Shown: positions 1 through 64,000 of the stretch, in pieces
Position numbering within the stretch: the first letter of the stretch is position 1
Layout: every line of letters starts with the position of its first letter
IMG/VR virus record: IMGVR_UViG_3300020442_000509
Location: 5,802 to 69,801 of that record
Origin: a virus
Length of the DNA stretch: 64,000 nt
Strand: one strand, 5' to 3'
Notes under the pieces: generated by a model
What the model was told of the DNA's origin: nothing
The model's database searches: none
The model's input: only the letters and a program-made list of their open reading frames with translations
Position numbers and translations under genes: made by a program

Positions 1-3000
1 GATCAGCATCAAGCTATCGATCGCAGATTTGACGTTAGCGCAACCACCAGGATCTACCGTGATGGTATTATCAAATGTCTGAGTAAATTCGTGGGAACCC
101 AGTTTAGTATGGGCAACGTTCGTGATGATCTTCTTAGCGATATCACGAGCATGGTTGATGATCAGGATAGACTTAGCTTCCTCACCATCCAGGTGGGGAG
201 TGCCGACATACAGGGCAGCAGCGTCATAAACCTGGTTGTTGCTACCATGCTGGATGTTAAACGCAACAGCATTCAGGATATCCTTAACGTCATCAATACA
301 ATCCTGAGGATTACCTGTAGGAGTTGTTAGGCTAGGATCAGCAGCAAGCTCTGCTTCATATGCCTCAGCAGCGATGAAGTCAACGTTAGCTTTCAGCAGA
401 TCATGGGCATCCATGTGTCTGGAATCTACCACCTCAAATCCGAGGTTGGCATTCATTCTGCCGACAGCAATCTCAGCAATGAACTCTTTGTTCTTGTAGA
501 TCAGGTTACGAGCATCACTGAATCTGTTACCAGGAGAGGCACCAGCAGAGTCAGGGGTGATCGTGAAGTCCTTGATCTGGGTCAGACCATGGGAACCTTG
601 AATATTGATTGTCTGAAGACGCATTGCCTCAATGGCAAGGTCTCTTGCGTTGTTAAATGCTTCGACTGACTCGTCTTCTTCACCAACAACATGAGCACCC
701 TCTACGTAGTAGCGAGCAGCATCGAATACTTGATCGTTACCACCATAAGCAAGGTTGTACGCCATTGCTTCCAGGAAGTCAACGACGTCATCAATACAGT
801 TCTGAGAACCACCAGGTACGTTGAAACCAGAGTTATTAGCCAGCATTCTCTCGACTGCTTCATTAGCAATCAGGAGTTTGTTGGCAAGGATCATGGAAGA
901 ACCATCACCAGCTCTGTCTACAGGAGGTTCAGAGTTGGGTGTCTGCCAAGGAGCAGGAACAGTGACGGTTACTGTACCACTGTCTGTACTAGCAGCACTA
1001 AGCTTGACAGTGAGAGTACGGTGATCTGAGGTGTCATCAACCAGATAAGCACCGTCAGTTGTAGCACCAGAGAATACGAAACCGTAGGAAGACTTAGCAA
1101 ATACAGCATGACCTCTAGGGAAGACCATGGTCATCAGCTTGCCAGAGCAGCTGTATGTACCAGTTCTTGTAAAGGTAGCAGATGTACCAGCGTTATTCTG
1201 CTGTTTGATCTTACCGTATGCTTCCTGACCAATCAGGTCAAGGTTATTATTGATAGTTTCAGCAGCGTCTCTCTGCTTAGCAGACTCTTGAATGTTAGCG
1301 CCAAACTCTACCTTTTCAAACGCATAAGGAGAGTTCCTCAGCGACATCAGAGCATAGTTTGTAGCAGAACAAACTTGCTGGTCACCAGAAGGATCGAATG
1401 CTGTACCGAGTTTAGAGCAAGAACCTCTAACAATGAAGCTCAGTGAGTAACCATCAGCACGCTCAATACGATGAGTGATGTACTTACGACCATTGAAGTC
1501 GCCAAGGTTATCAAATGCTTGACAACTACCAGATCTAGTGGCAGAGTCAACTGCTCTCATTACGAAATAGATTTCGTTTGTAGAGGAGTTGTAACGAGCA
1601 ACACCACCACCCAGTGTAGAAGTAGCAGAGGGAAGAGCGCTGTTAAAGTCAGATTGTGTTTGCGCCAGAGTACCATTAAGGAACTGGGCAATGTGGAATG
1701 TCTTGGTAGCGTGATGAGAAGTGCTTTGGTCACCAAAGGTGAATCTCATACCGACACCTTTGCCATCTACAGGACCCAGTGTTGTCAACTTAGGCCAGAT
1801 GACATTCATCTTGCTCGGGTCAGTATTGGCGACCGTTACAGTGAGAGTGTCTCCAGATTGTGTGTAGGTAGCATTTGCGCTGGAACCGAAGTCCATTGCG
1901 CTGTAGGGCATACCATAGATGTGGACTTCCTGTCCAACCTCATAGTCATGACCCACAAAGTTGATGCCTTCAATAACTCTAGAGGCACCAGTTACATTGA
2001 ATTGTACACCCAGATATGTTTGCTGAGTGCTGACTTCAGAAGTAACGTTCTGAATGTCAATAACATTGATAGCTTTCTCAAAGCGCTGATAACCTTTACC
2101 ATGAGAAGTCAGATCAATGGTAACAGGATCATCTTCACCAGAAATATTTTTATTAGTGGCGTCTGCCTGAGTAACAGACAGTTTGAAGAAGTTATCATCT
2201 ATCTTATAGATGAAGTATAGACCATTGGTATTAAGACCACCAATGGAACCAGACTTAGAACCACGATAGTATACACCGTTACCAGTGAACAGACCGTGCT
2301 TAGGGAAATAGATCTGGTCATCGTCGATGAATACTCTAGATGTAAACAGAGTGTGTTCATCCCCAGTACCAGCATCACCAAGATCTCTGATACCAGTTTC
2401 AACCTGAATGTTCAGAGCATTAGCAGCTGTATCAAACAGTTTGATCGTGTTGTCGTCAACCTTACGTACATAATATACAGTATTATCTACCAGACCTTGT
2501 ACAGCAGTGCCGCCCTCGTTTTTGACGTTGTAGCGGACCTTACAACCCGTGTACAGACGGTGTAGAGGGATGGTAATGGTATTAGCTGTACTGTTAACAA
2601 CAGTGGTTACATTACTACCATCAAAGCGGAGAGTCTCCGTCTCAGAATTAACTACGTGCTGATATCTCTGGTGCTTGATAACCTCAGTCTCAGGTCTCTG
2701 AGATTCACGGTCACCAACGTCAAGAGAGTCAGAAGGAGAAGCACCTGTCTTGACGATGTTAGCAAACGTATCAGCGTAGTACAGTCTCTCAGCGAGCTGG
2801 AACGTTGCCTGGTCGTCTGTCATCAGACAGATGATTGTACCAGAAGAATATGGAGCACCAGCAGGACCTGTGAAGGTTACTGCTTCAATGGTTGCTCTGG
2901 AGGAGGACGAACCACCCTCAATAGCATAACCTACAAGAAGTGTGGTGTTATCACCAGTGTGGTTCTCGAAGGTGATAGCAAAGATGTTTCTACCTTTGTT

Positions 3001-4143
3001 CTCAAGACCAGGTGAGAACTCGAAAGGAGCAATATCAGGTTCGTAGTAGAGACGCTGTTTGTCGTCAAATACGTAAGCGTACTTCCAAGTCCAGTCGGGA
3101 GTACCAGTGTTGTCAAGGTGGTCTCTGAATACAACGCCAGAAGCATACGTCTCGTTAGACGCCTTGATCATGTGGCGATCCTGGTTCAGAGGACGCAGGA
3201 TAACACGACGAAGGTTGTCACCGATCAGTGAGCAGTTGAAAGGCAGAGAGATCGGGTTGTCTTCAATATAGTCACCACCAGAACAGATGATGGACACGTA
3301 CTCGGGTACTTCAGTGTCCTGCTGGAGGGAGTAGGCAATCTGTGCTGCCTTTTTAATAGTACGAACAGGCTTAGCAGCGGAACGACCATCGTTGTTGTCG
3401 TCACCGATACCAGGAACCGAAGATACGTATACACGACCACCGTTATCGGCAGTAGCAACGTCATATACGAACTTGGTTGTAGCAATTCTATTGTTTTGTG
3501 TCTGACGTGGAGGGTTGTCAGCAGTAGGATAGTAGATCGTACCGAAGTCGGCAGCGGTAGGATCAGTTTCCTCAAAGTTAATCAGGTTAGGACCACGGAG
3601 ATCCAGACCCTTGGTTACAAACTCGTTAGTAACATCCAGGTTTCTGATTTGCGCTGTATCAGAAATGATGGATCGAGTAGTTCTGATCTGACCTTCAACG
3701 TCGAGGTCAAACTCAGGGTTGGTGTTGTTAATACCAACACGAATATTTCCAGTAGGACCTTTGTTGACAAAGATAGCATCATCTTCGTTGGCACCAGTAC
3801 CAACGGTGATCTCCATGTTCTCCGCAGCATTGATGCTGAGAGATCTTACCTTCCTATAGGATACGGCAGTGGCAGCTTCAATGAAGTTCTGACCTGTACC
3901 AGTAATAGTAAAGGTATCATCATCAACTACAGTGATGAGATGTTCGCCAGCAGCGATCGTACGTTGGAGACTATCTTCACCAAACTGGAGGTAAAGTCTC
4001 TCATTATTGTTCAGTCTATGAGCGATAGACGTGACCGTGACGATACCGTTCGCCCTACCATAGGTAGCACTGGTCCAAGGACCAGTAGGTACGCGACCAG
4101 TAGCTTCAAAACGTTGTTGTGACGAACTCTGCCTAAGTGTCAT
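1..4143 (-). CDS. Giant virion structural/fibre protein, 3'-truncated by the window edge (>1380 aa; not in ORF track)
   Basis: ATG at 4143 with GGAG upstream; reads MTLRQSSSQQRFEATGRVP...GRVYVSSVPGIGDDNNDGRSAAKPVRTIKKAA (beta-helix cap motif). Sampled segments down to base 1 (...ITVDPGGCANVKSAIDSLMLI) are in the same frame. Confidence 0.85.
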   Translation of the reverse strand, partial: MTLRQSSSQQRFEATGRVPTGPWTSATYGRANGIVTVTSIAHRLNNNERLYLQFGEDSLQRTIAAGEHLITVVDDDTFTITGTGQNFIEAATAVSYRKVRSLSINAAENMEITVGTGANEDDAIFVNKGPTGNIRVGINNTNPEFDLDVEGQIRTTRSIISDTAQIRNLDVTNEFVTKGLDLRGPNLINFEETDPTAADFGTIYYPTADNPPRQTQNNRIATTKFVYDVATADNGGRVYVSSVPGIGDDNNDGRSAAKPVRTIKKAAQIAYSLQQDTEVPEYVSIICSGGDYIEDNPISLPFNCSLIGDNLRRVILRPLNQDRHMIKASNETYASGVVFRDHLDNTGTPDWTWKYAYVFDDKQRLYYEPDIAPFEFSPGLENKGRNIFAITFENHTGDNTTLLVGYAIEGGSSSSRATIEAVTFTGPAGAPYSSGTIICLMTDDQATFQLAERLYYADTFANIVKTGASPSDSLDVGDRESQRPETEVIKHQRYQHVVNSETETLRFDGSNVTTVVNSTANTITIPLHRLYTGCKVRYNVKNEGGTAVQGLVDNTVYYVRKVDDNTIKLFDTAANALNIQVETGIRDLGDAGTGDEHTLFTSRVFIDDDQIYFPKHGLFTGNGVYYRGSKSGSIGGLNTNGLYFIYKIDDNFFKLSVTQADATNKNISGEDDPVTIDLTSHGKGYQRFEKAINVIDIQNVTSEVSTQQTYLGVQFNVTGASRVIEGINFVGHDYEVGQEVHIYGMPYSAMDFGSSANATYTQSGDTLTVTVANTDPSKMNVIWPKLTTLGPVDGKGVGMRFTFGDQSTSHHATKTFHIAQFLNGTLAQTQSDFNSALPSATSTLGGGVARYNSSTNEIYFVMRAVDSATRSGSCQAFDNLGDFNGRKYITHRIERADGYSLSFIVRGSCSKLGTAFDPSGDQQVCSATNYALMSLRNSPYAFEKVEFGANIQESAKQRDAAETINNNLDLIGQEAYGKIKQQNNAGTSATFTRTGTYSCSGKLMTMVFPRGHAVFAKSSYGFVFSGATTDGAYLVDDTSDHRTLTVKLSAASTDSGTVTVTVPAPWQTPNSEPPVDRAGDGSSMILANKLLIANEAVERMLANNSGFNVPGGSQNCIDDVVDFLEAMAYNLAYGGNDQVFDAARYYVEGAHVVGEEDESVEAFNNARDLAIEAMRLQTINIQGSHGLTQIKDFTITPDSAGASPGNRFSDARNLIYKNKEFIAEIAVGRMNANLGFEVVDSRHMDAHDLLKANVDFIAAEAYEAELAADPSLTTPTGNPQDCIDDVKDILNAVAFNIQHGSNNQVYDAAALYVGTPHLDGEEAKSILIINHARDIAKKIITNVAHTKLGSHEFTQTFDNTITVDPGGCANVKSAIDSLMLI

Positions 4144-4158
4144 CTAAATGAACTCCGA

Positions 4159-4698
4159 TTATGCTGTTGCGACTTTAGTTACTTCAATGATGCCAACCCA
4201 CTTCACGGTAGATACGGTAGTGACCGTAGCTACATCAAAACTAAAATAAGCACTACCGCCGATCTGGAAGGCAACAGGTGTCACAGACCAGGTTTCAGTG
4301 CCAGGCAAATGCTCATGAATCACATTCTCATATTGAGCTTGAAGTGTGGGGACTCCGCTAGTGTCTACAGTCACAACTGCCTCAATCAATGAGGCAAGAA
4401 TATAGGTATTGTTAGTGGTCTCTTGACCGAATACTTTACCCTTAATAAAAGCAACGCTATTGTGCCCCAGGTCAGGGGAGTTAGTAGCGATGTTTGTAGA
4501 ACCATCAAGGCTCAGACGAAGCTGCGTATCTGTGGGGGTTGTAGTACGCTTTGTGATCCAAAGATCAGAAGAAGCGTCTGTAAAATCATCGCTAGTCATA
4601 TGAATAGACGCGATGTTTTTCAGCTCAAAGGAAGGGTTCAGAACTTCCTTTTTACCTACAGCAAAACCTCCAATAGATGAGAAATTTTTTACAGCCAT
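4159..4698 (-). CDS. Virion structural protein (179 aa)
   Basis: ORF between structural genes, preceded by TATAAATA and GAGG; beta-rich composition. Confidence 0.75.
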   Translation of the reverse strand: MAVKNFSSIGGFAVGKKEVLNPSFELKNIASIHMTSDDFTDASSDLWITKRTTTPTDTQLRLSLDGSTNIATNSPDLGHNSVAFIKGKVFGQETTNNTYILASLIEAVVTVDTSGVPTLQAQYENVIHEHLPGTETWSVTPVAFQIGGSAYFSFDVATVTTVSTVKWVGIIEVTKVATA

Positions 4699-4718
4699 GA
4701 CTTGAGGTTACCTCTGGT

Positions 4719-4726
4719 TATTTATA
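4719..4726 (-). promoter_or_regulatory. T4-type late promoter TATAAATA
   Basis: Exact gp55 consensus 20 nt upstream of the 4698 ATG. Confidence 0.8.
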
Positions 4727-7700
4727 CTTTGACCTTGGTAGTTGTGAATCTACCAGTGAATGATGTAGAACTCGTAGCATCAGTGCTCTTAGTCATTTGA
4801 ATTTGAACACTGTTAGAAGCAACGTTAACAACAGCGTCCATCAGGTCGTTATCTGAAGTAATCGAGTTAGTAATGGTAGCGTGTGCGACAGTACCAGAAG
4901 CACCACATACTGTGGTAACTTCCATCATTTGTACTTTACCATCATCACTTTCAATCGTGATCAAAGTCTTAGCACCCTTATACTCATTCTTCTCAAACTG
5001 AGTAAAGGTAGCACCAGTTGTAAACGTTGTGAGTTGTCCACCCTCAACACGGCAGTCGTCAAGTTCAACGAAGTCTGCCGTGGAATCCATCACGGTCAGA
5101 TAGTTAGTAGCACCACCAACAGAGTAGTTTCTATTAACCTTGAACTGAGCTTGTGCTTGAGTGGAATCGAAGGACAAGAACTGCTTGTCCTGGTTCATGT
5201 TCAGGCGGAACTCGCTCTGAAGAACGCTGATCTTGGAGTGAGCAACGTCCGCATTATTTACTGTTCTGACGAAGAAGGTTACATCAGTGTTTGCCCCACC
5301 ACCCAGAAGGGAACCAGGAACAGTAATCTTTTCATCGATCTCATATACTGTACCAGCAGCATTGATTGCGATGGAACTAATGTTACCACTTGCGTCAGTA
5401 GTGATATCAACAGTAAGTCCGCTACCAGCAAACTCAGAAACAGTTGATGTAGCAGTAAAGGTTTGACTTGGATTGTAAGCAGCAGCAGTAGCAAGGAAGC
5501 TTCCAGCAGAAGCACCAAGTGTTCCATCGTCGAATGTGGCAACTTCACCAGCAATCAACTGATTCTTGAGGAACAGACCACCAGTGACTTCTACGTCTTT
5601 GGTCGCTCTAACCTTCAGCAAGGATACGCCCTTACGCTGAACGTCTAAGGTGTCCTGACCAAATGTACCATTGAGGAGAAGAGTTCCCTCAACGTCCATA
5701 ATCTTAGTGGACTTGAGAGTAAATCTGTCCTTATCAATGCTGAGGCTGTTGATACCAGAGTTGTAGAACTCGAAGGTATCTTCGTCAGATCCAGGAGTTA
5801 CCTCAGTAAGGATGTAGGTATCTTGGTCAACGTCACGAACACCACCCAGGGATACAAAGTCAATGCCATTGTAACCTTCAAACTGAGAGGTAGTTGTGTT
5901 GTATCTGATACCACCAACATAGAGATCTTCAGTGAAAGGTCTCTCGTTAGTTGTACCGACAGGAACAATGAAGGAACCTGTACCACTGATACGAACGTTT
6001 CTTCTAGGCTGAGGTGTCAGATCAATACCAGTACCACGTACATCAGTGATCGTGATTGTCTGAGCAGCATCTGTACCAATCGTTGCTGTAGAAAGAACGA
6101 TGGTATCACCAATTTTGTAGTCTCTACCAGCAGATGAGGCAGTGACTGTAATAGCAGTGATGGTACCGCTAGCAACGGTAACATCGAAAGTAGCACCAGT
6201 ACCAACACCAGATGTAGTTTCTACAGCAACAGCAGTGTAGGAACCATCAGTGAACGAAGTAGCGGTACCAGAGGTATCAACTGTTACAATTTGACCGAAA
6301 CTGAGGGTAGCACCAGAGATGTTTAAGATCTCCGAGTCCTTGATTCTCAGACGGTTGTTGGTGTCAAGATGACCGATAAGATCAACTTCACCCAGATCCA
6401 TGTCGATGCTGAATACATCAACACCATCATTGATTCTGAATTTTCTATTCTGAGCACCGTTGACAATTACATCACCCTGTCCCTTAGGAGTGAGTTGGAT
6501 GTTGACGTCAGCGTCAGTACCAACACCAGAGATAACACCAGCAGTGCTGATCTGAAGACCAGAAGCGGCGGTAGAAACTTGGAGTGTTCCAGCAGCAGTA
6601 TCAACTGCCAGTGTAGGAGCAGTAGATCCTACAGAAGGAAGAACTTGGAAGTCACCACCAAACTTAGTAAGGGTGCTAGTAATAGCAAGCTTCTCAGATG
6701 TATTGACACTCAGGCTAATTTCATCATTAGCAGGAGCGAAGAATCCAGTTCCAGATGCGTTAGCAAAATGGAGAGAAGGAGTTGCGACAGCACCATCGGC
6801 AAGACCGATAGTTGCGTTAGTCATCGCAACATCACCAACAGTCTGAGTAATGTCACCTTCAATGGTGAAGTTACCAGTCTGCTGTCTATCGCCAGTTACT
6901 GTCTCAGCAGCAGCGATAGTAATAGTGTCTGCGGTAGCATCGTCACCAAGACTGATGTTACCTTTAATAGTAGCGTTACGCTCAACTGTCAGGTCGCGAC
7001 CAAAGGTTGCGTCACCATATTCAGCGTCGAGAGTGATTACTGGAGTACCGTCACCAATGGTAACTGAACCAGGCTCTAGGTTAGGTGTCTTGGAACCAGC
7101 AACGTTAAAGTTCTCACTGATGATTGATCCATCATGAGAGATCTCATAAACGTCTCTAGAGTTGATCGTAGCAACGTCCAGGAGGAACTTATCACCTGTA
7201 GTGTCGGGATCTACCTCAGGAACCAGTCTTTGTCCTACAGTATAACCAAAACCACCAAATCCAGATACGAGAGATGTAGCGGTAACAAAACCAACCTTGT
7301 TAACAGTGAACTGGAATCCAGAACCAGAACCACCAACGTTCTGTACATCAACACTAAGGACGTCACCTACGGTGTAAGGACCACCAGTAAGAGAGATGTC
7401 AGTTACAGAAGATAGTGTATTGTCTTGAGCACTCAGAGTGAAGACAAGTCCACTACCAGTGTTACCCAGATCAGAAGCAAGAGCGCTGACAGTATCACCA
7501 GCGAAGTAGTTTTGACCTTGAGCATTAGACAGAACAGCTGTAGCAACACCACCAGAAACGGTGACGTTAAGACTCAGACCGTCACCATAGTTACCAGCAG
7601 AACCAGATACAATGGTTAAAGAAGCACCCATGTTGGCGTGCTGAGTACAGATGTAATCTGCGGTCTCACCAGCAGTACCAGGGCGAACAATAATATCAGT

Positions 7701-10700
7701 AAAGGCACCAGCGTTACCAGGCGTTCCAACCTGAATAGCAACGATGTCTGTAGAAAGAGTACCACCATCTTCTCTACCAACTGTCAGTGGGTGACCGCTG
7801 TTGGAAGAATCAGATTGATCGAAGCGATAGGTGTTACCCTCAGTAAGAGTAAGAGCTTGCTGTGTATTACCATTGATGGTATACACATTGTCAGGAGGAG
7901 GTGTACCAGGGTTGCTGATAACTGCTACTGTGTAAGTAGCAGCAGGAACGTTATACGCGGCAATGCCATCGTATTGACCATCCTGATATCCAGAACCACC
8001 GTTGGTGATAGTACCAACCCAACCAGGAACTGTAAAGGTAGCGTTAGCAACACTAGAAGGAGCAGTGCCACCAGATACAAAAGTAAAGTCTACACCCTGA
8101 TATGTACCAGGAGTATATCCAGAACCAGCGTTGGTGATTGAACCAGCGAGAGACTGAACATCAACAGACAGTCTAGCGTCTCCACCAGCACCACCTGTAA
8201 GTGTCAGAGTAGGAGCAGTAGAGTATGCCTCACCAGCACCAACTACGGTGATGGAAGAAATACTACCAGTTTTCTTATTAAGGACTGCCTCAAGCTGTCC
8301 TTCAGTTACGGGTGTACCACCCAGCAACTTAACAGTAGGTACAAAGTTATAACCAGCACCCTCATTAGTAACTGTAGCAGTTCCAATCGGGTAACCGATT
8401 GTGGAAGTAATAGCACCACCTGAACCACTGGTGTCAGTCTGTGCGTTAGTAACAGTGACACTAGGAGCAGATGTGTAACCACTACCTCTAGAGTTGATGC
8501 TTACACTGAGGATTGGTCTACCGAAGTAGGGAGTCAGAGTAGCGTCAGTTGTTTGACCAGTATCAGACTGGTTGATCGTGGGTGACGCAGCAGCGTCATA
8601 GTATGAACCACCACTTACACTAACTGCGGTGATAGCACCAGCAGAAACAGTTGCGGTAGCAGTTGCTGTCAGACCACGGATGTAATGAGATTCGCCAGAT
8701 CCTGAAGCGGATGCTGTCAGAGAAATCGGGGAACCGCCTTGAGAAGAAGCAAGCTGGAAAGATACACCAGAATTTGTATCATCTCTAACGACGTTAATTA
8801 CCCAGTAGGACTGAAGGTCAGTAAGACCAAGACCTGTATAGGTAGAACCCGAAGGAATATTGTAAACAACCTGAGTATCATTGCGGAACGGATGGTTCGC
8901 AAGAGTGATGGTAGCGCCAGCTACATCAGTCTCAGTGTTGAAAGTAAAGTCAGGGGGAGCATCAATGGTCAGAGTAGGAGCTGAACCATAATCAGCACCA
9001 CCATCGTCTACAGCGATTCTGACAATAGGACCATGCGACTCCAGGTTGGCAGTAGCGTCTGCGCTAGTACCAGAGTTTTGCGGAGCAGAGAAGGCAAGGG
9101 TCGGAGCAGTTTCGTAGTTCTGACCAGGGTTGCTGACAGTAACAGTCTTAAGACCACCGTTAGCAGTGTCAAGAGTTGTAGTGGCAGTTGCTACTACAGC
9201 AGGATTGGTATCAACATTGACAGTTGCGGTACCACCAGTGTACCCACTACCCTCAGCAAAGATGCTAGCAGTAGCAAGCTCGTCAGTAGAAACGAGGATG
9301 TTGGTATCAGACTGGATACCATAAGCGTTGAAACCACCTCTACGTTGATCAGGACCGATCTTTACATCGATAGATCCAGGGATCGTAGACTGGAAGTTAC
9401 CTGTCTTGGCAGTGTCGAAGTAGATATTCTCGTCGAATACTACCTCACCGTTGAATACGGAGTCCTGGTTACCAGCAGGGTCAAAGATAATATCACCACT
9501 TGTGGTGGAGATAGTGTTGCCTGAGAGACGAAGGTTGCCTGTCTCGATGTAGGCAGGGAAAATATTAGTAGTACCAGTAGCATCAGACAGCGTTAAGCTG
9601 GCAGCTTCCTGGGATGTGGAGGTAGAACTGAAGTTAACGTTGCCAGTTTCCTGGTCAACAACGAACACACCACCAACTCTGAAGTCACCCTTCTGGTCAG
9701 TAGAGGAGAAGAATACGCGACCACCGTTGGATTCTACAGTCTCATTAGACTGTACAGCAAGAGATGCGTCGTTAGTAAAGTCCTTACCAGCGCCAATATA
9801 GGCGAAGTTGTGAGCAGTAAGAAGGAGTCTTACGCCGTTGCCATCAGCAACAACACCCTTGTTACCATAGATGTTAGCAGAACCAATAGATCTCAGTTCA
9901 GCACCAAACTGGTTGTAGTCAACCAGAGCAATACCTGTAGCAGAGTCACCACCATTAGAACGGATGTCCTTGATAGCAGATCCAGAATCGATGAAGATTG
10001 TGGCACCATCATTGGCATTGAAGTGGAGCAACAGAACTGTAAAGATGTCAGTTCCATACTCATTGAGCAGAGAAGCGTTAAAGGCACCAGTAAAACGAGC
10101 AGTACCCTTACTTACTCTGATCTCATCAAAGTGACCAGCATAGTTGTTAGCGCTGTTGTAATCAGCACCAATGACAACAGGCTTAGTAGAACCGTAGTCA
10201 TTGCTATCAGTGTAGGTGCCAACAACAGCACCATCCAAGAACAGTCTGGTAGTTCCAGCGTTACGAGCAACCGCAACATGCTGCCAGGTGTTCAGAGCGA
10301 GCGACCCACCAGTGATACGATCTGTACCGCCCTCAGCAAATCTGAGTTCAGTTCCAGAAGCATAGATTGTAGGAGCAGTATCACTTGCCCCCGTTCTGAA
10401 GTCCATCAGAACTTGAGTTCCTGTGACAGAAGTGGGGTAGCACCACCACTCAACACAGAAGTTAGCAGTACCGAAACCGAAGTCGGACTCGGTAGCGTAG
10501 TTTACACGGTCACCAGTACCGTCCAGCAACAGAGAACCTGTGCCAAACTTCTTGACGCTGTTGTCAACTTGTACGTCGAAAGAAGGAACAGCAGTCTTGC
10601 CGCCCTCAACAGTTTGAGTAAACTGACCTTCACCCTTACCTTGAAGGTAGATATAGGTGCCATCATTCGATGTGATGGAACCATAACCATCTGCCTTTTT

Positions 10701-11867
10701 ATAGGTGATGTTACCACTGGTAGTACCAGAGGAACCATGGGTGAATGTAAATGTATTTGTAGTTACTGCTGTGACTTGGAAGAATCCGTCAGTAGCAGAA
10801 CCAGAGATAAAGTCTGCGTATACACGGTCGTTCTGTGCGAGACCGTGATTGTTGTTGGTTACAGTGACAGTAGAACCAGATCTAGCATAGGTACCAGATC
10901 TAAACTGGTCTTCAAGCTGGTAGATCTCTTCTCCAGCAGCAAAGGTACCAGATACGCCAGACAGTTTCAGTCTGGATCTACCTGTACCAAAGGCACCAGT
11001 AGCACCCTGTACACCCTTGATACCTTCGTTAGCGAAGTATACAAAGGAGTTCAACCATTCAACACGAATACCGTTAGTCAGATACAGACCAACGGAGTTA
11101 GGTACAATGAATGTACACTCATTAAAGAGAATAGCAGCTTCGATACTGCTGCTTGCGGCAAGCGAACCATCCAGCTTAGCACCGCGTCCAGCGTCTCCAG
11201 CATCGAAACCATAAGGGTCACTAGCACTTGTAGTGCTACCCTTGTTTAATACAGTAATTCTTTCGAGGTATGCTGAGCGCTCAGAACTCCAGTTGTTGGC
11301 GCATGAGAAGGCATAACCCGTATCGTTGACACTATCATAGAACATGTCTTTGATAGTGAGGTCAGAAACAGTAACATCACCGTTAAGAATAAAACAGTCG
11401 TTACTGTTTGTACCACCCGTAGGGATGATAACAGTAGTTCTAAGATCAGAACCTCTTACGTGGACCCCATCAGGGATCGTCATTGGGAAGGCTTCCTGGT
11501 ATTGACCAGCAGCCATCAAGATAAGGTCACCAGGTGTCGCTACACTCAGCGCTTTTGTAAGCGAGAGGAACGGTGTATCAGGGTGCTTACCATTGTCTCC
11601 ACCACCAGTTAGTGTGGTTGAGTCCGAACCTGTAGAGGCGACAAAAAACGTGTTGCCAGGACCATTGGTAATGTCCGTAGCAAGCATGGACGTAGTAACG
11701 CTGGCAGGATTGGGGTTGGCATTCGCCACCTCAACGATAGAACCACCGTTATTAACGTATAGTTTTTTGTCAGCTATGTTTAGCGCAACTTCGCGATCTT
11801 CTAAATTAGAAGTTGTCGGAGTTGCGTTCGGCGTCGCTGAGCTTTTGAGCTTGATCCTCGTTGCCAT
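4722..11867 (-). CDS. Large tail fibre-like protein (2381 aa)
   Basis: Fibre-type N-terminus (RIKLKSS..EVALNIADKKLY), beta-helix cap (FFVASTGSD..PFLSLTKAL), LamG/ConA-like domain (WQHVAVARN..GHFDEIRVSKG), many GSGYT-APT repeats, cupredoxin-like insert. Confidence 0.85.
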   Translation of the reverse strand: MATRIKLKSSATPNATPTTSNLEDREVALNIADKKLYVNNGGSIVEVANANPNPASVTTSMLATDITNGPGNTFFVASTGSDSTTLTGGGDNGKHPDTPFLSLTKALSVATPGDLILMAAGQYQEAFPMTIPDGVHVRGSDLRTTVIIPTGGTNSNDCFILNGDVTVSDLTIKDMFYDSVNDTGYAFSCANNWSSERSAYLERITVLNKGSTTSASDPYGFDAGDAGRGAKLDGSLAASSSIEAAILFNECTFIVPNSVGLYLTNGIRVEWLNSFVYFANEGIKGVQGATGAFGTGRSRLKLSGVSGTFAAGEEIYQLEDQFRSGTYARSGSTVTVTNNNHGLAQNDRVYADFISGSATDGFFQVTAVTTNTFTFTHGSSGTTSGNITYKKADGYGSITSNDGTYIYLQGKGEGQFTQTVEGGKTAVPSFDVQVDNSVKKFGTGSLLLDGTGDRVNYATESDFGFGTANFCVEWWCYPTSVTGTQVLMDFRTGASDTAPTIYASGTELRFAEGGTDRITGGSLALNTWQHVAVARNAGTTRLFLDGAVVGTYTDSNDYGSTKPVVIGADYNSANNYAGHFDEIRVSKGTARFTGAFNASLLNEYGTDIFTVLLLHFNANDGATIFIDSGSAIKDIRSNGGDSATGIALVDYNQFGAELRSIGSANIYGNKGVVADGNGVRLLLTAHNFAYIGAGKDFTNDASLAVQSNETVESNGGRVFFSSTDQKGDFRVGGVFVVDQETGNVNFSSTSTSQEAASLTLSDATGTTNIFPAYIETGNLRLSGNTISTTSGDIIFDPAGNQDSVFNGEVVFDENIYFDTAKTGNFQSTIPGSIDVKIGPDQRRGGFNAYGIQSDTNILVSTDELATASIFAEGSGYTGGTATVNVDTNPAVVATATTTLDTANGGLKTVTVSNPGQNYETAPTLAFSAPQNSGTSADATANLESHGPIVRIAVDDGGADYGSAPTLTIDAPPDFTFNTETDVAGATITLANHPFRNDTQVVYNIPSGSTYTGLGLTDLQSYWVINVVRDDTNSGVSFQLASSQGGSPISLTASASGSGESHYIRGLTATATATVSAGAITAVSVSGGSYYDAAASPTINQSDTGQTTDATLTPYFGRPILSVSINSRGSGYTSAPSVTVTNAQTDTSGSGGAITSTIGYPIGTATVTNEGAGYNFVPTVKLLGGTPVTEGQLEAVLNKKTGSISSITVVGAGEAYSTAPTLTLTGGAGGDARLSVDVQSLAGSITNAGSGYTPGTYQGVDFTFVSGGTAPSSVANATFTVPGWVGTITNGGSGYQDGQYDGIAAYNVPAATYTVAVISNPGTPPPDNVYTINGNTQQALTLTEGNTYRFDQSDSSNSGHPLTVGREDGGTLSTDIVAIQVGTPGNAGAFTDIIVRPGTAGETADYICTQHANMGASLTIVSGSAGNYGDGLSLNVTVSGGVATAVLSNAQGQNYFAGDTVSALASDLGNTGSGLVFTLSAQDNTLSSVTDISLTGGPYTVGDVLSVDVQNVGGSGSGFQFTVNKVGFVTATSLVSGFGGFGYTVGQRLVPEVDPDTTGDKFLLDVATINSRDVYEISHDGSIISENFNVAGSKTPNLEPGSVTIGDGTPVITLDAEYGDATFGRDLTVERNATIKGNISLGDDATADTITIAAAETVTGDRQQTGNFTIEGDITQTVGDVAMTNATIGLADGAVATPSLHFANASGTGFFAPANDEISLSVNTSEKLAITSTLTKFGGDFQVLPSVGSTAPTLAVDTAAGTLQVSTAASGLQISTAGVISGVGTDADVNIQLTPKGQGDVIVNGAQNRKFRINDGVDVFSIDMDLGEVDLIGHLDTNNRLRIKDSEILNISGATLSFGQIVTVDTSGTATSFTDGSYTAVAVETTSGVGTGATFDVTVASGTITAITVTASSAGRDYKIGDTIVLSTATIGTDAAQTITITDVRGTGIDLTPQPRRNVRISGTGSFIVPVGTTNERPFTEDLYVGGIRYNTTTSQFEGYNGIDFVSLGGVRDVDQDTYILTEVTPGSDEDTFEFYNSGINSLSIDKDRFTLKSTKIMDVEGTLLLNGTFGQDTLDVQRKGVSLLKVRATKDVEVTGGLFLKNQLIAGEVATFDDGTLGASAGSFLATAAAYNPSQTFTATSTVSEFAGSGLTVDITTDASGNISSIAINAAGTVYEIDEKITVPGSLLGGGANTDVTFFVRTVNNADVAHSKISVLQSEFRLNMNQDKQFLSFDSTQAQAQFKVNRNYSVGGATNYLTVMDSTADFVELDDCRVEGGQLTTFTTGATFTQFEKNEYKGAKTLITIESDDGKVQMMEVTTVCGASGTVAHATITNSITSDNDLMDAVVNVASNSVQIQMTKSTDATSSTSFTGRFTTTKVKV

Positions 11868-12012
11868 TTATAGCATTCTCTGATGATTTTTCTTGGTTGA
11901 TACTATTTAACTGGTTCGTGAGATCCAGTAATCTCGCTTCAAGCATTACATTAGCAAGAGTCAACTCAGAAACTTTACGTTGTAATGTAGAAATAATGAC
12001 GTTTACATCCAT
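11806..12012 (-). CDS. Small coiled-coil hypothetical protein (68 aa)
   Basis: Fills the gap between fibre genes; heptad-like pattern; 3' end overlaps the next gene. Confidence 0.6.
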   Translation of the reverse strand: MDVNVIISTLQRKVSELTLANVMLEARLLDLTNQLNSINQEKSSENAINGNEDQAQKLSDAERNSDNF

Positions 12013-12022
12013 AATTTATTCA

Positions 12023-13711
12023 CTAAAAAGTTCCGCCATCGAGGACGTTAGACCAGACAGGAACGCCAGCGGCGGTAACAGTAAGGATCTGGAATGAAGT
12101 TGTAGCATCAGTACCAGTTCCAGGTGTTGCCATGTTAGCAGCGTCAGTTACCTGAAGGGCACCAGCAGCGTTACCATAAATGATACCGTACTGAGTAAAG
12201 GTAGAAGCACCAGTACCACCGTACTGAACTTCAAGGTCGGTATCGAGTTCCAGATCACCCAGAACAACAGTACCACGGTTTCCGTTTACACCAAAGACAG
12301 TGTTAGTGTCGGTAGCATCCTCAATGAATGTCCAAGCACCAAGTCCGTCAGCACCGCCTGAGCGGTCGAAACCAAAGAAACCAAATTTGGCAGCACTACC
12401 AGTATGGTAGTGAACCTTAACACCACGATCAAGTGCGTCATTAGCACCTCGTGTGACCGAGAGTGTAGCACCCTCAGCAAGACCAGCTCCTGTGAGGTTA
12501 GCACTCAGTGTAAGAGTCTTAGTGCCAGTATTAATACTACTGATAGTTGTACCAGCAGCGACGATACCACTGACTTCAGCAACTACATCACCAGAAGCAA
12601 GACCATCGAGTTTGTCAACTACGACGTCTGCCTGACCAGAGGCAGCAGCGGATTCTACGTTGAGAACGGTAGTGGGGTCACCCAGTTCAATCGTCGGATC
12701 GTTGACCGACATTGAAGCAGAGTTAACGGTTGTTGTTGTACCGTCAATCTGGAGATCACCTTTGATAACAACCAAACCTTCAGCATCACCACCAGCAGGG
12801 AAGGGGTCAATGATCATCTCAGTACCAGAGGTAGTAGAGATTACATTGCCATCCAACTTCAACTGGTCAATACTAAATTCACCAGTTTGAGATGTGGTAC
12901 CACTGATAGTGGTTGTACCATTAAAAGTTACTCCGTTTTCAAACGTAGTAGTGGAGTTAACCGTCAGAGTATCCGCAGCCGCATCACCAATGGTAGCATC
13001 ACCTTCGACGAGGAGTTCGCCAAGGGAAGCTTTGCCTCCAACACCGATACCTCCAACCACGGTGACAGCACCTGTGGTCGAGTTGGTGGAAGCAGTAGTA
13101 TCAGCGAATTTAACTTGGACGCCATCATCATATTGCTGGTCAGCACCAGCCCAACGAAGTTTGTCTAGGGTTGTCTCGTCATAATAGACGCGAGCATCGT
13201 TGCCTGTACCAAATTTCAGGGGGATGTCATCCTGAATCAGCAGGGCAGCGGCAGCATTGCCACCAGCAGGACGACGAATCTGAAGATCAGCAGCAGAATC
13301 GTCCCATACAAGTTCGAGGTCACCAGTGGTGCCGAACTCAACTTCTTGACCATCCTGGAATACAACCTTGCCAGCACCGTTAGCGGATACTACGAGGTCA
13401 ACGTCAGTGGTCGAAGTTGTGATTTCATTTGCGTTGATCTGTACGTCGTCAACGAAAAAGTTATCAAGCTTTGAGTTGCTGTCAACGACCAGGGCACTGT
13501 CAGCGGTCAGTACACCGTGGACTTGATCCAGCATATCGGTGAAATACTTACCACCGATGACTTGGGCAGCAGCATTGTTATCACCGACGAACAGACGATC
13601 ACCGAGGTTAGCCTGGGAACCAGTGCCAACAGTAATTGCCAGTTCACCGTAATTAATAGTACCAGGTGCCGCTGTACCCGTACTTCTTTTAATTAGGATT
13701 TCCGATGCCAT
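12023..13711 (-). CDS. Tail fibre / baseplate-fibre connector-like protein (562 aa)
   Basis: N-terminus ILIKRSTGTAAP..YGELA, C-terminal DGGTF motif, Gly/Thr rich. Confidence 0.75.
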   Translation of the reverse strand: MASEILIKRSTGTAAPGTINYGELAITVGTGSQANLGDRLFVGDNNAAAQVIGGKYFTDMLDQVHGVLTADSALVVDSNSKLDNFFVDDVQINANEITTSTTDVDLVVSANGAGKVVFQDGQEVEFGTTGDLELVWDDSAADLQIRRPAGGNAAAALLIQDDIPLKFGTGNDARVYYDETTLDKLRWAGADQQYDDGVQVKFADTTASTNSTTGAVTVVGGIGVGGKASLGELLVEGDATIGDAAADTLTVNSTTTFENGVTFNGTTTISGTTSQTGEFSIDQLKLDGNVISTTSGTEMIIDPFPAGGDAEGLVVIKGDLQIDGTTTTVNSASMSVNDPTIELGDPTTVLNVESAAASGQADVVVDKLDGLASGDVVAEVSGIVAAGTTISSINTGTKTLTLSANLTGAGLAEGATLSVTRGANDALDRGVKVHYHTGSAAKFGFFGFDRSGGADGLGAWTFIEDATDTNTVFGVNGNRGTVVLGDLELDTDLEVQYGGTGASTFTQYGIIYGNAAGALQVTDAANMATPGTGTDATTSFQILTVTAAGVPVWSNVLDGGTF

Positions 13712-13932
13712 TAGAAGCTACCCCCGTTGATAGTGATGTTATTGAGAATTGTGGTTGGAATAAACCTTGCGTTCGTTGCGTCATATACCAAGAGTCCACC
13801 TTCCTGAAGACCACCTGAGGAAGTATCAGTCAAATCGACGTCAGCGAGAGAACCAATGGTTCCGCCACCGCCACCAGTTGCGACACGGGTGACTCTGGGA
13901 ACTGATTGATCTCCAAATCTTAGTCTTGCCAT
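13711..13932 (-). CDS. Small structural protein (73 aa)
   Basis: Stop/start coupled; LADVD..GGLLVYD..NGGSF fibre-type motifs. Confidence 0.7.
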   Translation of the reverse strand: MARLRFGDQSVPRVTRVATGGGGGTIGSLADVDLTDTSSGGLQEGGLLVYDATNARFIPTTILNNITINGGSF

Positions 13933-14270
13933 TAGAGTGTTACGCCCTCCAGAACACTTACAGTACCTTCAAGCACTCTAGTCTTAAGACCAGAAGATGC
14001 GGTAATAACTACATCATATACGTACCGACCAGACTTCATTGCTGTAGTCTGAGCAGCAGATAACGAAAGTTGAATCCTTCCAGCCGTAGCGGGAGTCAAA
14101 ATAGCAGTAGTACAGGTAACAGAACTGCTACTTGTGTAGTGCTTTTTGATCTTACATGCCGCAGAGTAACCAGTCAGGTTGAACTCCGTGCCATTGTCGT
14201 TCTCAACAGAAAAGTCGATGACGAAATCGGCACCTTGATAGATCAATAGATTGGATACAGCAGATGCCAT
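13932..14270 (-). CDS. Virion structural protein, BppU-like beta sandwich (112 aa)
   Basis: IYQGADF..FNLTGY..GRYVYDV..RVLEG motif pattern; ATAAATA upstream. Confidence 0.75.
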   Translation of the reverse strand: MASAVSNLLIYQGADFVIDFSVENDNGTEFNLTGYSAACKIKKHYTSSSSVTCTTAILTPATAGRIQLSLSAAQTTAMKSGRYVYDVVITASSGLKTRVLEGTVSVLEGVTL

Positions 14271-14305
14271 GCTCTAAGGATTTCTCTTTAGTATTTATGT
14301 CACCA

Positions 14306-14602
14306 TTATTTATCGTTCTTCTCAACTAGAAGCTTTACAAGTTCTTTTAGTTCACTGATCTCTGATTTGAGATCTTGGTTTTCAACTCTGCTGAGACGAG
14401 CTTGTTCACGCGCCTTAATATATGCCTCATAAGCAGCCTTGTCGGTGTTTATGATGGCATTACTATTAGGGTCTCTCCCGAGGTTGGGATGATCTTCTAC
14501 TTTAATTAATCCCTTCGAGTCTCTAGGATCGTCTTCTCCTTTGTCACGTCGAGCGAGAATTTCTCTTTCTCGCTCTAAAGCAATTTTTTCAAAATCTTCC
14601 AT
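14306..14602 (-). CDS. Conserved hypothetical protein (98 aa)
   Basis: Coupled to the VrlC-like gene; KVEDHPNLGRD..AIINTD motif, C-terminal coiled coil. Confidence 0.75.
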   Translation of the reverse strand: MEDFEKIALEREREILARRDKGEDDPRDSKGLIKVEDHPNLGRDPNSNAIINTDKAAYEAYIKAREQARLSRVENQDLKSEISELKELVKLLVEKNDK

Positions 14603-17600
14603 TATGCCAGGGCGATGATTCTAAGATCCTTGACTCTGGGGATATAAGGTTGATTGTGGTTTCTGAGGACGATCTTGAGCTGGAATCCGTCGTATGCGGG
14701 AGCATCATTGACGGTGAACTCGTAATCACTGAATACAAAGGGATCATTCTGTGGAACCATGGCACCACTGTCAGGGCGACCATCGGTATTGAAATACTCA
14801 AAGTTCAGATCATCAGTATCGCCAGTGTAACCAGCAGGTACCAACTTATACATCAGGACAAGGTTAGAGAAGTCGAAGTTGTTTGCGGACAAAGCAACTT
14901 TGACACCTGTAGCAGAATTGTCCAGTCGAGCGAGTCGAGTAATGTATATAGCGGCATTCTCATCACCGATGCCCTGCGTGGGTGTGGCATTGTTGATAAG
15001 GTTTGCTGTAGTGGTGACACTCATTCTTTGAGTATCAACAACTGGGGACAGGTGAGATACGTCACTGAAGAAGTTCAGTTCCATCTCAAGTGACTTCCCA
15101 CCAGACATGTTGCTGATCTCATTCTGCTTAGAAGCGATCACCTTGGTAGACAGGAAGTAGTTGATATCGTTGAGAGTAACTTCTCTCCAAATGCTATCCT
15201 TCTGGAACGAAGTCTCAGGAGAGGTTCCGCTCGGGAAAGGACCACATGATGTGCCAGAGGTAGCTTTTGCTCTAGCAGCAATAGATGTACCAGGTTGAGT
15301 CTGAGTCTGAACAGCAGGTGTCAGAACGTCCCAAGGAATGTTCTGGGATACAGTAACATTTTCACCACCACCACTAATAGTCTTATGAGACTTGAAGTTG
15401 TTGATGAGGAGTCTGTACTTGTGGGGACTGTTCAGAGTGGTAAGACCGCCAAAGGTAGAAGTATGGTGTGTTCCATTGACTCTTGTGAGAGGGATACCGC
15501 CAAGGTTGTAGCACGATACAGGAGTACCAGCAGCGTGGGCAGTCCCAGTAGCGCCACCCGAGTTGGTAACGGGATCCCAGGCTCTCCCGCTGACAGTACC
15601 AGCGTTATGACCCAGAATGTTAATAACCCAATTAGGAGATCCATTGTTGATGTATTCGTAGGCGATGATTTCATCACCGATCTTCACGAAGCCAGGATTA
15701 GTATCGGAGACTGCGGGAGCGGCATTACCAGGTCCAGTGTTGCTGGAAGTTAGAGATGCTGCCTGTGTGGAGTTACCACCGATACAACGATGGAACAACG
15801 ATGCGTCATCGACAACGATCTGAGAAGCAGTAGCAGTCAGAGCGTTTGCCGCCTTAATCTGGGTGTCGCCAATTTCGGAGACAACTCCATCTACAATCAC
15901 GTAGTTAGCAGAAGACTGCATCCCGTGGTTGTTGTGGAAGACGTCAATATAAGCCTGATCGTCTGTTAATGCCATAGCATTAGGCAGAAGATTGAGGAAA
16001 CCACCATTATTCTCTTCGAGAGTGGCGTTATTCAGTATCAGTTGCGACGGAGCAAGGGTTGTGGGGATGGTGAAGTCAGCTCTGTAGATCTTGAACATCA
16101 AGTCCTCAAACTGAGAAGGTGTCCAAGTAGAAGCGTTCTGTGACTTGAACAATACACCAATATAGGGTTGCTCAGAGATTTTCTCACCAGCGTGAGCAGC
16201 ATCGATAGCATCCTCACCCAACAGGGAGATGAATACCTTGTACTGGTTAGAGTCAGAGGTTACGACGATAGCATGTTCTTGCTGATGACCGATATAAACA
16301 GGAGAGTCAAATACGAATGTAGTTGGTACAGAAGCATCAGTAGAAGTTACAACATCTTCTGCTTGCTTGATAACCTTAGAGAAAGGAACAATAACCTGAG
16401 TAGGAGTACCATTCTCAACAGTTCTAATATCGATAGCAACAGGAATCTCAGCGTCCTTCTGCTGGAAGAACAGGTCAACCTTAGTCAGGTAGACACCACC
16501 CTCAAGATCTTCATCCTGAATCAGGAAGGTTTGGGCAAGAGGGTCAGACCACAGAGTTCTGTTCTGGGTAAATCTTTGCTCTTCAACCTTAGCATTACGT
16601 ACAGAGATGATTGTCTCTTGAGTAGTCTGGAGAATACCAGTAGCAGCGTATTCTGTCTGTGCGCTGGACTCAGACTCACCTTGTACAGTAGAGTCGTTAG
16701 AAGTATCAGACAGACGGAACAGACGTGTACCAGTCTTAAATTTAGGATTAGTCTTGACGCTAGGATCAGGAATAAAGAAGCTACCCTTCACGAAACCAGA
16801 AGCATCGGTGATGAGTCTTCTTTCCTTGACTTTTGCTTTAGCACCAGAGGACTCACCAACCAGAACCTCACCAGGAATCGGGTTACCAGAGTAAGCACCC
16901 AATGCTTGAGCAGCAAGGGCACCAGTATCAAGGTTGATCCAACCAAGGTTAGCGGTGTAGTCGGTGACAGAGGAAATATCAGCGTCAGTATAAGGGTTGT
17001 TCTTATGTTGATCGTTGGGTTCCAAGATACGAAGCTTACATCCAGAGGTCAGACCCTTGACAGTTTCACCCACCTGGAAAGGTGTGCTGTTTGTATCACT
17101 GTCATCGTTAGGGTTTTTAGTAACCTCAAGAAGTTTAGGTGTAATATACTTGGCAACGTTTACGCCATCAAAGAAGGCATAGAAACGAGTCTTAGGCTTC
17201 ATCTTCTGAGCAGCGAACTCAACGTTTCTAGAACGCATGTTCTGAATGTGCTCAACAGATACAACTCTGCTACCCAGAGACTGCTGTTCGATGACAGGAG
17301 TGATCTTATAACGGATACCAGTTCTTGTCTGATCAGTTCTAACTCTAGTGAAGTTCTGAGTACGAGTTCTACGACGCTTGCCCTTACCAGTCGTTACCTG
17401 ACGGGAGAATCCAATACGACCAGACCATGTGGTCTGCCAGGAACCCCATTGAATAGGTGTAATACCGTTGTTGTTGGCATTCAGTCTTCTGCTGGTGGAA
17501 ACAAAGTTACCCTCAACAGTAGGACCTTGAAGTGCGGAAAGAGACTTGGTGTCTACCCAGTCATCCGACTCAGGAACAAGTTTGATGTCACCAATAAAGG

Positions 17601-20600
17601 TAAACACGTTGAATGGGTTGACATTCTCCAGTGCCGAAGCATAAGGTTGGTCAACCAGAACTACGTCAGTGTATGGCAGGGTGATCAGATCACCAGTCTG
17701 CTGGATGTTTTGTGAGTTAGCACTAACTGTCAGAGGAAGGTTAGTGGTGTAGTGAGAGGGACGCAGATGTCCTTCTTCAAAGTCGAGAGAACAACGATAG
17801 TCTGGGTGGAATGTATCGCTAGTGCCCAGAGTAGCAAAGTTGTCAACAATGAAACCATTCTTAAATCTGTCCAGACCATTAGAGTCACGTACAGAGAATG
17901 TAGCGGTCTCAGCTTCAAGCAAGGACAGTTGAGTGTAATACTCAAGAGTCTTGATACGATCCTCAAGGACTTGGATGTCTCTGAAGGTGTAACGCTTGTA
18001 GTTTGTCTGAGTGATGGTTACATCTTGTTCTACATCGAATACGTAGGGTTCGATGAAGATAGTGGACAGAAGCATCGCGTCTTCAATGTCCGTAGGTTGT
18101 ACAGGGTTCTCAGAAGGTTCACCCTTAACAACTTGAATCTTATTGTCCTTATTAATGAATACTTTGTCAATTCTGCCGAGGTAATACTCGTAAGAAAGAA
18201 TAGTAGTGTCTGCCTGACCAGGAATACCTACCAGGTTACCAGTAAAGACTCTGTTATCAAAGTCTAGCTTGCCTGTCGATGAATGAGTGAACGGAGACGT
18301 CCTAGTGCCCGTGTTATTGAGCGCCGCAGGGACCATCGGTCTGAAGTCGAGGGCATTACGCAGACTGACTTCTCCGAACTCAGGAATCTCTTTGTAATCA
18401 TCTGAGTCGTAAGAATCGACGGTATAGAAACCGTCACCACCTGTCGTGACGAACCTATCAAAAATAACGAGCAGTTTATGTGTAGGAGCACTGTAGCCAG
18501 ACTTCCGTACAAGGCGTGAGTAGTCGTAATACTGCTCTCTTTGTCCATTGTCAAGATCGTATGAGGTTGTAATGTTGGTGCTACCAGAAATAATAGTCTG
18601 GATCACAATGCGACAATCTGCTGTCTCCGTTGTTACCTTTTCGGTACCAGCAAAGACATTTTCATTGAGGTATACGTAGTATACTCTCTGACTGTCAAAG
18701 GAGACGATCTGTGCTTTAGCACCAGATTCCGTACCAGTAAGGATCTGATTGTTGGCAAAAGAACCAATCAGGTTAGTATACTGGAAGTTAGGAACGACAG
18801 GATCGTTACCATCCTTTGATTCGTATATAGCTTTGATGTCGAAGACATCTGGACAACCTAAAGAGATAATACTATCTTCGATTCTGGTTCCATAACCTCC
18901 AGTGACTTGAGTCAGACCATTAGCAGTGCCAAGAGCAGAGTCATCAATCTTGAGCACCTTCATGCGCTCAGTGGTCTTTGCCTTAGCAGCACGGTTGCTG
19001 GAGTATACAGTAGCAATAACAATACAACCGTTGACTGTAGAAGGAAGACCAGATACAGATACGGAAGCGGAGTTAGCGCCAGAAGAAGTAGTGAAGTTGG
19101 GGTGGGTATAGGTATTACCCAATACGCCAGATCCAGAAGATACGCTAGTTACAACGATTTGGAAATCATCAGCATCTTGAGGAGATCTGAATACCAGGTT
19201 AGACCCAGCAGACAGTGAGAAAGCACCACTGCTAATCTCAGACGAAGGAATTACATAAGACTTACGGAAATAACCCAGAGGAATGACCGAAGAACCCTGA
19301 CTGTTAGTAGAGGTAGACTTAACAGCTGCCTTAGCAATAGGTGTAAGCAGAGATCTCTTCTGAGCAAACTTGATCTCTGGACGGATTAGCGTCATCGCAC
19401 CGTCAATAGATCCATTGGTAAGGTTATTGCTGGTGATTCTAGCAACAGTGAATACAGTATTGCTAGTTACAGCAGTAACACGAACTCTATGAGAAGCACC
19501 ATTGTTGGAGAATGCTACAACATCACCAACTCTCAACTGAGCAGTGAAGTTAGACAGAGTAGCAGTAACTGTACCAGTAGCAGAACCAGATACACCACTG
19601 AGAACAGGAGCGTTAGCAGAGATGCCAGCTTGAACATCAAGAACGATGTTAGCAGTCATCTGACCAGAGATGGCAAATGACTTAGCATCAGTAAATTGAT
19701 AAGCAGTAACACTACTAACAGTTTGAATGTTAGAAGTTCCGTTCTCGTAGCGAAGTGCTTCACCAGAAACGAAAGTACCAGTTACCTGCTCCAGAGTTAC
19801 AGTAGAACTAGATCCACTGGTGCGAACAAAACCAGCAGCACCAGAAGTTTGACCAAAAATCTTAGTACCAGCAGTCCAACTAACAGAACTGCCAACACCC
19901 AGATTGACATACATGTTCAAGTCTGCTACAGCGACTCTGTAACGTGCGGTAGCGGAGTCTCTAGTACCAGAATCGTAAGAGAATCCAAATACTCTTGCTC
20001 TACCAATAACAGAACCAGGAGAGGTGCCATTAGTAGCAACAACTCTATCTCTCAGTTCAACTGTTTCATAGAGTTCGGGACCACCCCAGAGATTGTCAAT
20101 CAGAACATAGTTACCAAAGTCAGAAGTAAATGACTGACTGTCAGCAGCAGTAAATGTTCTAGGCTTGAGGATATCCTTAAAGGTATTACCTAGTTTCTCA
20201 GTTCTGTAACCAGAAACATATGCAGTACCAGGAGAAACCTGAACTGCCAACTTACTTTCAGAAGGATCGGCACCATCTTGTGTCTTCTGTCCTTCTTCAA
20301 ATACGCCGTTGTTGAAAGAATCGTTGAGGTTTTCTCTAACATCAATAGAGAATCTCTTGACATAGTAGTCACCAGATTCTTCTTTAGTTCTGTTTGCCAG
20401 AATGTCATTGATGAATCCGAGATCACTACGCTCGACTTTCTTCTCAAGTTTACCAACATTGGTACGAAGAAGTTCGATGAAGTCAGCAGAGTTAGGATCT
20501 GCGATGTCCTTCTTAACAAGAGTCAGGTTGATCTTGAATCTGTCAGCACCAGGAGCGGAGAAGTTGGTGCTACCAATAGCATTATCGTAGAGAGTGGCAT

Positions 20601-21291
20601 CCTCATCAGCAGTGATGATACGCTCTTCTACCTTGAGACCGACCTTATATGTCGGATTGTTAGTATATTGATCGAGAACAATCGTCTGCTCTGCTACAGG
20701 TACAAAGTAACCACGTACAAAATAGACACCTTTACCGATGTTGGCAGTAGAACCAATAGCAGTAGAGTTGCTGTTCAGCAGCTGAGCAAGAGGGGTACCA
20801 GCAACAATAGTTGTGGAACCATAGGTAATATCGCTTTCACAAGTCAGAACCTCACCAGCATTGAATACGCTAGTGGTATTGTCAGACGCTTTGTTCAGGT
20901 AAGTAACGTAGAACGAAACGTATCCACGAGTAGATTCAGTAGAGCTGATAGAGAAGTTAACTCTAGCACGGATGTTGGAAGTGGCACCCTTCACAACTAA
21001 ACCGTTCAGAGCATTTCTGTACAGTTCAACAGGCAGGTTAAGATAGTTATTCTGTACGAGTACAACTGGATAATTAGCATTCAGCGTGATACCACCAGGC
21101 ACCACCATACTGCCTTCCTTGTAAACCCCTTGACCGAATGAGTCGATCTGGTTTTGTAGGAGGGACTGAAGCGTCGTAAGTTCTCTGGCTTGTACAGGAT
21201 AGCCAGGTTTGAACAGAACCTTTAGAAAACCCTTATCTTCGTCGAAATCGTCGAAGTATGGGGAAATATTAAGGTTGGTATTCTGTGCCAT
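14602..21291 (-). CDS. VrlC-like (DUF4815-type) virion structural protein (2229 aa)
   Basis: N-terminus NLNISPYFDDFD..VLFKPGYPVQARELTTLQS, WSDPLAQTF, C-terminal PRVKDLRIIALA; follows gp8 as in cyanomyoviruses. Confidence 0.85.
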   Translation of the reverse strand: MAQNTNLNISPYFDDFDEDKGFLKVLFKPGYPVQARELTTLQSLLQNQIDSFGQGVYKEGSMVVPGGITLNANYPVVLVQNNYLNLPVELYRNALNGLVVKGATSNIRARVNFSISSTESTRGYVSFYVTYLNKASDNTTSVFNAGEVLTCESDITYGSTTIVAGTPLAQLLNSNSTAIGSTANIGKGVYFVRGYFVPVAEQTIVLDQYTNNPTYKVGLKVEERIITADEDATLYDNAIGSTNFSAPGADRFKINLTLVKKDIADPNSADFIELLRTNVGKLEKKVERSDLGFINDILANRTKEESGDYYVKRFSIDVRENLNDSFNNGVFEEGQKTQDGADPSESKLAVQVSPGTAYVSGYRTEKLGNTFKDILKPRTFTAADSQSFTSDFGNYVLIDNLWGGPELYETVELRDRVVATNGTSPGSVIGRARVFGFSYDSGTRDSATARYRVAVADLNMYVNLGVGSSVSWTAGTKIFGQTSGAAGFVRTSGSSSTVTLEQVTGTFVSGEALRYENGTSNIQTVSSVTAYQFTDAKSFAISGQMTANIVLDVQAGISANAPVLSGVSGSATGTVTATLSNFTAQLRVGDVVAFSNNGASHRVRVTAVTSNTVFTVARITSNNLTNGSIDGAMTLIRPEIKFAQKRSLLTPIAKAAVKSTSTNSQGSSVIPLGYFRKSYVIPSSEISSGAFSLSAGSNLVFRSPQDADDFQIVVTSVSSGSGVLGNTYTHPNFTTSSGANSASVSVSGLPSTVNGCIVIATVYSSNRAAKAKTTERMKVLKIDDSALGTANGLTQVTGGYGTRIEDSIISLGCPDVFDIKAIYESKDGNDPVVPNFQYTNLIGSFANNQILTGTESGAKAQIVSFDSQRVYYVYLNENVFAGTEKVTTETADCRIVIQTIISGSTNITTSYDLDNGQREQYYDYSRLVRKSGYSAPTHKLLVIFDRFVTTGGDGFYTVDSYDSDDYKEIPEFGEVSLRNALDFRPMVPAALNNTGTRTSPFTHSSTGKLDFDNRVFTGNLVGIPGQADTTILSYEYYLGRIDKVFINKDNKIQVVKGEPSENPVQPTDIEDAMLLSTIFIEPYVFDVEQDVTITQTNYKRYTFRDIQVLEDRIKTLEYYTQLSLLEAETATFSVRDSNGLDRFKNGFIVDNFATLGTSDTFHPDYRCSLDFEEGHLRPSHYTTNLPLTVSANSQNIQQTGDLITLPYTDVVLVDQPYASALENVNPFNVFTFIGDIKLVPESDDWVDTKSLSALQGPTVEGNFVSTSRRLNANNNGITPIQWGSWQTTWSGRIGFSRQVTTGKGKRRRTRTQNFTRVRTDQTRTGIRYKITPVIEQQSLGSRVVSVEHIQNMRSRNVEFAAQKMKPKTRFYAFFDGVNVAKYITPKLLEVTKNPNDDSDTNSTPFQVGETVKGLTSGCKLRILEPNDQHKNNPYTDADISSVTDYTANLGWINLDTGALAAQALGAYSGNPIPGEVLVGESSGAKAKVKERRLITDASGFVKGSFFIPDPSVKTNPKFKTGTRLFRLSDTSNDSTVQGESESSAQTEYAATGILQTTQETIISVRNAKVEEQRFTQNRTLWSDPLAQTFLIQDEDLEGGVYLTKVDLFFQQKDAEIPVAIDIRTVENGTPTQVIVPFSKVIKQAEDVVTSTDASVPTTFVFDSPVYIGHQQEHAIVVTSDSNQYKVFISLLGEDAIDAAHAGEKISEQPYIGVLFKSQNASTWTPSQFEDLMFKIYRADFTIPTTLAPSQLILNNATLEENNGGFLNLLPNAMALTDDQAYIDVFHNNHGMQSSANYVIVDGVVSEIGDTQIKAANALTATASQIVVDDASLFHRCIGGNSTQAASLTSSNTGPGNAAPAVSDTNPGFVKIGDEIIAYEYINNGSPNWVINILGHNAGTVSGRAWDPVTNSGGATGTAHAAGTPVSCYNLGGIPLTRVNGTHHTSTFGGLTTLNSPHKYRLLINNFKSHKTISGGGENVTVSQNIPWDVLTPAVQTQTQPGTSIAARAKATSGTSCGPFPSGTSPETSFQKDSIWREVTLNDINYFLSTKVIASKQNEISNMSGGKSLEMELNFFSDVSHLSPVVDTQRMSVTTTANLINNATPTQGIGDENAAIYITRLARLDNSATGVKVALSANNFDFSNLVLMYKLVPAGYTGDTDDLNFEYFNTDGRPDSGAMVPQNDPFVFSDYEFTVNDAPAYDGFQLKIVLRNHNQPYIPRVKDLRIIALA

Positions 21292-22811
21292 TAGAATTCA
21301 ATTACTACTTTTAGCTCTTCGTTCTGATCTGCCGATCTAGTGATCGGGTTCCTATTGTCTATGTAGAGGATTTCTCCAGAGTTGATTTGAACTTCTCCGT
21401 TAGCATATCCTGCGATGAAAGACAGACCCAATTCGTATACCGAAACGCCAATAGTGATTTGGCTCACAGGCACAGATGCCGTACCGAATGTGGAGTCAGG
21501 GGTGGCAGTAACTAGATCAGAAGAAGTGATCTGGTTGTTCCCACTGAATGCGATGATGTTACCAGAGGTAACGCCATCAACAGAATCTTGATAATACTTG
21601 AGCACCTTAGTAGTGCTGTCATAGGATACCACAAACCCTTTCGCGTTTGTAGTTGCCTGGGTGATTGTAGTCCCAGGGTTGAATGTACCACTAGGGGTAC
21701 CAGTTCCAGACTGAGGGAAGATCAGCGCCTTAACACCAGATCTTGTATTCTGGTCAGATACTGATGTGGTGTTGAAATCGAAAGGATTCAGCACCAGACC
21801 CACTCTACGGAAAGTCAGGTCAGTCGGGAAGTCGATGAACGCTGTAGAAGTTTCAAGTTTAGAAGCGAACATCAAACGATATGCGCCAAGTTCTCTGATC
21901 GAATCTTTACCGTGACCACCATTAGGAGGTACGATAACGTCAAGAGAAGCATTAGCACCAGTACCGATGTTAGGGATCAGACCCACATCAATACTAGCAA
22001 AGCTGTAATTGGATCCAGACTGAGTAACAGTAACATTACTAACAGAACCAGACACAACAGTGACGGAGCAGTAAGCTTGGGTTCCTCCATTGATCTCCCA
22101 ATCTCCACGAATAGGTACGTTGGTGAATGTACCGTTGTTATAACCAGCACCAGCATTCTCGATAACAATGGTATCGATAGAACCAGTTCCAGCAGCAGCG
22201 GTCACCAGAGCATTGTCAAGGACGGGGATGAACTCTGAGGTAACGAACTTCAGAATGTTATCAGCGTCAATAGTGTACATGTACTTCCAACGATACTTAT
22301 AGTCGGAAGAATCATTAGTCTCAATAACAGTAGTAGAGGTACCAGTCGGTTCGACCAGGGAAGGACGACCTCTAGGGAACTCAGGACTCTGACCATTATA
22401 CAAGCACTTGTATACGTTGAAGTCAGAGTTCATGACGTAGAAGTTCGAGTCATACAGGCGGGTCGCCCCATTTGCTGTAGTCTTCGAGGAAGAGTAATCA
22501 GGTTTGTACATGGAGTATGTACGACCTGTACCACCTGTAGTTTCAGTAGGGTCGATCCAATCGACTCTAGGAATCACCAAAGCAGTGTCGCTGATGTCAA
22601 CACGCTTAAACGAAACCGCATCACTATAGGTCGTTCTAGCATAAGAGAACGAATCAATAGGTTCATTGGTAGGCGGAGTATCAGAAGTACCCCATGACTT
22701 AGGTCTACCTACAAACAAATATACCTTGTTCGCATCAGAACCTACGCTAGCGAGGGTGTTTCGGAACGCCTCGGCAGCATAGATCCTAAATTTGTCGGTT
22801 ACGAGTGCCAT
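21291..22811 (-). CDS. gp8: Baseplate wedge protein gp8
   Basis: YLFVGRPKSW, FYVMNSDFNVYKCLYN, YRWKYMYTI, GEILYIDNR..EELKVVIEF. Confidence 0.9.
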   Translation of the reverse strand: MALVTDKFRIYAAEAFRNTLASVGSDANKVYLFVGRPKSWGTSDTPPTNEPIDSFSYARTTYSDAVSFKRVDISDTALVIPRVDWIDPTETTGGTGRTYSMYKPDYSSSKTTANGATRLYDSNFYVMNSDFNVYKCLYNGQSPEFPRGRPSLVEPTGTSTTVIETNDSSDYKYRWKYMYTIDADNILKFVTSEFIPVLDNALVTAAAGTGSIDTIVIENAGAGYNNGTFTNVPIRGDWEINGGTQAYCSVTVVSGSVSNVTVTQSGSNYSFASIDVGLIPNIGTGANASLDVIVPPNGGHGKDSIRELGAYRLMFASKLETSTAFIDFPTDLTFRRVGLVLNPFDFNTTSVSDQNTRSGVKALIFPQSGTGTPSGTFNPGTTITQATTNAKGFVVSYDSTTKVLKYYQDSVDGVTSGNIIAFSGNNQITSSDLVTATPDSTFGTASVPVSQITIGVSVYELGLSFIAGYANGEVQINSGEILYIDNRNPITRSADQNEELKVVIEF

Positions 22812-22830
22812 CAGACAAAGCTTTTAAGTG

Positions 22831-22838
22831 TATTTATA
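22831..22838 (-). promoter_or_regulatory. T4-type late promoter TATAAATA for gp8
   Basis: Exact consensus 19 nt upstream of the ATG. Confidence 0.8.
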
Positions 22839-22882
22839 CTTGACAAAAGGAGGTTAGTCCAGTAGACTAACAGTGTAGCGGT

Positions 22883-25800
22883 TCAGAGAGACAAGCTATA
22901 GACTCTTATAGTAGGAAGAATCTGAATAGATTGTCCAGTCTCATTAAGGGCTACAGGGGAAGTGAACTGAAGTGTGTTAGATCCAGTCTTAGTAACCCTG
23001 TAAGTGCCATCTAGTGCTTCACTAGCAAACTGGGCATTACCAAAGGAAGTGAAACGGAAGTAACGCTCCATTCCTGTTTCAAGATAGTGTGCGCCGCCCA
23101 TATTAACATTGACGACGAATCCATTAGCGTCATAGGTTCCATTCTCAATGCTGATAGCATGACCAACACCTGGGGAAGGACCTGTGCGCTTGTTACCTCT
23201 ACCATTAGTAGTAACGGTAAAGACATTACTGTTGTAATCTACAGTGCTGTAAAGGATTCTTTCTGTAGACCATACAGAAGCAGAACTGTTCCAGTATGGA
23301 ATAAGAAGTTCTCCTTGGTTGGGGAATCCTTGACCATTATTGAAATAAGCATTCTCTACAGAAATGGACGTGTCCGTAGAGTTGATGCTTGCTGTCAGCT
23401 GTGTAGTGTACAGGAAGTTGCTGTTTGAGAGAACTCTGTTTCTCTGTGTTCTTTCCAGACTTACTGGGTGGAAAGGTTGTACAGCAGGTGCTGAAGCATA
23501 ATTAGAACCACCCTGGAGATTGATAACGTCGATTACTCTACCGCTACCAGCCTCAATTACTGTTTCAGCGAAAGCGCCCGAACCGCCACCGCCGTTAAAC
23601 AGCAGCACAGGAGGAACTTCATAGTTAGAACCAGCGTCAGTGATAATGACATCAATAACTTTTCCGTTGACTACGACAGCAGTAAATGCTGCTACATTAG
23701 GTCTCAACCCTGTATACTCATATGTATCCAAGGAAGTGGAGGAAGCAATTTGAGCAAGAGTTCTTTCGTCACCTTCTGACTTGATCTTGAGCGTATCGCC
23801 AGGATCCAGAGCGTTATATGTGTCTTCTGTAACAATGTCAAGGTTAGAACCTGTGTAGATGAAGATCTGACAGGTGCTACCTGCGCGAGGTGGTTCAGCA
23901 AACTCAAGGATAGAACCATTCAGGATGTAAGAAACTTCAGGTTCCTGGTAGATACCATTCAAGAAGATAATCAAGTTGTTGGCAGGAATGACATCAGTGG
24001 AGTCAGATTCCAGCGAGAACGGTTGCTCGTTCTTCTTAAGTACGAAAGATTTACGAGTATTGTCAAAGAATGGTTCGAGGGTATCCATGCCCTGTGTCTG
24101 ACCGACATAGAAGCAGTAGAAGTCCATATTACCCAAAGGAGCTTCCGTAAAGGTAATCGTACTAGGAGATCCTGTGTAAGAATAAGATGTACCCAGTTCC
24201 TGAATAGTAGAGTTCAAGAACAGGAAGAATCTATCGTTAGCAGGGAGGGTGTATCCAGAACCGCCGACTTTAGCAGCAAACTGAGTTTGTACACCATCGA
24301 ATGTGACAGTTCCAACTTCGACTTGGAAGGAGTTCTTGACAGTACCACCGACAGTAGAAGGGTCAACACCAAGCATATCCGTGTTGAGGTAACCAGATCC
24401 ACCATTCTGTAGTGTTACGCTTGTTACAGCACCTGTGAGGCGGGCGATAGCGCCGCTTGCGGCAGTAGATGGATTACCACCACTGATAGCAAGTGTTGGT
24501 ACAGAACCGTAGTTTACGCCAGTCTTTTGTACCTCCAGTGCCTCAAGATGCTTACCGATGATGGCAGAAGCAGTACATGTTTGAGTGATGGTATCAGCAG
24601 GGTTAGCGATAATCTCAACAACTACATCTTCATAACCAAAACCACCGTAAGTTACAGTGACGCCAGTTACTGCGCCCCCTGATACAGCAGCGGTAGCAGT
24701 GGCATTGAAACCGCTATTAGACTTAATAACAACAGTAGGCGGGTTAGTATACCCAGCACCAGCTTGTGTGATACCGATAGATTTAATGAAACCCTCTCTA
24801 CTAAGTACAGCAGTGATGTCGCCATCCGTTGTAGGGGAACCACCAGAAATGGTGATAGTCGGGGCACTCTCATAACCGTCTCCACATTGACCAACAGTTC
24901 TTGTATACGAGTTGAAGTTACCCTGACCGATTACGGCATATGCCAGATCCATCAGTGTGTCGATAGCAGAAACTACGTTGGTACATCCACCACTTACAGT
25001 GGTGATAGAAGGATCCTTATACTGACTACGTGATGTCAGGTTATAGTCTGGGTATGTCTCAAATGTCTCGTTATTGATTGCTTTGAGAACCATTGCTCTT
25101 GCTTCTTCCAGTACATACTGGGTTTCAGCTTCTTCACCCTGTACGTGTCCACCATTGAAGTACATGTCGAGGGTTTCCCACAGAATGTGGTTACCACCGA
25201 ATGCGGTGTTGACACCAACGCTTCTAAGAATATCGATAGTATCAGACTTACACTGATCATCACCAATTCCAGGTGAGAGGAAAGGAGTAGGAGCAGTTCT
25301 CGTGAATGTGCTAAGAGAATCAGTATCGATTGCTACCTCAATGATATTCATGAGGGTATCGATGGCAGATTCTACGTTAGTACAACCACCACCAACACTG
25401 GTAATGCCAGAGTCGGTTACTTGTGTAATACCGTGAGAACCACGGATAGTTACAGAGGTGTTATTGATTACTTGCTTAGCAATCTTGGTTGCTTCTCTGT
25501 AAACATACTTGGCATGGATTTCTTCTCCATCCAAGTGAACAGTATTGACGTAGTAAGCAGCAGCATCATAGATCTCACTGTTACTACCAAACTTAGTATT
25601 GATAGCAAGAGCTGTCATGACGTCTTTGACATCATCAATACAGTTGACATTGCCACCAGGTACAGTAAACGCAGCAGGCTCAGTTCTTACTGCGTGATTC
25701 ATCAGATCAGTATTGATACCAGTCTCAATGATATCAATCAGAGTGGTCATAGCAGAGATGACATTCGTACATCCACCAGTGACAGTGGTAATTCCACTAT

Positions 25801-28800
25801 CGATGGTTTGCGTGAATCCATGAGAACCACCAATCGTGATTGTCTGATTATTGATCGCCTGGGTCATCAAAGATTCCATCTGGGCGATAGTGGCAAGAGT
25901 TTCTTGCTCTTCACCGTCGATACGAGTTGTACCTACGTAATAGGTGTCTGTAATATCGTATACTTCATTATTAGCACCATGAAGGATGTTGAACGAGATC
26001 TTGTCGATCAAATCCAACATATCACTTACATAAGCGGCATTGTTACCACCGAAGTTAGGATAGTCAACTGTAGTCATCAAATGGACAGCTTCGTTTGCCA
26101 GAAGTTGTCTATTTGCCTGGAGGGTATTGTAAGCATCAAAGTGTCTGCTGCTCTGAACCTCAAATGGGATGTCGAGCATCATGCGCTCAACAGACTCGTT
26201 AGCAATCAAGTTAGTGTTGCCAGTTATCAAAGTGGCAGCATCAGCAAATCTGTTTGCTACTGGTGTACCAAAACGGTTCATCAGACCAACCGCAATATCA
26301 GCAATGATAGATGCGTTGTTGTTGATCAGAACTCTTGCGTCACCGAAGCGGTCAGCGCTGACATGACTTGCGGTGTCAAGAACATCTGTAATAACAATAT
26401 CAGCAGTAGCACCTGTACCAGTGTTACCACGCTTATTGACAAGATTGACACCATTGTAGGTTCCAGCTGTATATCCACTACCCTGGTAGATACCGTCTGT
26501 GGTATTCAGAGATGAGATAACATCACCGAAGATGTCAAGCTGGAAGTTACTAGAGATATCGGAACGTTTGAAGAAGATAATGTTACCAACAGAGTTCTCT
26601 AGAGGTGCCTCAGTAAATGTAATCGTGCTTCCAGAAACACTGTAGGAGACAGGGTTTTGGACGATTCCATTGATGGTAACCATCAACTGATTCTTATTAG
26701 TAGGTGTGACAGCAGCACCTCTGTATCTCATCTGGAAATCAGTGGTCTCGCCGTCAAACTTCACTCTCAGAGTGTGCTCACTAGCAGTGGACACTCCAGT
26801 AAGTGGCACTGCTGTACCACCAACAGCATTAGCTTTTGTGCTAGCAAGTTTGATCTGATTGTCATTAACGCGAATAACGTAGTAATCAGTTCCAGCGTCC
26901 AGACCAGCAATAGGTGTAGACTCAGCAATCTCAGGATAATAACCAGGGTTACGCTCAGGGATGCTAGAAGGATTATCGATACCACCCCAGACAATCTGAG
27001 AAAGGGTATCAATAGTTGACTTGACATCAGCACATCCACCGAGATCTACAGTAATAGTGATGTCTGTGAATGGAAGCTGGTTGACAATCGCTTGCTTAGC
27101 GAGATCTCTAGCATACTGGATGGCATAGATGGTCTCTGCTTCTTCACCGCCAACGTGATAAACGTTGTTGACAGGTTCAGTTCTAGTAACCGCAGAAAGT
27201 GTTCCGCTGTTGATTGCGGTTGTCATGATATTGACCAGAGTAGTCAAAGAAGAAACTACGTTCTGGCAGGAGTAGATATAACCACCAGTCTTTTCAGTTC
27301 TTGATACGTTCTGATGATTGATAGGATCAGTGATTGCGTTAGTAACAATCGCCATCAAAGTAGTGATAGCATTTACCTGATCAGCACACTTGACATAGTT
27401 TGGTTGATCGGGAGGTGCGGTGTCGTCAGTAATCGTCAGATCTTTGACCTGACCAACCATGTCAGAAACATCCTTGTTCTGAATTACCAGAATAGCGATG
27501 TCTCTTGCTTGCTCGAACATGTATTCAAGCTCGCCTTCTTCTCCCTGTGCGTAACTACCAGTTACATAGAAGTTAGCACCATCCCAGGTATCATCGTTAC
27601 CACCGCCAGAAACGTTGGCAGCAATATCTTCTACAGTCTCAACAACTTTAGACTCGTAACTAGACTGAGACTGAGCAAAAGTATGTGAGGGATATTGATT
27701 GACCATTCTGGTGTATGCTGTAGCAGCAATCTGATTCTTATTAGAATTCAGAAGGTTCATAGCATCAGCAGAACGATCGCTGACATATCCAGCTGGATCG
27801 GCAGTAATTGTCAGATCTTTGACCTGAGTTCTAGCAGTATAGTTTGTTGGGATATCATAGTTCTGGAGAGCATATGTACAATACGTCAAAGCGTATCCCA
27901 TCATCTCCGCAGATTGGGTATCTGCTCCAGCAAGTTGGATGGTGTTAGCGATATAGTCTCTACCTTGATCCCAAGACTCGCTATTTCCACCATATGCCAT
28001 GTTATAAGCAAGAGCTTCAATAACATCAACCAAATCATCAATAGCGACTTGGTTGCCACCAGGAATAGCAAATGCCTGGTTAGAAGTTTGTGCCAGCATA
28101 GCACCAACTGCTTCTTCAGCAATCAGTTGCTTGTTTTGGAGGATCAGGTTACGGGCATCACCGAAACGAGTACCAACCAATCCAACACCACCGATGTAAG
28201 TGTCTACAGCATCCCAGGAGAATGCGTTACCACCAAAGCGGAGGTCATTACACCAGGCAACGACAATCAGTCTCAGGTCACGAGCACAGGTCGATCTGTC
28301 ATAATCAGGGGTAGTACCATCAGTCAGCGTAGGATATTGTGTCTCCAGAGCTTGAACAGTTTGATCAATGATGTAATCAATGTTGCCAAGGATCAGGTTT
28401 CTAGCATCCTGGAATCTATCAGCAGGAGCAGCGTATTTTACTTTCTGACCAGTGATGAATCCATGGTTTGTAAGATTAAGAGCATCGTTAGCAACATCAA
28501 CAACGTTGCTGTCAGAACCATCTAAGGTAACAGTTCTATCTTCAATCTTGTCAAATTTCTCAACGATAGCAGTAAGAATCTTTCTAACGTCCAGAAGTTG
28601 CTTACCACTGACCAAAACGTTCGTAGGAACGGCAGCAGTATAATCTGGTTTGCCCAGAACAAAGTTTTCAATCTTAGAAAGCTTACCTACGTTAGAAGCA
28701 GAAGGTTTCGGTGTAAAGAATGTCGTTCCATTGAATGACTGATTCTCATCACCAAATCTCTCTTCATACCAGGTGTTAGGATCTGGGTTTGATGGGTTGT

Positions 28801-31800
28801 TGAAAGATCTACGACGATATCTCTTGAAGGCAGATTGGGATACAACTTGGTTACCAAATACTTTGAAACCAGCAGGGTGAGCAGAACTCTTGATCTGATT
28901 CTTCCACTGTCTAATATTAATAGGAGAATCAATAACGTAAGAGAACTCCTGATACTTGTCAGAGTCGTAAATACGCTGTTCATTAAGATCAAGGATACCA
29001 GTGGTTCTCTTGAACTCAGCAGTAGCAGTAGCGATAGGAGATACTTTGAATGTAGCAAGTGCTCTCTCAAAGTCATGGATCTCACCAAACGCTTTGGTCT
29101 GTAGACCGAAGACAGGTTGACCCTTGGCAAACTCACCCTGAGATGCTTCTACAGAGAGAATTCTACCCTTAGGATCCCAATACTTAACTTCACCGATAGC
29201 AGAGAACGAATCAGTAGATGTACCTTGATACAGTTTCTCGCCAACCGAGAATGTACCAGGAATCATGGTAACAGTAATCTGATCACCAAGATCTGTGGTC
29301 TCTAGTACAAATGTTGAGGTTCCATTGCTACCCAGGGTGGCAGGACCAGTAAATGTGACAAAGATATTGTCAACAGCGTTTGTGTTGGTTGTAGCAAGTC
29401 TAATTTGGTTACTACCCAGACCATTTTGAATACTAGCAGCAATAGCATAGTAAACAATGTCAGGTTGGAGAGGTGTAGGCAGATTACCATCAAGCTCTCT
29501 CAGAACAACCTTAGTTCCAGTAGGAATCTTTGTATTGTATGGGAAGTTCAGTGTGCTGTTAGATGTCAGTCCAACAAAGGAGTGAGTGATCTTTGCCTGT
29601 ACAGCAGGAGTAGAAGAATAACCCTTACCTGGGTTAATAACTTCAATAGCTTGGATAACTTCGTTATCAATGATGGGTTTCAAGACAGCACCAGAACCAC
29701 CACCACCGATTAGTTCGATAGTAGGAGTGGTAACGAAAGAATTTCCACCATTAGTGACTGTGAAGAAATCCACAATCTGAGTTCTCGTGAGCTGGAGGTT
29801 GTATGTTGTATTAACCTCGGGTTTGAGGGTACGGTCATGAGAATAGTTGTATGTAATATTGTCACCACCAAGACCGATGATGGTTCCAAGGTTCTCAGAC
29901 TTGAGAAGTACAGATCCACCTTCACCAGTGCCTTGCTGAATAGAGATGATTGGTGCGTTCTGGAACTTACTACCAGCATTCTCGATGACGATTTGAGATA
30001 CAGTCTCATCAACGATTTCTGCTCTCAATACAGCATTGAGACCAGTACCACCAGAGATTTTTACATCAGGAGCTGAGAGGTAACCAGATCCAGCGTTAGT
30101 GAGATTGATAGCATCGATAGATGCGTTGATTGTAGTAGAAGTAATCGCAGGACGTACAGGAACGATTGATGTAATGGTTACAGTAAAGTCATCTGTGCCA
30201 TCTCCACCACCAGTGATCTGAGCACCTGAAATCGTAATGATATCACCAAGAGCATATGTAGTGCCACCATTGGTTACGGTAACACTAGATACATCCAAAG
30301 TAGAAGCGTCGATAACAACAGTAAACTCAACATCAGTACCTCCAGTAGGAGCAACAGACTTTTGTGTTACATTGTTGTATGTGCCAGCTACAAAATTGGC
30401 AGAGGAGTTCTGACTTGTGATACTAACTGTTCCAACACCACCATAGTATGGATCATCGATGTAGATGAGTGGTGCCTTTCTGTAGTTGCTACCACCACTG
30501 TTAATAGCGATGTTAGAGATTGTGCCCAGTTCAGGACCAGTAGCAGGGACAATAGCAGCAACAGCAGCTTGCTGTCCGCTTACAGCGGTAATAGTTGCTT
30601 GGTTAGGACCAGTGAATACTTTGTTGCGAAGAGCATTTGCCGCATTGAACATGATGAAACCACGAGTGGTAGCACCAGTCAGATTGTTACGAAGAGGTTC
30701 TACTCTTAGCGTAGAGGTATTAGCATTCCAAGAAATCACTTTACCGCGAGCAGAGTCTCCACCAAGAACTCGCTCAGAGGTAACAATGTCACCTCTAGAG
30801 AATGTACCAAATACTTGATCAAGTGTCAGGTCAACGAAATCAGGCATCGAGCAGATAACCTGAGGTAGTTGAGCAGGATTGTAACCAGTTCCATTCTCAA
30901 GAATAGCAACATCCTCTAGGAAACCAGAGATAGTTGCTGTAGCTTCCGCACCAGCACCAGATCTTTCAATGCCAGTGAACTGAGGCAGAGTAGAATAGTT
31001 TCTACCAGAGTCACCAATATTGATAGAAGCAATACCACCACTAGGATAGATTGAACTTGTAGAGTATGAAACTTCTGCGCTAGCACCATAAGCACAGTCA
31101 GGTTCTCTAGGGAGAATGAATGAGATATCGTTCTGAGTGACACTGGTAACAGTATTACTACCGATATAAGGATCTTGTATGACAGAGAGGTAGTTGCCCT
31201 GAACAGTTCCGTTGATATCGAAGTAGAACAGTGTTCCAGGGATATCTTTGACTTCTACAGTGATTGAACGCTGTTGACCAGTTACAGTGTCATTAGTAGT
31301 GTCAACAATGTTCTTGTAGGTGAAGATGTTAGTATTCTCAGCGTCAAAGGTAAACTCAAGTCTCTTTCCATCATTAGAAGTATCTTCAGTCTTAAACTTG
31401 TACTTGTGACCGTTGATCAGATCGAGTTTGGGTTCTCTGTTATAGACTTGCGTAGAAGTGATAACACCAGTGCTGACAATATTCTGTACAGCTTTTTCAA
31501 ATTGGAATCTTCTACCAGTAGATGTGCCTGTGACAGTATGCGTACCGTCATAGTCAGCAGGAGTTGTGCCAGAAACAACTACAACATCACCAGTAGTAAG
31601 TTGGTGAGCAGCAGTCCCTCTGAGCGTAAATTCTTGAATAATCTTGTTTGGAGTGATATAGAAACCACTACCATTACCAATATCACTATTTGTAGCAGTT
31701 AGTTGTTCTCCAACTACGTAACCACTACCAGGATTTGTGACAGTAACTTCGCTAACTTCACCGCTAGAGTTGACAACGATAGTAAACAGAGCACCCTCAC

Positions 31801-34800
31801 CTGATGATACACCAGAGTTGAACAGGGGTACGTTAGTGTAGGTACCTTCAGTATATCCAGATCCAGCAAAGAGTGTCCAATCATTTTGACTGATTTTACC
31901 AGTCTTCAGTACGACACCAATATCCATTTGGAATCCAGTTCCAGTTCCACCAATCTGAGAGGCGGAAGCGGTCAGAACATCTCCATCTTTATAGTTCTTT
32001 CCTTGACTTACGATAGTTACACCAGTAACTTCGTTACCACTTACAATGATATTAGCAGTCGCAGCAGTACCACTACCACCAGACAGTGCTACACCATTAT
32101 ATGTTCCATTGGTATAGTTCTCACCAGCAGTGATGGTTAGGTTTGCCTGGAGAACTCGACCAGGACTACTTACAATGAAGCTACTGACATCATAGTATTT
32201 GAAGTGATACTTGTTGTCAATGATCTTGACGTCAATATCTCTTTGGTTCTCATTGTTGCCAATGAAAACATCAACAAACTCTTCAGGTTTGATATAGTGG
32301 GTGTCTGCTGCTCCGATAGTCGCAGTAATTACATCAGTGTCAGGATTTACGGCGAAGTTTAGGGTATTGACATCTACGCCAGTAATTCTAGAGATACGCG
32401 CAGAAATACCACTACCACCAGTAGACTCTTCTGTGAATACCAGTCTGTCATTTACCTTATATCCTCTACCAGCACCTTCAATCAGGTATTGGTTGACACC
32501 TTCACTAAAATATCTGTTAGTAGCAGATACAAACAGAGAATCTGTAGATCCACCACGGATGGATGGGAAGTAATCGTAGTATCCGATACCAACGTCTACA
32601 AAACCAATGAAGTTACCACCAGTGTCCTGTTCTAGGACGATAGGTGTTGTAGCGTCTTCCAGAGCAAGAATATAATTAACGGGGTCCCCCAGATCCTTAC
32701 GTCTGACAACAGCGCCATCAGTGAATACGTACGGAGCCTTGTATCGAACCGCGTCCTCGCTGAATCTTGATTGAAGTCCATTTCCGTTCCAGTTGATATT
32801 GTCCGCTTGACTGTAGAAGTCAGGTCCAATAAAGTATGGGAACTTGGGATTACCTGTGGTACCATCTAGAGTACAGAAATAAGCGTATACACCTTCGGGA
32901 TACTCAGGTGTGACGCAGAAGCGTCCATTGTACTTATCAAGGTCGCCAAGACCCTCTACGTACTCAAAGTCTTCAATATATGTACCCATGGTGTCAGTGA
33001 GACCTGTTACCAGAGAATCACGACCAGAACGGATTCTATAGCTCGAAGTCATCTGCTTGAGCTGGTTGAATGGGTTTCTGTTCTGTTTATCTACGTAAGC
33101 ATAAGGTCCATAGATGGGATGTCCATCATATGCCCAACCGAGGATAGGAGAGTGTCTCGTGGGGTTGAGTTCTCCATATGAATCATTTACGTTGTCACCC
33201 AGCAAGAATCTAAGAATCTTGGGGTTGTACATATATCCATACTCACCACCATAGATTGAGAAGTTAGCGCCTGTCATAGAGACGCCATTGCCTTCATCAG
33301 CAATTTTGGGGGAAGTATAGCTTAGGGGGTCAACTCCAAGTTCATCAGCAGTCGCTGCCTTGTTAATAGTAAGTTGAGGCAGTTCTACTTGGAATCTAGC
33401 GCCAGCACCAGGATATACGATGTCTACAAAGGTTTTACCTGATGTATAACCAGCACCACCATTAGTTACATTAATAGAGGTAACTTGCTGAGAACTACTA
33501 TCAATCTGAGCAAACGCAACAGCACCAACGCCATCACCTGTAATTACAACGTCAGGAGGTCCATAGTAGTTGGTACCACCGTAAGTCAGGATAATAGAAA
33601 CGATTCTACCGTTGACAATACTAGGATAAGCAACAGCGCCGCTACCAGAGATAAGAGTAATGTTCGGGCGTTCATCATACCTAGTACCAGCATTAGTGAT
33701 AGTAATTCCATCTTCAGTCAAACCACCACGGACAACTGCCTGAGCAGTTGCTCCAGTTCCGCCACCACCAGTAATTGTTACTGTAGGAACACTATCGTAT
33801 CCACTACCTTCAGCAGTGACTGTAATTGACGTAACTCTACCAGAAGTGATCGTTGCTGTCGCAGCAGCTTGAATAGTGGGGTTACCACCTGAAATAGCAA
33901 CAGTAGGAGCGGTAGTATAGTCTTGACCGCCGTTAGTAACGTTAACTGAGAATACTCGACCAGAAACACTAACTGTCGCCTGTGCTGAGACGCCTTCAAA
34001 GTCCCAGAGACACTGACCATCCTGTACAGCATTTCCGCTGCTGTGAGTGGGTTCTGTGCCCCTCTGAGCGCTCTTACCGCTTCCTAGGTTCTTATATCTT
34101 TGTCCAGAGCTATTACGGACTCTTTGACCCAAGAAGTAGTTTGTATCTGGTTTCCAGAGCGGTTCAAACTCAACGATAGGTGGATTAGTAATATCGTAAC
34201 CATCACCTGCGTCAACAACAGAAATACTCTTAACACCACCAAATAACTTAGTGTCTTCAGACTTATATGAGAAAAACGGGACGCCATTAGTACCGATACC
34301 GATTTGACCGACTGGAGTCGCCTGTTTTGTCGATTTGGTCTTGGTAGTGCGAGGAATACGCTTCAGATAGCGTTGGTTGCCAGGATCAAGGTCATCAGCA
34401 CCAAATGGACCAATTTTGTGACCTGGGATGCCAGGAGACGCAACAATACAGTGATCATCCGTTCTGTATGTGTTTTGAACGTCAGAAGGCGTCTGTTGGA
34501 CTTTTAGGCGAATTGATGTGTCGTCAGAAGTCGCTTTTGCGAATTCACGAGTAATAAGGAACTGTTGTCCACTAACACCTTGATTTGGAGTTACTGGAAT
34601 CTGGATATCGAAGACTTTGGCGGAGCTAACACCAACAACAGCAAATTCGGAGTTGTAGACGTCTTCTGGTGCGTTTAGAATGCGAATCGTGTCAGCACGC
34701 TTCAATCCATGGTTTTCAGTTGTAGTTACGGTCGCAATAACTCTACCTTGAGCGTCTGGAGACGAAAGAGTCAGTTGGGAACCAGTAAGTAGCTTTTTAG

Positions 34801-36190
34801 TGTTGTAAATGAAGGATGGCCAGATAGATTCGTTAGAATCAAATCCAGGAGCGGCAGGAGTCGTAACTTTCGAGTCCTGAATGTAATACTTACCACCATC
34901 GGTTAGTTCAATGCCTCTGGTGCCACCAAACACCTTCAGAGTGATCTTACTACCATCTCTGTTGGAATATCCGAAGATCTCGAAGGCAGAGATGACTTCA
35001 GAACCAGCAATGTGACTTGATACTGTAGTATTGTCTCTAGCGCGAGTACAACCTAAGAATTGGTTGACAGTTTTGTCTGTATAGGTAAGAACCTCAGAAC
35101 CAATACGGATTTTGCCATCTAACTCAGGCCAACCGAGTGTAGAGTCAACAGTGACGATATCTTCGTCTAATCTGTCGCCAATGTCTTCTGACAGAGTTGT
35201 TTTGTATGGTGTGGCAAATGTACCTTGACCATTTTCAGTATCTACGTCCAATTCGTAGATTTTGCCGTCTTCAGTGAAAACCTCGACAACAGTTTTGACG
35301 TAAATGCGTGCGTCGTTAACTAGAGGGTCTGTAGGGTCGTTTGCCTGGTACAGAACCTGTCCAGTAAGCTCTACAGGGTTACCATCTAGAGCGTCAGCTC
35401 TAATAACCTCTCTGACACTGTAGAATGCGTCAGATGGTTTGAAAATTCTATCTTTAGGATATCTTACTTCAGATTCGATGCCATACAGCACTCTCATCAG
35501 ATATTGGAAAGATCTGGAGGTACCTTTAGCGGCATAGAAGTCTTTCAGTCTTTTTGTGACCGAAGACTGTTTGATTCTACTGTCAAACGCAGTTGGGAAT
35601 GCTTCTGCGAACTGATCGCGGAATCTGCCGAGCATAAACAGCGGCAGAAGGTTATTCAGGTTGACACACTCATCCCCAAAGGAATGAGCAGCTGCTACAG
35701 AGTCAGAAAACGTATATTCGCCCAAAGTGCCAATTTTGGTCGTAGCATGGAAGCCTCTGACGCAATGTTGGAGTTGGGTTGAGTTTTTTGACTTATAATA
35801 GATGATCTCATCGTTGATCATCGCCAGACCTTCCTTCGGGAAGTCTCTGGTGTTCACAACGTCGATAGTTGTCGCATCAATCGCTACAGCAGACGATACA
35901 GTCGTCTTTTCGACCAGATCGTTCAGTTTGTCAATATTATAGTAGTCATCAAAGTTGTTGACGACATCCATGGGTCCACCACGGAGTTCAGCAGACTTAA
36001 AGTACAGTTTGAGGAACTCTACAAAGTCTGGGTAGTCTTCTCTGACGAATTGAGGTAGTTGCTCCTCAATCCTTTCTGAAATTTTAGTTCTACTCTCGGG
36101 AGAGACGCTAGAATCTGTTGGGTCTACTGCCACCTGGGTAGGTGGAGTTACCCAAGAGGATATTCTCCAAGAAGACTGCTCAATCGGCAT
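22883..36190 (-). CDS. gp7: Baseplate wedge initiator gp7-like giant protein (4435 aa)
   Basis: Between gp6 and gp8; QLPQFVREDYPDFVEFLKLYF, KDFYAAKGT..F..L, YQEFSYVI..HPAGFKVFG; extended by YHYH-like, GSGY and helical repeats. Confidence 0.85.
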   Translation of the reverse strand: MPIEQSSWRISSWVTPPTQVAVDPTDSSVSPESRTKISERIEEQLPQFVREDYPDFVEFLKLYFKSAELRGGPMDVVNNFDDYYNIDKLNDLVEKTTVSSAVAIDATTIDVVNTRDFPKEGLAMINDEIIYYKSKNSTQLQHCVRGFHATTKIGTLGEYTFSDSVAAAHSFGDECVNLNNLLPLFMLGRFRDQFAEAFPTAFDSRIKQSSVTKRLKDFYAAKGTSRSFQYLMRVLYGIESEVRYPKDRIFKPSDAFYSVREVIRADALDGNPVELTGQVLYQANDPTDPLVNDARIYVKTVVEVFTEDGKIYELDVDTENGQGTFATPYKTTLSEDIGDRLDEDIVTVDSTLGWPELDGKIRIGSEVLTYTDKTVNQFLGCTRARDNTTVSSHIAGSEVISAFEIFGYSNRDGSKITLKVFGGTRGIELTDGGKYYIQDSKVTTPAAPGFDSNESIWPSFIYNTKKLLTGSQLTLSSPDAQGRVIATVTTTENHGLKRADTIRILNAPEDVYNSEFAVVGVSSAKVFDIQIPVTPNQGVSGQQFLITREFAKATSDDTSIRLKVQQTPSDVQNTYRTDDHCIVASPGIPGHKIGPFGADDLDPGNQRYLKRIPRTTKTKSTKQATPVGQIGIGTNGVPFFSYKSEDTKLFGGVKSISVVDAGDGYDITNPPIVEFEPLWKPDTNYFLGQRVRNSSGQRYKNLGSGKSAQRGTEPTHSSGNAVQDGQCLWDFEGVSAQATVSVSGRVFSVNVTNGGQDYTTAPTVAISGGNPTIQAAATATITSGRVTSITVTAEGSGYDSVPTVTITGGGGTGATAQAVVRGGLTEDGITITNAGTRYDERPNITLISGSGAVAYPSIVNGRIVSIILTYGGTNYYGPPDVVITGDGVGAVAFAQIDSSSQQVTSINVTNGGAGYTSGKTFVDIVYPGAGARFQVELPQLTINKAATADELGVDPLSYTSPKIADEGNGVSMTGANFSIYGGEYGYMYNPKILRFLLGDNVNDSYGELNPTRHSPILGWAYDGHPIYGPYAYVDKQNRNPFNQLKQMTSSYRIRSGRDSLVTGLTDTMGTYIEDFEYVEGLGDLDKYNGRFCVTPEYPEGVYAYFCTLDGTTGNPKFPYFIGPDFYSQADNINWNGNGLQSRFSEDAVRYKAPYVFTDGAVVRRKDLGDPVNYILALEDATTPIVLEQDTGGNFIGFVDVGIGYYDYFPSIRGGSTDSLFVSATNRYFSEGVNQYLIEGAGRGYKVNDRLVFTEESTGGSGISARISRITGVDVNTLNFAVNPDTDVITATIGAADTHYIKPEEFVDVFIGNNENQRDIDVKIIDNKYHFKYYDVSSFIVSSPGRVLQANLTITAGENYTNGTYNGVALSGGSGTAATANIIVSGNEVTGVTIVSQGKNYKDGDVLTASASQIGGTGTGFQMDIGVVLKTGKISQNDWTLFAGSGYTEGTYTNVPLFNSGVSSGEGALFTIVVNSSGEVSEVTVTNPGSGYVVGEQLTATNSDIGNGSGFYITPNKIIQEFTLRGTAAHQLTTGDVVVVSGTTPADYDGTHTVTGTSTGRRFQFEKAVQNIVSTGVITSTQVYNREPKLDLINGHKYKFKTEDTSNDGKRLEFTFDAENTNIFTYKNIVDTTNDTVTGQQRSITVEVKDIPGTLFYFDINGTVQGNYLSVIQDPYIGSNTVTSVTQNDISFILPREPDCAYGASAEVSYSTSSIYPSGGIASINIGDSGRNYSTLPQFTGIERSGAGAEATATISGFLEDVAILENGTGYNPAQLPQVICSMPDFVDLTLDQVFGTFSRGDIVTSERVLGGDSARGKVISWNANTSTLRVEPLRNNLTGATTRGFIMFNAANALRNKVFTGPNQATITAVSGQQAAVAAIVPATGPELGTISNIAINSGGSNYRKAPLIYIDDPYYGGVGTVSITSQNSSANFVAGTYNNVTQKSVAPTGGTDVEFTVVIDASTLDVSSVTVTNGGTTYALGDIITISGAQITGGGDGTDDFTVTITSIVPVRPAITSTTINASIDAINLTNAGSGYLSAPDVKISGGTGLNAVLRAEIVDETVSQIVIENAGSKFQNAPIISIQQGTGEGGSVLLKSENLGTIIGLGGDNITYNYSHDRTLKPEVNTTYNLQLTRTQIVDFFTVTNGGNSFVTTPTIELIGGGGSGAVLKPIIDNEVIQAIEVINPGKGYSSTPAVQAKITHSFVGLTSNSTLNFPYNTKIPTGTKVVLRELDGNLPTPLQPDIVYYAIAASIQNGLGSNQIRLATTNTNAVDNIFVTFTGPATLGSNGTSTFVLETTDLGDQITVTMIPGTFSVGEKLYQGTSTDSFSAIGEVKYWDPKGRILSVEASQGEFAKGQPVFGLQTKAFGEIHDFERALATFKVSPIATATAEFKRTTGILDLNEQRIYDSDKYQEFSYVIDSPINIRQWKNQIKSSAHPAGFKVFGNQVVSQSAFKRYRRRSFNNPSNPDPNTWYEERFGDENQSFNGTTFFTPKPSASNVGKLSKIENFVLGKPDYTAAVPTNVLVSGKQLLDVRKILTAIVEKFDKIEDRTVTLDGSDSNVVDVANDALNLTNHGFITGQKVKYAAPADRFQDARNLILGNIDYIIDQTVQALETQYPTLTDGTTPDYDRSTCARDLRLIVVAWCNDLRFGGNAFSWDAVDTYIGGVGLVGTRFGDARNLILQNKQLIAEEAVGAMLAQTSNQAFAIPGGNQVAIDDLVDVIEALAYNMAYGGNSESWDQGRDYIANTIQLAGADTQSAEMMGYALTYCTYALQNYDIPTNYTARTQVKDLTITADPAGYVSDRSADAMNLLNSNKNQIAATAYTRMVNQYPSHTFAQSQSSYESKVVETVEDIAANVSGGGNDDTWDGANFYVTGSYAQGEEGELEYMFEQARDIAILVIQNKDVSDMVGQVKDLTITDDTAPPDQPNYVKCADQVNAITTLMAIVTNAITDPINHQNVSRTEKTGGYIYSCQNVVSSLTTLVNIMTTAINSGTLSAVTRTEPVNNVYHVGGEEAETIYAIQYARDLAKQAIVNQLPFTDITITVDLGGCADVKSTIDTLSQIVWGGIDNPSSIPERNPGYYPEIAESTPIAGLDAGTDYYVIRVNDNQIKLASTKANAVGGTAVPLTGVSTASEHTLRVKFDGETTDFQMRYRGAAVTPTNKNQLMVTINGIVQNPVSYSVSGSTITFTEAPLENSVGNIIFFKRSDISSNFQLDIFGDVISSLNTTDGIYQGSGYTAGTYNGVNLVNKRGNTGTGATADIVITDVLDTASHVSADRFGDARVLINNNASIIADIAVGLMNRFGTPVANRFADAATLITGNTNLIANESVERMMLDIPFEVQSSRHFDAYNTLQANRQLLANEAVHLMTTVDYPNFGGNNAAYVSDMLDLIDKISFNILHGANNEVYDITDTYYVGTTRIDGEEQETLATIAQMESLMTQAINNQTITIGGSHGFTQTIDSGITTVTGGCTNVISAMTTLIDIIETGINTDLMNHAVRTEPAAFTVPGGNVNCIDDVKDVMTALAINTKFGSNSEIYDAAAYYVNTVHLDGEEIHAKYVYREATKIAKQVINNTSVTIRGSHGITQVTDSGITSVGGGCTNVESAIDTLMNIIEVAIDTDSLSTFTRTAPTPFLSPGIGDDQCKSDTIDILRSVGVNTAFGGNHILWETLDMYFNGGHVQGEEAETQYVLEEARAMVLKAINNETFETYPDYNLTSRSQYKDPSITTVSGGCTNVVSAIDTLMDLAYAVIGQGNFNSYTRTVGQCGDGYESAPTITISGGSPTTDGDITAVLSREGFIKSIGITQAGAGYTNPPTVVIKSNSGFNATATAAVSGGAVTGVTVTYGGFGYEDVVVEIIANPADTITQTCTASAIIGKHLEALEVQKTGVNYGSVPTLAISGGNPSTAASGAIARLTGAVTSVTLQNGGSGYLNTDMLGVDPSTVGGTVKNSFQVEVGTVTFDGVQTQFAAKVGGSGYTLPANDRFFLFLNSTIQELGTSYSYTGSPSTITFTEAPLGNMDFYCFYVGQTQGMDTLEPFFDNTRKSFVLKKNEQPFSLESDSTDVIPANNLIIFLNGIYQEPEVSYILNGSILEFAEPPRAGSTCQIFIYTGSNLDIVTEDTYNALDPGDTLKIKSEGDERTLAQIASSTSLDTYEYTGLRPNVAAFTAVVVNGKVIDVIITDAGSNYEVPPVLLFNGGGGSGAFAETVIEAGSGRVIDVINLQGGSNYASAPAVQPFHPVSLERTQRNRVLSNSNFLYTTQLTASINSTDTSISVENAYFNNGQGFPNQGELLIPYWNSSASVWSTERILYSTVDYNSNVFTVTTNGRGNKRTGPSPGVGHAISIENGTYDANGFVVNVNMGGAHYLETGMERYFRFTSFGNAQFASEALDGTYRVTKTGSNTLQFTSPVALNETGQSIQILPTIRVYSLSL

Positions 36191-36196
36191 TTTTTA

Positions 36197-38062
36197 TCAA
36201 CTATAGCTTGATTCGGGGACAACACCAGTACCAGCAACGTTAGCACCGCTGCTGATCTCATCATCAATAACATTGACCACTAGGTTATCTATACCTATTG
36301 TCAGATAGGTCTCTCTGAGTGAAACCAGATCGTTAGATTCTGGAATTACAGAGAATTGAAGTGTATTGGTAATTGATCCAGGAACTTCGTCAATAATGAC
36401 GTCGTTAACAGTTACTTCACCTTCCACATAATCTACAGTACCCCAATTACCGTTAATATACTGTCTTGTACCATCTGTGTTGATGTAGAAGAGGCGAATA
36501 TTGCCAACTCCATCATCATTGAGGTAGTATGTGAAATTACCGCCGTCAGCACGCTTAAAACCGTTTGTAATAAGCGAAGGGGAGTCTCCAGCACCTTCTA
36601 CCTGGGCATTGATACGATTACCAAAACAAATCTTGTAATTGAAGCGTTGATTCAACGTAACGTTGACATTCTTACGCATCCGTATTCTGGTAATGTTCGA
36701 TGTGATGGATTTCTCCGCATCATCGATCACTTTTTGGAATTTCGAGAATTTGAACTTACCACCAAACTTGTTAAACTCGTTAGTTGCGTTCAAAGCGTTT
36801 AGCTGAGCGTAAACTACTTGCTTAATCTCTTCCTGAGAACGTTTAGTGATGTTGGGGTTGAAATATACGAAAGTTACCAAGTCAATGTACAATACAGACG
36901 GATCCATGATCTTGGGTTCGACTGCTCCGACAGAATAACTGCGAAGTTTCTTCAAAACTGCGTCTTTTTCGGAAATAGACAGTCTGTCCGCATTTTTGGG
37001 TTTGATGACAACCATTACCTTGCCATATTCAGGCGGTGATGCCTCTTCTCCGCCAAATGCGACGATAGATTGTACATTAGGGTAGATTTGAGGAATAATT
37101 GCCTCATAATCTTTTGTAGTTACCGCTCTACCGAAACTAGAGTAGAATTTGGGAGCAGTATACTTAATAGAACTGGTAGATTCTGGATCTGCGCCACCAT
37201 CAGGCTTAGTTTTCAGCGTGACAGTGATTCCAGAGGTGATTGGGTTGTTAGCAGAGTCCTTAGCAGTTCCTGCAAACGTAAATTGGTCCAATCCGTTTGC
37301 TAGTGGACCAGCGGAGGTTGTATAAGTTGCTTCAATCACATCTCCGTTAAAAAGAGCTTCACCAATAACACCATCACCGAAAATAAGTTCGGGTCTGCGG
37401 TATTCTGACTCTTCTAGGAAGAATGTTTTACTACTTGAGTTCAAAGCAGTGATATCATCACCTTTTAGATACGCATCAGTCACGGTTCCGCGTGTTACTT
37501 CAATAGAAAGCGTAGAAGTATCAGCAGATACGTTAGAAAGGATGAATCTTTGGCGCTCATTGACTTCTTTGACGAAAGTATCCGTCAAAAATACGCCTTC
37601 GTAGCAAACTACGTCGGTAAAAGTCGCTTTTCCGTCCAAGGTGTTGACGGAAGCGATCAAATCTTTCGGAATTGAGAAAATAAATGTGTTTTTCTGCTCT
37701 CCTTGGAAGCTTAGAAGCACTCCTTTGTTGATTTGGACCGTTGCGGGGTACGGATACGCGGTTTGAACAACAATATCAACCTTTGCTTGCGCGGATCTAG
37801 CGCTTCTCGGCGTGTAACCGATCAATTTTGCCAATTTTACGACATTTTCGCGCATTACAGCGCTGTCTAGGAAGTTTTCGTTCGCTAGAAGGTTCGCATT
37901 GACGGAAGAATAGTAAGTATTATACGCAAGAACGTCCAAAAGGACCGAAAGTGACGACCCTTCAAAGTCATAGTCACTAAATTGGTCCTGACCGCGCAAA
38001 TACGCCATCAGTTGGGCTTTGATCTCGTTAAATTCTAACGAGTTAATCTGGGTAAGAGCCAT
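36197..38062 (-). CDS. gp6: Baseplate wedge protein gp6
   Basis: FSDYDFEGSSLSVLLDVLAYNTYY, RAVTTKDYE, GTVDYVEG. Confidence 0.93.
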   Translation of the reverse strand: MALTQINSLEFNEIKAQLMAYLRGQDQFSDYDFEGSSLSVLLDVLAYNTYYSSVNANLLANENFLDSAVMRENVVKLAKLIGYTPRSARSAQAKVDIVVQTAYPYPATVQINKGVLLSFQGEQKNTFIFSIPKDLIASVNTLDGKATFTDVVCYEGVFLTDTFVKEVNERQRFILSNVSADTSTLSIEVTRGTVTDAYLKGDDITALNSSSKTFFLEESEYRRPELIFGDGVIGEALFNGDVIEATYTTSAGPLANGLDQFTFAGTAKDSANNPITSGITVTLKTKPDGGADPESTSSIKYTAPKFYSSFGRAVTTKDYEAIIPQIYPNVQSIVAFGGEEASPPEYGKVMVVIKPKNADRLSISEKDAVLKKLRSYSVGAVEPKIMDPSVLYIDLVTFVYFNPNITKRSQEEIKQVVYAQLNALNATNEFNKFGGKFKFSKFQKVIDDAEKSITSNITRIRMRKNVNVTLNQRFNYKICFGNRINAQVEGAGDSPSLITNGFKRADGGNFTYYLNDDGVGNIRLFYINTDGTRQYINGNWGTVDYVEGEVTVNDVIIDEVPGSITNTLQFSVIPESNDLVSLRETYLTIGIDNLVVNVIDDEISSGANVAGTGVVPESSYS

Positions 38063-38451
38063 TATCTCCTAAAGATGACGTCTATTTGATCAATAACATT
38101 GGGAAGACCGACCATGAGGTATCTAATTGTGATACCCAGTTCATTCATGTCTTCATTGAAAGCTGCTTCTACGTCGTAACACACTACTCGTGGTTCGTAG
38201 TTATTCACACAGTTCTGGATTTGAGCCTCAATGGCACCAGAATTACCTGCTTCATACAGTTCAAACAACATGGCAAGCGTGTTTCCACCAAAATTTGGCA
38301 AGAACGGTTTCTCATAGAAGTTGTATCGAACGATGTTCTTTACCGCTTCTTTGATTGCGTTCTCGTTAGTAAGGGTGTTAACGTCCTTCGTGATGGGATT
38401 CTTACGAAAAGATAGGTCAAAATCCCTAAACGATTGACTTGTTGCTGCCAT
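38062..38451 (-). CDS. gp25: Baseplate wedge subunit gp25
   Basis: FRDFDLSF..NENAIKEAVKNIV..EKPFLPNFG..NYEPRV. Confidence 0.92.
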   Translation of the reverse strand: MAATSQSFRDFDLSFRKNPITKDVNTLTNENAIKEAVKNIVRYNFYEKPFLPNFGGNTLAMLFELYEAGNSGAIEAQIQNCVNNYEPRVVCYDVEAAFNEDMNELGITIRYLMVGLPNVIDQIDVIFRR

Positions 38452-38471
38452 GTGACAATGTTCGACCTAAT

Positions 38472-38624
38472 CTATTTAGACGCTTTTTTAGAAACTCCTT
38501 TGTTTTCAACTTTTTCGTCTCTTTTTTCAATTCTACGCAGGTATCTGTCGCTGCGAGGATCTGTAATCAAGGTCATTCCTGACTCGATAAACTCCTTTCC
38601 AAGGTCTGTTCTGTGATTTCCCAT
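38472..38624 (-). CDS. Small hypothetical protein, 50 aa (MGNHRTDLGKEFIESGMTLITDPRSDRYL...)
   Basis: Hand-translated, below track cutoff; GGAGG SD upstream. Confidence 0.7.
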   Translation of the reverse strand: MGNHRTDLGKEFIESGMTLITDPRSDRYLRRIEKRDEKVENKGVSKKASK

Positions 38625-38695
38625 AAAAAATACCTCCTAAAAAGTCCACGACAGAACTTTTAGGGAGGTTTCCATCTCCATATCGCTATTTATTA

Positions 38696-38839
38696 TCAGC
38701 GACCTTGCCCGCGATACTTCTTTTTCGCGTTGTTACGAGACGTCGCAGCGTATTTTGTGTTCTTCGAGCTGCCTTGACGAGTGGATTTGGGTTGAGACTC
38801 GATGTAGGAACCTCCAGTGAGGCTGGTTTTGCGTGCCAT
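38696..38839 (-). CDS. Small basic protein, 47 aa (MARKTSLTGG...KKKYRGQGR)
   Basis: Hand-translated; upstream extended -10 TGCTATAAT; strongly basic. Confidence 0.7.
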   Translation of the reverse strand: MARKTSLTGGSYIESQPKSTRQGSSKNTKYAATSRNNAKKKYRGQGR

Positions 38840-38877
38840 TTGATAAATCTGGGCGTTTACGAGATAATTATAGCACG

Positions 38878-39192
38878 TTAGTCGCCAATGTACACCCTTT
38901 TAGCACCTGCTGACAGTCCATGGTTGCCCGTTGCGTCGCCACAACCGTGATCTGAACCCAATCTACCGCACTTAATACCGTTTACAAAGACAGTATTGGA
39001 CCCATTGACGATATTTCTGCTGCTTGTAGGGTGTACAGTGGTTCCACAACTGTGAGCAGCGTATCTATCGCCCACTCTAGCGACCTTCATACCGCCCGCA
39101 TAGACGTTTGGAGACCCCTCAATACAAGCTGTCGGGGGGAAACACCCATGACCAGTGGAAAAACCACCTAATACTGCTGGAGTTGTTGCCAT
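38878..39192 (-). CDS. PAAR-repeat spike tip protein (gp5.4-like)
   Basis: GHGCFPP, GSPNVY..KVARVGD, GSNTVFVNG..GRLG; His/Cys metal ligands. Confidence 0.9.
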   Translation of the reverse strand: MATTPAVLGGFSTGHGCFPPTACIEGSPNVYAGGMKVARVGDRYAAHSCGTTVHPTSSRNIVNGSNTVFVNGIKCGRLGSDHGCGDATGNHGLSAGAKRVYIGD

Positions 39193-39839
39193 TACGTGCC
39201 GTATCTAATCTTGTTTGCCATAATATCCTGCATCTTGTCGCGTCCTAGGTCCCAGTTATTCAGAATCGTTTGATTGATATTGAATACTTGGGTAAATGGA
39301 ACGCCAGCACAGAGCAGGTTCACTGTATATGTATATGTCACAACCCTCTGTGACCTGAAGTCAGGCTTATATCTGATCAGAGTGTCACAAGGATTCGGGA
39401 TCTCGTCCTCAAACTGCCCACCAGAGGCATATGGTTCCTGTACACTATCCTTGGTAACGTTGTATATACGCCCCGCAGGATCGCTCATAGTGGACTGTAA
39501 CTCGATGATGGGTATATGGGCAGCATCACCTGTTGTATCGTCCCTGTACTCCCATTCACGCTGATCAAAGTACGTCTCATTGAACGTCCCATTGATGGAC
39601 AATACTGGACTATTACTAATAGTCGCTGTAGGAATATACGTCAAGCTGCCTACAGGAAAACCTGGGCATAACCCAGGTGCTATCCCAGTCGCCAATGAAG
39701 GCGTTACTGCGGTCATTGAAACCGACACGAATGTTTCAACGGTCGTGCCAGCACAGATCGTCGGTATAATAGTAATAGCATCACTGAATGCTACTCCTAT
39801 CGTAGCGTCGTTGAATGATGATTTTGATAACGTTGCCAT
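39192..39839 (-). CDS. Hypothetical baseplate-associated protein (215 aa)
   Basis: Coupled to the PAAR gene; late promoter-like TTAAATA upstream. Confidence 0.7.
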   Translation of the reverse strand: MATLSKSSFNDATIGVAFSDAITIIPTICAGTTVETFVSVSMTAVTPSLATGIAPGLCPGFPVGSLTYIPTATISNSPVLSINGTFNETYFDQREWEYRDDTTGDAAHIPIIELQSTMSDPAGRIYNVTKDSVQEPYASGGQFEDEIPNPCDTLIRYKPDFRSQRVVTYTYTVNLLCAGVPFTQVFNINQTILNNWDLGRDKMQDIMANKIRYGT

Positions 39840-39874
39840 ACCTTAGAGGAGGACGCGGGTTTTACGCGATTTTT

Positions 39875-40039
39875 TTACTCTAAGGTATTTAACCGCTTTT
39901 CGTGGTCTAAAACGACATCTACGAGTTTCTCGTATTCCTCAGAGCCTGGACGCCGCATGAGCAACTTCATATCATTCAGACGTTGCTCTAATGCTTCTAC
40001 CTGGGACTTCAAGAGAAGGATCATGTCGCGGTCTGTCAT
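39875..40039 (-). CDS. Small coiled-coil protein, 54 aa (MTDRDMILLLKSQVEALEQRL...)
   Basis: Hand-translated; ATGA overlap with the upstream ORF. Confidence 0.65.
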   Translation of the reverse strand: MTDRDMILLLKSQVEALEQRLNDMKLLMRRPGSEEYEKLVDVVLDHEKRLNTLE

Positions 40040-40242
40040 TGCTTTTCCATGTACTTACAATTTTCGCTGCGGATATCGTACACAAGACGATAAGTGTCAG
40101 TGTGTACGTAATACTCGTCAATTTCTTTTCCATCGGATGATTGGAAGCCATAACCTCTCACGGTTTCACGTTTGCCGTCAATGTAGAACATCTTGTCGTC
40201 ATTGTGAAGATACGAGTGGTAACGTTCATCCAGGTTGATCAT
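40036..40242 (-). CDS. Hypothetical protein (68 aa)
   Basis: ATGA-coupled on both sides. Confidence 0.7.
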   Translation of the reverse strand: MINLDERYHSYLHNDDKMFYIDGKRETVRGYGFQSSDGKEIDEYYVHTDTYRLVYDIRSENCKYMEKQ

Positions 40243-40703
40243 AGTGCTACTGCTCCAGCAAGATTGTCGGGAAGTCCCTCAAGAGTAATTATACCCATTC
40301 CCTTCGGGATCGCAATGCCAAGACGCCCTCCGATACCTTTCTTAGCCTTCTTCCAGTACGCTTCTTTCCTCACCCATTCCTGGTAGAAAGTGTCGGGATC
40401 ATCGGTAATCTCGGAGATATCAAAGTAACGCCTCGAAAGTTTCCCAACGGGGCGTTCTCGCTTGTATTCAATATCAACCCCAATCCTCTTGGAGCTTACC
40501 GCAACGGCGAGGTAGTTCTCGCTATCGGATTTACTCCAATGGACGTGGGCGGGCGTGAAGCAATCCAAGCGCCCTTCCAACCAATCGGCAATACACAGGC
40601 GGATAATCTCGGAGTGACTCTCCTTGGGGTTTTCAAAAAGATATACTCGGAATTTTTTCTCGGAAAAAATTTTTAGAATAGGGATCCTACGTTTTTCAAA
40701 CAT
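40239..40703 (-). CDS. 4'-phosphopantetheinyl transferase (short Sfp/AcpS-superfamily)
   Basis: Signature motifs IGVDIE and WVRKEAYWK, preceded by HWSKSDS..LAVAVS. Confidence 0.85.
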   Translation of the reverse strand: MFEKRRIPILKIFSEKKFRVYLFENPKESHSEIIRLCIADWLEGRLDCFTPAHVHWSKSDSENYLAVAVSSKRIGVDIEYKRERPVGKLSRRYFDISEITDDPDTFYQEWVRKEAYWKKAKKGIGGRLGIAIPKGMGIITLEGLPDNLAGAVAL

Positions 40704-40798
40704 CGGTTTAACTCGGACGCGAGAGCAAGACTTTATAGCTTATGTGAGCGGGTCCCATTTAGCTAAGGGGGGCAGGGGGCGCAAGCCCCCCTAGTGCC

Positions 40799-41014
40799 TT
40801 AGTGGCGGTCAGCAATGGCGTTGGTGTTAGCATCGGAGCGACACCAGCGGTAAGGGTCAGCCTTGGGGTTATTAGGCACTGCCCAGATCATGCATTCTTC
40901 GCCCCATGCCTTAGCGAGTCGGTAGGCGTGGTGAATATCCACTGCCCAGTCGCAACCGTGAGGGTCAAAGTTGGACCATGTGGAGGGTTGGACGGCGAAG
41001 GTGTGGGTGAGCAT
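40799..41014 (-). CDS. Hypothetical early protein (71 aa)
   Basis: TATAAT box and A-rich leader upstream. Confidence 0.7.
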   Translation of the reverse strand: MLTHTFAVQPSTWSNFDPHGCDWAVDIHHAYRLAKAWGEECMIWAVPNNPKADPYRWCRSDANTNAIADRH

Positions 41015-41055
41015 GTCTCTCTGTGTTGTTGAACTAATTATAGACGCTGCAGCGA

Positions 41056-41265
41056 TCAGTCGCGATCACTAATGTTCCAGATGCCCCACTGTCCACCAGC
41101 TGGTTCTAGCCCCTGACGGATACGCTCACGGCGGGCAGTCTCCTGAGCCATGTCCCGCTTGATGCTCTCCATGGCGGCGAAGATGGCGGGGTCAGTCTCG
41201 CCTTTCTTGATGATGAACCCGTCGCGTACCTCGTAACGGTCCTGCATGTTCTTGGGAAGTGTCAT
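41056..41265 (-). CDS. Hypothetical early protein (69 aa), possibly leaderless
   Basis: TGGTACAAT 6 nt upstream of the ATG. Confidence 0.7.
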   Translation of the reverse strand: MTLPKNMQDRYEVRDGFIIKKGETDPAIFAAMESIKRDMAQETARRERIRQGLEPAGGQWGIWNISDRD

Positions 41266-41297
41266 GGGTCTATTGTACCATAGAACGGGGTACGCCC

Positions 41298-41624
41298 TCA
41301 GGCGTACTCGCAGAAGGTGTAACCGTTCACGAAGTCATGGGTGACCTTGTTGTCACGGATGTACCAGGCGAAGTCACGCTGGAAGACGCCATCGGTGAAG
41401 GCGTTGCAGAACTCGTTGATGATGGCATTCAGGCGGGACTTGGTGGTGTTGCTCTGCCAACCGCCATCAAAGATGGTAACGAAGTCGTCGCCAACCTTGG
41501 CGATCAGGTTACCGTGGAGACGAACCTCAGAGATGCCGTTGTCAGTGGTAACAGTCGTGTTGCTGCTGCTCCAGTTCTTGTTTGCCTTGATGGCGGCGTT
41601 CATGTTGGATTCGATCTTACGCAT
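41298..41624 (-). CDS. Conserved cyanophage-type hypothetical protein (108 aa; start revised to MRKIE)
   Basis: VRLHGNLIA..DGGWQSNTTKSRLNA; promoter lies within the longer track ORF. Confidence 0.75.
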   Translation of the reverse strand: MRKIESNMNAAIKANKNWSSSNTTVTTDNGISEVRLHGNLIAKVGDDFVTIFDGGWQSNTTKSRLNAIINEFCNAFTDGVFQRDFAWYIRDNKVTHDFVNGYTFCEYA

Positions 41625-41658
41625 GTGAGTTGAGAAGTGGTTTGTTTGGTATGTACCT

Positions 41659-41715
41659 ATTATAACCACAGGGTCAGACGACCTGCAGGTTGTTGTGTGC
41701 CACTTTGGCAACTGG
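41659..41715 (-). promoter_or_regulatory. Early promoter: palindromic site + TATAAT
   Basis: CCAGTT-GCCA-AAGTGGCACA ~31 nt upstream of TATAAT. Confidence 0.7.
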
Positions 41716-41771
41716 TTTGGTTCGGAAGATCACGACCTTCCTTCCCATGGTACGATCGAGCACGCGGTTGA

Positions 41772-41969
41772 TCAGTCGGAGCATTCGGCTTTGATGTGGG
41801 AGACGTTAAAACCAGTATACACGGAAACGGCAGCTTTGAGCGCTTCCAGATCATCAGCTGTCCACTCTCGGTCAGCCGCTTCGCGGTATAACTTTTGTTG
41901 CTCTATAATAGGGCATTCAAAGTCATCATCCTCAAAATCTAGGTTGAGTTCAGTGATAGTGTACTTCAT
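41772..41969 (-). CDS. Hypothetical acidic protein (65 aa)
   Basis: ATGA-coupled chain of small ORFs. Confidence 0.7.
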   Translation of the reverse strand: MKYTITELNLDFEDDDFECPIIEQQKLYREAADREWTADDLEALKAAVSVYTGFNVSHIKAECSD

Positions 41970-42166
41970 GAATTGGTCTTCTCTAAGTGTGTCCAGAGCG
42001 TGTTATCTTCACCGAACATCTGTTCATAAAGGTCGGGTGAATGCTCTTGGTCGTATTTAGAATTGACCGCCATGATTTCGGTTTCGATCCATGCCAGCTC
42101 TAGACGTTTTGCGTCTAGTTGTTTTCTCAACTCGTAGAGTTTTTGGTTGCGTTCGGTGATAGTCAT
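41966..42166 (-). CDS. Hypothetical protein (66 aa)
   Basis: ATGA-coupled. Confidence 0.7.
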   Translation of the reverse strand: MTITERNQKLYELRKQLDAKRLELAWIETEIMAVNSKYDQEHSPDLYEQMFGEDNTLWTHLEKTNS

Positions 42167-42354
42167 TGGTCAGCAAACATGGCGAAGTGTGCATCAACGA
42201 CGAGATCGATGACCTCATCGGTTGCGGAAATGTTCCACTGTTCACATACCCAGTCAACACACATTTCGACGGGTAGCATAGTCTCAAACATGAAGTTTTC
42301 GAGACCGAAGAGAATGTGTTGCTTGAGAGTCGGATCCATGGGTTCGTTGTTCAT
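42163..42354 (-). CDS. Hypothetical acidic protein (63 aa)
   Basis: TAATAT box directly upstream; coupled downstream. Confidence 0.65.
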   Translation of the reverse strand: MNNEPMDPTLKQHILFGLENFMFETMLPVEMCVDWVCEQWNISATDEVIDLVVDAHFAMFADQ

Positions 42355-42384
42355 GCCTCTATATTACACGGGGACGCGCCCCTG

Positions 42385-42576
42385 TCAGAAGGGGTTGGTC
42401 CAGTTGTCGCGCTGTCTCTGTGAGATCTCCTCGCAACGTGAGAGCATATCCACGAAGTTGTTCCAGTCCTCGCGCTTCGCGATCGTGTCACCACGGAGGG
42501 CAGGGTTCTGCATGGTTGCTACTTTCCAGTTGTAACGGAACTGCTCTAGGACCTGTGCCTTAGTGTAGTGACGCAT
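42385..42576 (-). CDS. Hypothetical protein (63 aa)
   Basis: AAGGAG SD and promoter upstream. Confidence 0.75.
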   Translation of the reverse strand: MRHYTKAQVLEQFRYNWKVATMQNPALRGDTIAKREDWNNFVDMLSRCEEISQRQRDNWTNPF

Positions 42577-42606
42577 TCGGTGAACTCCTTTGTTTGGTAT
42601 ACACCT

Positions 42607-42668
42607 ATATTACACGCCAGCAGCACCTTGCCAACCACCTAGTGGACGGTTCTTCAAAGTGTCCACTA
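42607..42668 (-). promoter_or_regulatory. Early promoter: palindrome TAGTGGAC..GTCCACTA + TAATAT
   Basis: Same architecture as the other island promoters. Confidence 0.7.
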
Positions 42669-42706
42669 TCGGTTGACGGCGGGCGGCTGAATCGTTAATG
42701 ATACCG

Positions 42707-42895
42707 TCAGTCGATATCTGACGGCACAAAGTAACACAAACCCTCCAGCACGAACTTGTTAGCAAGTCCGATAAGTTGAGGGTGATTGTTCACTTGATCT
42801 GTGTCCAACAGATATTGAATCAAATCAACCTCATCAGTTACTGATGCTAACTGGAGGGACAGGTTAACATCATTCTTCTGTGGTGTAGTCATCAT
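42707..42895 (-). CDS. Hypothetical protein (62 aa)
   Basis: ORF overlapping the upstream gene end. Confidence 0.55.
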   Translation of the reverse strand: MMTTPQKNDVNLSLQLASVTDEVDLIQYLLDTDQVNNHPQLIGLANKFVLEGLCYFVPSDID

Positions 42896-43055
42896 CTACG
42901 TAGAGTGAATTGTTGCCAGATTTGATGCGCTTAGAGTTAGAAATCTGATCAAGATATCCACTGGATTCTAGATCACTTTGCTCGAAGTATTCTCTCTTCT
43001 TCTGAGAGAAACTACCTGCACGATTCCTACCTCTATTATTCCAAGTCTTAGCCAT
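42870..43055 (-). CDS. Hypothetical protein (61 aa)
   Basis: TACAAT box and GAGAG leader upstream. Confidence 0.65.
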   Translation of the reverse strand: MAKTWNNRGRNRAGSFSQKKREYFEQSDLESSGYLDQISNSKRIKSGNNSLYVDDDYTTEE

Positions 43056-43103
43056 TTGTCTCTCTTTTTGTCTAACTCAAAGATTGTACAATAATTTAGA
43101 CTT

Positions 43104-43382
43104 TCACTTCATTTGAGTCAATTTCCCATCTTTTACAAGATTGTTGAAATAACGACCAAGTGACAAATGTTGTTCTTTTACGAACTTTTCGAGCTCACTC
43201 ACAAGTTCTGACAGATTTCCAGTAAAAGTATAATCATATACTTTTTCCTGAGAACTGAACATAACTGACACTTTCTCTGCACTTACAGTAATACTGTCAA
43301 TAGCTGTGGAAATGTCCTTTGTGTCAAAACTCACAGGTTCTGTCAGTTTTTTTGCTTTTGAAGACTTTCGACGAGTTGCCAA
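43104..43382 (-). CDS. KTSC-domain-like protein (92 aa, TTG start)
   Basis: STAIDSI..VSVMF..VYDY..SLGRYFNNLVK matches the KTSC pattern; AAGGA SD and TATAAT upstream. Confidence 0.6.
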   Translation of the reverse strand: MATRRKSSKAKKLTEPVSFDTKDISTAIDSITVSAEKVSVMFSSQEKVYDYTFTGNLSELVSELEKFVKEQHLSLGRYFNNLVKDGKLTQMK

Positions 43383-43409
43383 GGTTTTGTTCCTTTTGTT
43401 TACTCTTAA

Positions 43410-43467
43410 ATTATACGGCAGATCTCGGCGGTTTGGGGCAAAAGTGGACAGTTCTCAGAGTGTCACC
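43410..43467 (-). promoter_or_regulatory. Early promoter: palindromic site + TATAAT
   Basis: GTGACACTC-TGAG-AACTGTCCACT ~27 nt upstream of TATAAT. Confidence 0.7.
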
Positions 43468-43474
43468 GAGGCGC

Positions 43475-43503
43475 TTGACAGTCGGTGGGATGCACGCTAA
43501 GAC
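43475..43503 (+). promoter_or_regulatory. Plus-strand sigma70-like promoter without a convincing downstream gene
   Basis: TTGACA-N17-TAAGAC. Confidence 0.45.
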
Positions 43504-43582
43504 CGCAAAGGTGTCTCAGGAGTATCCTCACAGCTACTGTCAAGCTCACGCAAACCTATTTTTTTAACCATTTCTTTTTGTA

Positions 43583-44242
43583 TCAGTTTTCCACAACGTT
43601 TTCCACAATGGGTGCGGAAACTGTGGAATACACATCCAAAACTAGAGAGAATCGTGGTACACTACCATCGTTCCATACCCTGTGTTTCTTCTTACTTCTA
43701 AAGATCATGAAGTCATTTTCCTTGAAGTATCTACGTAGTGCGCGTTTCTCTGTCTCCATAACATCTAAGTACGCACCACCATCTGTCTTGACATTCCAGA
43801 ACACACGATGCTGTATTGTCTGTTCATCTGGATCATCATCCCAATGCCAATCTAGTCCATACTCTGGATCTAGTCTTGTGAATCCACAGTAATGAGTATG
43901 ACCAATGAACTCCAGTATCTTACATGTCTTAGGCATCTGTACACTGTTAGGTGTATACCTTTGTCCATTGTATATGAGTGGAGCTAGATGCCATCCTCTG
44001 TCATTAGTTGTTGATGCCTCAGCATACTCTTTCGCTAGTATAGGATACCCTTGTCCATTCTTCTTGATGTACTTGTCTTGATAGTCAGAGAAGTCCTTAT
44101 ACTCTAGTTGAGCATTGTCGAACTCCTCTCTGATGACATCTTGGAATTTGGGTAATACTAGCAGTCTCTTTGTTAGTTGTTCAGGCTTAAGGAATGAGCG
44201 CTCTGTTAGTTGTACCATACTGTGAATAGAGTTTAGCGTCAC
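43583..44242 (-). CDS. Aspartyl/asparaginyl beta-hydroxylase family 2OG-Fe(II) oxygenase (start may be ATG 44218)
   Basis: W.L.PL..G, PKTCKIL, FTRLDP..HWD, HRVWN..PR..LVLDV. Confidence 0.8.
   Translation of the reverse strand: MTLNSIHSMVQLTERSFLKPEQLTKRLLVLPKFQDVIREEFDNAQLEYKDFSDYQDKYIKKNGQGYPILAKEYAEASTTNDRGWHLAPLIYNGQRYTPNSVQMPKTCKILEFIGHTHYCGFTRLDPEYGLDWHWDDDPDEQTIQHRVFWNVKTDGGAYLDVMETEKRALRRYFKENDFMIFRSKKKHRVWNDGSVPRFSLVLDVYSTVSAPIVENVVEN
43587..43630. repeat. Cluster of DnaA-box-like 9-mers
   Basis: TTTTCCACA at 43587 and 43599; inverted GTTTCCGCA (43613) and TATTCCACA (43622). Confidence 0.65.
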
Positions 44243-44384
44243 TTACTGCTTGTTGTTCACTCCTGAATGGACCATACATTTGATTCACATCTTCATATGA
44301 CCAGTAGATCCCTTTTCTCTTTTGTGTGGTCTTGATTGTAATGTCCTTGTCCAGAACATTGATGATGCTCGTGTGGTTCTTCAT
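44187..44384 (-). CDS. Hypothetical protein (65 aa)
   Basis: GIYW..YGPFRSEQQA..DA motif, typical of small phage proteins. Confidence 0.6.
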   Translation of the reverse strand: MKNHTSIINVLDKDITIKTTQKRKGIYWSYEDVNQMYGPFRSEQQAVSDAKLYSQYGTTNRALIP

Positions 44385-44403
44385 AGCAGTGATTGGGAAC
44401 GAA

Positions 44404-44556
44404 CTATTTAACTGTGATGTAAGAGCTGATGTACTTAGGATCGGCGTCCTTTACGTGGTTTTCGTAGTGACTCGCATCCTCGATAGACAGAAATGGTATC
44501 TCGCAGGTAGATACCTTTGTCTTCTTCTGTCTCTTCATAATAACGACAAATTTCAT
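44404..44556 (-). CDS. Hypothetical protein, 50 aa (MKFVVIMKRQKK...)
   Basis: Hand-translated; fills the gap on the coding strand. Confidence 0.55.
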   Translation of the reverse strand: MKFVVIMKRQKKTKVSTCEIPFLSIEDASHYENHVKDADPKYISSYITVK

Positions 44557-44580
44557 CGTATAGTGATTGATTGTAAGACA

Positions 44581-44778
44581 TCATTGTTCAAGTGGGATAA
44601 CCTTGTCCCAGTCATATACAGGTACAACGACTCGTACTTGACGGGATTTGGGGATTGTGCGTGATGACACACACAATGATAGTGATTGGGCGCAGATAAA
44701 GGCAATGTACCCTCTGTCGCCCTTGTATTCTACCTCTTCGTCAATAGAGAAAGGTAGAGTGTTAGAATCCATTAGCAA
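44581..44778 (-). CDS. Hypothetical protein (65 aa)
   Basis: VEYKGDRGYIAFI..SLC..QVRVVV, small beta-barrel-like. Confidence 0.7.
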   Translation of the reverse strand: MLMDSNTLPFSIDEEVEYKGDRGYIAFICAQSLSLCVSSRTIPKSRQVRVVVPVYDWDKVIPLEQ

Positions 44779-45008
44779 TAAACAGGAGAATAGTCTTTGC
44801 CAGTGTACTCATTGAGGTTGAAGTCACTGACTGTAGCACCATTGGCGATGTATCCTTCTACATCATACTTCATGCCGATACGGTCACGAGTGGAGAAGGA
44901 AGTCAGCTCAGTGTCACATCCTTTGTGCCAGATCACACGCTTGACGAACCGCTTGCCAGTGCCAACAGGATAGAAGTCGATCTGTGTGGCGGAGGTGTGG
45001 AGACGCAT
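44772..45008 (-). CDS. Hypothetical protein (78 aa)
   Basis: TATAAT + AAGGA upstream. Confidence 0.75.
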   Translation of the reverse strand: MRLHTSATQIDFYPVGTGKRFVKRVIWHKGCDTELTSFSTRDRIGMKYDVEGYIANGATVSDFNLNEYTGKDYSPVYC

Positions 45009-45050
45009 TGTGTCCTTTGCTGATGAACATATTATAGGGTACAGATGGGG

Positions 45051-45248
45051 TCAGAGAACCCGTACTGTGACACCTGTTGTACCGTCACCCATCAACTGGC
45101 GTTCTAGCAGCTGTGAGTGTAGGGTACGTGCCTCTTGTTCATCCAGCACCTCATAGCAGATCTTGCCTTCTTCGGGTGTTGTAGCACTGATGCGATAGAT
45201 CATAGTCCAGGAGCCGTGTGATTCAGGTGAGAAGAATTGTCCGATCAT
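45051..45248 (-). CDS. Hypothetical protein (65 aa; start uncertain)
   Basis: ATGA-coupled. Confidence 0.6.
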   Translation of the reverse strand: MIGQFFSPESHGSWTMIYRISATTPEEGKICYEVLDEQEARTLHSQLLERQLMGDGTTGVTVRVL

Positions 45249-45439
45249 ACCCGCTCAATGGTGTAACGGCGGATCTGAGACTCGTACTGTTTCCAGTCTG
45301 CCAGCACCTCATTGGTGATACGCTCCATCTGACGCTCAGCACCCTTGACAGTCTTACATGCTCGCACCTTACGGGTGTACACGATGGGATGCTGGGGAGC
45401 GTCCTTGGTGTCGATGCTGATGCGGTAGACGGTGGACAT
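45245..45439 (-). CDS. Hypothetical protein (64 aa; start revised to MSTVYR)
   Basis: TATACT (45464-45469) and GAGG upstream. Confidence 0.7.
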   Translation of the reverse strand: MSTVYRISIDTKDAPQHPIVYTRKVRACKTVKGAERQMERITNEVLADWKQYESQIRRYTIERV

Positions 45440-45474
45440 GACGGGTGCCTCGCTGATGAACATAGTATAGGCTA

Positions 45475-45648
45475 TCAGCAGTGCCCAGCACGTGATGCTA
45501 GACAGTCTGTCAACTGTCTCACAATGTCCCCATCCTTCACTTGGTGTTGCCATGCTAGCTGGCGTGTCATGCGGGCATCAGTGCCCCACAACACATCGAT
45601 CAAGAACTTGATCTGATTCTCAGTTAGATTAACGTCAACCGAACGCAT
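45475..45648 (-). CDS. Hypothetical protein, 57 aa (MRSVDVNLTENQIKFLIDVLW...)
   Basis: Hand-translated; GGAGG upstream. Confidence 0.6.
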   Translation of the reverse strand: MRSVDVNLTENQIKFLIDVLWGTDARMTRQLAWQHQVKDGDIVRQLTDCLASRAGHC

Positions 45649-46330
45649 CTAAGTCACCTCCAGGTCTTGTAGTTTGTTTACCCATCATACCCTGATGATA
45701 TGGTTTTTGTCCAGTGTTTATCTTCGCATCACCATGATTGTGCTTTGTCATCCATCCCAGTGGCGTGTTGTCCAAGTCTACGGTGACATTGAACGATGCT
45801 ACCGTACGCTTGACATCACTCAGGTTAGGTTGAGTATAGTGGAGCACAAATGATGGGAACAGGATAAGATCACCTTCCTTCACCTCTGGCATGTAACACA
45901 GTTGCATACCTGTGATGAAATGATTGAATGGTGAGACAAATACTGTGCTGGTGTGAACACTAGGATCATACTCAATGTAGAGCACAGCACTCCATCCACC
46001 ATGACCATGAGTATGGATTGGATGGTACATCTTATTGTACGCTCGTTCAAACCATGTACGCACAATTACAGGATCACAGCCTAGATCTCGCGCAAACTGT
46101 CGCATCTCATCCTTCACCAGACCACGCACAGTCTCCAGATACTTTGACTGTGGATTGTACAGGTCTAGTTGTTCATCAGGTGTCTTCTCATAACTGTAGT
46201 CAGAGTACACACATTCTTCACCTAGCTCGAGCACTTGCTGCTCCAGTAGATCAAGAAATCCTTTCTTCTTTTGTTCCCAGTTGGAGAGAGAATACTTCAC
46301 AACTGGGATGCTGAACATAGTTTCAATCAT
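45635..46330 (-). CDS. 2OG-Fe(II) oxygenase, TIGR02466-like (start revised to MIETMFSIP)
   Basis: HPIHTH..WSAVLYI..EGDLILFPSFVLHYT..R..ASFN. Confidence 0.85.
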   Translation of the reverse strand: MIETMFSIPVVKYSLSNWEQKKKGFLDLLEQQVLELGEECVYSDYSYEKTPDEQLDLYNPQSKYLETVRGLVKDEMRQFARDLGCDPVIVRTWFERAYNKMYHPIHTHGHGGWSAVLYIEYDPSVHTSTVFVSPFNHFITGMQLCYMPEVKEGDLILFPSFVLHYTQPNLSDVKRTVASFNVTVDLDNTPLGWMTKHNHGDAKINTGQKPYHQGMMGKQTTRPGGDLDAFG

Positions 46331-46364
46331 GCTCTGAGACCCCTCTAGAATCGCCTGTAACGTG

Positions 46365-47603
46365 TCAGACCCAGCTGGTTGCTGGCATACCCTTGGTGAA
46401 CACACAATCGACCACACGCTGGAGTCGGTTGCTGATCTGACGCCCTGTGTTCTGATAGACAGGGACAGTCACGAAACCTGTGGGTTTGATGTAATTAGCA
46501 TAGCATGTCGGGCGGAGCGCACCACTGCTGATACGTTGCGCGTCCTGACGATCAAGGCGGATCACACGACCAATAGTCTGCGCCATCTCGATCACAGGAA
46601 GCTGACGCAGCAGGATCACGTGCGTCAGACCAGGGACATTGATACCCTCACTGAGGATAGAATAGTGGAACAACACGAAATTCTTGTTCGGATCAAGACC
46701 CCAGGCGTGGAGAGTGTTGAAGAACTCGTCACGTGTTACCTTCTTACCGTCAATAATAGCACCATCCTTGGATGTAATGCTCATGACACTATAACCACGC
46801 TCGTAGAGATCCGCGAGCACAAGACTGTTAGCGAACATGTGCTTAATGATACGCGCACTAGGAGCAGCAACCAACACTTTCTGAGCAACATTGTCATCGA
46901 GACTGTCAACAACAGTGGTCACAGTGTTAGCATCAGTCAGTGCTACTGTCTCTTTCTTGCGCTCATAGGGCAGTTCAGTCACCTTGACAGTGGGAGGGAT
47001 GATAGAACCACACTCGATAAGCTCCTGAGCAGCAACAGTGATCAGGTTGTTACCATAGATCTGAGCATTGTTCATGCCACGCTTACCATTCTTGGCAAAC
47101 TTAGGTGTGGCAGTGAAGAAGAATGCGCGGTCAGCATCAACAGCAGCAAGAGCAACAACAGGGAAGAAGTTGCGTTGTACACTGTTGTGCGCTTCGTCAC
47201 AGTACAGAGCGTTGATCTTGATACCAGCGTCAACAATACGGTGGAGAGAGTTGTATGTGCTGAAGATAATCACATGCTCATTGACATGGTGACACATACG
47301 AGTGAACAGATTGATGCGATCAGACTTGGTAGTCTTGAAGTGCTTAGTCTCACCACTGTGAACATGGAGGACATTGGCATTCTTGACCTGCTCCATGAAC
47401 TCTTCACAGAGTTGAATGGCAAGCATGATGCGGGGAGCAACAACAACAATAGTCTGTGGCTCTGTAGCAGTGTCAAGGTGGTTGATCACATCGTTGATCA
47501 TACACAGAGTCTTGCCACCACCAGTGGGGATGTACACGGTGCCACGCTCGTTAGAGCGGAGGGCATCGACTGTGCGTTGCTGGTGGGGGCGGAGGGAATA
47601 CAT
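46365..47603 (-). CDS. SF2 DEAH helicase (type III Res-like), 412 aa
   Basis: LRPHQ, PTGGGKT, DEAH, TATP, LSEGINVP, QTIGRVIR. Confidence 0.9.
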   Translation of the reverse strand: MYSLRPHQQRTVDALRSNERGTVYIPTGGGKTLCMINDVINHLDTATEPQTIVVVAPRIMLAIQLCEEFMEQVKNANVLHVHSGETKHFKTTKSDRINLFTRMCHHVNEHVIIFSTYNSLHRIVDAGIKINALYCDEAHNSVQRNFFPVVALAAVDADRAFFFTATPKFAKNGKRGMNNAQIYGNNLITVAAQELIECGSIIPPTVKVTELPYERKKETVALTDANTVTTVVDSLDDNVAQKVLVAAPSARIIKHMFANSLVLADLYERGYSVMSITSKDGAIIDGKKVTRDEFFNTLHAWGLDPNKNFVLFHYSILSEGINVPGLTHVILLRQLPVIEMAQTIGRVIRLDRQDAQRISSGALRPTCYANYIKPTGFVTVPVYQNTGRQISNRLQRVVDCVFTKGMPATSWV

Positions 47604-47624
47604 GCTGTCGTCGTCAATAGAGAT

Positions 47625-47685
47625 ATTATACACATAAAAAAAGCGCCCATGAAGGGCGCTTGGGACAGTTCAGGCAACTGTCACA
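47625..47685 (-). promoter_or_regulatory. Early promoter: palindrome + TATAAT with a terminator nested in the spacer
   Basis: TGTGACAGTT-GCCTG-AACTGTCCCA, then hairpin, then TATAAT. Confidence 0.7.
47636..47661 (-). terminator. Intrinsic terminator
   Basis: AAGCGCCC-TTCAT-GGGCGC followed by T7. Confidence 0.85.
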
Positions 47686-48688
47686 CCAAGTGGTCTGGGT
47701 CTTCCACGTGGAGGATCTGGGGTTTGAACCCCGCCAGGTCCATGAACTTGAAAGTCGGTCCCACTTTCATACGAACTTGGAAGGCAGCTTCAAAGTTATC
47801 GTTGATCAGATCAACATCCTTGTTGGAAGCTTCACGTACCTTGACTGCTTGGTTAGCAGGAACGTTCTCCAAGTATCCTACACCCTTTGGTCTAAAACCC
47901 TGACCATATACAGCGAGGTGTTCATAGACAGACCGCTTGATATAGGTTTTGTCACGTCTGCTGCCATTGTAACCAACAAATACAGTGTTGCTGTCCTTGT
48001 AGACATTCTTCTCTGCCCATGCGACAGTCTCTTTCTTTGTGGTGGATTCCATAGTCTCACCAGCATCAGTCGCATCCAATGCTTCTTGACAAATCTCCTT
48101 GACAGAAGCGTCAGCAAAGCTGTGGGGGATCTCAGACATCCATCCTTCCAACCACTTCCTCGTGGGATATACACCACCGTGAGATACTCGGTACTCTTGG
48201 ATTCGTGTCTTTGCCTTCTCGATGAAGTCTTTACGAGTGTGTCGTTTTTGAGGCAAGTGATCATTGGCACCTAGACCAATCTCATCCCGCACGTCTTGCT
48301 TAGTGAACCCAGGTTTGGGTACTGCGATGTTAAATACCCACTTATCAAAAGCCAGTTCAGTGAGTGCTTCACCGCGAGTGAATCCATCGAGCTGCTCACC
48401 ATCATCAAAGATGTATGGGGGCTGCTGTTGTGTAGACATGCCATGAGCATTGACAGAAGACTTAATATCGTCTTTGTGCTTCTTGTCAGTTCCTGTAGCA
48501 CGAGCAGTGTTAGCAACCTGCCCCTTCTTATTTGTAGTTTTGAGAGAGTCAAGCTTACGTACTTCTCGCCGCTCGACAATAAAGGATCTTCCTGTGGGGA
48601 GTGGCAACTCCTTAAGCATTTCAACAGTCGGAGGACTGTCACGTGTCACTCGAATGAAGGTCTGAGTGAAGTTTGATTTGTTGTTCAT
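47681..48688 (-). CDS. ParB/Srx N-terminal-like domain protein (335 aa)
   Basis: DIKSSVNAHGM...PPYI..DGEQLDGFTRGEAL resembles the ParB-N pattern L..SI...G...P....DG.hR..A. Confidence 0.55.
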   Translation of the reverse strand: MNNKSNFTQTFIRVTRDSPPTVEMLKELPLPTGRSFIVERREVRKLDSLKTTNKKGQVANTARATGTDKKHKDDIKSSVNAHGMSTQQQPPYIFDDGEQLDGFTRGEALTELAFDKWVFNIAVPKPGFTKQDVRDEIGLGANDHLPQKRHTRKDFIEKAKTRIQEYRVSHGGVYPTRKWLEGWMSEIPHSFADASVKEICQEALDATDAGETMESTTKKETVAWAEKNVYKDSNTVFVGYNGSRRDKTYIKRSVYEHLAVYGQGFRPKGVGYLENVPANQAVKVREASNKDVDLINDNFEAAFQVRMKVGPTFKFMDLAGFKPQILHVEDPDHLV

Positions 48689-48808
48689 AGTATAATGTCC
48701 TTAAGGCATGGACGTACGCCGTTGTAGTTTAGGTGGGGAAATCGGATAGCAACACGGCTTGATCTCCCCGTCTGGATTGTGTGATTGTTGGATTGGGTCT
48801 CCCCTTTC

Positions 48809-49243
48809 CTATACTACCAGGTTCAAGTCCCTGATAGCCCTGGCAGCAATGCGACCCTCCAGAAAGTGCGCTGCTTGCTCCCAAGGTTGATCAGCATAGC
48901 ATGTATCGCTTGGAACGTGCTTACGTGCCCAGTAGTTTTTGTTGTACTTCGTGACATGCTCACGATGTACTCGCTGCTGGACGTGGATCAACTCATGTAC
49001 AAGTGTAGTGATGAAGTCGATTGTTGTCAAGCGGTTGTGGATGTTGATCTCGAATGCCCGTGGACGTGAAACGCTGTCCACAATACAGCAGGTGCCATAG
49101 TCACCTTCACGTAACATACCACGGGCAATAAAGTCGATACTGATCTTATGCTTGCCGATGTAGGTTTTGGCAAACCAATCAGTGATCTGTCTCGTCAAAT
49201 TACGTCGCCCATTAGCTCCTTTGAAATAATATGCGACAGTCAT
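48809..49243 (-). CDS. HEXXH zinc metallopeptidase-like protein (start revised to MTVAYY)
   Basis: FITTLVHELIHVQQ..Y.DQPWEQAA. Confidence 0.8.
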   Translation of the reverse strand: MTVAYYFKGANGRRNLTRQITDWFAKTYIGKHKISIDFIARGMLREGDYGTCCIVDSVSRPRAFEINIHNRLTTIDFITTLVHELIHVQQRVHREHVTKYNKNYWARKHVPSDTCYADQPWEQAAHFLEGRIAARAIRDLNLVV

Positions 49244-49247
49244 GATG

Positions 49248-49409
49248 TTAGAGAAGAGTGAGACGGACACGATAGTCTTCTAGACGACGGATCAGATCAG
49301 AGTGACTGACGCCGACTAGCTCCACCTGCTCAGACTTGGCAATCTTCCAACCGTCAGTTGAACGAAGGAGTTTGAGGAGGTGATCGACTTCTTGAAGCGT
49401 AAGGGTCAT
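49248..49409 (-). CDS. Hypothetical protein, 53 aa (MTLTLQEVDHLLKLLRSTD...)
   Basis: Hand-translated; TATAAT and AGGT upstream. Confidence 0.65.
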   Translation of the reverse strand: MTLTLQEVDHLLKLLRSTDGWKIAKSEQVELVGVSHSDLIRRLEDYRVRLTLL

Positions 49410-49424
49410 TTGCTTACCTGTAAA

Positions 49425-50303
49425 TTATACACCTGGCAGGGCGGTGACCATCACTGTATCGTCCACTTTGACGTCCGCACACCGCTGGTTCGCAATGTTA
49501 CAGTAGTCCTCAGACAGATCGATGCCAATGAAGTCTCGCTCAGTGTTGAGCGCAGCAACTCCTGTGGTGCCAGAACCACAGAAGGGATCTAATACAAGTC
49601 CTCCGTGAGGAGAATATACCTTAATTAGGTATTCCATCAACGCAATAGGTTTGACGGTTGGATGATTATTGTTCTCACCCTTTTCTTTTCTAGTGGCTCG
49701 TGGAGCATAGAAATACTTTTGATGTGCCTCATTAACCTCGCCAATGATGTTGCTAGGATAGCGACCATCAGGATTAGCGTCAACAGTACCATACTCAGAC
49801 TGTGTGCCAGTAGTTTTACCATCCTTACCAAATGTACGGCGCTTGGCACCACCTGCTACCCAACCTGTAGGAGGTTTGCCCTCCCATGGGACACGAGTGG
49901 TGTCAACGTCAATGATACCACAACCCCACTTGTCAAAGTTAGATTGTAATGTACCTTCGTAAGGTTTCTGTGCTACCACGATAGGTTCATGAGCAGGCTT
50001 CAACCTGTTGTGCTTAGGCATCTTGGTGGTAGTCATCCACATGATCTGATCCTGAATGAGGAACCCAGCATCCTCTACTGCTACTGCCAGACGATGATAC
50101 AGAGCAGGTGAACAGAATGCCAGACAGAATGCTCCAGGGCGGAGCACTCTATAGATCTCTTGCCAATACTCTACACTGGGGACGCTGTGATCCCAGTGTT
50201 CCATACCCATACCATAGGGTGGATCAGTAATACAAGAGTGAAAGGAATTGTCATCGTATGCTTGAAGTTCATCAAGACAGTTCCCAGTTGTGATTGAGTA
50301 CAT
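49425..50303 (-). CDS. Amino (N6-A/N4-C) DNA methyltransferase, beta class (start revised to MYSITTGNCL)
   Basis: TDPPY N-terminal; HPTVKP and VLDPFCGSGTTG C-terminal. Confidence 0.92.
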   Translation of the reverse strand: MYSITTGNCLDELQAYDDNSFHSCITDPPYGMGMEHWDHSVPSVEYWQEIYRVLRPGAFCLAFCSPALYHRLAVAVEDAGFLIQDQIMWMTTTKMPKHNRLKPAHEPIVVAQKPYEGTLQSNFDKWGCGIIDVDTTRVPWEGKPPTGWVAGGAKRRTFGKDGKTTGTQSEYGTVDANPDGRYPSNIIGEVNEAHQKYFYAPRATRKEKGENNNHPTVKPIALMEYLIKVYSPHGGLVLDPFCGSGTTGVAALNTERDFIGIDLSEDYCNIANQRCADVKVDDTVMVTALPGV

Positions 50304-50820
50304 TTGACTCGCAGCGATTACGTTGAGCATGGGTGAAGTAGTCTTTTTTGTCCTTACCACCTGATTGAGTATACATGGCACGCATGTAGAAGTCAAAACC
50401 TCTATCATCCTCCTGCCACTCTTCATCAAGTTGGTATGTCTTGACCACAGCATTGAGATCTTCTACGAGACGCTCATACTGTGCTCTCTTCTTCTCACTG
50501 ACTACATCATCAGCAAAGAACAGTGTGGTTTCATTGTACTTAGCAGAGCTGAAGATGTACACTGAACCTTTGTGTGGCAGTCCACCATTGTAGGTAGGAT
50601 ATGCCTGCTTAGATGACTTACACTCTAGGTCAATCCACTTATCAGGTTTGACCATGACACTGAAGTCAGGGAAGTTTTGTGGACCATTGGGTTGGTATTT
50701 GTACTTGATACCATGCTTCTCAAGTAGGTCCTTGACTTGTAGCTCGTGCTCAGAGTTGTCCTGAGAGTTTGGTTTGTAAGGGAGTGATAGGCACTCCCTG
50801 AAGAATGATTGGATGGACAT
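50272..50820 (-). CDS. Putative PD-(D/E)XK restriction endonuclease (182 aa)
   Basis: HE...QPNGPQNFPDF...DLECKS..PTYNGGLP; overlaps the MTase start. Confidence 0.75.
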   Translation of the reverse strand: MSIQSFFRECLSLPYKPNSQDNSEHELQVKDLLEKHGIKYKYQPNGPQNFPDFSVMVKPDKWIDLECKSSKQAYPTYNGGLPHKGSVYIFSSAKYNETTLFFADDVVSEKKRAQYERLVEDLNAVVKTYQLDEEWQEDDRGFDFYMRAMYTQSGGKDKKDYFTHAQRNRCESNVLNHNWELS

Positions 50821-50831
50821 TGAACGGAGTT

Positions 50832-51269
50832 TCACTTGTAGAGGTAACCTCCAGACCAGTCGCAACGTGCTTTGAGCATCTCGTAGTTGTCCTTGCTGAC
50901 CAAATTATAGCGCACTCCCTTGGCAGGTGCCTTCCAGGATGCTGCTTTGTACACATCTCCTGACTTCTTGTCCACGAAGGCGTGGACAGAGCGCTGACTC
51001 TCGTCTTCCATGACGATCTTGTGATACTTGCGACCAGACTCGATCACGAAGCGCATGGGGAAGTCACCGACCATGTACGCATCGATCTGCTTCTGATAGT
51101 AGTCAGAGGATCCAGGGTTGAGGGCACGACCCTGGTTGAAGGACCTGAGGGAGTAGGTACGATACTGCTCACGCAGTGCGACACACAGACCTTCAACGCG
51201 CTCAAGAATCAGTTGCTGTTGCTCCAGCACTGCTGGTTGCTTCTCTTTGAATTCGGTGAAGGTGGTCAT
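50832..51269 (-). CDS. Conserved phage hypothetical protein (145 aa; start revised to MTTFTE)
   Basis: GRKYHKI..SVHAFVDKKSGDVYKAASWKAPAKGVRYNL..DWSGGYLY. Confidence 0.8.
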   Translation of the reverse strand: MTTFTEFKEKQPAVLEQQQLILERVEGLCVALREQYRTYSLRSFNQGRALNPGSSDYYQKQIDAYMVGDFPMRFVIESGRKYHKIVMEDESQRSVHAFVDKKSGDVYKAASWKAPAKGVRYNLVSKDNYEMLKARCDWSGGYLYK

Positions 51270-51293
51270 GAGGTGTCCTGTGTTGATACATGT

Positions 51294-51348
51294 AGTATAA
51301 CGTGTGGACACAGCAGTTCACCACCCAGTGTGCCAGTTATTCAACTGG
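51294..51348 (-). promoter_or_regulatory. Early promoter: palindromic site + TATACT
   Basis: CCAGTT-GAAT-AACTGGCACA ~29 nt upstream of TATACT. Confidence 0.7.
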
Positions 51349-51349
51349 T

Positions 51350-51664
51350 TCAGAAGTCCCACTCGGGTTCGTCTTCGTCTTCTTCACCGAACCACTGTTG
51401 ATAGAAGTCTTCATCCTCTTGATCAAAGTATCTGTAGTTGTGGTTCAGAACTTTGTGACCTGACAGACTACACAATGTGATTGTACTGTCACCATCATTC
51501 ATACAATAACCACGCATAAACCACTCAGTCAGTGGATGATCAGGTTCATGTTCTATGAGGATACCAAGAAGCTCCTCATATTTGTCACGTTCAAGATACT
51601 TGAAGTGATTCCAAGGCTTACCTACGTGGTCTTGCCAGTATTCTTCCTCTCTATAATCTAGCAT
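51350..51664 (-). CDS. Hypothetical acidic protein (104 aa)
   Basis: Coupled ORF. Confidence 0.7.
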   Translation of the reverse strand: MLDYREEEYWQDHVGKPWNHFKYLERDKYEELLGILIEHEPDHPLTEWFMRGYCMNDGDSTITLCSLSGHKVLNHNYRYFDQEDEDFYQQWFGEEDEDEPEWDF

Positions 51665-52359
51665 TTGGGACGACGCTCCACGAGAGTAATATTTTTATTG
51701 ACCCAGAACTTACAGTAATCTATCAGGCAGTCTTGTATATCGACGTCTGATAACCAATACTGTACAACGTATCCTGGTTCTTTTAACTTCAGTATACCAG
51801 GCTTTGTGATCCTAAATGGAGTGCCTGGGGTAACTTCTTGTCCATTATAGTACATATATTGTGTAGGCACAACCACGTCGATCTCATCACTCTCAGGTAC
51901 GATAGTAATCTGATCAACAACACGTAGCACCTTACGTCTATAGTATCCCAGTTCTTCATCACCAGGATCTGGACCCACACAAATACAACTGGCATTGTCA
52001 GTCAAGGCAGTCAACCTTGTCATGCCAGCAATCTTAAAGTTTAGATATGTGCCAGGCTTATACACCAGAGCATGAGGAACACCAGCGGTTTCACTCATCC
52101 AGATGCCCTCAGTGAATAACAGGCAGCGATTGTGTAGATAAAACTTTTCCAGATAAGCACGAGCAGGCTTATCATTCTCATGACCAGTGAGGTTATACTC
52201 AGTGAGCATAGCCTCAACAGCATCCATTGGAATAGGGATTACTTTGTTCTCAGGGTCATCCCCGATGAACTTAAATCCCTTCTTTTGATTACGATAGTAT
52301 AATGTAGTGAGTTTATTTCCAAAGTCTTGGATTGAACTCGGTTCATTCAGTTGGGGCAT
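51658..52359 (-). CDS. Hypothetical protein (233 aa), paralogue of the upstream neighbour
   Basis: HNRCLLFT..YKPG..FK..TRLT.L..CVGP shared with 52343-53086. Confidence 0.8.
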   Translation of the reverse strand: MPQLNEPSSIQDFGNKLTTLYYRNQKKGFKFIGDDPENKVIPIPMDAVEAMLTEYNLTGHENDKPARAYLEKFYLHNRCLLFTEGIWMSETAGVPHALVYKPGTYLNFKIAGMTRLTALTDNASCICVGPDPGDEELGYYRRKVLRVVDQITIVPESDEIDVVVPTQYMYYNGQEVTPGTPFRITKPGILKLKEPGYVVQYWLSDVDIQDCLIDYCKFWVNKNITLVERRPKC

Positions 52360-53086
52360 TACGAGGGATTATGCTAATAAGACCGTCTTCAAATTGCTGT
52401 AACCACTCACGACATACTCTCAGTACATCCACAGGGTTAGGTGTAAATTCTAGCATGTACATTGGTTTTGTCAATGTAATCTTCTGATAACCATCAACAG
52501 TACACTTAAATGCGAAGTGTTGCTTCATCATGGTGCCTTGGATGAGACAATCCTCTGTAGGTACCAGAATACTACCCACCGCCTTCGGTTTGAAGTTGGT
52601 GTCATTATCGAGTTTATGGAGGAATCTATCATATTGTGTGCCATCCTTGGGACCTACACACATACTACTACCATCTTTCTCAAGTGATGTAAGACGTGTT
52701 ACATGTGGCATCTTAAATGTAGTCATAGCACCTGCTTTGTACAGGATACTATGAAATGGTTGATTGATAGAGTCACTCTTCCATGTGCTAGTAAACACCA
52801 CACTTCTGTGATGAATACAAGCATCAGTCATACCATGTTTTCTGATTAATTCTTCTTGCTGAGCTACAAGTCCCTTTGGATTCTTTTTAACCCAGTCAGA
52901 TAGTACATCAACACCATCACTTACCAGTGGTGGTTTGATCTCTTCGATGTCAGGATCATTCCCAAAGATCTTCTTACCTTCACGAGCACCAGTACAGCTC
53001 AGTACATCAAATCCATGCTGCTCGATAAGTTTGCCGAATCCATATTCAGCAATAGCATATGTTTTATTCTCTGAAGGATCCCACAT
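52343..53086 (-). CDS. Hypothetical protein (247 aa)
   Basis: HHRSVVFT..YKAG..FK..TRLTSL..CVGP. Confidence 0.8.
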   Translation of the reverse strand: MWDPSENKTYAIAEYGFGKLIEQHGFDVLSCTGAREGKKIFGNDPDIEEIKPPLVSDGVDVLSDWVKKNPKGLVAQQEELIRKHGMTDACIHHRSVVFTSTWKSDSINQPFHSILYKAGAMTTFKMPHVTRLTSLEKDGSSMCVGPKDGTQYDRFLHKLDNDTNFKPKAVGSILVPTEDCLIQGTMMKQHFAFKCTVDGYQKITLTKPMYMLEFTPNPVDVLRVCREWLQQFEDGLISIIPRNAPTE

Positions 53087-53571
53087 TACGCATCACTCTC
53101 ACTCTCTTCAAGTTCTGCCAGTTCTTTAGTTAAGTTCTCAAACTGGAAATCAAAGTCATCTTCATGGAAGATGGTAGTAATAGATGTTTGTGTCAGGAGT
53201 GGATCAAAATGGTTAGCACCCATTTTATGCATCTCACACTCATGAAGTTCCATCTCACTAGCAGTAACTGTCTGCTCTTGATTGAGCATAGCAGACGCCG
53301 CGGCCAGTTGTTGACTTACGTCAGATTCTTGTTGACGTTGGTTACGTACGATCTCAAATACATCTCTTGCGATCTGTAGACGCAGAGGTTCGTCGTTTGT
53401 GTAGTTCCAAGCGTCCAGGATTTGATCCTTAGGATCTTCTCTTAATTCATCAGCGTGGATGTCCACGTGAATTTGACCCAGTTCAGAATCAACAGAAATG
53501 ATTGTGAATGAGACATGATCAGCTGCCAATACAGCGAACTGAGGTTCTTGTTTTACTTCGGATTGTGCCAT
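53086..53571 (-). CDS. Hypothetical acidic protein (161 aa), possible fibre assembly factor
   Basis: Stop/start coupled to the adhesin gene. Confidence 0.7.
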   Translation of the reverse strand: MAQSEVKQEPQFAVLAADHVSFTIISVDSELGQIHVDIHADELREDPKDQILDAWNYTNDEPLRLQIARDVFEIVRNQRQQESDVSQQLAAASAMLNQEQTVTASEMELHECEMHKMGANHFDPLLTQTSITTIFHEDDFDFQFENLTKELAELEESESDA

Positions 53572-54491
53572 TAGTTGATAGATCTCCCTCTACGGTCGCC
53601 AGTTGCTATCCATGAATATATGTAGCTGTTGCCATCGATATATGCTCCATTCTGACCGTTGCCGCCGCTGTTACCACCAGATCCACTGTTTCCAGGGTCT
53701 CCACCGCGTCCACCGCCATTAGAGCCACATCCTTGACCACCGCCACCATTGCCGCCACTGTTGTAGCTGCCATTGGAAGCACGGTTACCACCTGATCCAG
53801 CAGGGATACCGCCGCCTCCGCCACCGCCGCCACCACTGGCAGGGTTGTAGTTGTTACCTTGTCCTTGTCTGTAGCAGTTCTTACCACATCTGTAGTTGTA
53901 GTAATAGGTACCAACGCAGGTTCCGTTGTTACCACCGCGACCTCCGCCGCCACCGCCCCAGATCTGTCCGCTGTTCTGTACCCACATCCCTGTGCGGGAG
54001 TACAGTGCTGTGCCGCCAGCCTGAGCACCATTGCCAACGTTTCCACCGTTGCCACCTTTACCAGCGATGCGAGCACCAGAGTTAACTCTGACGTAGATAG
54101 CAGAACCAGAGGGGAAGCTGCCAATATACACACCAGGGTTGCCACCTTGTTTGCCAGTAACAGTAATCAGACCACGAATTCTATCGCTGCTGTTGTATGT
54201 TCTACCTAGTGAGGGTGAGCTGTAACCACTGGTAGACAACCATGTGCCTAGATTAAATGTACTTGTACGTGTGCCATTAAGAACAACAGAGAATGTGAAT
54301 ACATTCTCAGCATCAAATACCTTACGCCATGTACCAGAGTGTTTGATATATGCCTGTTTGACAGTTCTCCATGAACCACCATTCTTAACAGACAGTCTGT
54401 CAACATATCTCCAGGATCCACCATCTTTTACATGATGATGGAATCCTTTACCAAGATAATTGGCAACATCAGTTGGATACGGAATGCCCAT
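53571..54491 (-). CDS. Glycine-rich receptor-recognition adhesin (gp38-like)
   Basis: IAGKGGNGG..AGGTAL..VQNSGQIWGGGGGG, polyglycine tracts, C-terminal GDRRG; three KxxG(S/T)WR repeats at the N-terminus. Confidence 0.7.
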   Translation of the reverse strand: MGIPYPTDVANYLGKGFHHHVKDGGSWRYVDRLSVKNGGSWRTVKQAYIKHSGTWRKVFDAENVFTFSVVLNGTRTSTFNLGTWLSTSGYSSPSLGRTYNSSDRIRGLITVTGKQGGNPGVYIGSFPSGSAIYVRVNSGARIAGKGGNGGNVGNGAQAGGTALYSRTGMWVQNSGQIWGGGGGGRGGNNGTCVGTYYYNYRCGKNCYRQGQGNNYNPASGGGGGGGGGIPAGSGGNRASNGSYNSGGNGGGGQGCGSNGGGRGGDPGNSGSGGNSGGNGQNGAYIDGNSYIYSWIATGDRRGRSIN

Positions 54492-54506
54492 AATTTATAT
54501 CTCCTA

Positions 54507-57500
54507 TCAGTATCTATACCATACATCACCATTGCTTCCACCAGATGGACCGTTGGTAGAAATGGTGCGCTTACCATAAGCATTAGAGCTAGAACCGATA
54601 GTCAATGTGAGAGCACCAGTGCTAGCATTCAAACTAATAGATGTACCAGAGTTAGATACTGCCAGTGATCTTACACCAGTGTTGGCGATTGTAATGCTGT
54701 TAGCAGCATTTGTGACGCTGATTCCGTCACCAGCAGTAACAGTAGAAAGGGCGAAACCGCTCGAACTACCGATAAGAAGTTGACCATTAGAAATAGAGGA
54801 GGTATTAATACCAGTACCACCATAAGCACGATTGATGATCGTACCCTGCCATGTACCAGTAGAGATAGTACCTACTGTATTCAAAGATGACGCACTTGTC
54901 AAGTTGCCCAGTGTGTCAATGGCAGACTCAATAGTTGCCTCAGTTGTAGCATCCAGAGCATCAATTCTCTGGAGTGTGGTAGTGCCACTGCCATTGTCAG
55001 ACAGTACCTGTTGACCAGCAACAGAGATCTGACCACCCTCAACATCAAGATCACCACCAACATCAAGGTTGTTTCTGATATCTGTGGTACCAGTTGTAGC
55101 ACCCAGGTTCAGTGTGGTAGCAGCGCCAGCAATATTAACTGTGGTTGCGTTGCTATTGAGGAGGTTAGATGTACCCGACGGAGTGATAATACTACCAGTG
55201 ATTGTAACATCGCCACTGAAGGTAGCGTTGTCAGAAACACTAAGTGTGCTGCCGAGTGTAGTAGCACCGTTGTTAACATTCAGCGTACCAGTGTTCTGGA
55301 TGTCAAGACCCAGACCATTCTTAAGCTGAAGATCACCAGTAGCATCGGAACCACCAGAACCACCAGAAATATTAATGTTACCAGTATCAGTCAGACCGAA
55401 CTTGACCCACTCAGCACCAGTCCAATACCATCCAAGGTATTGACCACGTACAGGAATCTCACGCAGTTTCCAGTCACCATCATTAGCAGATGCTGAACCA
55501 GGTGATGTAGCAACAACGTCAATGTTCTTACTAGACTCACCAGTAATACCGATGGTAACATCAGCAGCAGTCAGTCTATCATTAACTGTAGTCTCACCCT
55601 GAACAAGGAACTTACCTTTGAATTCAGTTGTAAGAGTGTTAGATTCAACTGTGATCTTGTCTCTAACAATGATCTCGTCGAATGTAGGACGCAAGTTAGC
55701 AGTCTCACCAACAACACTCAGTACAGGTGTGTCAAGTGATTCTTCTTCACCAGTAACAGAACTGATTCTGGTGTTACCAATAAACAGGTCACCATTAGAG
55801 TTCAGACCAGAGTAGAATGCGATACCACCTTCTTCTTTCTGTGACTGTGCCAGCAGAACTTCTTCTTCTGTAAGAACTCTATTCTGTACAGAGGGAAGAC
55901 CTGTGGAGTAGTTACCAGGACCGAAACCAACGTATTCAAACGTATGGTTACCAGATCTCAGGATAGAAGGACGACGCAGTTCTAGATCAGTACCACCTGA
56001 AGCATTCAGGGGAATCATTCTAGTGGTGAGGTTCAGCTCTTCAGCGTCAGCATCTCTTGCTTCAAGTGTGATGTAGTTAGCAGTTGCTGGATCAGCGGTA
56101 GAATAGTTTGTATAGTTATTCTTTTGCTCAAGAATCCAGTCACCAATAACTTCCTTAGTGACAGATCTTTCAGGGGCAGCATTACCAGAACCATCAGTTG
56201 TAGTAACCAAACCGATAGTAACATTGGATGCCACAGATGTAGCAACCAGAGGATCTTCAGTTGGGTTATCCTTATCCAGTGTAGGATACAGGTTGTTGAT
56301 GTTCTGAGAGAATGAGAATCCAGTCAGGTTAGAATCAGATGGTGTAACTCTACCATTCAATACAGTCAGGTAGTAGATACCATTCTGAGCACCAGCTTTC
56401 AGTTCTTGTACTTTCTGGATGTCATAGATGTAGTATACACCTGTATATGACTGACCAGTAGGTACGTTTCTCTGCTGGAGAATGTAACCGTTGATAGGAT
56501 CTCTAGACAGAACTGAGGAGTCAACAACATAACGCAGACGATAGGTTCTATCTCTAGAAGATCTATTGTCAGCAATACGCTTCATGAACGCAGCACCCGT
56601 AAAGAGTGATGTTGCGTAGAAATTATCAGCACCAAGGTGATAGTGAACACCTGTGGTTGCGTTAGAAGAAGAAGCAGCAGTGACTCTTACATACCATGTG
56701 CCAAGTTGATCATCAAATTGGAGTGGGTGATTAGGATCACCAGGTACATAACCCTCAGCAGTAATGTTAGTGAATGCCGAAGCAGCAGGTGATGTAGTGT
56801 TATCAGGTGTAACTGATGCTTGATATGTCTGTGGTACAGAACTCTGACCAGCAGAGTTAATCAAGGATACGTACAATACCTCATTGATTCTAGCACCCAA
56901 GTTGAAACCTTGGAGCTTAAATGGTGGTTTGGTTGCCTCAGAATTGTAACCATACAGGTACAATCTAGTGTTAACAGCACCAATCCATGCCCATGTAACA
57001 CCACCATCAGATCTTGCTAGAGGTGCTGTTGTCCATGTAGGAGCAGTGCTACCTGTGGTGCCACCAGCAACAGTATAATATGCGTTGCCTTGATATACAC
57101 AGGAGGATCCAGCAGCAAAGTTAGTGGAGGATGTCCATGTTTGGTTCTGTTGATCACTGTTAGCTTTGATCTTCTGTACATCGAGAGCGATGTAACCAAC
57201 AGGGATCTCATCAATAGTACCAGCAAATACGGTGGTACCTGATACTGTAGCACCACGATAACCACGGTTCAGTGTCAGTGTACCATCAGTAGCAACAGAC
57301 TCTACCAGGTAAGATTCTGAGCTATCAATAGTAACAATACGGATATACTGATTGGCAGTAATACCGTGACTACTATTAAGTGGTGATGGTGTTACAGTTC
57401 TACTGTTGAGTGTAGCATTAAATGTATATCCTGCTACTGCTTCATACGAACGTGCTAGTTTCTTCGGTGGGATAACATGTGTTACCTTACCCGCCTTGTC

Positions 57501-59033
57501 CTGAGTAAATGGAAGGGTCTTAAATCCTTTCGCTCTCAGTGAACATGAACCGAAGTTAGAGTTCGAGTTGGTAATAGATTGGTCACCACCGTTGAGAGCA
57601 ACGAAGTGATCCGCAAAACCCACAGCGAACACAGACACCGCCTGAATGACAGCATCATTAGAACACTTAACGTGGAAGTTTCTATACGTAGGCTTGTAGA
57701 TCGAGTCACCATCAGTGTGGTTACCAGCGATATACGTAGAACCATCCCACTTAATGAACGCAGAGTCGTCCTTCTGGAGTGATACACCAGTGAACTGTGC
57801 CACAACCATCGACTTGAAACCAGTCGATTTAGCACCATCAGCGTGCATACCACATGTTCCCCATGTGGATCTCAGCGAGATGTTAAAGATGTAAGGAGAA
57901 GCAGAGTCAACGTTGTCAATCTCTACCTTAACAGTAGATCCAGTAGCAACAGGGTTGTTAGCAGGAGCTGCTGATGTTGGGTCCTTAATTACATATCTGA
58001 AGGTAGTAGTTGTAGGTACCTCAGTAATATAATATGAACCGTTGAATCTATCTGCTACGTTACCAGTAACACCCTCAATCTGTACAGGTGTACCGTTGGA
58101 GAAACCGTGAGGTGTGGTAGTAGTAACTTCAGCAGTCGTAGTATAAACACCTTGGTTCACAAAGTCAGTCACAATCGTGGAGACTGTGATAGGACCAGAG
58201 GTGTTAGGACCTACGATTCTATTTTCTTCGACTCTCTTCTGGAATTCGTCAGCAGTGATAACACCAGTAGTATCAGGGATGTCATCAAATGCCTTTGCTA
58301 CCTTCTGATAGTACAGATCCAGGTCAGTAATCGTTAGAGGATTACCTGTGGTGTCATTCTTACCAGAAAGAATATTTCTACCATCAGCATACTCAAAGCA
58401 AGTAAGCTTGTGGTGAGAGAATGTCGGGGGTGAACTAGCAGCAGGCTGAGCAGGATCCTTGTAGACACCAGCAGGTGGACCATCAAAGAAACTGAACTGC
58501 CAGAAATAGCAACCACCAGTTACACGGAAGATTGCTGCTCTATCGATAGAACCAGACGCAGGGTCAGGTACATATAGAGGACGAATCTTAGTCTTTCTAA
58601 GATCCATACCGACGAGAGATGTACCTCTAGGTACAATCACACCACCCTCAGCAGAGTTGAACCTGTACAGCAGGTTGTTAGGGTTAGGTGTACCGTCAGC
58701 ATTCTGTAGTTCTAGGTTAGAACTAGCAGACAGGATGGGAATATCATCGTCAATAAATGCTTGCCCAGTGGTATTCATACCAGGGCGGTTGTCAATTACA
58801 TACTCAGAAGGATACAGTACGATGGTGAATGCTTCAAACGCATCGTTAAACTGACCCGTTCTGTAAGAGAAACGAGCTGACTCTAGTAGTGCCCTCTGGA
58901 TCGTCTTGAACGGACGATTGGGCGAGTTTCCTCTATTCTCAAATGAATCCGACGCATCGAAATCATCTGGGTTTACATATATACAGCGTCCCGTCTTCGA
59001 GGTGAAGACGTTCTTTAGCCTAGTTAGAGCCAT
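54507..59033 (-). CDS. Tail fibre protein (1508 aa)
   Basis: IYVNPDDFDASD..RPFKTIQRALLE N-terminus; C-terminal PSGGSNGDVWYRY. Confidence 0.85.
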   Translation of the reverse strand: MALTRLKNVFTSKTGRCIYVNPDDFDASDSFENRGNSPNRPFKTIQRALLESARFSYRTGQFNDAFEAFTIVLYPSEYVIDNRPGMNTTGQAFIDDDIPILSASSNLELQNADGTPNPNNLLYRFNSAEGGVIVPRGTSLVGMDLRKTKIRPLYVPDPASGSIDRAAIFRVTGGCYFWQFSFFDGPPAGVYKDPAQPAASSPPTFSHHKLTCFEYADGRNILSGKNDTTGNPLTITDLDLYYQKVAKAFDDIPDTTGVITADEFQKRVEENRIVGPNTSGPITVSTIVTDFVNQGVYTTTAEVTTTTPHGFSNGTPVQIEGVTGNVADRFNGSYYITEVPTTTTFRYVIKDPTSAAPANNPVATGSTVKVEIDNVDSASPYIFNISLRSTWGTCGMHADGAKSTGFKSMVVAQFTGVSLQKDDSAFIKWDGSTYIAGNHTDGDSIYKPTYRNFHVKCSNDAVIQAVSVFAVGFADHFVALNGGDQSITNSNSNFGSCSLRAKGFKTLPFTQDKAGKVTHVIPPKKLARSYEAVAGYTFNATLNSRTVTPSPLNSSHGITANQYIRIVTIDSSESYLVESVATDGTLTLNRGYRGATVSGTTVFAGTIDEIPVGYIALDVQKIKANSDQQNQTWTSSTNFAAGSSCVYQGNAYYTVAGGTTGSTAPTWTTAPLARSDGGVTWAWIGAVNTRLYLYGYNSEATKPPFKLQGFNLGARINEVLYVSLINSAGQSSVPQTYQASVTPDNTTSPAASAFTNITAEGYVPGDPNHPLQFDDQLGTWYVRVTAASSSNATTGVHYHLGADNFYATSLFTGAAFMKRIADNRSSRDRTYRLRYVVDSSVLSRDPINGYILQQRNVPTGQSYTGVYYIYDIQKVQELKAGAQNGIYYLTVLNGRVTPSDSNLTGFSFSQNINNLYPTLDKDNPTEDPLVATSVASNVTIGLVTTTDGSGNAAPERSVTKEVIGDWILEQKNNYTNYSTADPATANYITLEARDADAEELNLTTRMIPLNASGGTDLELRRPSILRSGNHTFEYVGFGPGNYSTGLPSVQNRVLTEEEVLLAQSQKEEGGIAFYSGLNSNGDLFIGNTRISSVTGEEESLDTPVLSVVGETANLRPTFDEIIVRDKITVESNTLTTEFKGKFLVQGETTVNDRLTAADVTIGITGESSKNIDVVATSPGSASANDGDWKLREIPVRGQYLGWYWTGAEWVKFGLTDTGNINISGGSGGSDATGDLQLKNGLGLDIQNTGTLNVNNGATTLGSTLSVSDNATFSGDVTITGSIITPSGTSNLLNSNATTVNIAGAATTLNLGATTGTTDIRNNLDVGGDLDVEGGQISVAGQQVLSDNGSGTTTLQRIDALDATTEATIESAIDTLGNLTSASSLNTVGTISTGTWQGTIINRAYGGTGINTSSISNGQLLIGSSSGFALSTVTAGDGISVTNAANSITIANTGVRSLAVSNSGTSISLNASTGALTLTIGSSSNAYGKRTISTNGPSGGSNGDVWYRY

Positions 59034-59038
59034 CTAGC

Positions 59039-60034
59039 TTACGAGATTGAGGTTGCTTCTTCAAATCCAATGAGATTAAATACAGCGCCAGCAGACGCAT
59101 TAACGTAGAGGTTCTGGTACTGTTCCATTACCAGACCTGTCAAACTCACTTCAGAGTTGTTGGGAACAGGATATGATTTGAGGATCTTGTTAGAATCTTC
59201 GGAGTATGCTACCGATGCTACAAGAACTTCAGTAGTATTATCATCTGCCCACTCAGCGGTAACAGCTGTACCATTCTGGTTGGCAGCATTATATAGTGTC
59301 ACAGTAGACAGAGAGGGTAACCACTCAATACCACGTGATTGAACACTAAGTTGACCAGCACCACCAATAGCAGACATGTATTGGTTAGCGAGATCACCAT
59401 ATTGTCCAGAGTCAATATTGTTCTTCAGTGTGTTGTTCTGAAGGTACAATACACCAGTGTTGAAATCATAGTATACAACACGACCCCATGTACCGACATA
59501 GGAGTCAGTCAGGGTAGCACTAGCACCACTAGCGTCACCAGAGATGGTGATGTTAGCGAGAGTTGTTGTCAACCAAGGTCCAACTGGATCTTTCAACCAC
59601 ACTTTCAGGTTAGCAGCATCCCAGCGGCAGACCTTAGCAGTGTTAGTACCAGTCAAACCAGCACCACTGATCGTTACTTGCTCATCAACTTGATAGTTTG
59701 TACCATTGTGAGCACTGACAATAACATATGTGCTACTGGTGTATGAACCAACAGTGAAGTTGTATTCTGTGAAATCAGATACAACAGGTGACTGTGAACC
59801 AGGAGCAGCAAACTGAATGCGATCAGTATAGTCTTGGATCCCCACATCTACAGTAACTGTAGCACCCGTGGTGTTCATCACACGCAGCGAACCACTGGTG
59901 ATTCTAGCACCTGGGCAGGTGTAGATCGGGAAGTCAGAGCGAACCAACGCATTAGGGTTTACAGACCTTTCTACGAGTTGGTTAGCATATTTTGAGGTCG
60001 CTGATTGAAAATTAGCGAGGACGCCATTAGCCAT
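59039..60034 (-). CDS. Virion structural protein (331 aa)
   Basis: MANGVLA..YTCP..GLVM..LYV..FNLIGFEE pattern; within the fibre operon. Confidence 0.7.
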   Translation of the reverse strand: MANGVLANFQSATSKYANQLVERSVNPNALVRSDFPIYTCPGARITSGSLRVMNTTGATVTVDVGIQDYTDRIQFAAPGSQSPVVSDFTEYNFTVGSYTSSTYVIVSAHNGTNYQVDEQVTISGAGLTGTNTAKVCRWDAANLKVWLKDPVGPWLTTTLANITISGDASGASATLTDSYVGTWGRVVYYDFNTGVLYLQNNTLKNNIDSGQYGDLANQYMSAIGGAGQLSVQSRGIEWLPSLSTVTLYNAANQNGTAVTAEWADDNTTEVLVASVAYSEDSNKILKSYPVPNNSEVSLTGLVMEQYQNLYVNASAGAVFNLIGFEEATSIS

Positions 60035-60040
60035 GGGATC

Positions 60041-61816
60041 TTACGAGTATGCGTGGAAATAGATTTTATTTCTGCTGCCAGATGTAACTTGTTCAGCAGT
60101 GATGACTTGGGTGTTGTTGTCCAGGTCAGTCAGATTAATTCTCTTAGCGGTAATAGAACCACCAACAGAGTTAACTGGATCTGTCTCAGCAACATTCAAA
60201 TCACCATCAATACGGGCATTGCCCGCAACATCGAGTTTTTGAGTTGGAAGCTTGCCGATACCAACAGAACCGTCGGTTTCGATGATCATTTCCAGACCAC
60301 CTTGGTAGTCTTGGAATCTCAGAGGAATTGACTGGAGTCTCTTCTGAACAATGAAGTTGGAAGAGTTACCACCAATAAGTGATCCTCCCTCAAAGTATAT
60401 ATCACCTGCGACTTCGAGGTCATATGCGGTAGGTGTTCTATTAATACCTACTCTATTGTTAGCAGAGTCAAGCTTGAATGTGCCACTATCGAAAGTAACA
60501 TCACCTGTGGTTACCAGGTTGTTAATAGCACCAAGACCAGAAACCAGGTCAAGGTTACCAGTGTGAAGGATCTGATGAGTGGTTATGTTCGCAGGGTTAT
60601 TGGGGTCAGTGAGGTTAACCTCTTCGTAGTAAAGACCACCTCTAGTAGCAGCGAACGAAATGGTAGCAGTAGTGTAGTTAGCACCAACATTATCAATGGT
60701 TACGCTTTGGAGCACACCATTAACAATGACAGGAGTTACTTGTGCGCCAACACCATCACCAGTAATTGTAGCAGTTACACTGGGAGGGAGATCCGTACCA
60801 GGAGTATCAACAGTAATACTATCAAGTACACCACCGTTGAGTACAACTGTTGCTGTAGGTAGGGTGTAGGCATTTGCCGTTCCCTTAATACCATACGATT
60901 TGTTCGTACCAGTGAACAGTTGGGTCTCAATGTCGTAGTAAGTAAGAGAGAAACCTAAGTTTCCATTGTACTCATCACCACGAAGTGTAACTGTAGTACC
61001 ACCAGCACCGTTATTAAGGGTAGTGGAGTAGAACTCCAACTGGTTGAACTGCTCCAACGCTTGGTTCGTGGTAAGACGAACGTTGGCGTTATGTGTAGTA
61101 AGACCGTTGGATGTAGTAGTACCGTTAGTGGTAAGGTTACCGTTGAATGTAGAAGTGGCAGCTACAGTCAGGGTATCAATGTTTGAAGAACCCAGTGTGG
61201 TGTTGTTGTCTACCTGTAGGTTACCAGACAGTGTGAGAGATACACCACTGAGGTTACCTGTGAAGGTAGGAGATACCAGTGTCTTGTTAGTCAGAGTCTG
61301 AATCGCAGTCAGAGTGACTAAGGTATCAGTAGCACCAGGGTCAGGGAATACAAAGGTTCTGGTTGTACCAGCAGGGATCTGAGCAGCAGAGAAGGCAATC
61401 TTCTTCGTGCTATCAGATGTATTGGGGATGTTAAAGGTAGCATCATCGATAGTAATCGGTGATCCAAATCTAATAACACCAGTACCAAGTGCCTGTAGGG
61501 TCAGGTCAAGGTTGGCATCAGCACTGTCACGTGCTGACAGAATGAGAGAAGTAGACTGCTTTTGTACCAGCAGTTTAGCATCACCCAGCGACAGACCGAT
61601 AGATCCTTGCGTGTCTGAAAATAGTCCTGTAGATGATCTAAGTTCAATACCAAGTCCAGGAGCGGATTGTGTTCCCCCAGGTACGGCAGTGAAGATTGAT
61701 CCAACTAAGGACTTCTTATTAGTATCTACTGGATCTGAATTATCAAGCAACAGAAGTGTGTCTGAGCTTGAGACATCAGTCAGTAGGGTTAGGTCTGATA
61801 TCTTGCGAGTTGCCAC
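60041..61816 (-). CDS. Tail fibre-like protein (591 aa, GTG start)
   Basis: RKISDL N-terminus, QTLTNKTL, NNRVGIN, KLDVAGN fibre motifs; TATAAATA upstream. Confidence 0.8.
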   Translation of the reverse strand: MATRKISDLTLLTDVSSSDTLLLLDNSDPVDTNKKSLVGSIFTAVPGGTQSAPGLGIELRSSTGLFSDTQGSIGLSLGDAKLLVQKQSTSLILSARDSADANLDLTLQALGTGVIRFGSPITIDDATFNIPNTSDSTKKIAFSAAQIPAGTTRTFVFPDPGATDTLVTLTAIQTLTNKTLVSPTFTGNLSGVSLTLSGNLQVDNNTTLGSSNIDTLTVAATSTFNGNLTTNGTTTSNGLTTHNANVRLTTNQALEQFNQLEFYSTTLNNGAGGTTVTLRGDEYNGNLGFSLTYYDIETQLFTGTNKSYGIKGTANAYTLPTATVVLNGGVLDSITVDTPGTDLPPSVTATITGDGVGAQVTPVIVNGVLQSVTIDNVGANYTTATISFAATRGGLYYEEVNLTDPNNPANITTHQILHTGNLDLVSGLGAINNLVTTGDVTFDSGTFKLDSANNRVGINRTPTAYDLEVAGDIYFEGGSLIGGNSSNFIVQKRLQSIPLRFQDYQGGLEMIIETDGSVGIGKLPTQKLDVAGNARIDGDLNVAETDPVNSVGGSITAKRINLTDLDNNTQVITAEQVTSGSRNKIYFHAYS

Positions 61817-61844
61817 TCTGTCCCTACATAAAGTTCTTCTGGTC

Positions 61845-61852
61845 TATTTATA
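61845..61852 (-). promoter_or_regulatory. T4-type late promoter TATAAATA
   Basis: Exact consensus ahead of the fibre operon. Confidence 0.8.
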
Positions 61853-62273
61853 CTTTTTTCTTGAAGACGAAAGCACCATGAGTGCTGCCCCACACCTGCT
61901 TACCACTATTGTCAAACCCTTGATCTAAGACGATGTATTCGTCAGACTTGAGTACACATTCCGAACGAAGATATCCACCATTGACAAACGGTGCTTCAAA
62001 GGTTCTGCCGTAGAAGTTTCCCGCTTCGTCTCTAAAGAAATGGAGATCAGCAACAGGGTTGCGGCAGACAAGTCCGTCATCAGTTTCCTCTACAGTAATA
62101 TCTTTGGTGCGGTACACTTCCATGTTGTGCTTATACTTCTGCTCACAATGGAACGTATAAGGACCAGTTCTCTTATGTTCTAAAAGAATGTAGGCGAACC
62201 AACTTGGCCAAGACGATGCTTGCTGCCAGTTGTCATATTCACCTTCAAACCAGTCACAAAATTCGTCAATCAT
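61848..62273 (-). CDS. cpeT: CpeT/CpcT-like phycobilin lyase (auxiliary metabolic gene)
   Basis: FEGEYDNWQQA..P..FAYI, DQGFD..GKQVWGS.HGAFVFKK. Confidence 0.88.
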   Translation of the reverse strand: MIDEFCDWFEGEYDNWQQASSWPSWFAYILLEHKRTGPYTFHCEQKYKHNMEVYRTKDITVEETDDGLVCRNPVADLHFFRDEAGNFYGRTFEAPFVNGGYLRSECVLKSDEYIVLDQGFDNSGKQVWGSTHGAFVFKKKV

Positions 62274-62839
62274 AGCAGTTTAATATTAGCACCAATGGAG
62301 ATCCTATCCTCATCTGAGGCATTACGATCCACTCTATGTCTCAAGTCAGCAGGGAATACCAACAATGACCATGGTTTAGGATAAAACCATGTGGAGTCAT
62401 AGAAGTTTAGTTTTTCTTTGTCTTCGGGTGTAGTACATTCGAGCAGCTTGTATCTAGTAAGCGCACTGTCATTCTCAAAGATAAAATTTCCGCAGTTGGT
62501 TGGAGATTGTAACCACATGACAGCAGAGAGATCAACACCCAAGTGCTGATGACCGATATTGTACTCCCCAGGGCTATTAACAGAAGCCCACATTGAAACA
62601 ACTTCAAATTGTGAGGGTGTAAGTTCTGCGATGCTTGTCGCTAGTTCTGAGTAGAACCAGAGAAAGAAGATGGTAAAGTCTTCATTTCTATGTAGATCAT
62701 AAGGACTATGCCAACCACAACTGGACGATGCCGAGTCATGATCTGCCGTCTTTCTATATTCTTTTATCCAATCCAGTAGTTTAGGATGCTCTAGGCATTC
62801 TCTATACACTACTGGAGAGGGGAACAAGCTTATTCGCAT
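62270..62839 (-). CDS. 2OG-Fe(II) oxygenase, TIGR02466-like
   Basis: MWASVN.PGEYN..HQH..LSAVMW..FPADLRHRV..N..DRISI. Confidence 0.88.
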   Translation of the reverse strand: MRISLFPSPVVYRECLEHPKLLDWIKEYRKTADHDSASSSCGWHSPYDLHRNEDFTIFFLWFYSELATSIAELTPSQFEVVSMWASVNSPGEYNIGHQHLGVDLSAVMWLQSPTNCGNFIFENDSALTRYKLLECTTPEDKEKLNFYDSTWFYPKPWSLLVFPADLRHRVDRNASDEDRISIGANIKLL

Positions 62840-63015
62840 CCGTCTTTTTTGAACCGTTTACGACACTTTTTTACTTCTTTCATCTCCTCTTTGATCATCT
62901 GATACGCATCTTCCGCCTTGATTCTACCACCAAGTTCCATGGCACAGATGATCTCAACACGAGTGCCGAAATGTTTCAGTGCTTCCTCAAAACAGTTTAG
63001 TTCTTCGTACATCAA
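62830..63015 (-). CDS. Conserved hypothetical protein (61 aa)
   Basis: FGTRVEIICAMELGGRI..EDAYQMIK. Confidence 0.75.
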   Translation of the reverse strand: MMYEELNCFEEALKHFGTRVEIICAMELGGRIKAEDAYQMIKEEMKEVKKCRKRFKKDGCE

Positions 63016-63272
63016 TACCTCCCAGGCATTTTAGGAACAGGTACACCCCATTTTTCAGTCAATTCTTTATCATAGAACCGTTCACCCAACATCAGAGCTT
63101 TAAGTTCTTCTGCTTTTTTCATATTACAAGCATGATAAGCAATCCAGGAGTCTACTTCTGCCAGCATGTCCTCATAGCATTGACGAGCGGTCACTCCCTC
63201 ATCGGTGAGATAATCAGTGATGGATTCAGAGAGACGGTCACGACGTTGCTCTTCATAAGTCTTGGTGTTCAT
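63012..63272 (-). CDS. Hypothetical protein (86 aa; start revised to MNTKTY)
   Basis: TGCTATACT extended -10 upstream. Confidence 0.7.
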   Translation of the reverse strand: MNTKTYEEQRRDRLSESITDYLTDEGVTARQCYEDMLAEVDSWIAYHACNMKKAEELKALMLGERFYDKELTEKWGVPVPKMPGRY

Positions 63273-63305
63273 AGGATTCAACAACCACTGAACCAGTATA
63301 GCATT

Positions 63306-63331
63306 AAAAAAGGGGACTCGCAAGTCCCCTT
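63306..63331 (-). terminator. Intrinsic terminator
   Basis: AAGGGGACT-TGCG-AGTCCCC followed by T6. Confidence 0.88.
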
Positions 63332-63347
63332 CGCACTTCCTTCACAC
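63306..63347 (-). ncRNA. Candidate ~42-nt late sRNA with a Yfr1-complementary 5' end
   Basis: CTAAATA (63352-63358), then GTGTGAAGGAAGT, then terminator; no ORF in between. Confidence 0.4.
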
Positions 63348-63354
63348 GCTGTAT

Positions 63355-63726
63355 TTAGTTACCAGAGTAAAGGATCTTTTGTACCACACCTTCCACGATG
63401 TTCACGTTCGCGACAGGTGTTGGGGCATAGTGTGTTTTCCACACAGCAGGATAAACTTCAATTTGCTTGGTGATGGTGAATGGGGCAATGCGACCATGGT
63501 TCCCGTTCTTACAGATCTTGAATCTCCCCAGATCCTCAAAATCATGTGTACCAGAATAATCAATGCTCCAGATTCTTCCATTGGGATCGATCCAATATTC
63601 TGCTAGGGATCTGTACAAGTCTTCTGTTCTAAGTTCTCTGTTCCAGAATCCTGGTCCGAGGTCGAAGGTTGAGAAGATTGTGTCGTATATACCCATGTAC
63701 CCTGTGGTGGTGTTAGCTGTGGCCAT
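63355..63726 (-). CDS. Conserved hypothetical protein (123 aa; may start at MGIYDT)
   Basis: MGIYDTI..LRTEDL..EYWIDPNGRIW. Confidence 0.75.
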   Translation of the reverse strand: MATANTTTGYMGIYDTIFSTFDLGPGFWNRELRTEDLYRSLAEYWIDPNGRIWSIDYSGTHDFEDLGRFKICKNGNHGRIAPFTITKQIEVYPAVWKTHYAPTPVANVNIVEGVVQKILYSGN

Positions 63727-63799
63727 GTGAGTGAATGGATTTCACTCATTTTATAACATTTTTCTTTCATGTGTGCCAGTCTTCATGAAATATTTAGAA

Positions 63800-63873
63800 A
63801 GCCAAAAGACGGACTTGAACCGACGACCTGAGCTTTACAAAAACCCTGCTCTATCCAACTGAGCTATTTTGGC
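63800..63873 (-). tRNA. trnT: tRNA-Thr(UGU), CCA not encoded
   Basis: Cloverleaf: GCCAAAA/TTTTGGC acceptor, GCTC/GAGC D arm, loop TT-TGT-AA, GTTCAAGT T loop. Confidence 0.93.
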
Positions 63874-63998
63874 AGTTTAGATGCTAATTTATAGTATCTC
63901 TTCTTCATTTGTTCGAGAGTTTCCATGTCTTCCTTGAATCCCATGTACTTGAGGAGTTGGTATGACCCCTCAAGTTCACTGATCAAACGAAGTACGGT
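63864..63998 (-). CDS. 3' end of a hypothetical protein entering from the right edge
   Basis: ..VLRLISELEGSYQLLKYMGFKEDMETLEQMKKRYYKLASKLPK*. Confidence 0.6.
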   Translation of the reverse strand, partial: TVLRLISELEGSYQLLKYMGFKEDMETLEQMKKRYYKLASKLPK

Positions 63999-64000
63999 GA

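Follow-up and report, generated by a model that had tools for sequence, protein, structure and literature searches.

T-boxes are long cis-acting leaders whose antiterminator contacts the 3' end of the tRNA; they also have a Stem I, and their pairing with the anticodon spans 3-4 nt. In E. coli, 3'ETS-leuZ is a sponge RNA derived from a tRNA precursor. Phage T4 induces cleavage of host tRNA-Leu, and the PeSL (promoter-early stem-loop) cassettes of T4-type phages are multi-copy repeats without a conserved single-stranded seed. For the cyanophage Syn9, an infection transcriptome was reportedly published by Doron et al. in 2016. Syn9 is critically dependent on the tRNA supply in Synechococcus and has a Val-TAC tRNA, according to PMC11726456. 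Finally, host Yfr2 binds Yfr1 and Yfr10 via a 5' motif, according to PMC6778093.

Here, we analysed a locus in the window, i.e. the whole 64,000-nt stretch of IMGVR_UViG_3300020442_000509. An earlier note on this DNA had described a CTAAATA box followed after 4 nt by a short motif and a terminator, and had proposed a late phage sRNA that sponges the host sRNA Yfr1. We confirmed this sequence, which lies on the minus strand and has a 10-bp terminator (Table 1), and GTGTGAAGGAAGT(G) maps to 63347-63335(4) on that strand. We give an even chance to the reading that the locus is one copy of a conserved cyanophage sRNA that is antisense to host tRNA-Val(CAC) and would alter GUG decoding.

Table 1. 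Features at the locus, in window coordinates
Feature	Position	Strand	Remarks
Invariant 14-nt seed 5'-GUGUGAAGGAAGUG-3'	63334..63347	-	antisense to host tRNA-Val(CAC) 25-38
CG 3' of seed	63332..63333	-	complementary to tRNA G24 and C23, giving 16 contiguous bp
Terminator hairpin	63309..63332	-	10-bp stem, UGCG loop, by folding
T6 run, intrinsic terminator	63306..63311	-	first three T's also paired in the stem
CTAAATA late-promoter-like box	63352..63358	-	separated from the seed by the spacer CAGC, 63351-63348
Upstream ORF, 123 aa, 'T4-like GC755'	63355..63726	-	hypothetical protein restricted to cyanophages
Second CTAAATA box	63791..63797	-	64 nt upstream of the GC755 start codon
Phage tRNA-Thr(UGU) gene	63800..63873	-	ARAGORN and Rfam
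Sigma-70-like promoter overlapping terminator	63295..63323	-	-35 TTGCGA, 17-nt spacer, TGcTATACT
Downstream ORF, 87 aa	63012..63275	-	ATG at 63275

The terminator hairpin has a predicted energy of -15.6 kcal/mol (z = -2.3 relative to shuffles) and the make-up of an intrinsic (Rho-independent) terminator, i.e. a G+C-rich hairpin with U6 directly after it. This hairpin, which is evident upon folding, went unlisted in a simple terminator scan, apparently because part of the T-run is taken up by its stem. The cyanophage late-promoter consensus is NATAAATA (PMC2984593), and in T4-type late promoters we took this element to lie ~6-8 nt upstream of the start. The window box, ACTAAATA, has one mismatch to NATAAATA, and the TAA stop (63357-63355) of the upstream ORF falls within it; in the window as a whole, CTAAATA is not enriched (four occurrences, 6.8 expected). 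Its 4-nt distance from the seed is atypical, because 7-9 nt separate the box from the seed in most relatives, and a start so placed could clip the seed. Alternatively, the window RNA might belong to the GC755 mRNA as its 3' end; it is possible that a transcript from the second CTAAATA box, a candidate late promoter, would end at the same terminator. The -35 box of the sigma-70-like promoter sits inside the hairpin loop, and this promoter would, judging from its position, drive the downstream 87-aa ORF, for which no relatives were found among viral contigs. The promoter-over-terminator layout recurs, as TTGACG-17-TGcTATGAT, in three loci (L042, L043 and L045). Rfam gave no match at the locus, either at the gathering threshold or at E<=10 (positions 62500-64000). 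Similarly, neither a tRNA gene nor a pseudogene lies opposite the seed, the tRNA-Thr gene being the only one that ARAGORN and Rfam return in the window. Within the window alone, seed-like motifs are at chance level, with three matches at <=2 mismatches and 2.45 expected.

The search proposed in the earlier note (late box, a few nt, GTGTGA(A)GGA(A)G, terminator) recovered the unit in many cyanomyoviruses. In total, we collected 53 non-redundant copies of a promoter-seed-terminator unit with 44 distinct hairpins from cyanomyovirus DNA. The motif is conserved in relatives, a point that the same note had set as a test that could refute its reading; each of the 53 units has the exact 14-mer with a stable hairpin and a T-run behind it. 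Of 22 cultured cyanomyoviruses, 11 carry the unit, among them the model phages Syn9 (coordinates 119421-119465), S-RIM2, Syn19, S-SM1 and S-SSM5; there is one copy in G000 and one architecture-bearing copy in each of the 11 cultured genomes. That dozens of divergent phages share the 14-mer between unrelated flanks and hairpins is far beyond chance. The hairpins covary with a score of 0.664 compared to 0.207 in shuffles, none of 500 of which reach 0.664, and to 0.05-0.17 in slid controls; 99.2% of cells across the family terminator hairpins are paired. In each of the 44 units that were folded, at least 10 of the 14 bases of the seed remain unpaired, and the terminator stem begins 0-6 nt after the seed. 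A promoter-like box was found with our own patterns in 41 of the 53 units and ends 7-9 nt upstream in most; in relatives, the boxes TATAAATA, CATAAATA or CCTAAATA lie 7-9 nt before the seed. The label 'late' does not hold generally, as 20 of the 53 units carry an extended -10 sigma-70-type box in place of the late box. Thus, the unit combines a promoter box, an unpaired seed and a terminator with a length too short to hold an ORF, as is characteristic of seed-type trans-acting sRNAs. The proposal that it forms a self-contained non-coding unit is borne out at the level of sequence, the predicted RNA measuring ~40-50 nt.

In most cultured phages, the unit is located after a small ORF downstream of gp23. 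In the window lineage, it follows GC755 in 3 of 35 GC755 loci, and in S-SM2 it adjoins tRNA-Leu/tRNA-Thr. Moreover, in tRNA arrays on other cyanophage contigs, the seed forms the 5' leader of a phage tRNA-Gly(UCC) or tRNA-Leu, and this form has no terminator; among 32 tRNA-array loci, we saw no other recurrent leader seeds behind strong promoters. To judge from these locations, the unit is probably mobile, with a fixed orientation relative to promoter and terminator. In a ~97.5%-identical strain, the hairpin has seven substitutions and one insertion that rebuild another stem, and the seed is unchanged. This strain comes from RNA-library data, which are assembled contigs through the whole unit region that may contain DNA and that leave parts of the stretch uncovered. 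A literature search found no published description of the RNA. Even if a tRNA is not its partner, the unit represents a widespread and strongly conserved cyanophage RNA family that is apparently undescribed.

The seed is perfectly complementary over 14 nt to positions 25-38 of host tRNA-Val(CAC), and covers the anticodon loop, the 5' strand of the anticodon stem, A26 and C25; the predicted duplex has an energy of -24.8 kcal/mol. For the phage in the window, the predicted duplex comprises 18 nt with 16 bp and -31.7 kcal/mol. The reverse complement of the seed occurs exactly once per genome in all five picocyanobacterial hosts, with ~0.016 per genome expected by chance, and all five sites fall in tRNA-Val(CAC). 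Among host-family genomes, 86 of 151 contain the complement, with placement in tRNA genes checked for five of the 86 matches, compared to six matches for the reversed control; across the phylum, it is found in 17 of 121 genomes. One-mismatch sites common to several genomes were not observed. By our count, the tRNA site is present in 79 of 86 genomes of at least 2.0 Mb and in 7 of 65 below 2.0 Mb. Seven of the 86 larger genomes lack a perfect site, and the one examined (G013) differs at tRNA positions 26 and 28; in four small genomes, the best matches are only Val-GAC and Val-UAC. The bases around the seed are also biased. C is found at -1 in 40 of the 53 units and at -2 in 34, which extends the pairing to tRNA G39/G40, and G is found at -1 in nine; on the other side, 24 units have C at position 15 and 20 have G at position 16. 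Finally, of the Val codons, 40-53% are GUG in open frames of the hosts, compared to 10% in the phage.

In the phage panel of PMC3037559, which we regarded as unbiased, the unit was found in 6 of 11 Synechococcus-isolated phages and in none of six Prochlorococcus-isolated phages, and a covariance model found no further copies in the panel. That 5 of the 11 Synechococcus-isolated phages lack the unit counts against the tRNA as partner, as does the structure of the target since, in the predicted fold, the tRNA would have to open its anticodon stem and some of its core for pairing. The corollary that carriers bring their own tRNA-Val(UAC) found no support with a BLAST probe that matched 3 of 22 phages and is insensitive, given that it missed the Val-TAC tRNA of Syn9.

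The only variant that the covariance model recovered is CGUGUGAA with a long terminator behind it, which is found in syntenic position in P-SSM4 and in ~19 related contig stretches. The complement of this variant is at chance level in hosts, which counts against the tRNA as partner, and the prediction that the variant tracks a variant Prochlorococcus tRNA thus failed. One-mismatch seeds in P-HM1, P-HM2 and S-RSM4 and at a second site in S-SM1 were rejected as chance matches, there being no promoter or hairpin architecture around them; the complement of the P-HM seed variant is found in 0 of 151 host genomes. Similarly, weak full-length model matches in Syn9, S-PM2, S-RIM2, S-SM1 and S-ShM2 are ordinary gene terminators. 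A terminator screen of the region downstream of gp23 gave no variant units in those 11 panel phages that lack the motif. We also considered the anti-Shine-Dalgarno sequence at the 16S 3' end as partner and rejected it because, judged by eye, an internal A/C mismatch is needed.

The earlier note had proposed Yfr1 as the partner, and as stated this is unsupported, the perfect 14/14 match going to tRNA-Val(CAC). In such a mechanism, the RNA would titrate host Yfr1 (and Yfr10) by pairing with the unpaired ACUCCUCACAC, as Yfr2 does with the 5' motif described in PMC6778093. The phage seed resembles the Yfr2 5' end (host GUGUGAGGAGUGCGG, phage GUGUGAAGGAAGUGCGA), and the claimed pairing with two bulged A's is reproduced as 5+3+4 bp with a predicted -14.8 kcal/mol for Yfr1 of all five hosts; with a cofold ddG of -13.1 kcal/mol, compared to -16.4 kcal/mol for the tRNA, binding to Yfr1 is energetically feasible. 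However, host Yfr2 is a perfect complement, GUGUGAGGAGUG, to Yfr1, and the phage seed differs from it by exactly these two A's, which spoil the Yfr1 pairing and create the perfect match to tRNA-Val(CAC). Both bulges are invariant in the phage units, and the tRNA offers a perfect match of 14-16 nt instead. Moreover, the flanking CC suits the tRNA, whereas Yfr1 needs the rarer G at -1. The P-SSM4 variant retains GUGUG and AGGAGUG, as pairing with Yfr1 would favour; however, its AGGAGUG is predicted to lie inside the terminator stem. By our count, Yfr1 is found in 42 of 65 host-family genomes below 2.0 Mb, and yet the Prochlorococcus-isolated panel phages are without the unit. In total, we regard titration of Yfr1 as improbable.

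An RNA element that is conserved because it binds a protein or acts in cis, e.g. a stability element in the 5' leader or at the 3' end, a site for an RNase or a chaperone, or a promoter-proximal signal, would make the tRNA match coincidental. The seed would, from the predicted transcripts, always lie at the very transcript start beside the hairpin, it is purine-rich and Shine-Dalgarno-like with an ANGGA-like purine motif, and in the window it could simply be GC755 3' UTR. However, by our arithmetic a perfect 14-mer complement arises by chance in ~3 kb of host tRNA with a probability of ~1e-5, the conserved block stops where the tRNA complementarity stops, and the unit has no downstream gene to regulate, the terminator being followed by a separate promoter; we therefore consider such an element unlikely. 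A T-box-like sensor, in which tRNA-Val(CAC) bound to the nascent seed modulates terminator read-through into downstream genes, would explain the GUG codon within the seed, which pairs with the anticodon 0-6 nt from the terminator stem. Such a sensor is very unlikely given that the unit lacks both a second contact to the tRNA acceptor end and an alternative antiterminator, that downstream genes usually have their own promoter box and that the tRNA-leader form has no terminator. Sequence identity between phages and tRNA genes is common at attachment sites, and the varied genome positions of the unit, the breakpoints in gene content and the sigma-70-like promoter overlapping the window terminator would also fit a feature of the DNA, i.e. 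either an att-like or recombination core in common with the host tRNA-Val gene or a mobile, PeSL-like terminator-promoter cassette with a conserved block that serves recombination. Against this, the shared stretch measures just 14-16 nt and corresponds to the 5' half of the anticodon arm, there are no repeats to recombine between as each genome has one copy, the orientation relative to promoter and terminator is fixed, no integrase is found among the genes examined and the carriers in culture belong to the T4-like lytic phages, so that a DNA-level role is very unlikely.

The invariant seed is the exact antisense of the tRNA-Val anticodon arm, and the phage may thus disable this tRNA rather than Yfr1. 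From sequence and structure prediction, we infer that the RNA is made with the ends proposed here, binds the tRNA in vivo and has a physiological consequence. The RNA (~40-50 nt) would begin at the seed or within ~3 nt of it and extend to the intrinsic terminator, except in some phages, where RNase P, cutting ahead of a phage tRNA, would generate the 3' end. The single-stranded 5' seed would pair with the anticodon loop of tRNA-Val(CAC) and then invade the 5' strand of the anticodon stem, giving 14 bp generally and 16 bp for the window phage. In this way, the tRNA would be sequestered or unfolded, so that it either could not reach ValRS and the ribosome or would be open to attack by RNases. 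Because GUG is a major codon in the host and rare in the phage, translation capacity would shift away from host mRNAs, with the phage meanwhile using U34 or G34 valine tRNAs. We tentatively propose, with a likelihood a little short of even, that cyanophages make a dedicated 'anti-tRNA' RNA that takes tRNA-Val(CAC) out of service and thereby reprograms translation toward an AT-rich phage in a GC-rich Synechococcus.

If true, this would be the first antisense RNA known against a mature host tRNA, and would mechanistically link the gap in GC content and codon usage between Synechococcus and its phages to host shut-off. Moreover, the seed would be a sequence marker that predicts whether an uncultured cyanophage infects hosts with tRNA-Val(CAC). 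Should the pairing occur, the phage-host tRNA contest would gain a new weapon beyond nucleases, repair enzymes and replacement tRNAs, and bacterial-type small RNAs a new target class. The unit concerns the most abundant marine phototroph-virus systems and, as Syn9, S-RIM2, Syn19, S-SM1 and S-SSM5 carry it and their hosts are cultured, the proposal is directly testable.

The unit resembles several known systems in part. Like Yfr2-family RNAs (Rfam Cyano-1, RF01701), it has a single-stranded 5' GUGUGA..GGA..GUG at the transcript start that is followed by stem-loop(s) and a terminator, and like Yfr2 it would act by pairing with another stable small RNA. It differs in that it is without the long central stem bearing a conserved 12-nt loop and in that the two extra A's exchange the match to Yfr1 for one to the tRNA; in agreement with this, the seed is not the perfect complement of the Yfr1 motif that marks the family, and the RF01701 model, with the tool that detects host Yfr2, gave no match at 62500-64000. 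As in T-box leaders, a specific tRNA would be read by codon-anticodon pairing beside a terminator; however, the phage unit has ~45 nt with a single hairpin, pairs over 14-16 nt including the stem, lacks an antiterminator and is often free-standing, and Rfam returned no T-box riboswitch at the locus (62500-64000). PeSL cassettes share with the unit the combination of a stem-loop and an early promoter in a compact intergenic cassette at gene-shuffling junctions, and in the window the sigma-70-like promoter overlaps the terminator; unlike these multi-copy elements, the unit is single-copy and its conserved part is the seed. The form in tRNA arrays would, similar to 3'ETS-leuZ, be released from a tRNA precursor and act in trans, but as a 5' leader rather than a 3' spacer, encoded by the phage and with a tRNA rather than sRNAs as the proposed partner. 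Finally, phage tRNA genes, tRNA-cleaving defences and counter-defences are part of the same contest over isoacceptors and codon usage. In the literature searched, antisense RNA against a host tRNA was not among the known mechanisms of this contest, which are proteins (nucleases and repair enzymes) or replacement tRNAs, whereas the cyanophage unit would enter it as a small RNA.

The earlier note had described a CTAAATA box, a 4-nt spacer, a short seed and a strong terminator at this locus, and sequence reading and folding confirm this arrangement on the minus strand of the window, which makes up most of a 69.8-kb viral contig fragment from a T4-like Synechococcus phage. The upstream 123-aa ORF ends in a TAA stop that falls inside the unit's CTAAATA, a motif without enrichment in the window (4 observed vs 6.8 expected); a further copy lies 64 nt 5' of the ORF's start codon, just past a phage tRNA-Thr gene. 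A sigma-70-like promoter overlaps the terminator and points toward an 87-aa ORF, for which no relatives were found. Three other retrieved stretches (L042, L043 and L045) share the layout (TTGACG-17-TGcTATGAT), and this recurrence suggests a compact terminator-promoter cassette. One oxygenase/hydroxylase-type gene sits just downstream of the unit's neighbourhood.

Coordinates of the unit, its neighbours and related loci (positions in the window unless prefixed by an L-number, which denotes a retrieved viral or host stretch)
Feature	Position	Strand	Basis or remark
CTAAATA box	starts 63358	minus	sequence reading 5'->3'
CAGC spacer, 4 nt	between CTAAATA and seed	minus	sequence reading
Seed GTGTGAAGGAAGTG	63347-63334	minus	sequence reading
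CG dinucleotide	directly after seed	minus	sequence reading
Terminator hairpin, 10 bp, UGCG loop	63332-63309	minus	folding: -15.6 kcal/mol, z = -2.3
T6 run	ends 63306	minus	sequence reading
Upstream ORF, 123 aa, 'T4-like GC755' family	63355-63726	minus	family cyanophage-only
Sigma-70-like promoter overlapping terminator	63295-63323	minus	-35 TTGCGA in hairpin loop, 17-nt spacer, extended -10 TGcTATACT
Giant ORFs (4435, 2381, 2229 aa)	22883-36190; 4722-11867; 14602-21291	minus	presumably fibre or structural proteins
2OG-Fe(II) oxygenase / Asp/Asn hydroxylase-type genes	62270-62839; 45635-46417; 43583-44242	minus	Pfam PF13759, PF05118
Yfr1 of host genome G001 and tRNA-Val, resemblance sites	L258:1475-1530; L268:1466-1537
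Permuted cyanobacterial-type tmRNA	L051:7332-7639	minus	133 bits to RF01851; adjoins 11-tRNA array
abiF RNA and wcaG RNA motifs, tRNA-array cyanophage contigs	L066:3583-3619 (minus); L052:7968-8061; L122:5338-5436
P-SSM4 variant unit	L335:3285-3345 = P-SSM4 120176-120220; also L376-L394

A GC755 relative is encoded by 35 viral contigs (protein identity 57-64%); its stop overlaps the ATG of the next gene, hence leaving no spacer, in 32/35, and CGTGTGAAGGAAGTGCGAAGGG followed by a hairpin of differing sequence is present in 3/35. A 78-nt blastn query matched 209 phage records; judged by organism name, these include 158 from Synechococcus phages, 14 labelled 'Cyanophage' and 4 from Prochlorococcus phages. 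In S-RIM2, Syn19, Syn2 and Syn30, the matching DNA is unannotated and follows a small ORF that lies downstream of the major capsid gene. An exact 14-mer scan of viral contigs yielded at least 118 stretches. Pooling the listed 14-mer loci, the loci of a panel of cultured cyanomyoviruses and the window, we obtained at least 53 non-redundant units with seed, stable hairpin and T-run among the matches listed; these are 39-57 nt long, their hairpins fall into 44 different sequences with a mean of -13.4 kcal/mol, and at least 10 of the 14 seed bases are unpaired in 44/44 units folded. In a model-guided alignment, i.e. one fitted to the model and with a few rows that are terminator-only matches, 99.2% of stem cells are paired, 7/8 pairs have both-side changes and the hairpin covariation score is 0.664 vs 0.207 in shuffles (equalled by 0/500) and 0.05-0.17 in slid controls. 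Moreover, contigs from four seawater RNA libraries of one study, which are uninformative on transcription, strand and RNA ends, span 62996-63837 at ~97.5% identity to the window; this strain has seven substitutions and one insertion in the hairpin at 63311-63327, rebuilding a new 8-bp stem, and its seed is without any change and both hairpin flanks are conserved. The entire terminator stem is replaced; the segment 63311-63327 appears to be a hotspot for the turnover of hairpins. In total, these comparisons argue that the element is a conserved unit rather than a chance spacer; the motif is conserved in relatives (11/22 cultured genomes and many contigs), and the earlier idea of a self-contained phage sRNA unit is supported and can be generalised to the 53 or more units among the matches listed.

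By our own patterns, and among the matches listed, 20/53 units have an upstream extended -10 box (TGnTAnAAT), 17/53 a late-type NTAAATA, 4/53 a plain -10-like box and 12/53 none. The box usually ends 7-9 nt 5' of the seed, which places the predicted transcription start approximately at the seed. The 4-nt spacing in the window is atypically close and, therefore, the window RNA may instead be part of a GC755 transcript starting at the CTAAATA at 63797; in the predicted fold of the longer transcript, the seed pairs with upstream coding sequence.

Host genomes were reached via cyanophage psbA, and five picocyanobacterial genomes were searched for the reverse complement of the seed. A perfect 14/14 site was found exactly once in each of the five (~0.016 per genome expected), and all five sites lie inside tRNA-Val(CAC) (...GCGCA-CUUCC-UUCACAC-GGAAG...). 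Seed bases 1-14 are complementary to tRNA positions 38-25, with bases 3-5 forming a GUG codon opposite the anticodon; the predicted duplex has -24.8 kcal/mol, and the CG extension in the window gives 16 contiguous bp and a predicted -31.7 kcal/mol. Sites with 1-2 mismatches were not common to several host genomes, save tRNA-Val(GAC) with two mismatches. Among the matches listed, C is present at seed position -1 in 40/53 units and at -2 in 34/53, where it would pair with tRNA G39 and G40. Host tRNA-Val(CAC) is the best-supported candidate partner, and we consider the chances that it is the actual one evenly balanced.

The earlier note had proposed that the RNA sponges the host sRNA Yfr1. The Yfr1 motif 5'-ACUCCUCACAC-3' (PMC2190773) and Yfr2-Yfr1 binding (PMC6778093), on which that proposal drew, are both in print, and the predicted seed/Yfr1 duplex with two bulged A's (-14.8 kcal/mol) was recovered in 5/5 hosts. 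Moreover, the whole-molecule cofold ddG is -13.1 for Yfr1 vs -16.4 for tRNA-Val(CAC), so that energy alone does not decide against Yfr1. The Yfr1 match looked good because the unpaired motif of Yfr1 and the tRNA-Val(CAC) anticodon arm ACUUCCUUCACAC are near-identical but for two U's; in RCC307, CGCAC precedes both. The 5' end of host Yfr2, GUGUGAGGAGUGCGG, is a perfect Yfr1 complement, and the phage RNA differs from it by two A's, turning the Yfr1 match into a tRNA match. The flanking base speaks against Yfr1: Yfr1 of the five hosts continues with C and needs a G at -1, found in 9/53 units among the matches listed. Similarly, Yfr1 (RF01116) is present in 118/146 host-family genomes, by our own count 42/65 of those below 2.0 Mb among them, yet 0/6 Prochlorococcus-isolated panel phages carry the unit. 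Yfr1 as the partner is thus the weaker of the two candidates and improbable. Non-pairing, cis-acting or DNA-level explanations, taken jointly, are possible but on the unlikely side.

The perfect tRNA site is present in 86/151 host-family genomes (reversed-pattern control, 6 hits), in our own count from the tables 79/86 of those of at least 2.0 Mb and 7/65 of the smaller ones, which we infer to be Prochlorococcus. In four small genomes, the best tRNA matches are Val-GAC and Val-UAC only; 7/86 larger genomes lack a perfect site, and the Val-CAC tRNA of host genome G013 differs at two positions, 26 and 28. Of the 17 cyanomyovirus genomes whose accessions are given in PMC3037559, picked independently of the motif and with hosts per the records, the perfect unit is present in 6/11 Synechococcus-isolated vs 0/6 Prochlorococcus-isolated phages (one-sided Fisher ~0.04 by our own arithmetic, with phages that are phylogenetically non-independent); S-E7, Syn30, ACG-2014a, S-RIM2 and Syn2, carriers found by similarity search, were left out of this count. 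The remaining 5/11 Synechococcus-isolated panel phages have no unit and nothing equivalent downstream of gp23. Strong full-length covariance-model matches (27.9-68.7 bits) occurred only in the same 11/22 cultured genomes.

From the observed complementarity, architecture and distributions, we infer binding, its timing and its effect as follows. The small RNA, free-standing or leader-derived, would first contact the 7-nt anticodon loop of tRNA-Val(CAC) with its 5' seed and would then displace the 3' strand of the anticodon stem, a step proposed because tRNA positions 39-43 read GGAAG, as does part of the seed. The 14-16-bp duplex would be incompatible with ValRS recognition and decoding, and might expose the tRNA to RNases. 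Val-UAC and Val-GAC tRNAs would escape; the phage Val-UAC arm reads GUUGC-UUUACAC-GCAAU. In the five hosts, GUG accounts for 40-53% of valine codons (26-37 per 1000), counted in stop-to-stop frames of at least 200 codons that are a rough sample possibly with spurious frames; its share is 10% (7.6 per 1000) across 25 ORFs of the window and 14% in the small genomes. Because hosts use GUG heavily and the phage little, and the other Val tRNAs would escape, we propose that host translation would be selectively depressed. An insensitive probe for phage tRNA-Val(UAC) matched 3/22 genomes and lends no support to co-occurrence with the unit. The tRNA-Val(CAC) hypothesis is specific, surprising and readily testable.

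Many 14-mer matches without a T-run are cyanophage-like contigs holding tRNA arrays; these bear wcaG RNA motifs, also reported with abiF RNA in S-CREM1 (PMC9964418), and one has a cyanobacterial-type tmRNA. Their layout is a near-consensus TTGACA-17-TATACT, 6-10 nt, the seed, a short hairpin and phage tRNA-Gly(UCC)/tRNA-Leu, which start 22-76 nt past the seed at those listed loci with both coordinates known. The 32 tRNA-array loci examined contain 25 distinct promoter-plus-seed rows and no other recurrent leader seed. RNase P cleavage of the precursor would release an RNA with the 5' seed and hairpin. At some loci, a longer conserved spacer replaces the short hairpin; this ~55-nt G+C-rich spacer (GGGGTTCCGTGCCTGTGAAGGGAAACCTGAGGCTGGGTAAATCCCC type; L073, L094, L115, L122, L132, L138, L148, L149) looks structured and has no Rfam match at gathering threshold. 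An inverted repeat within the promoter spacer, e.g. GACATAAT-ACTC-ATTATGTC (L052, L063, L066, L073, L076, L096, L105, L143 and others), looks like an operator.

The syntenic unit of P-SSM4 has CTAAATA, 8 nt, CGUGUGAA and a long terminator, the predicted stem of which takes in AAGGGGAAGGAGUG; this variant recurs in 19 viral stretches. A matching Prochlorococcus tRNA was predicted for it and rejected, the complement of the extended seed occurring no more often in 151 host genomes than expected by chance.

The RNA family is widespread among cyanophages and apparently undescribed: our search of abstracts and main texts in one paper library found neither this RNA, although an unlabelled published peak is possible, nor any phage-encoded RNA that is antisense to a tRNA of the host. 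In the passages searched, the report on a tRNA-rich cyanophage lists only Rfam-known RNAs (PMC9964418), and a study showing that infection of a Synechococcus by Syn9 hinges on the supply of tRNA (PMC11726456) gave no hit for small RNA or Val-CAC tRNA in a term search. Rfam searches of the locus rejected a T-box and, together with tRNA finding, a tRNA gene remnant, and a PeSL cassette was rejected since the unit is not multi-copy. The seed resembles the 5' end of Yfr2, but the unit does not match the Yfr2/Cyano-1 model and is not a perfect complement of Yfr1; by its predicted architecture, it would work like a classical seed-plus-terminator sRNA.
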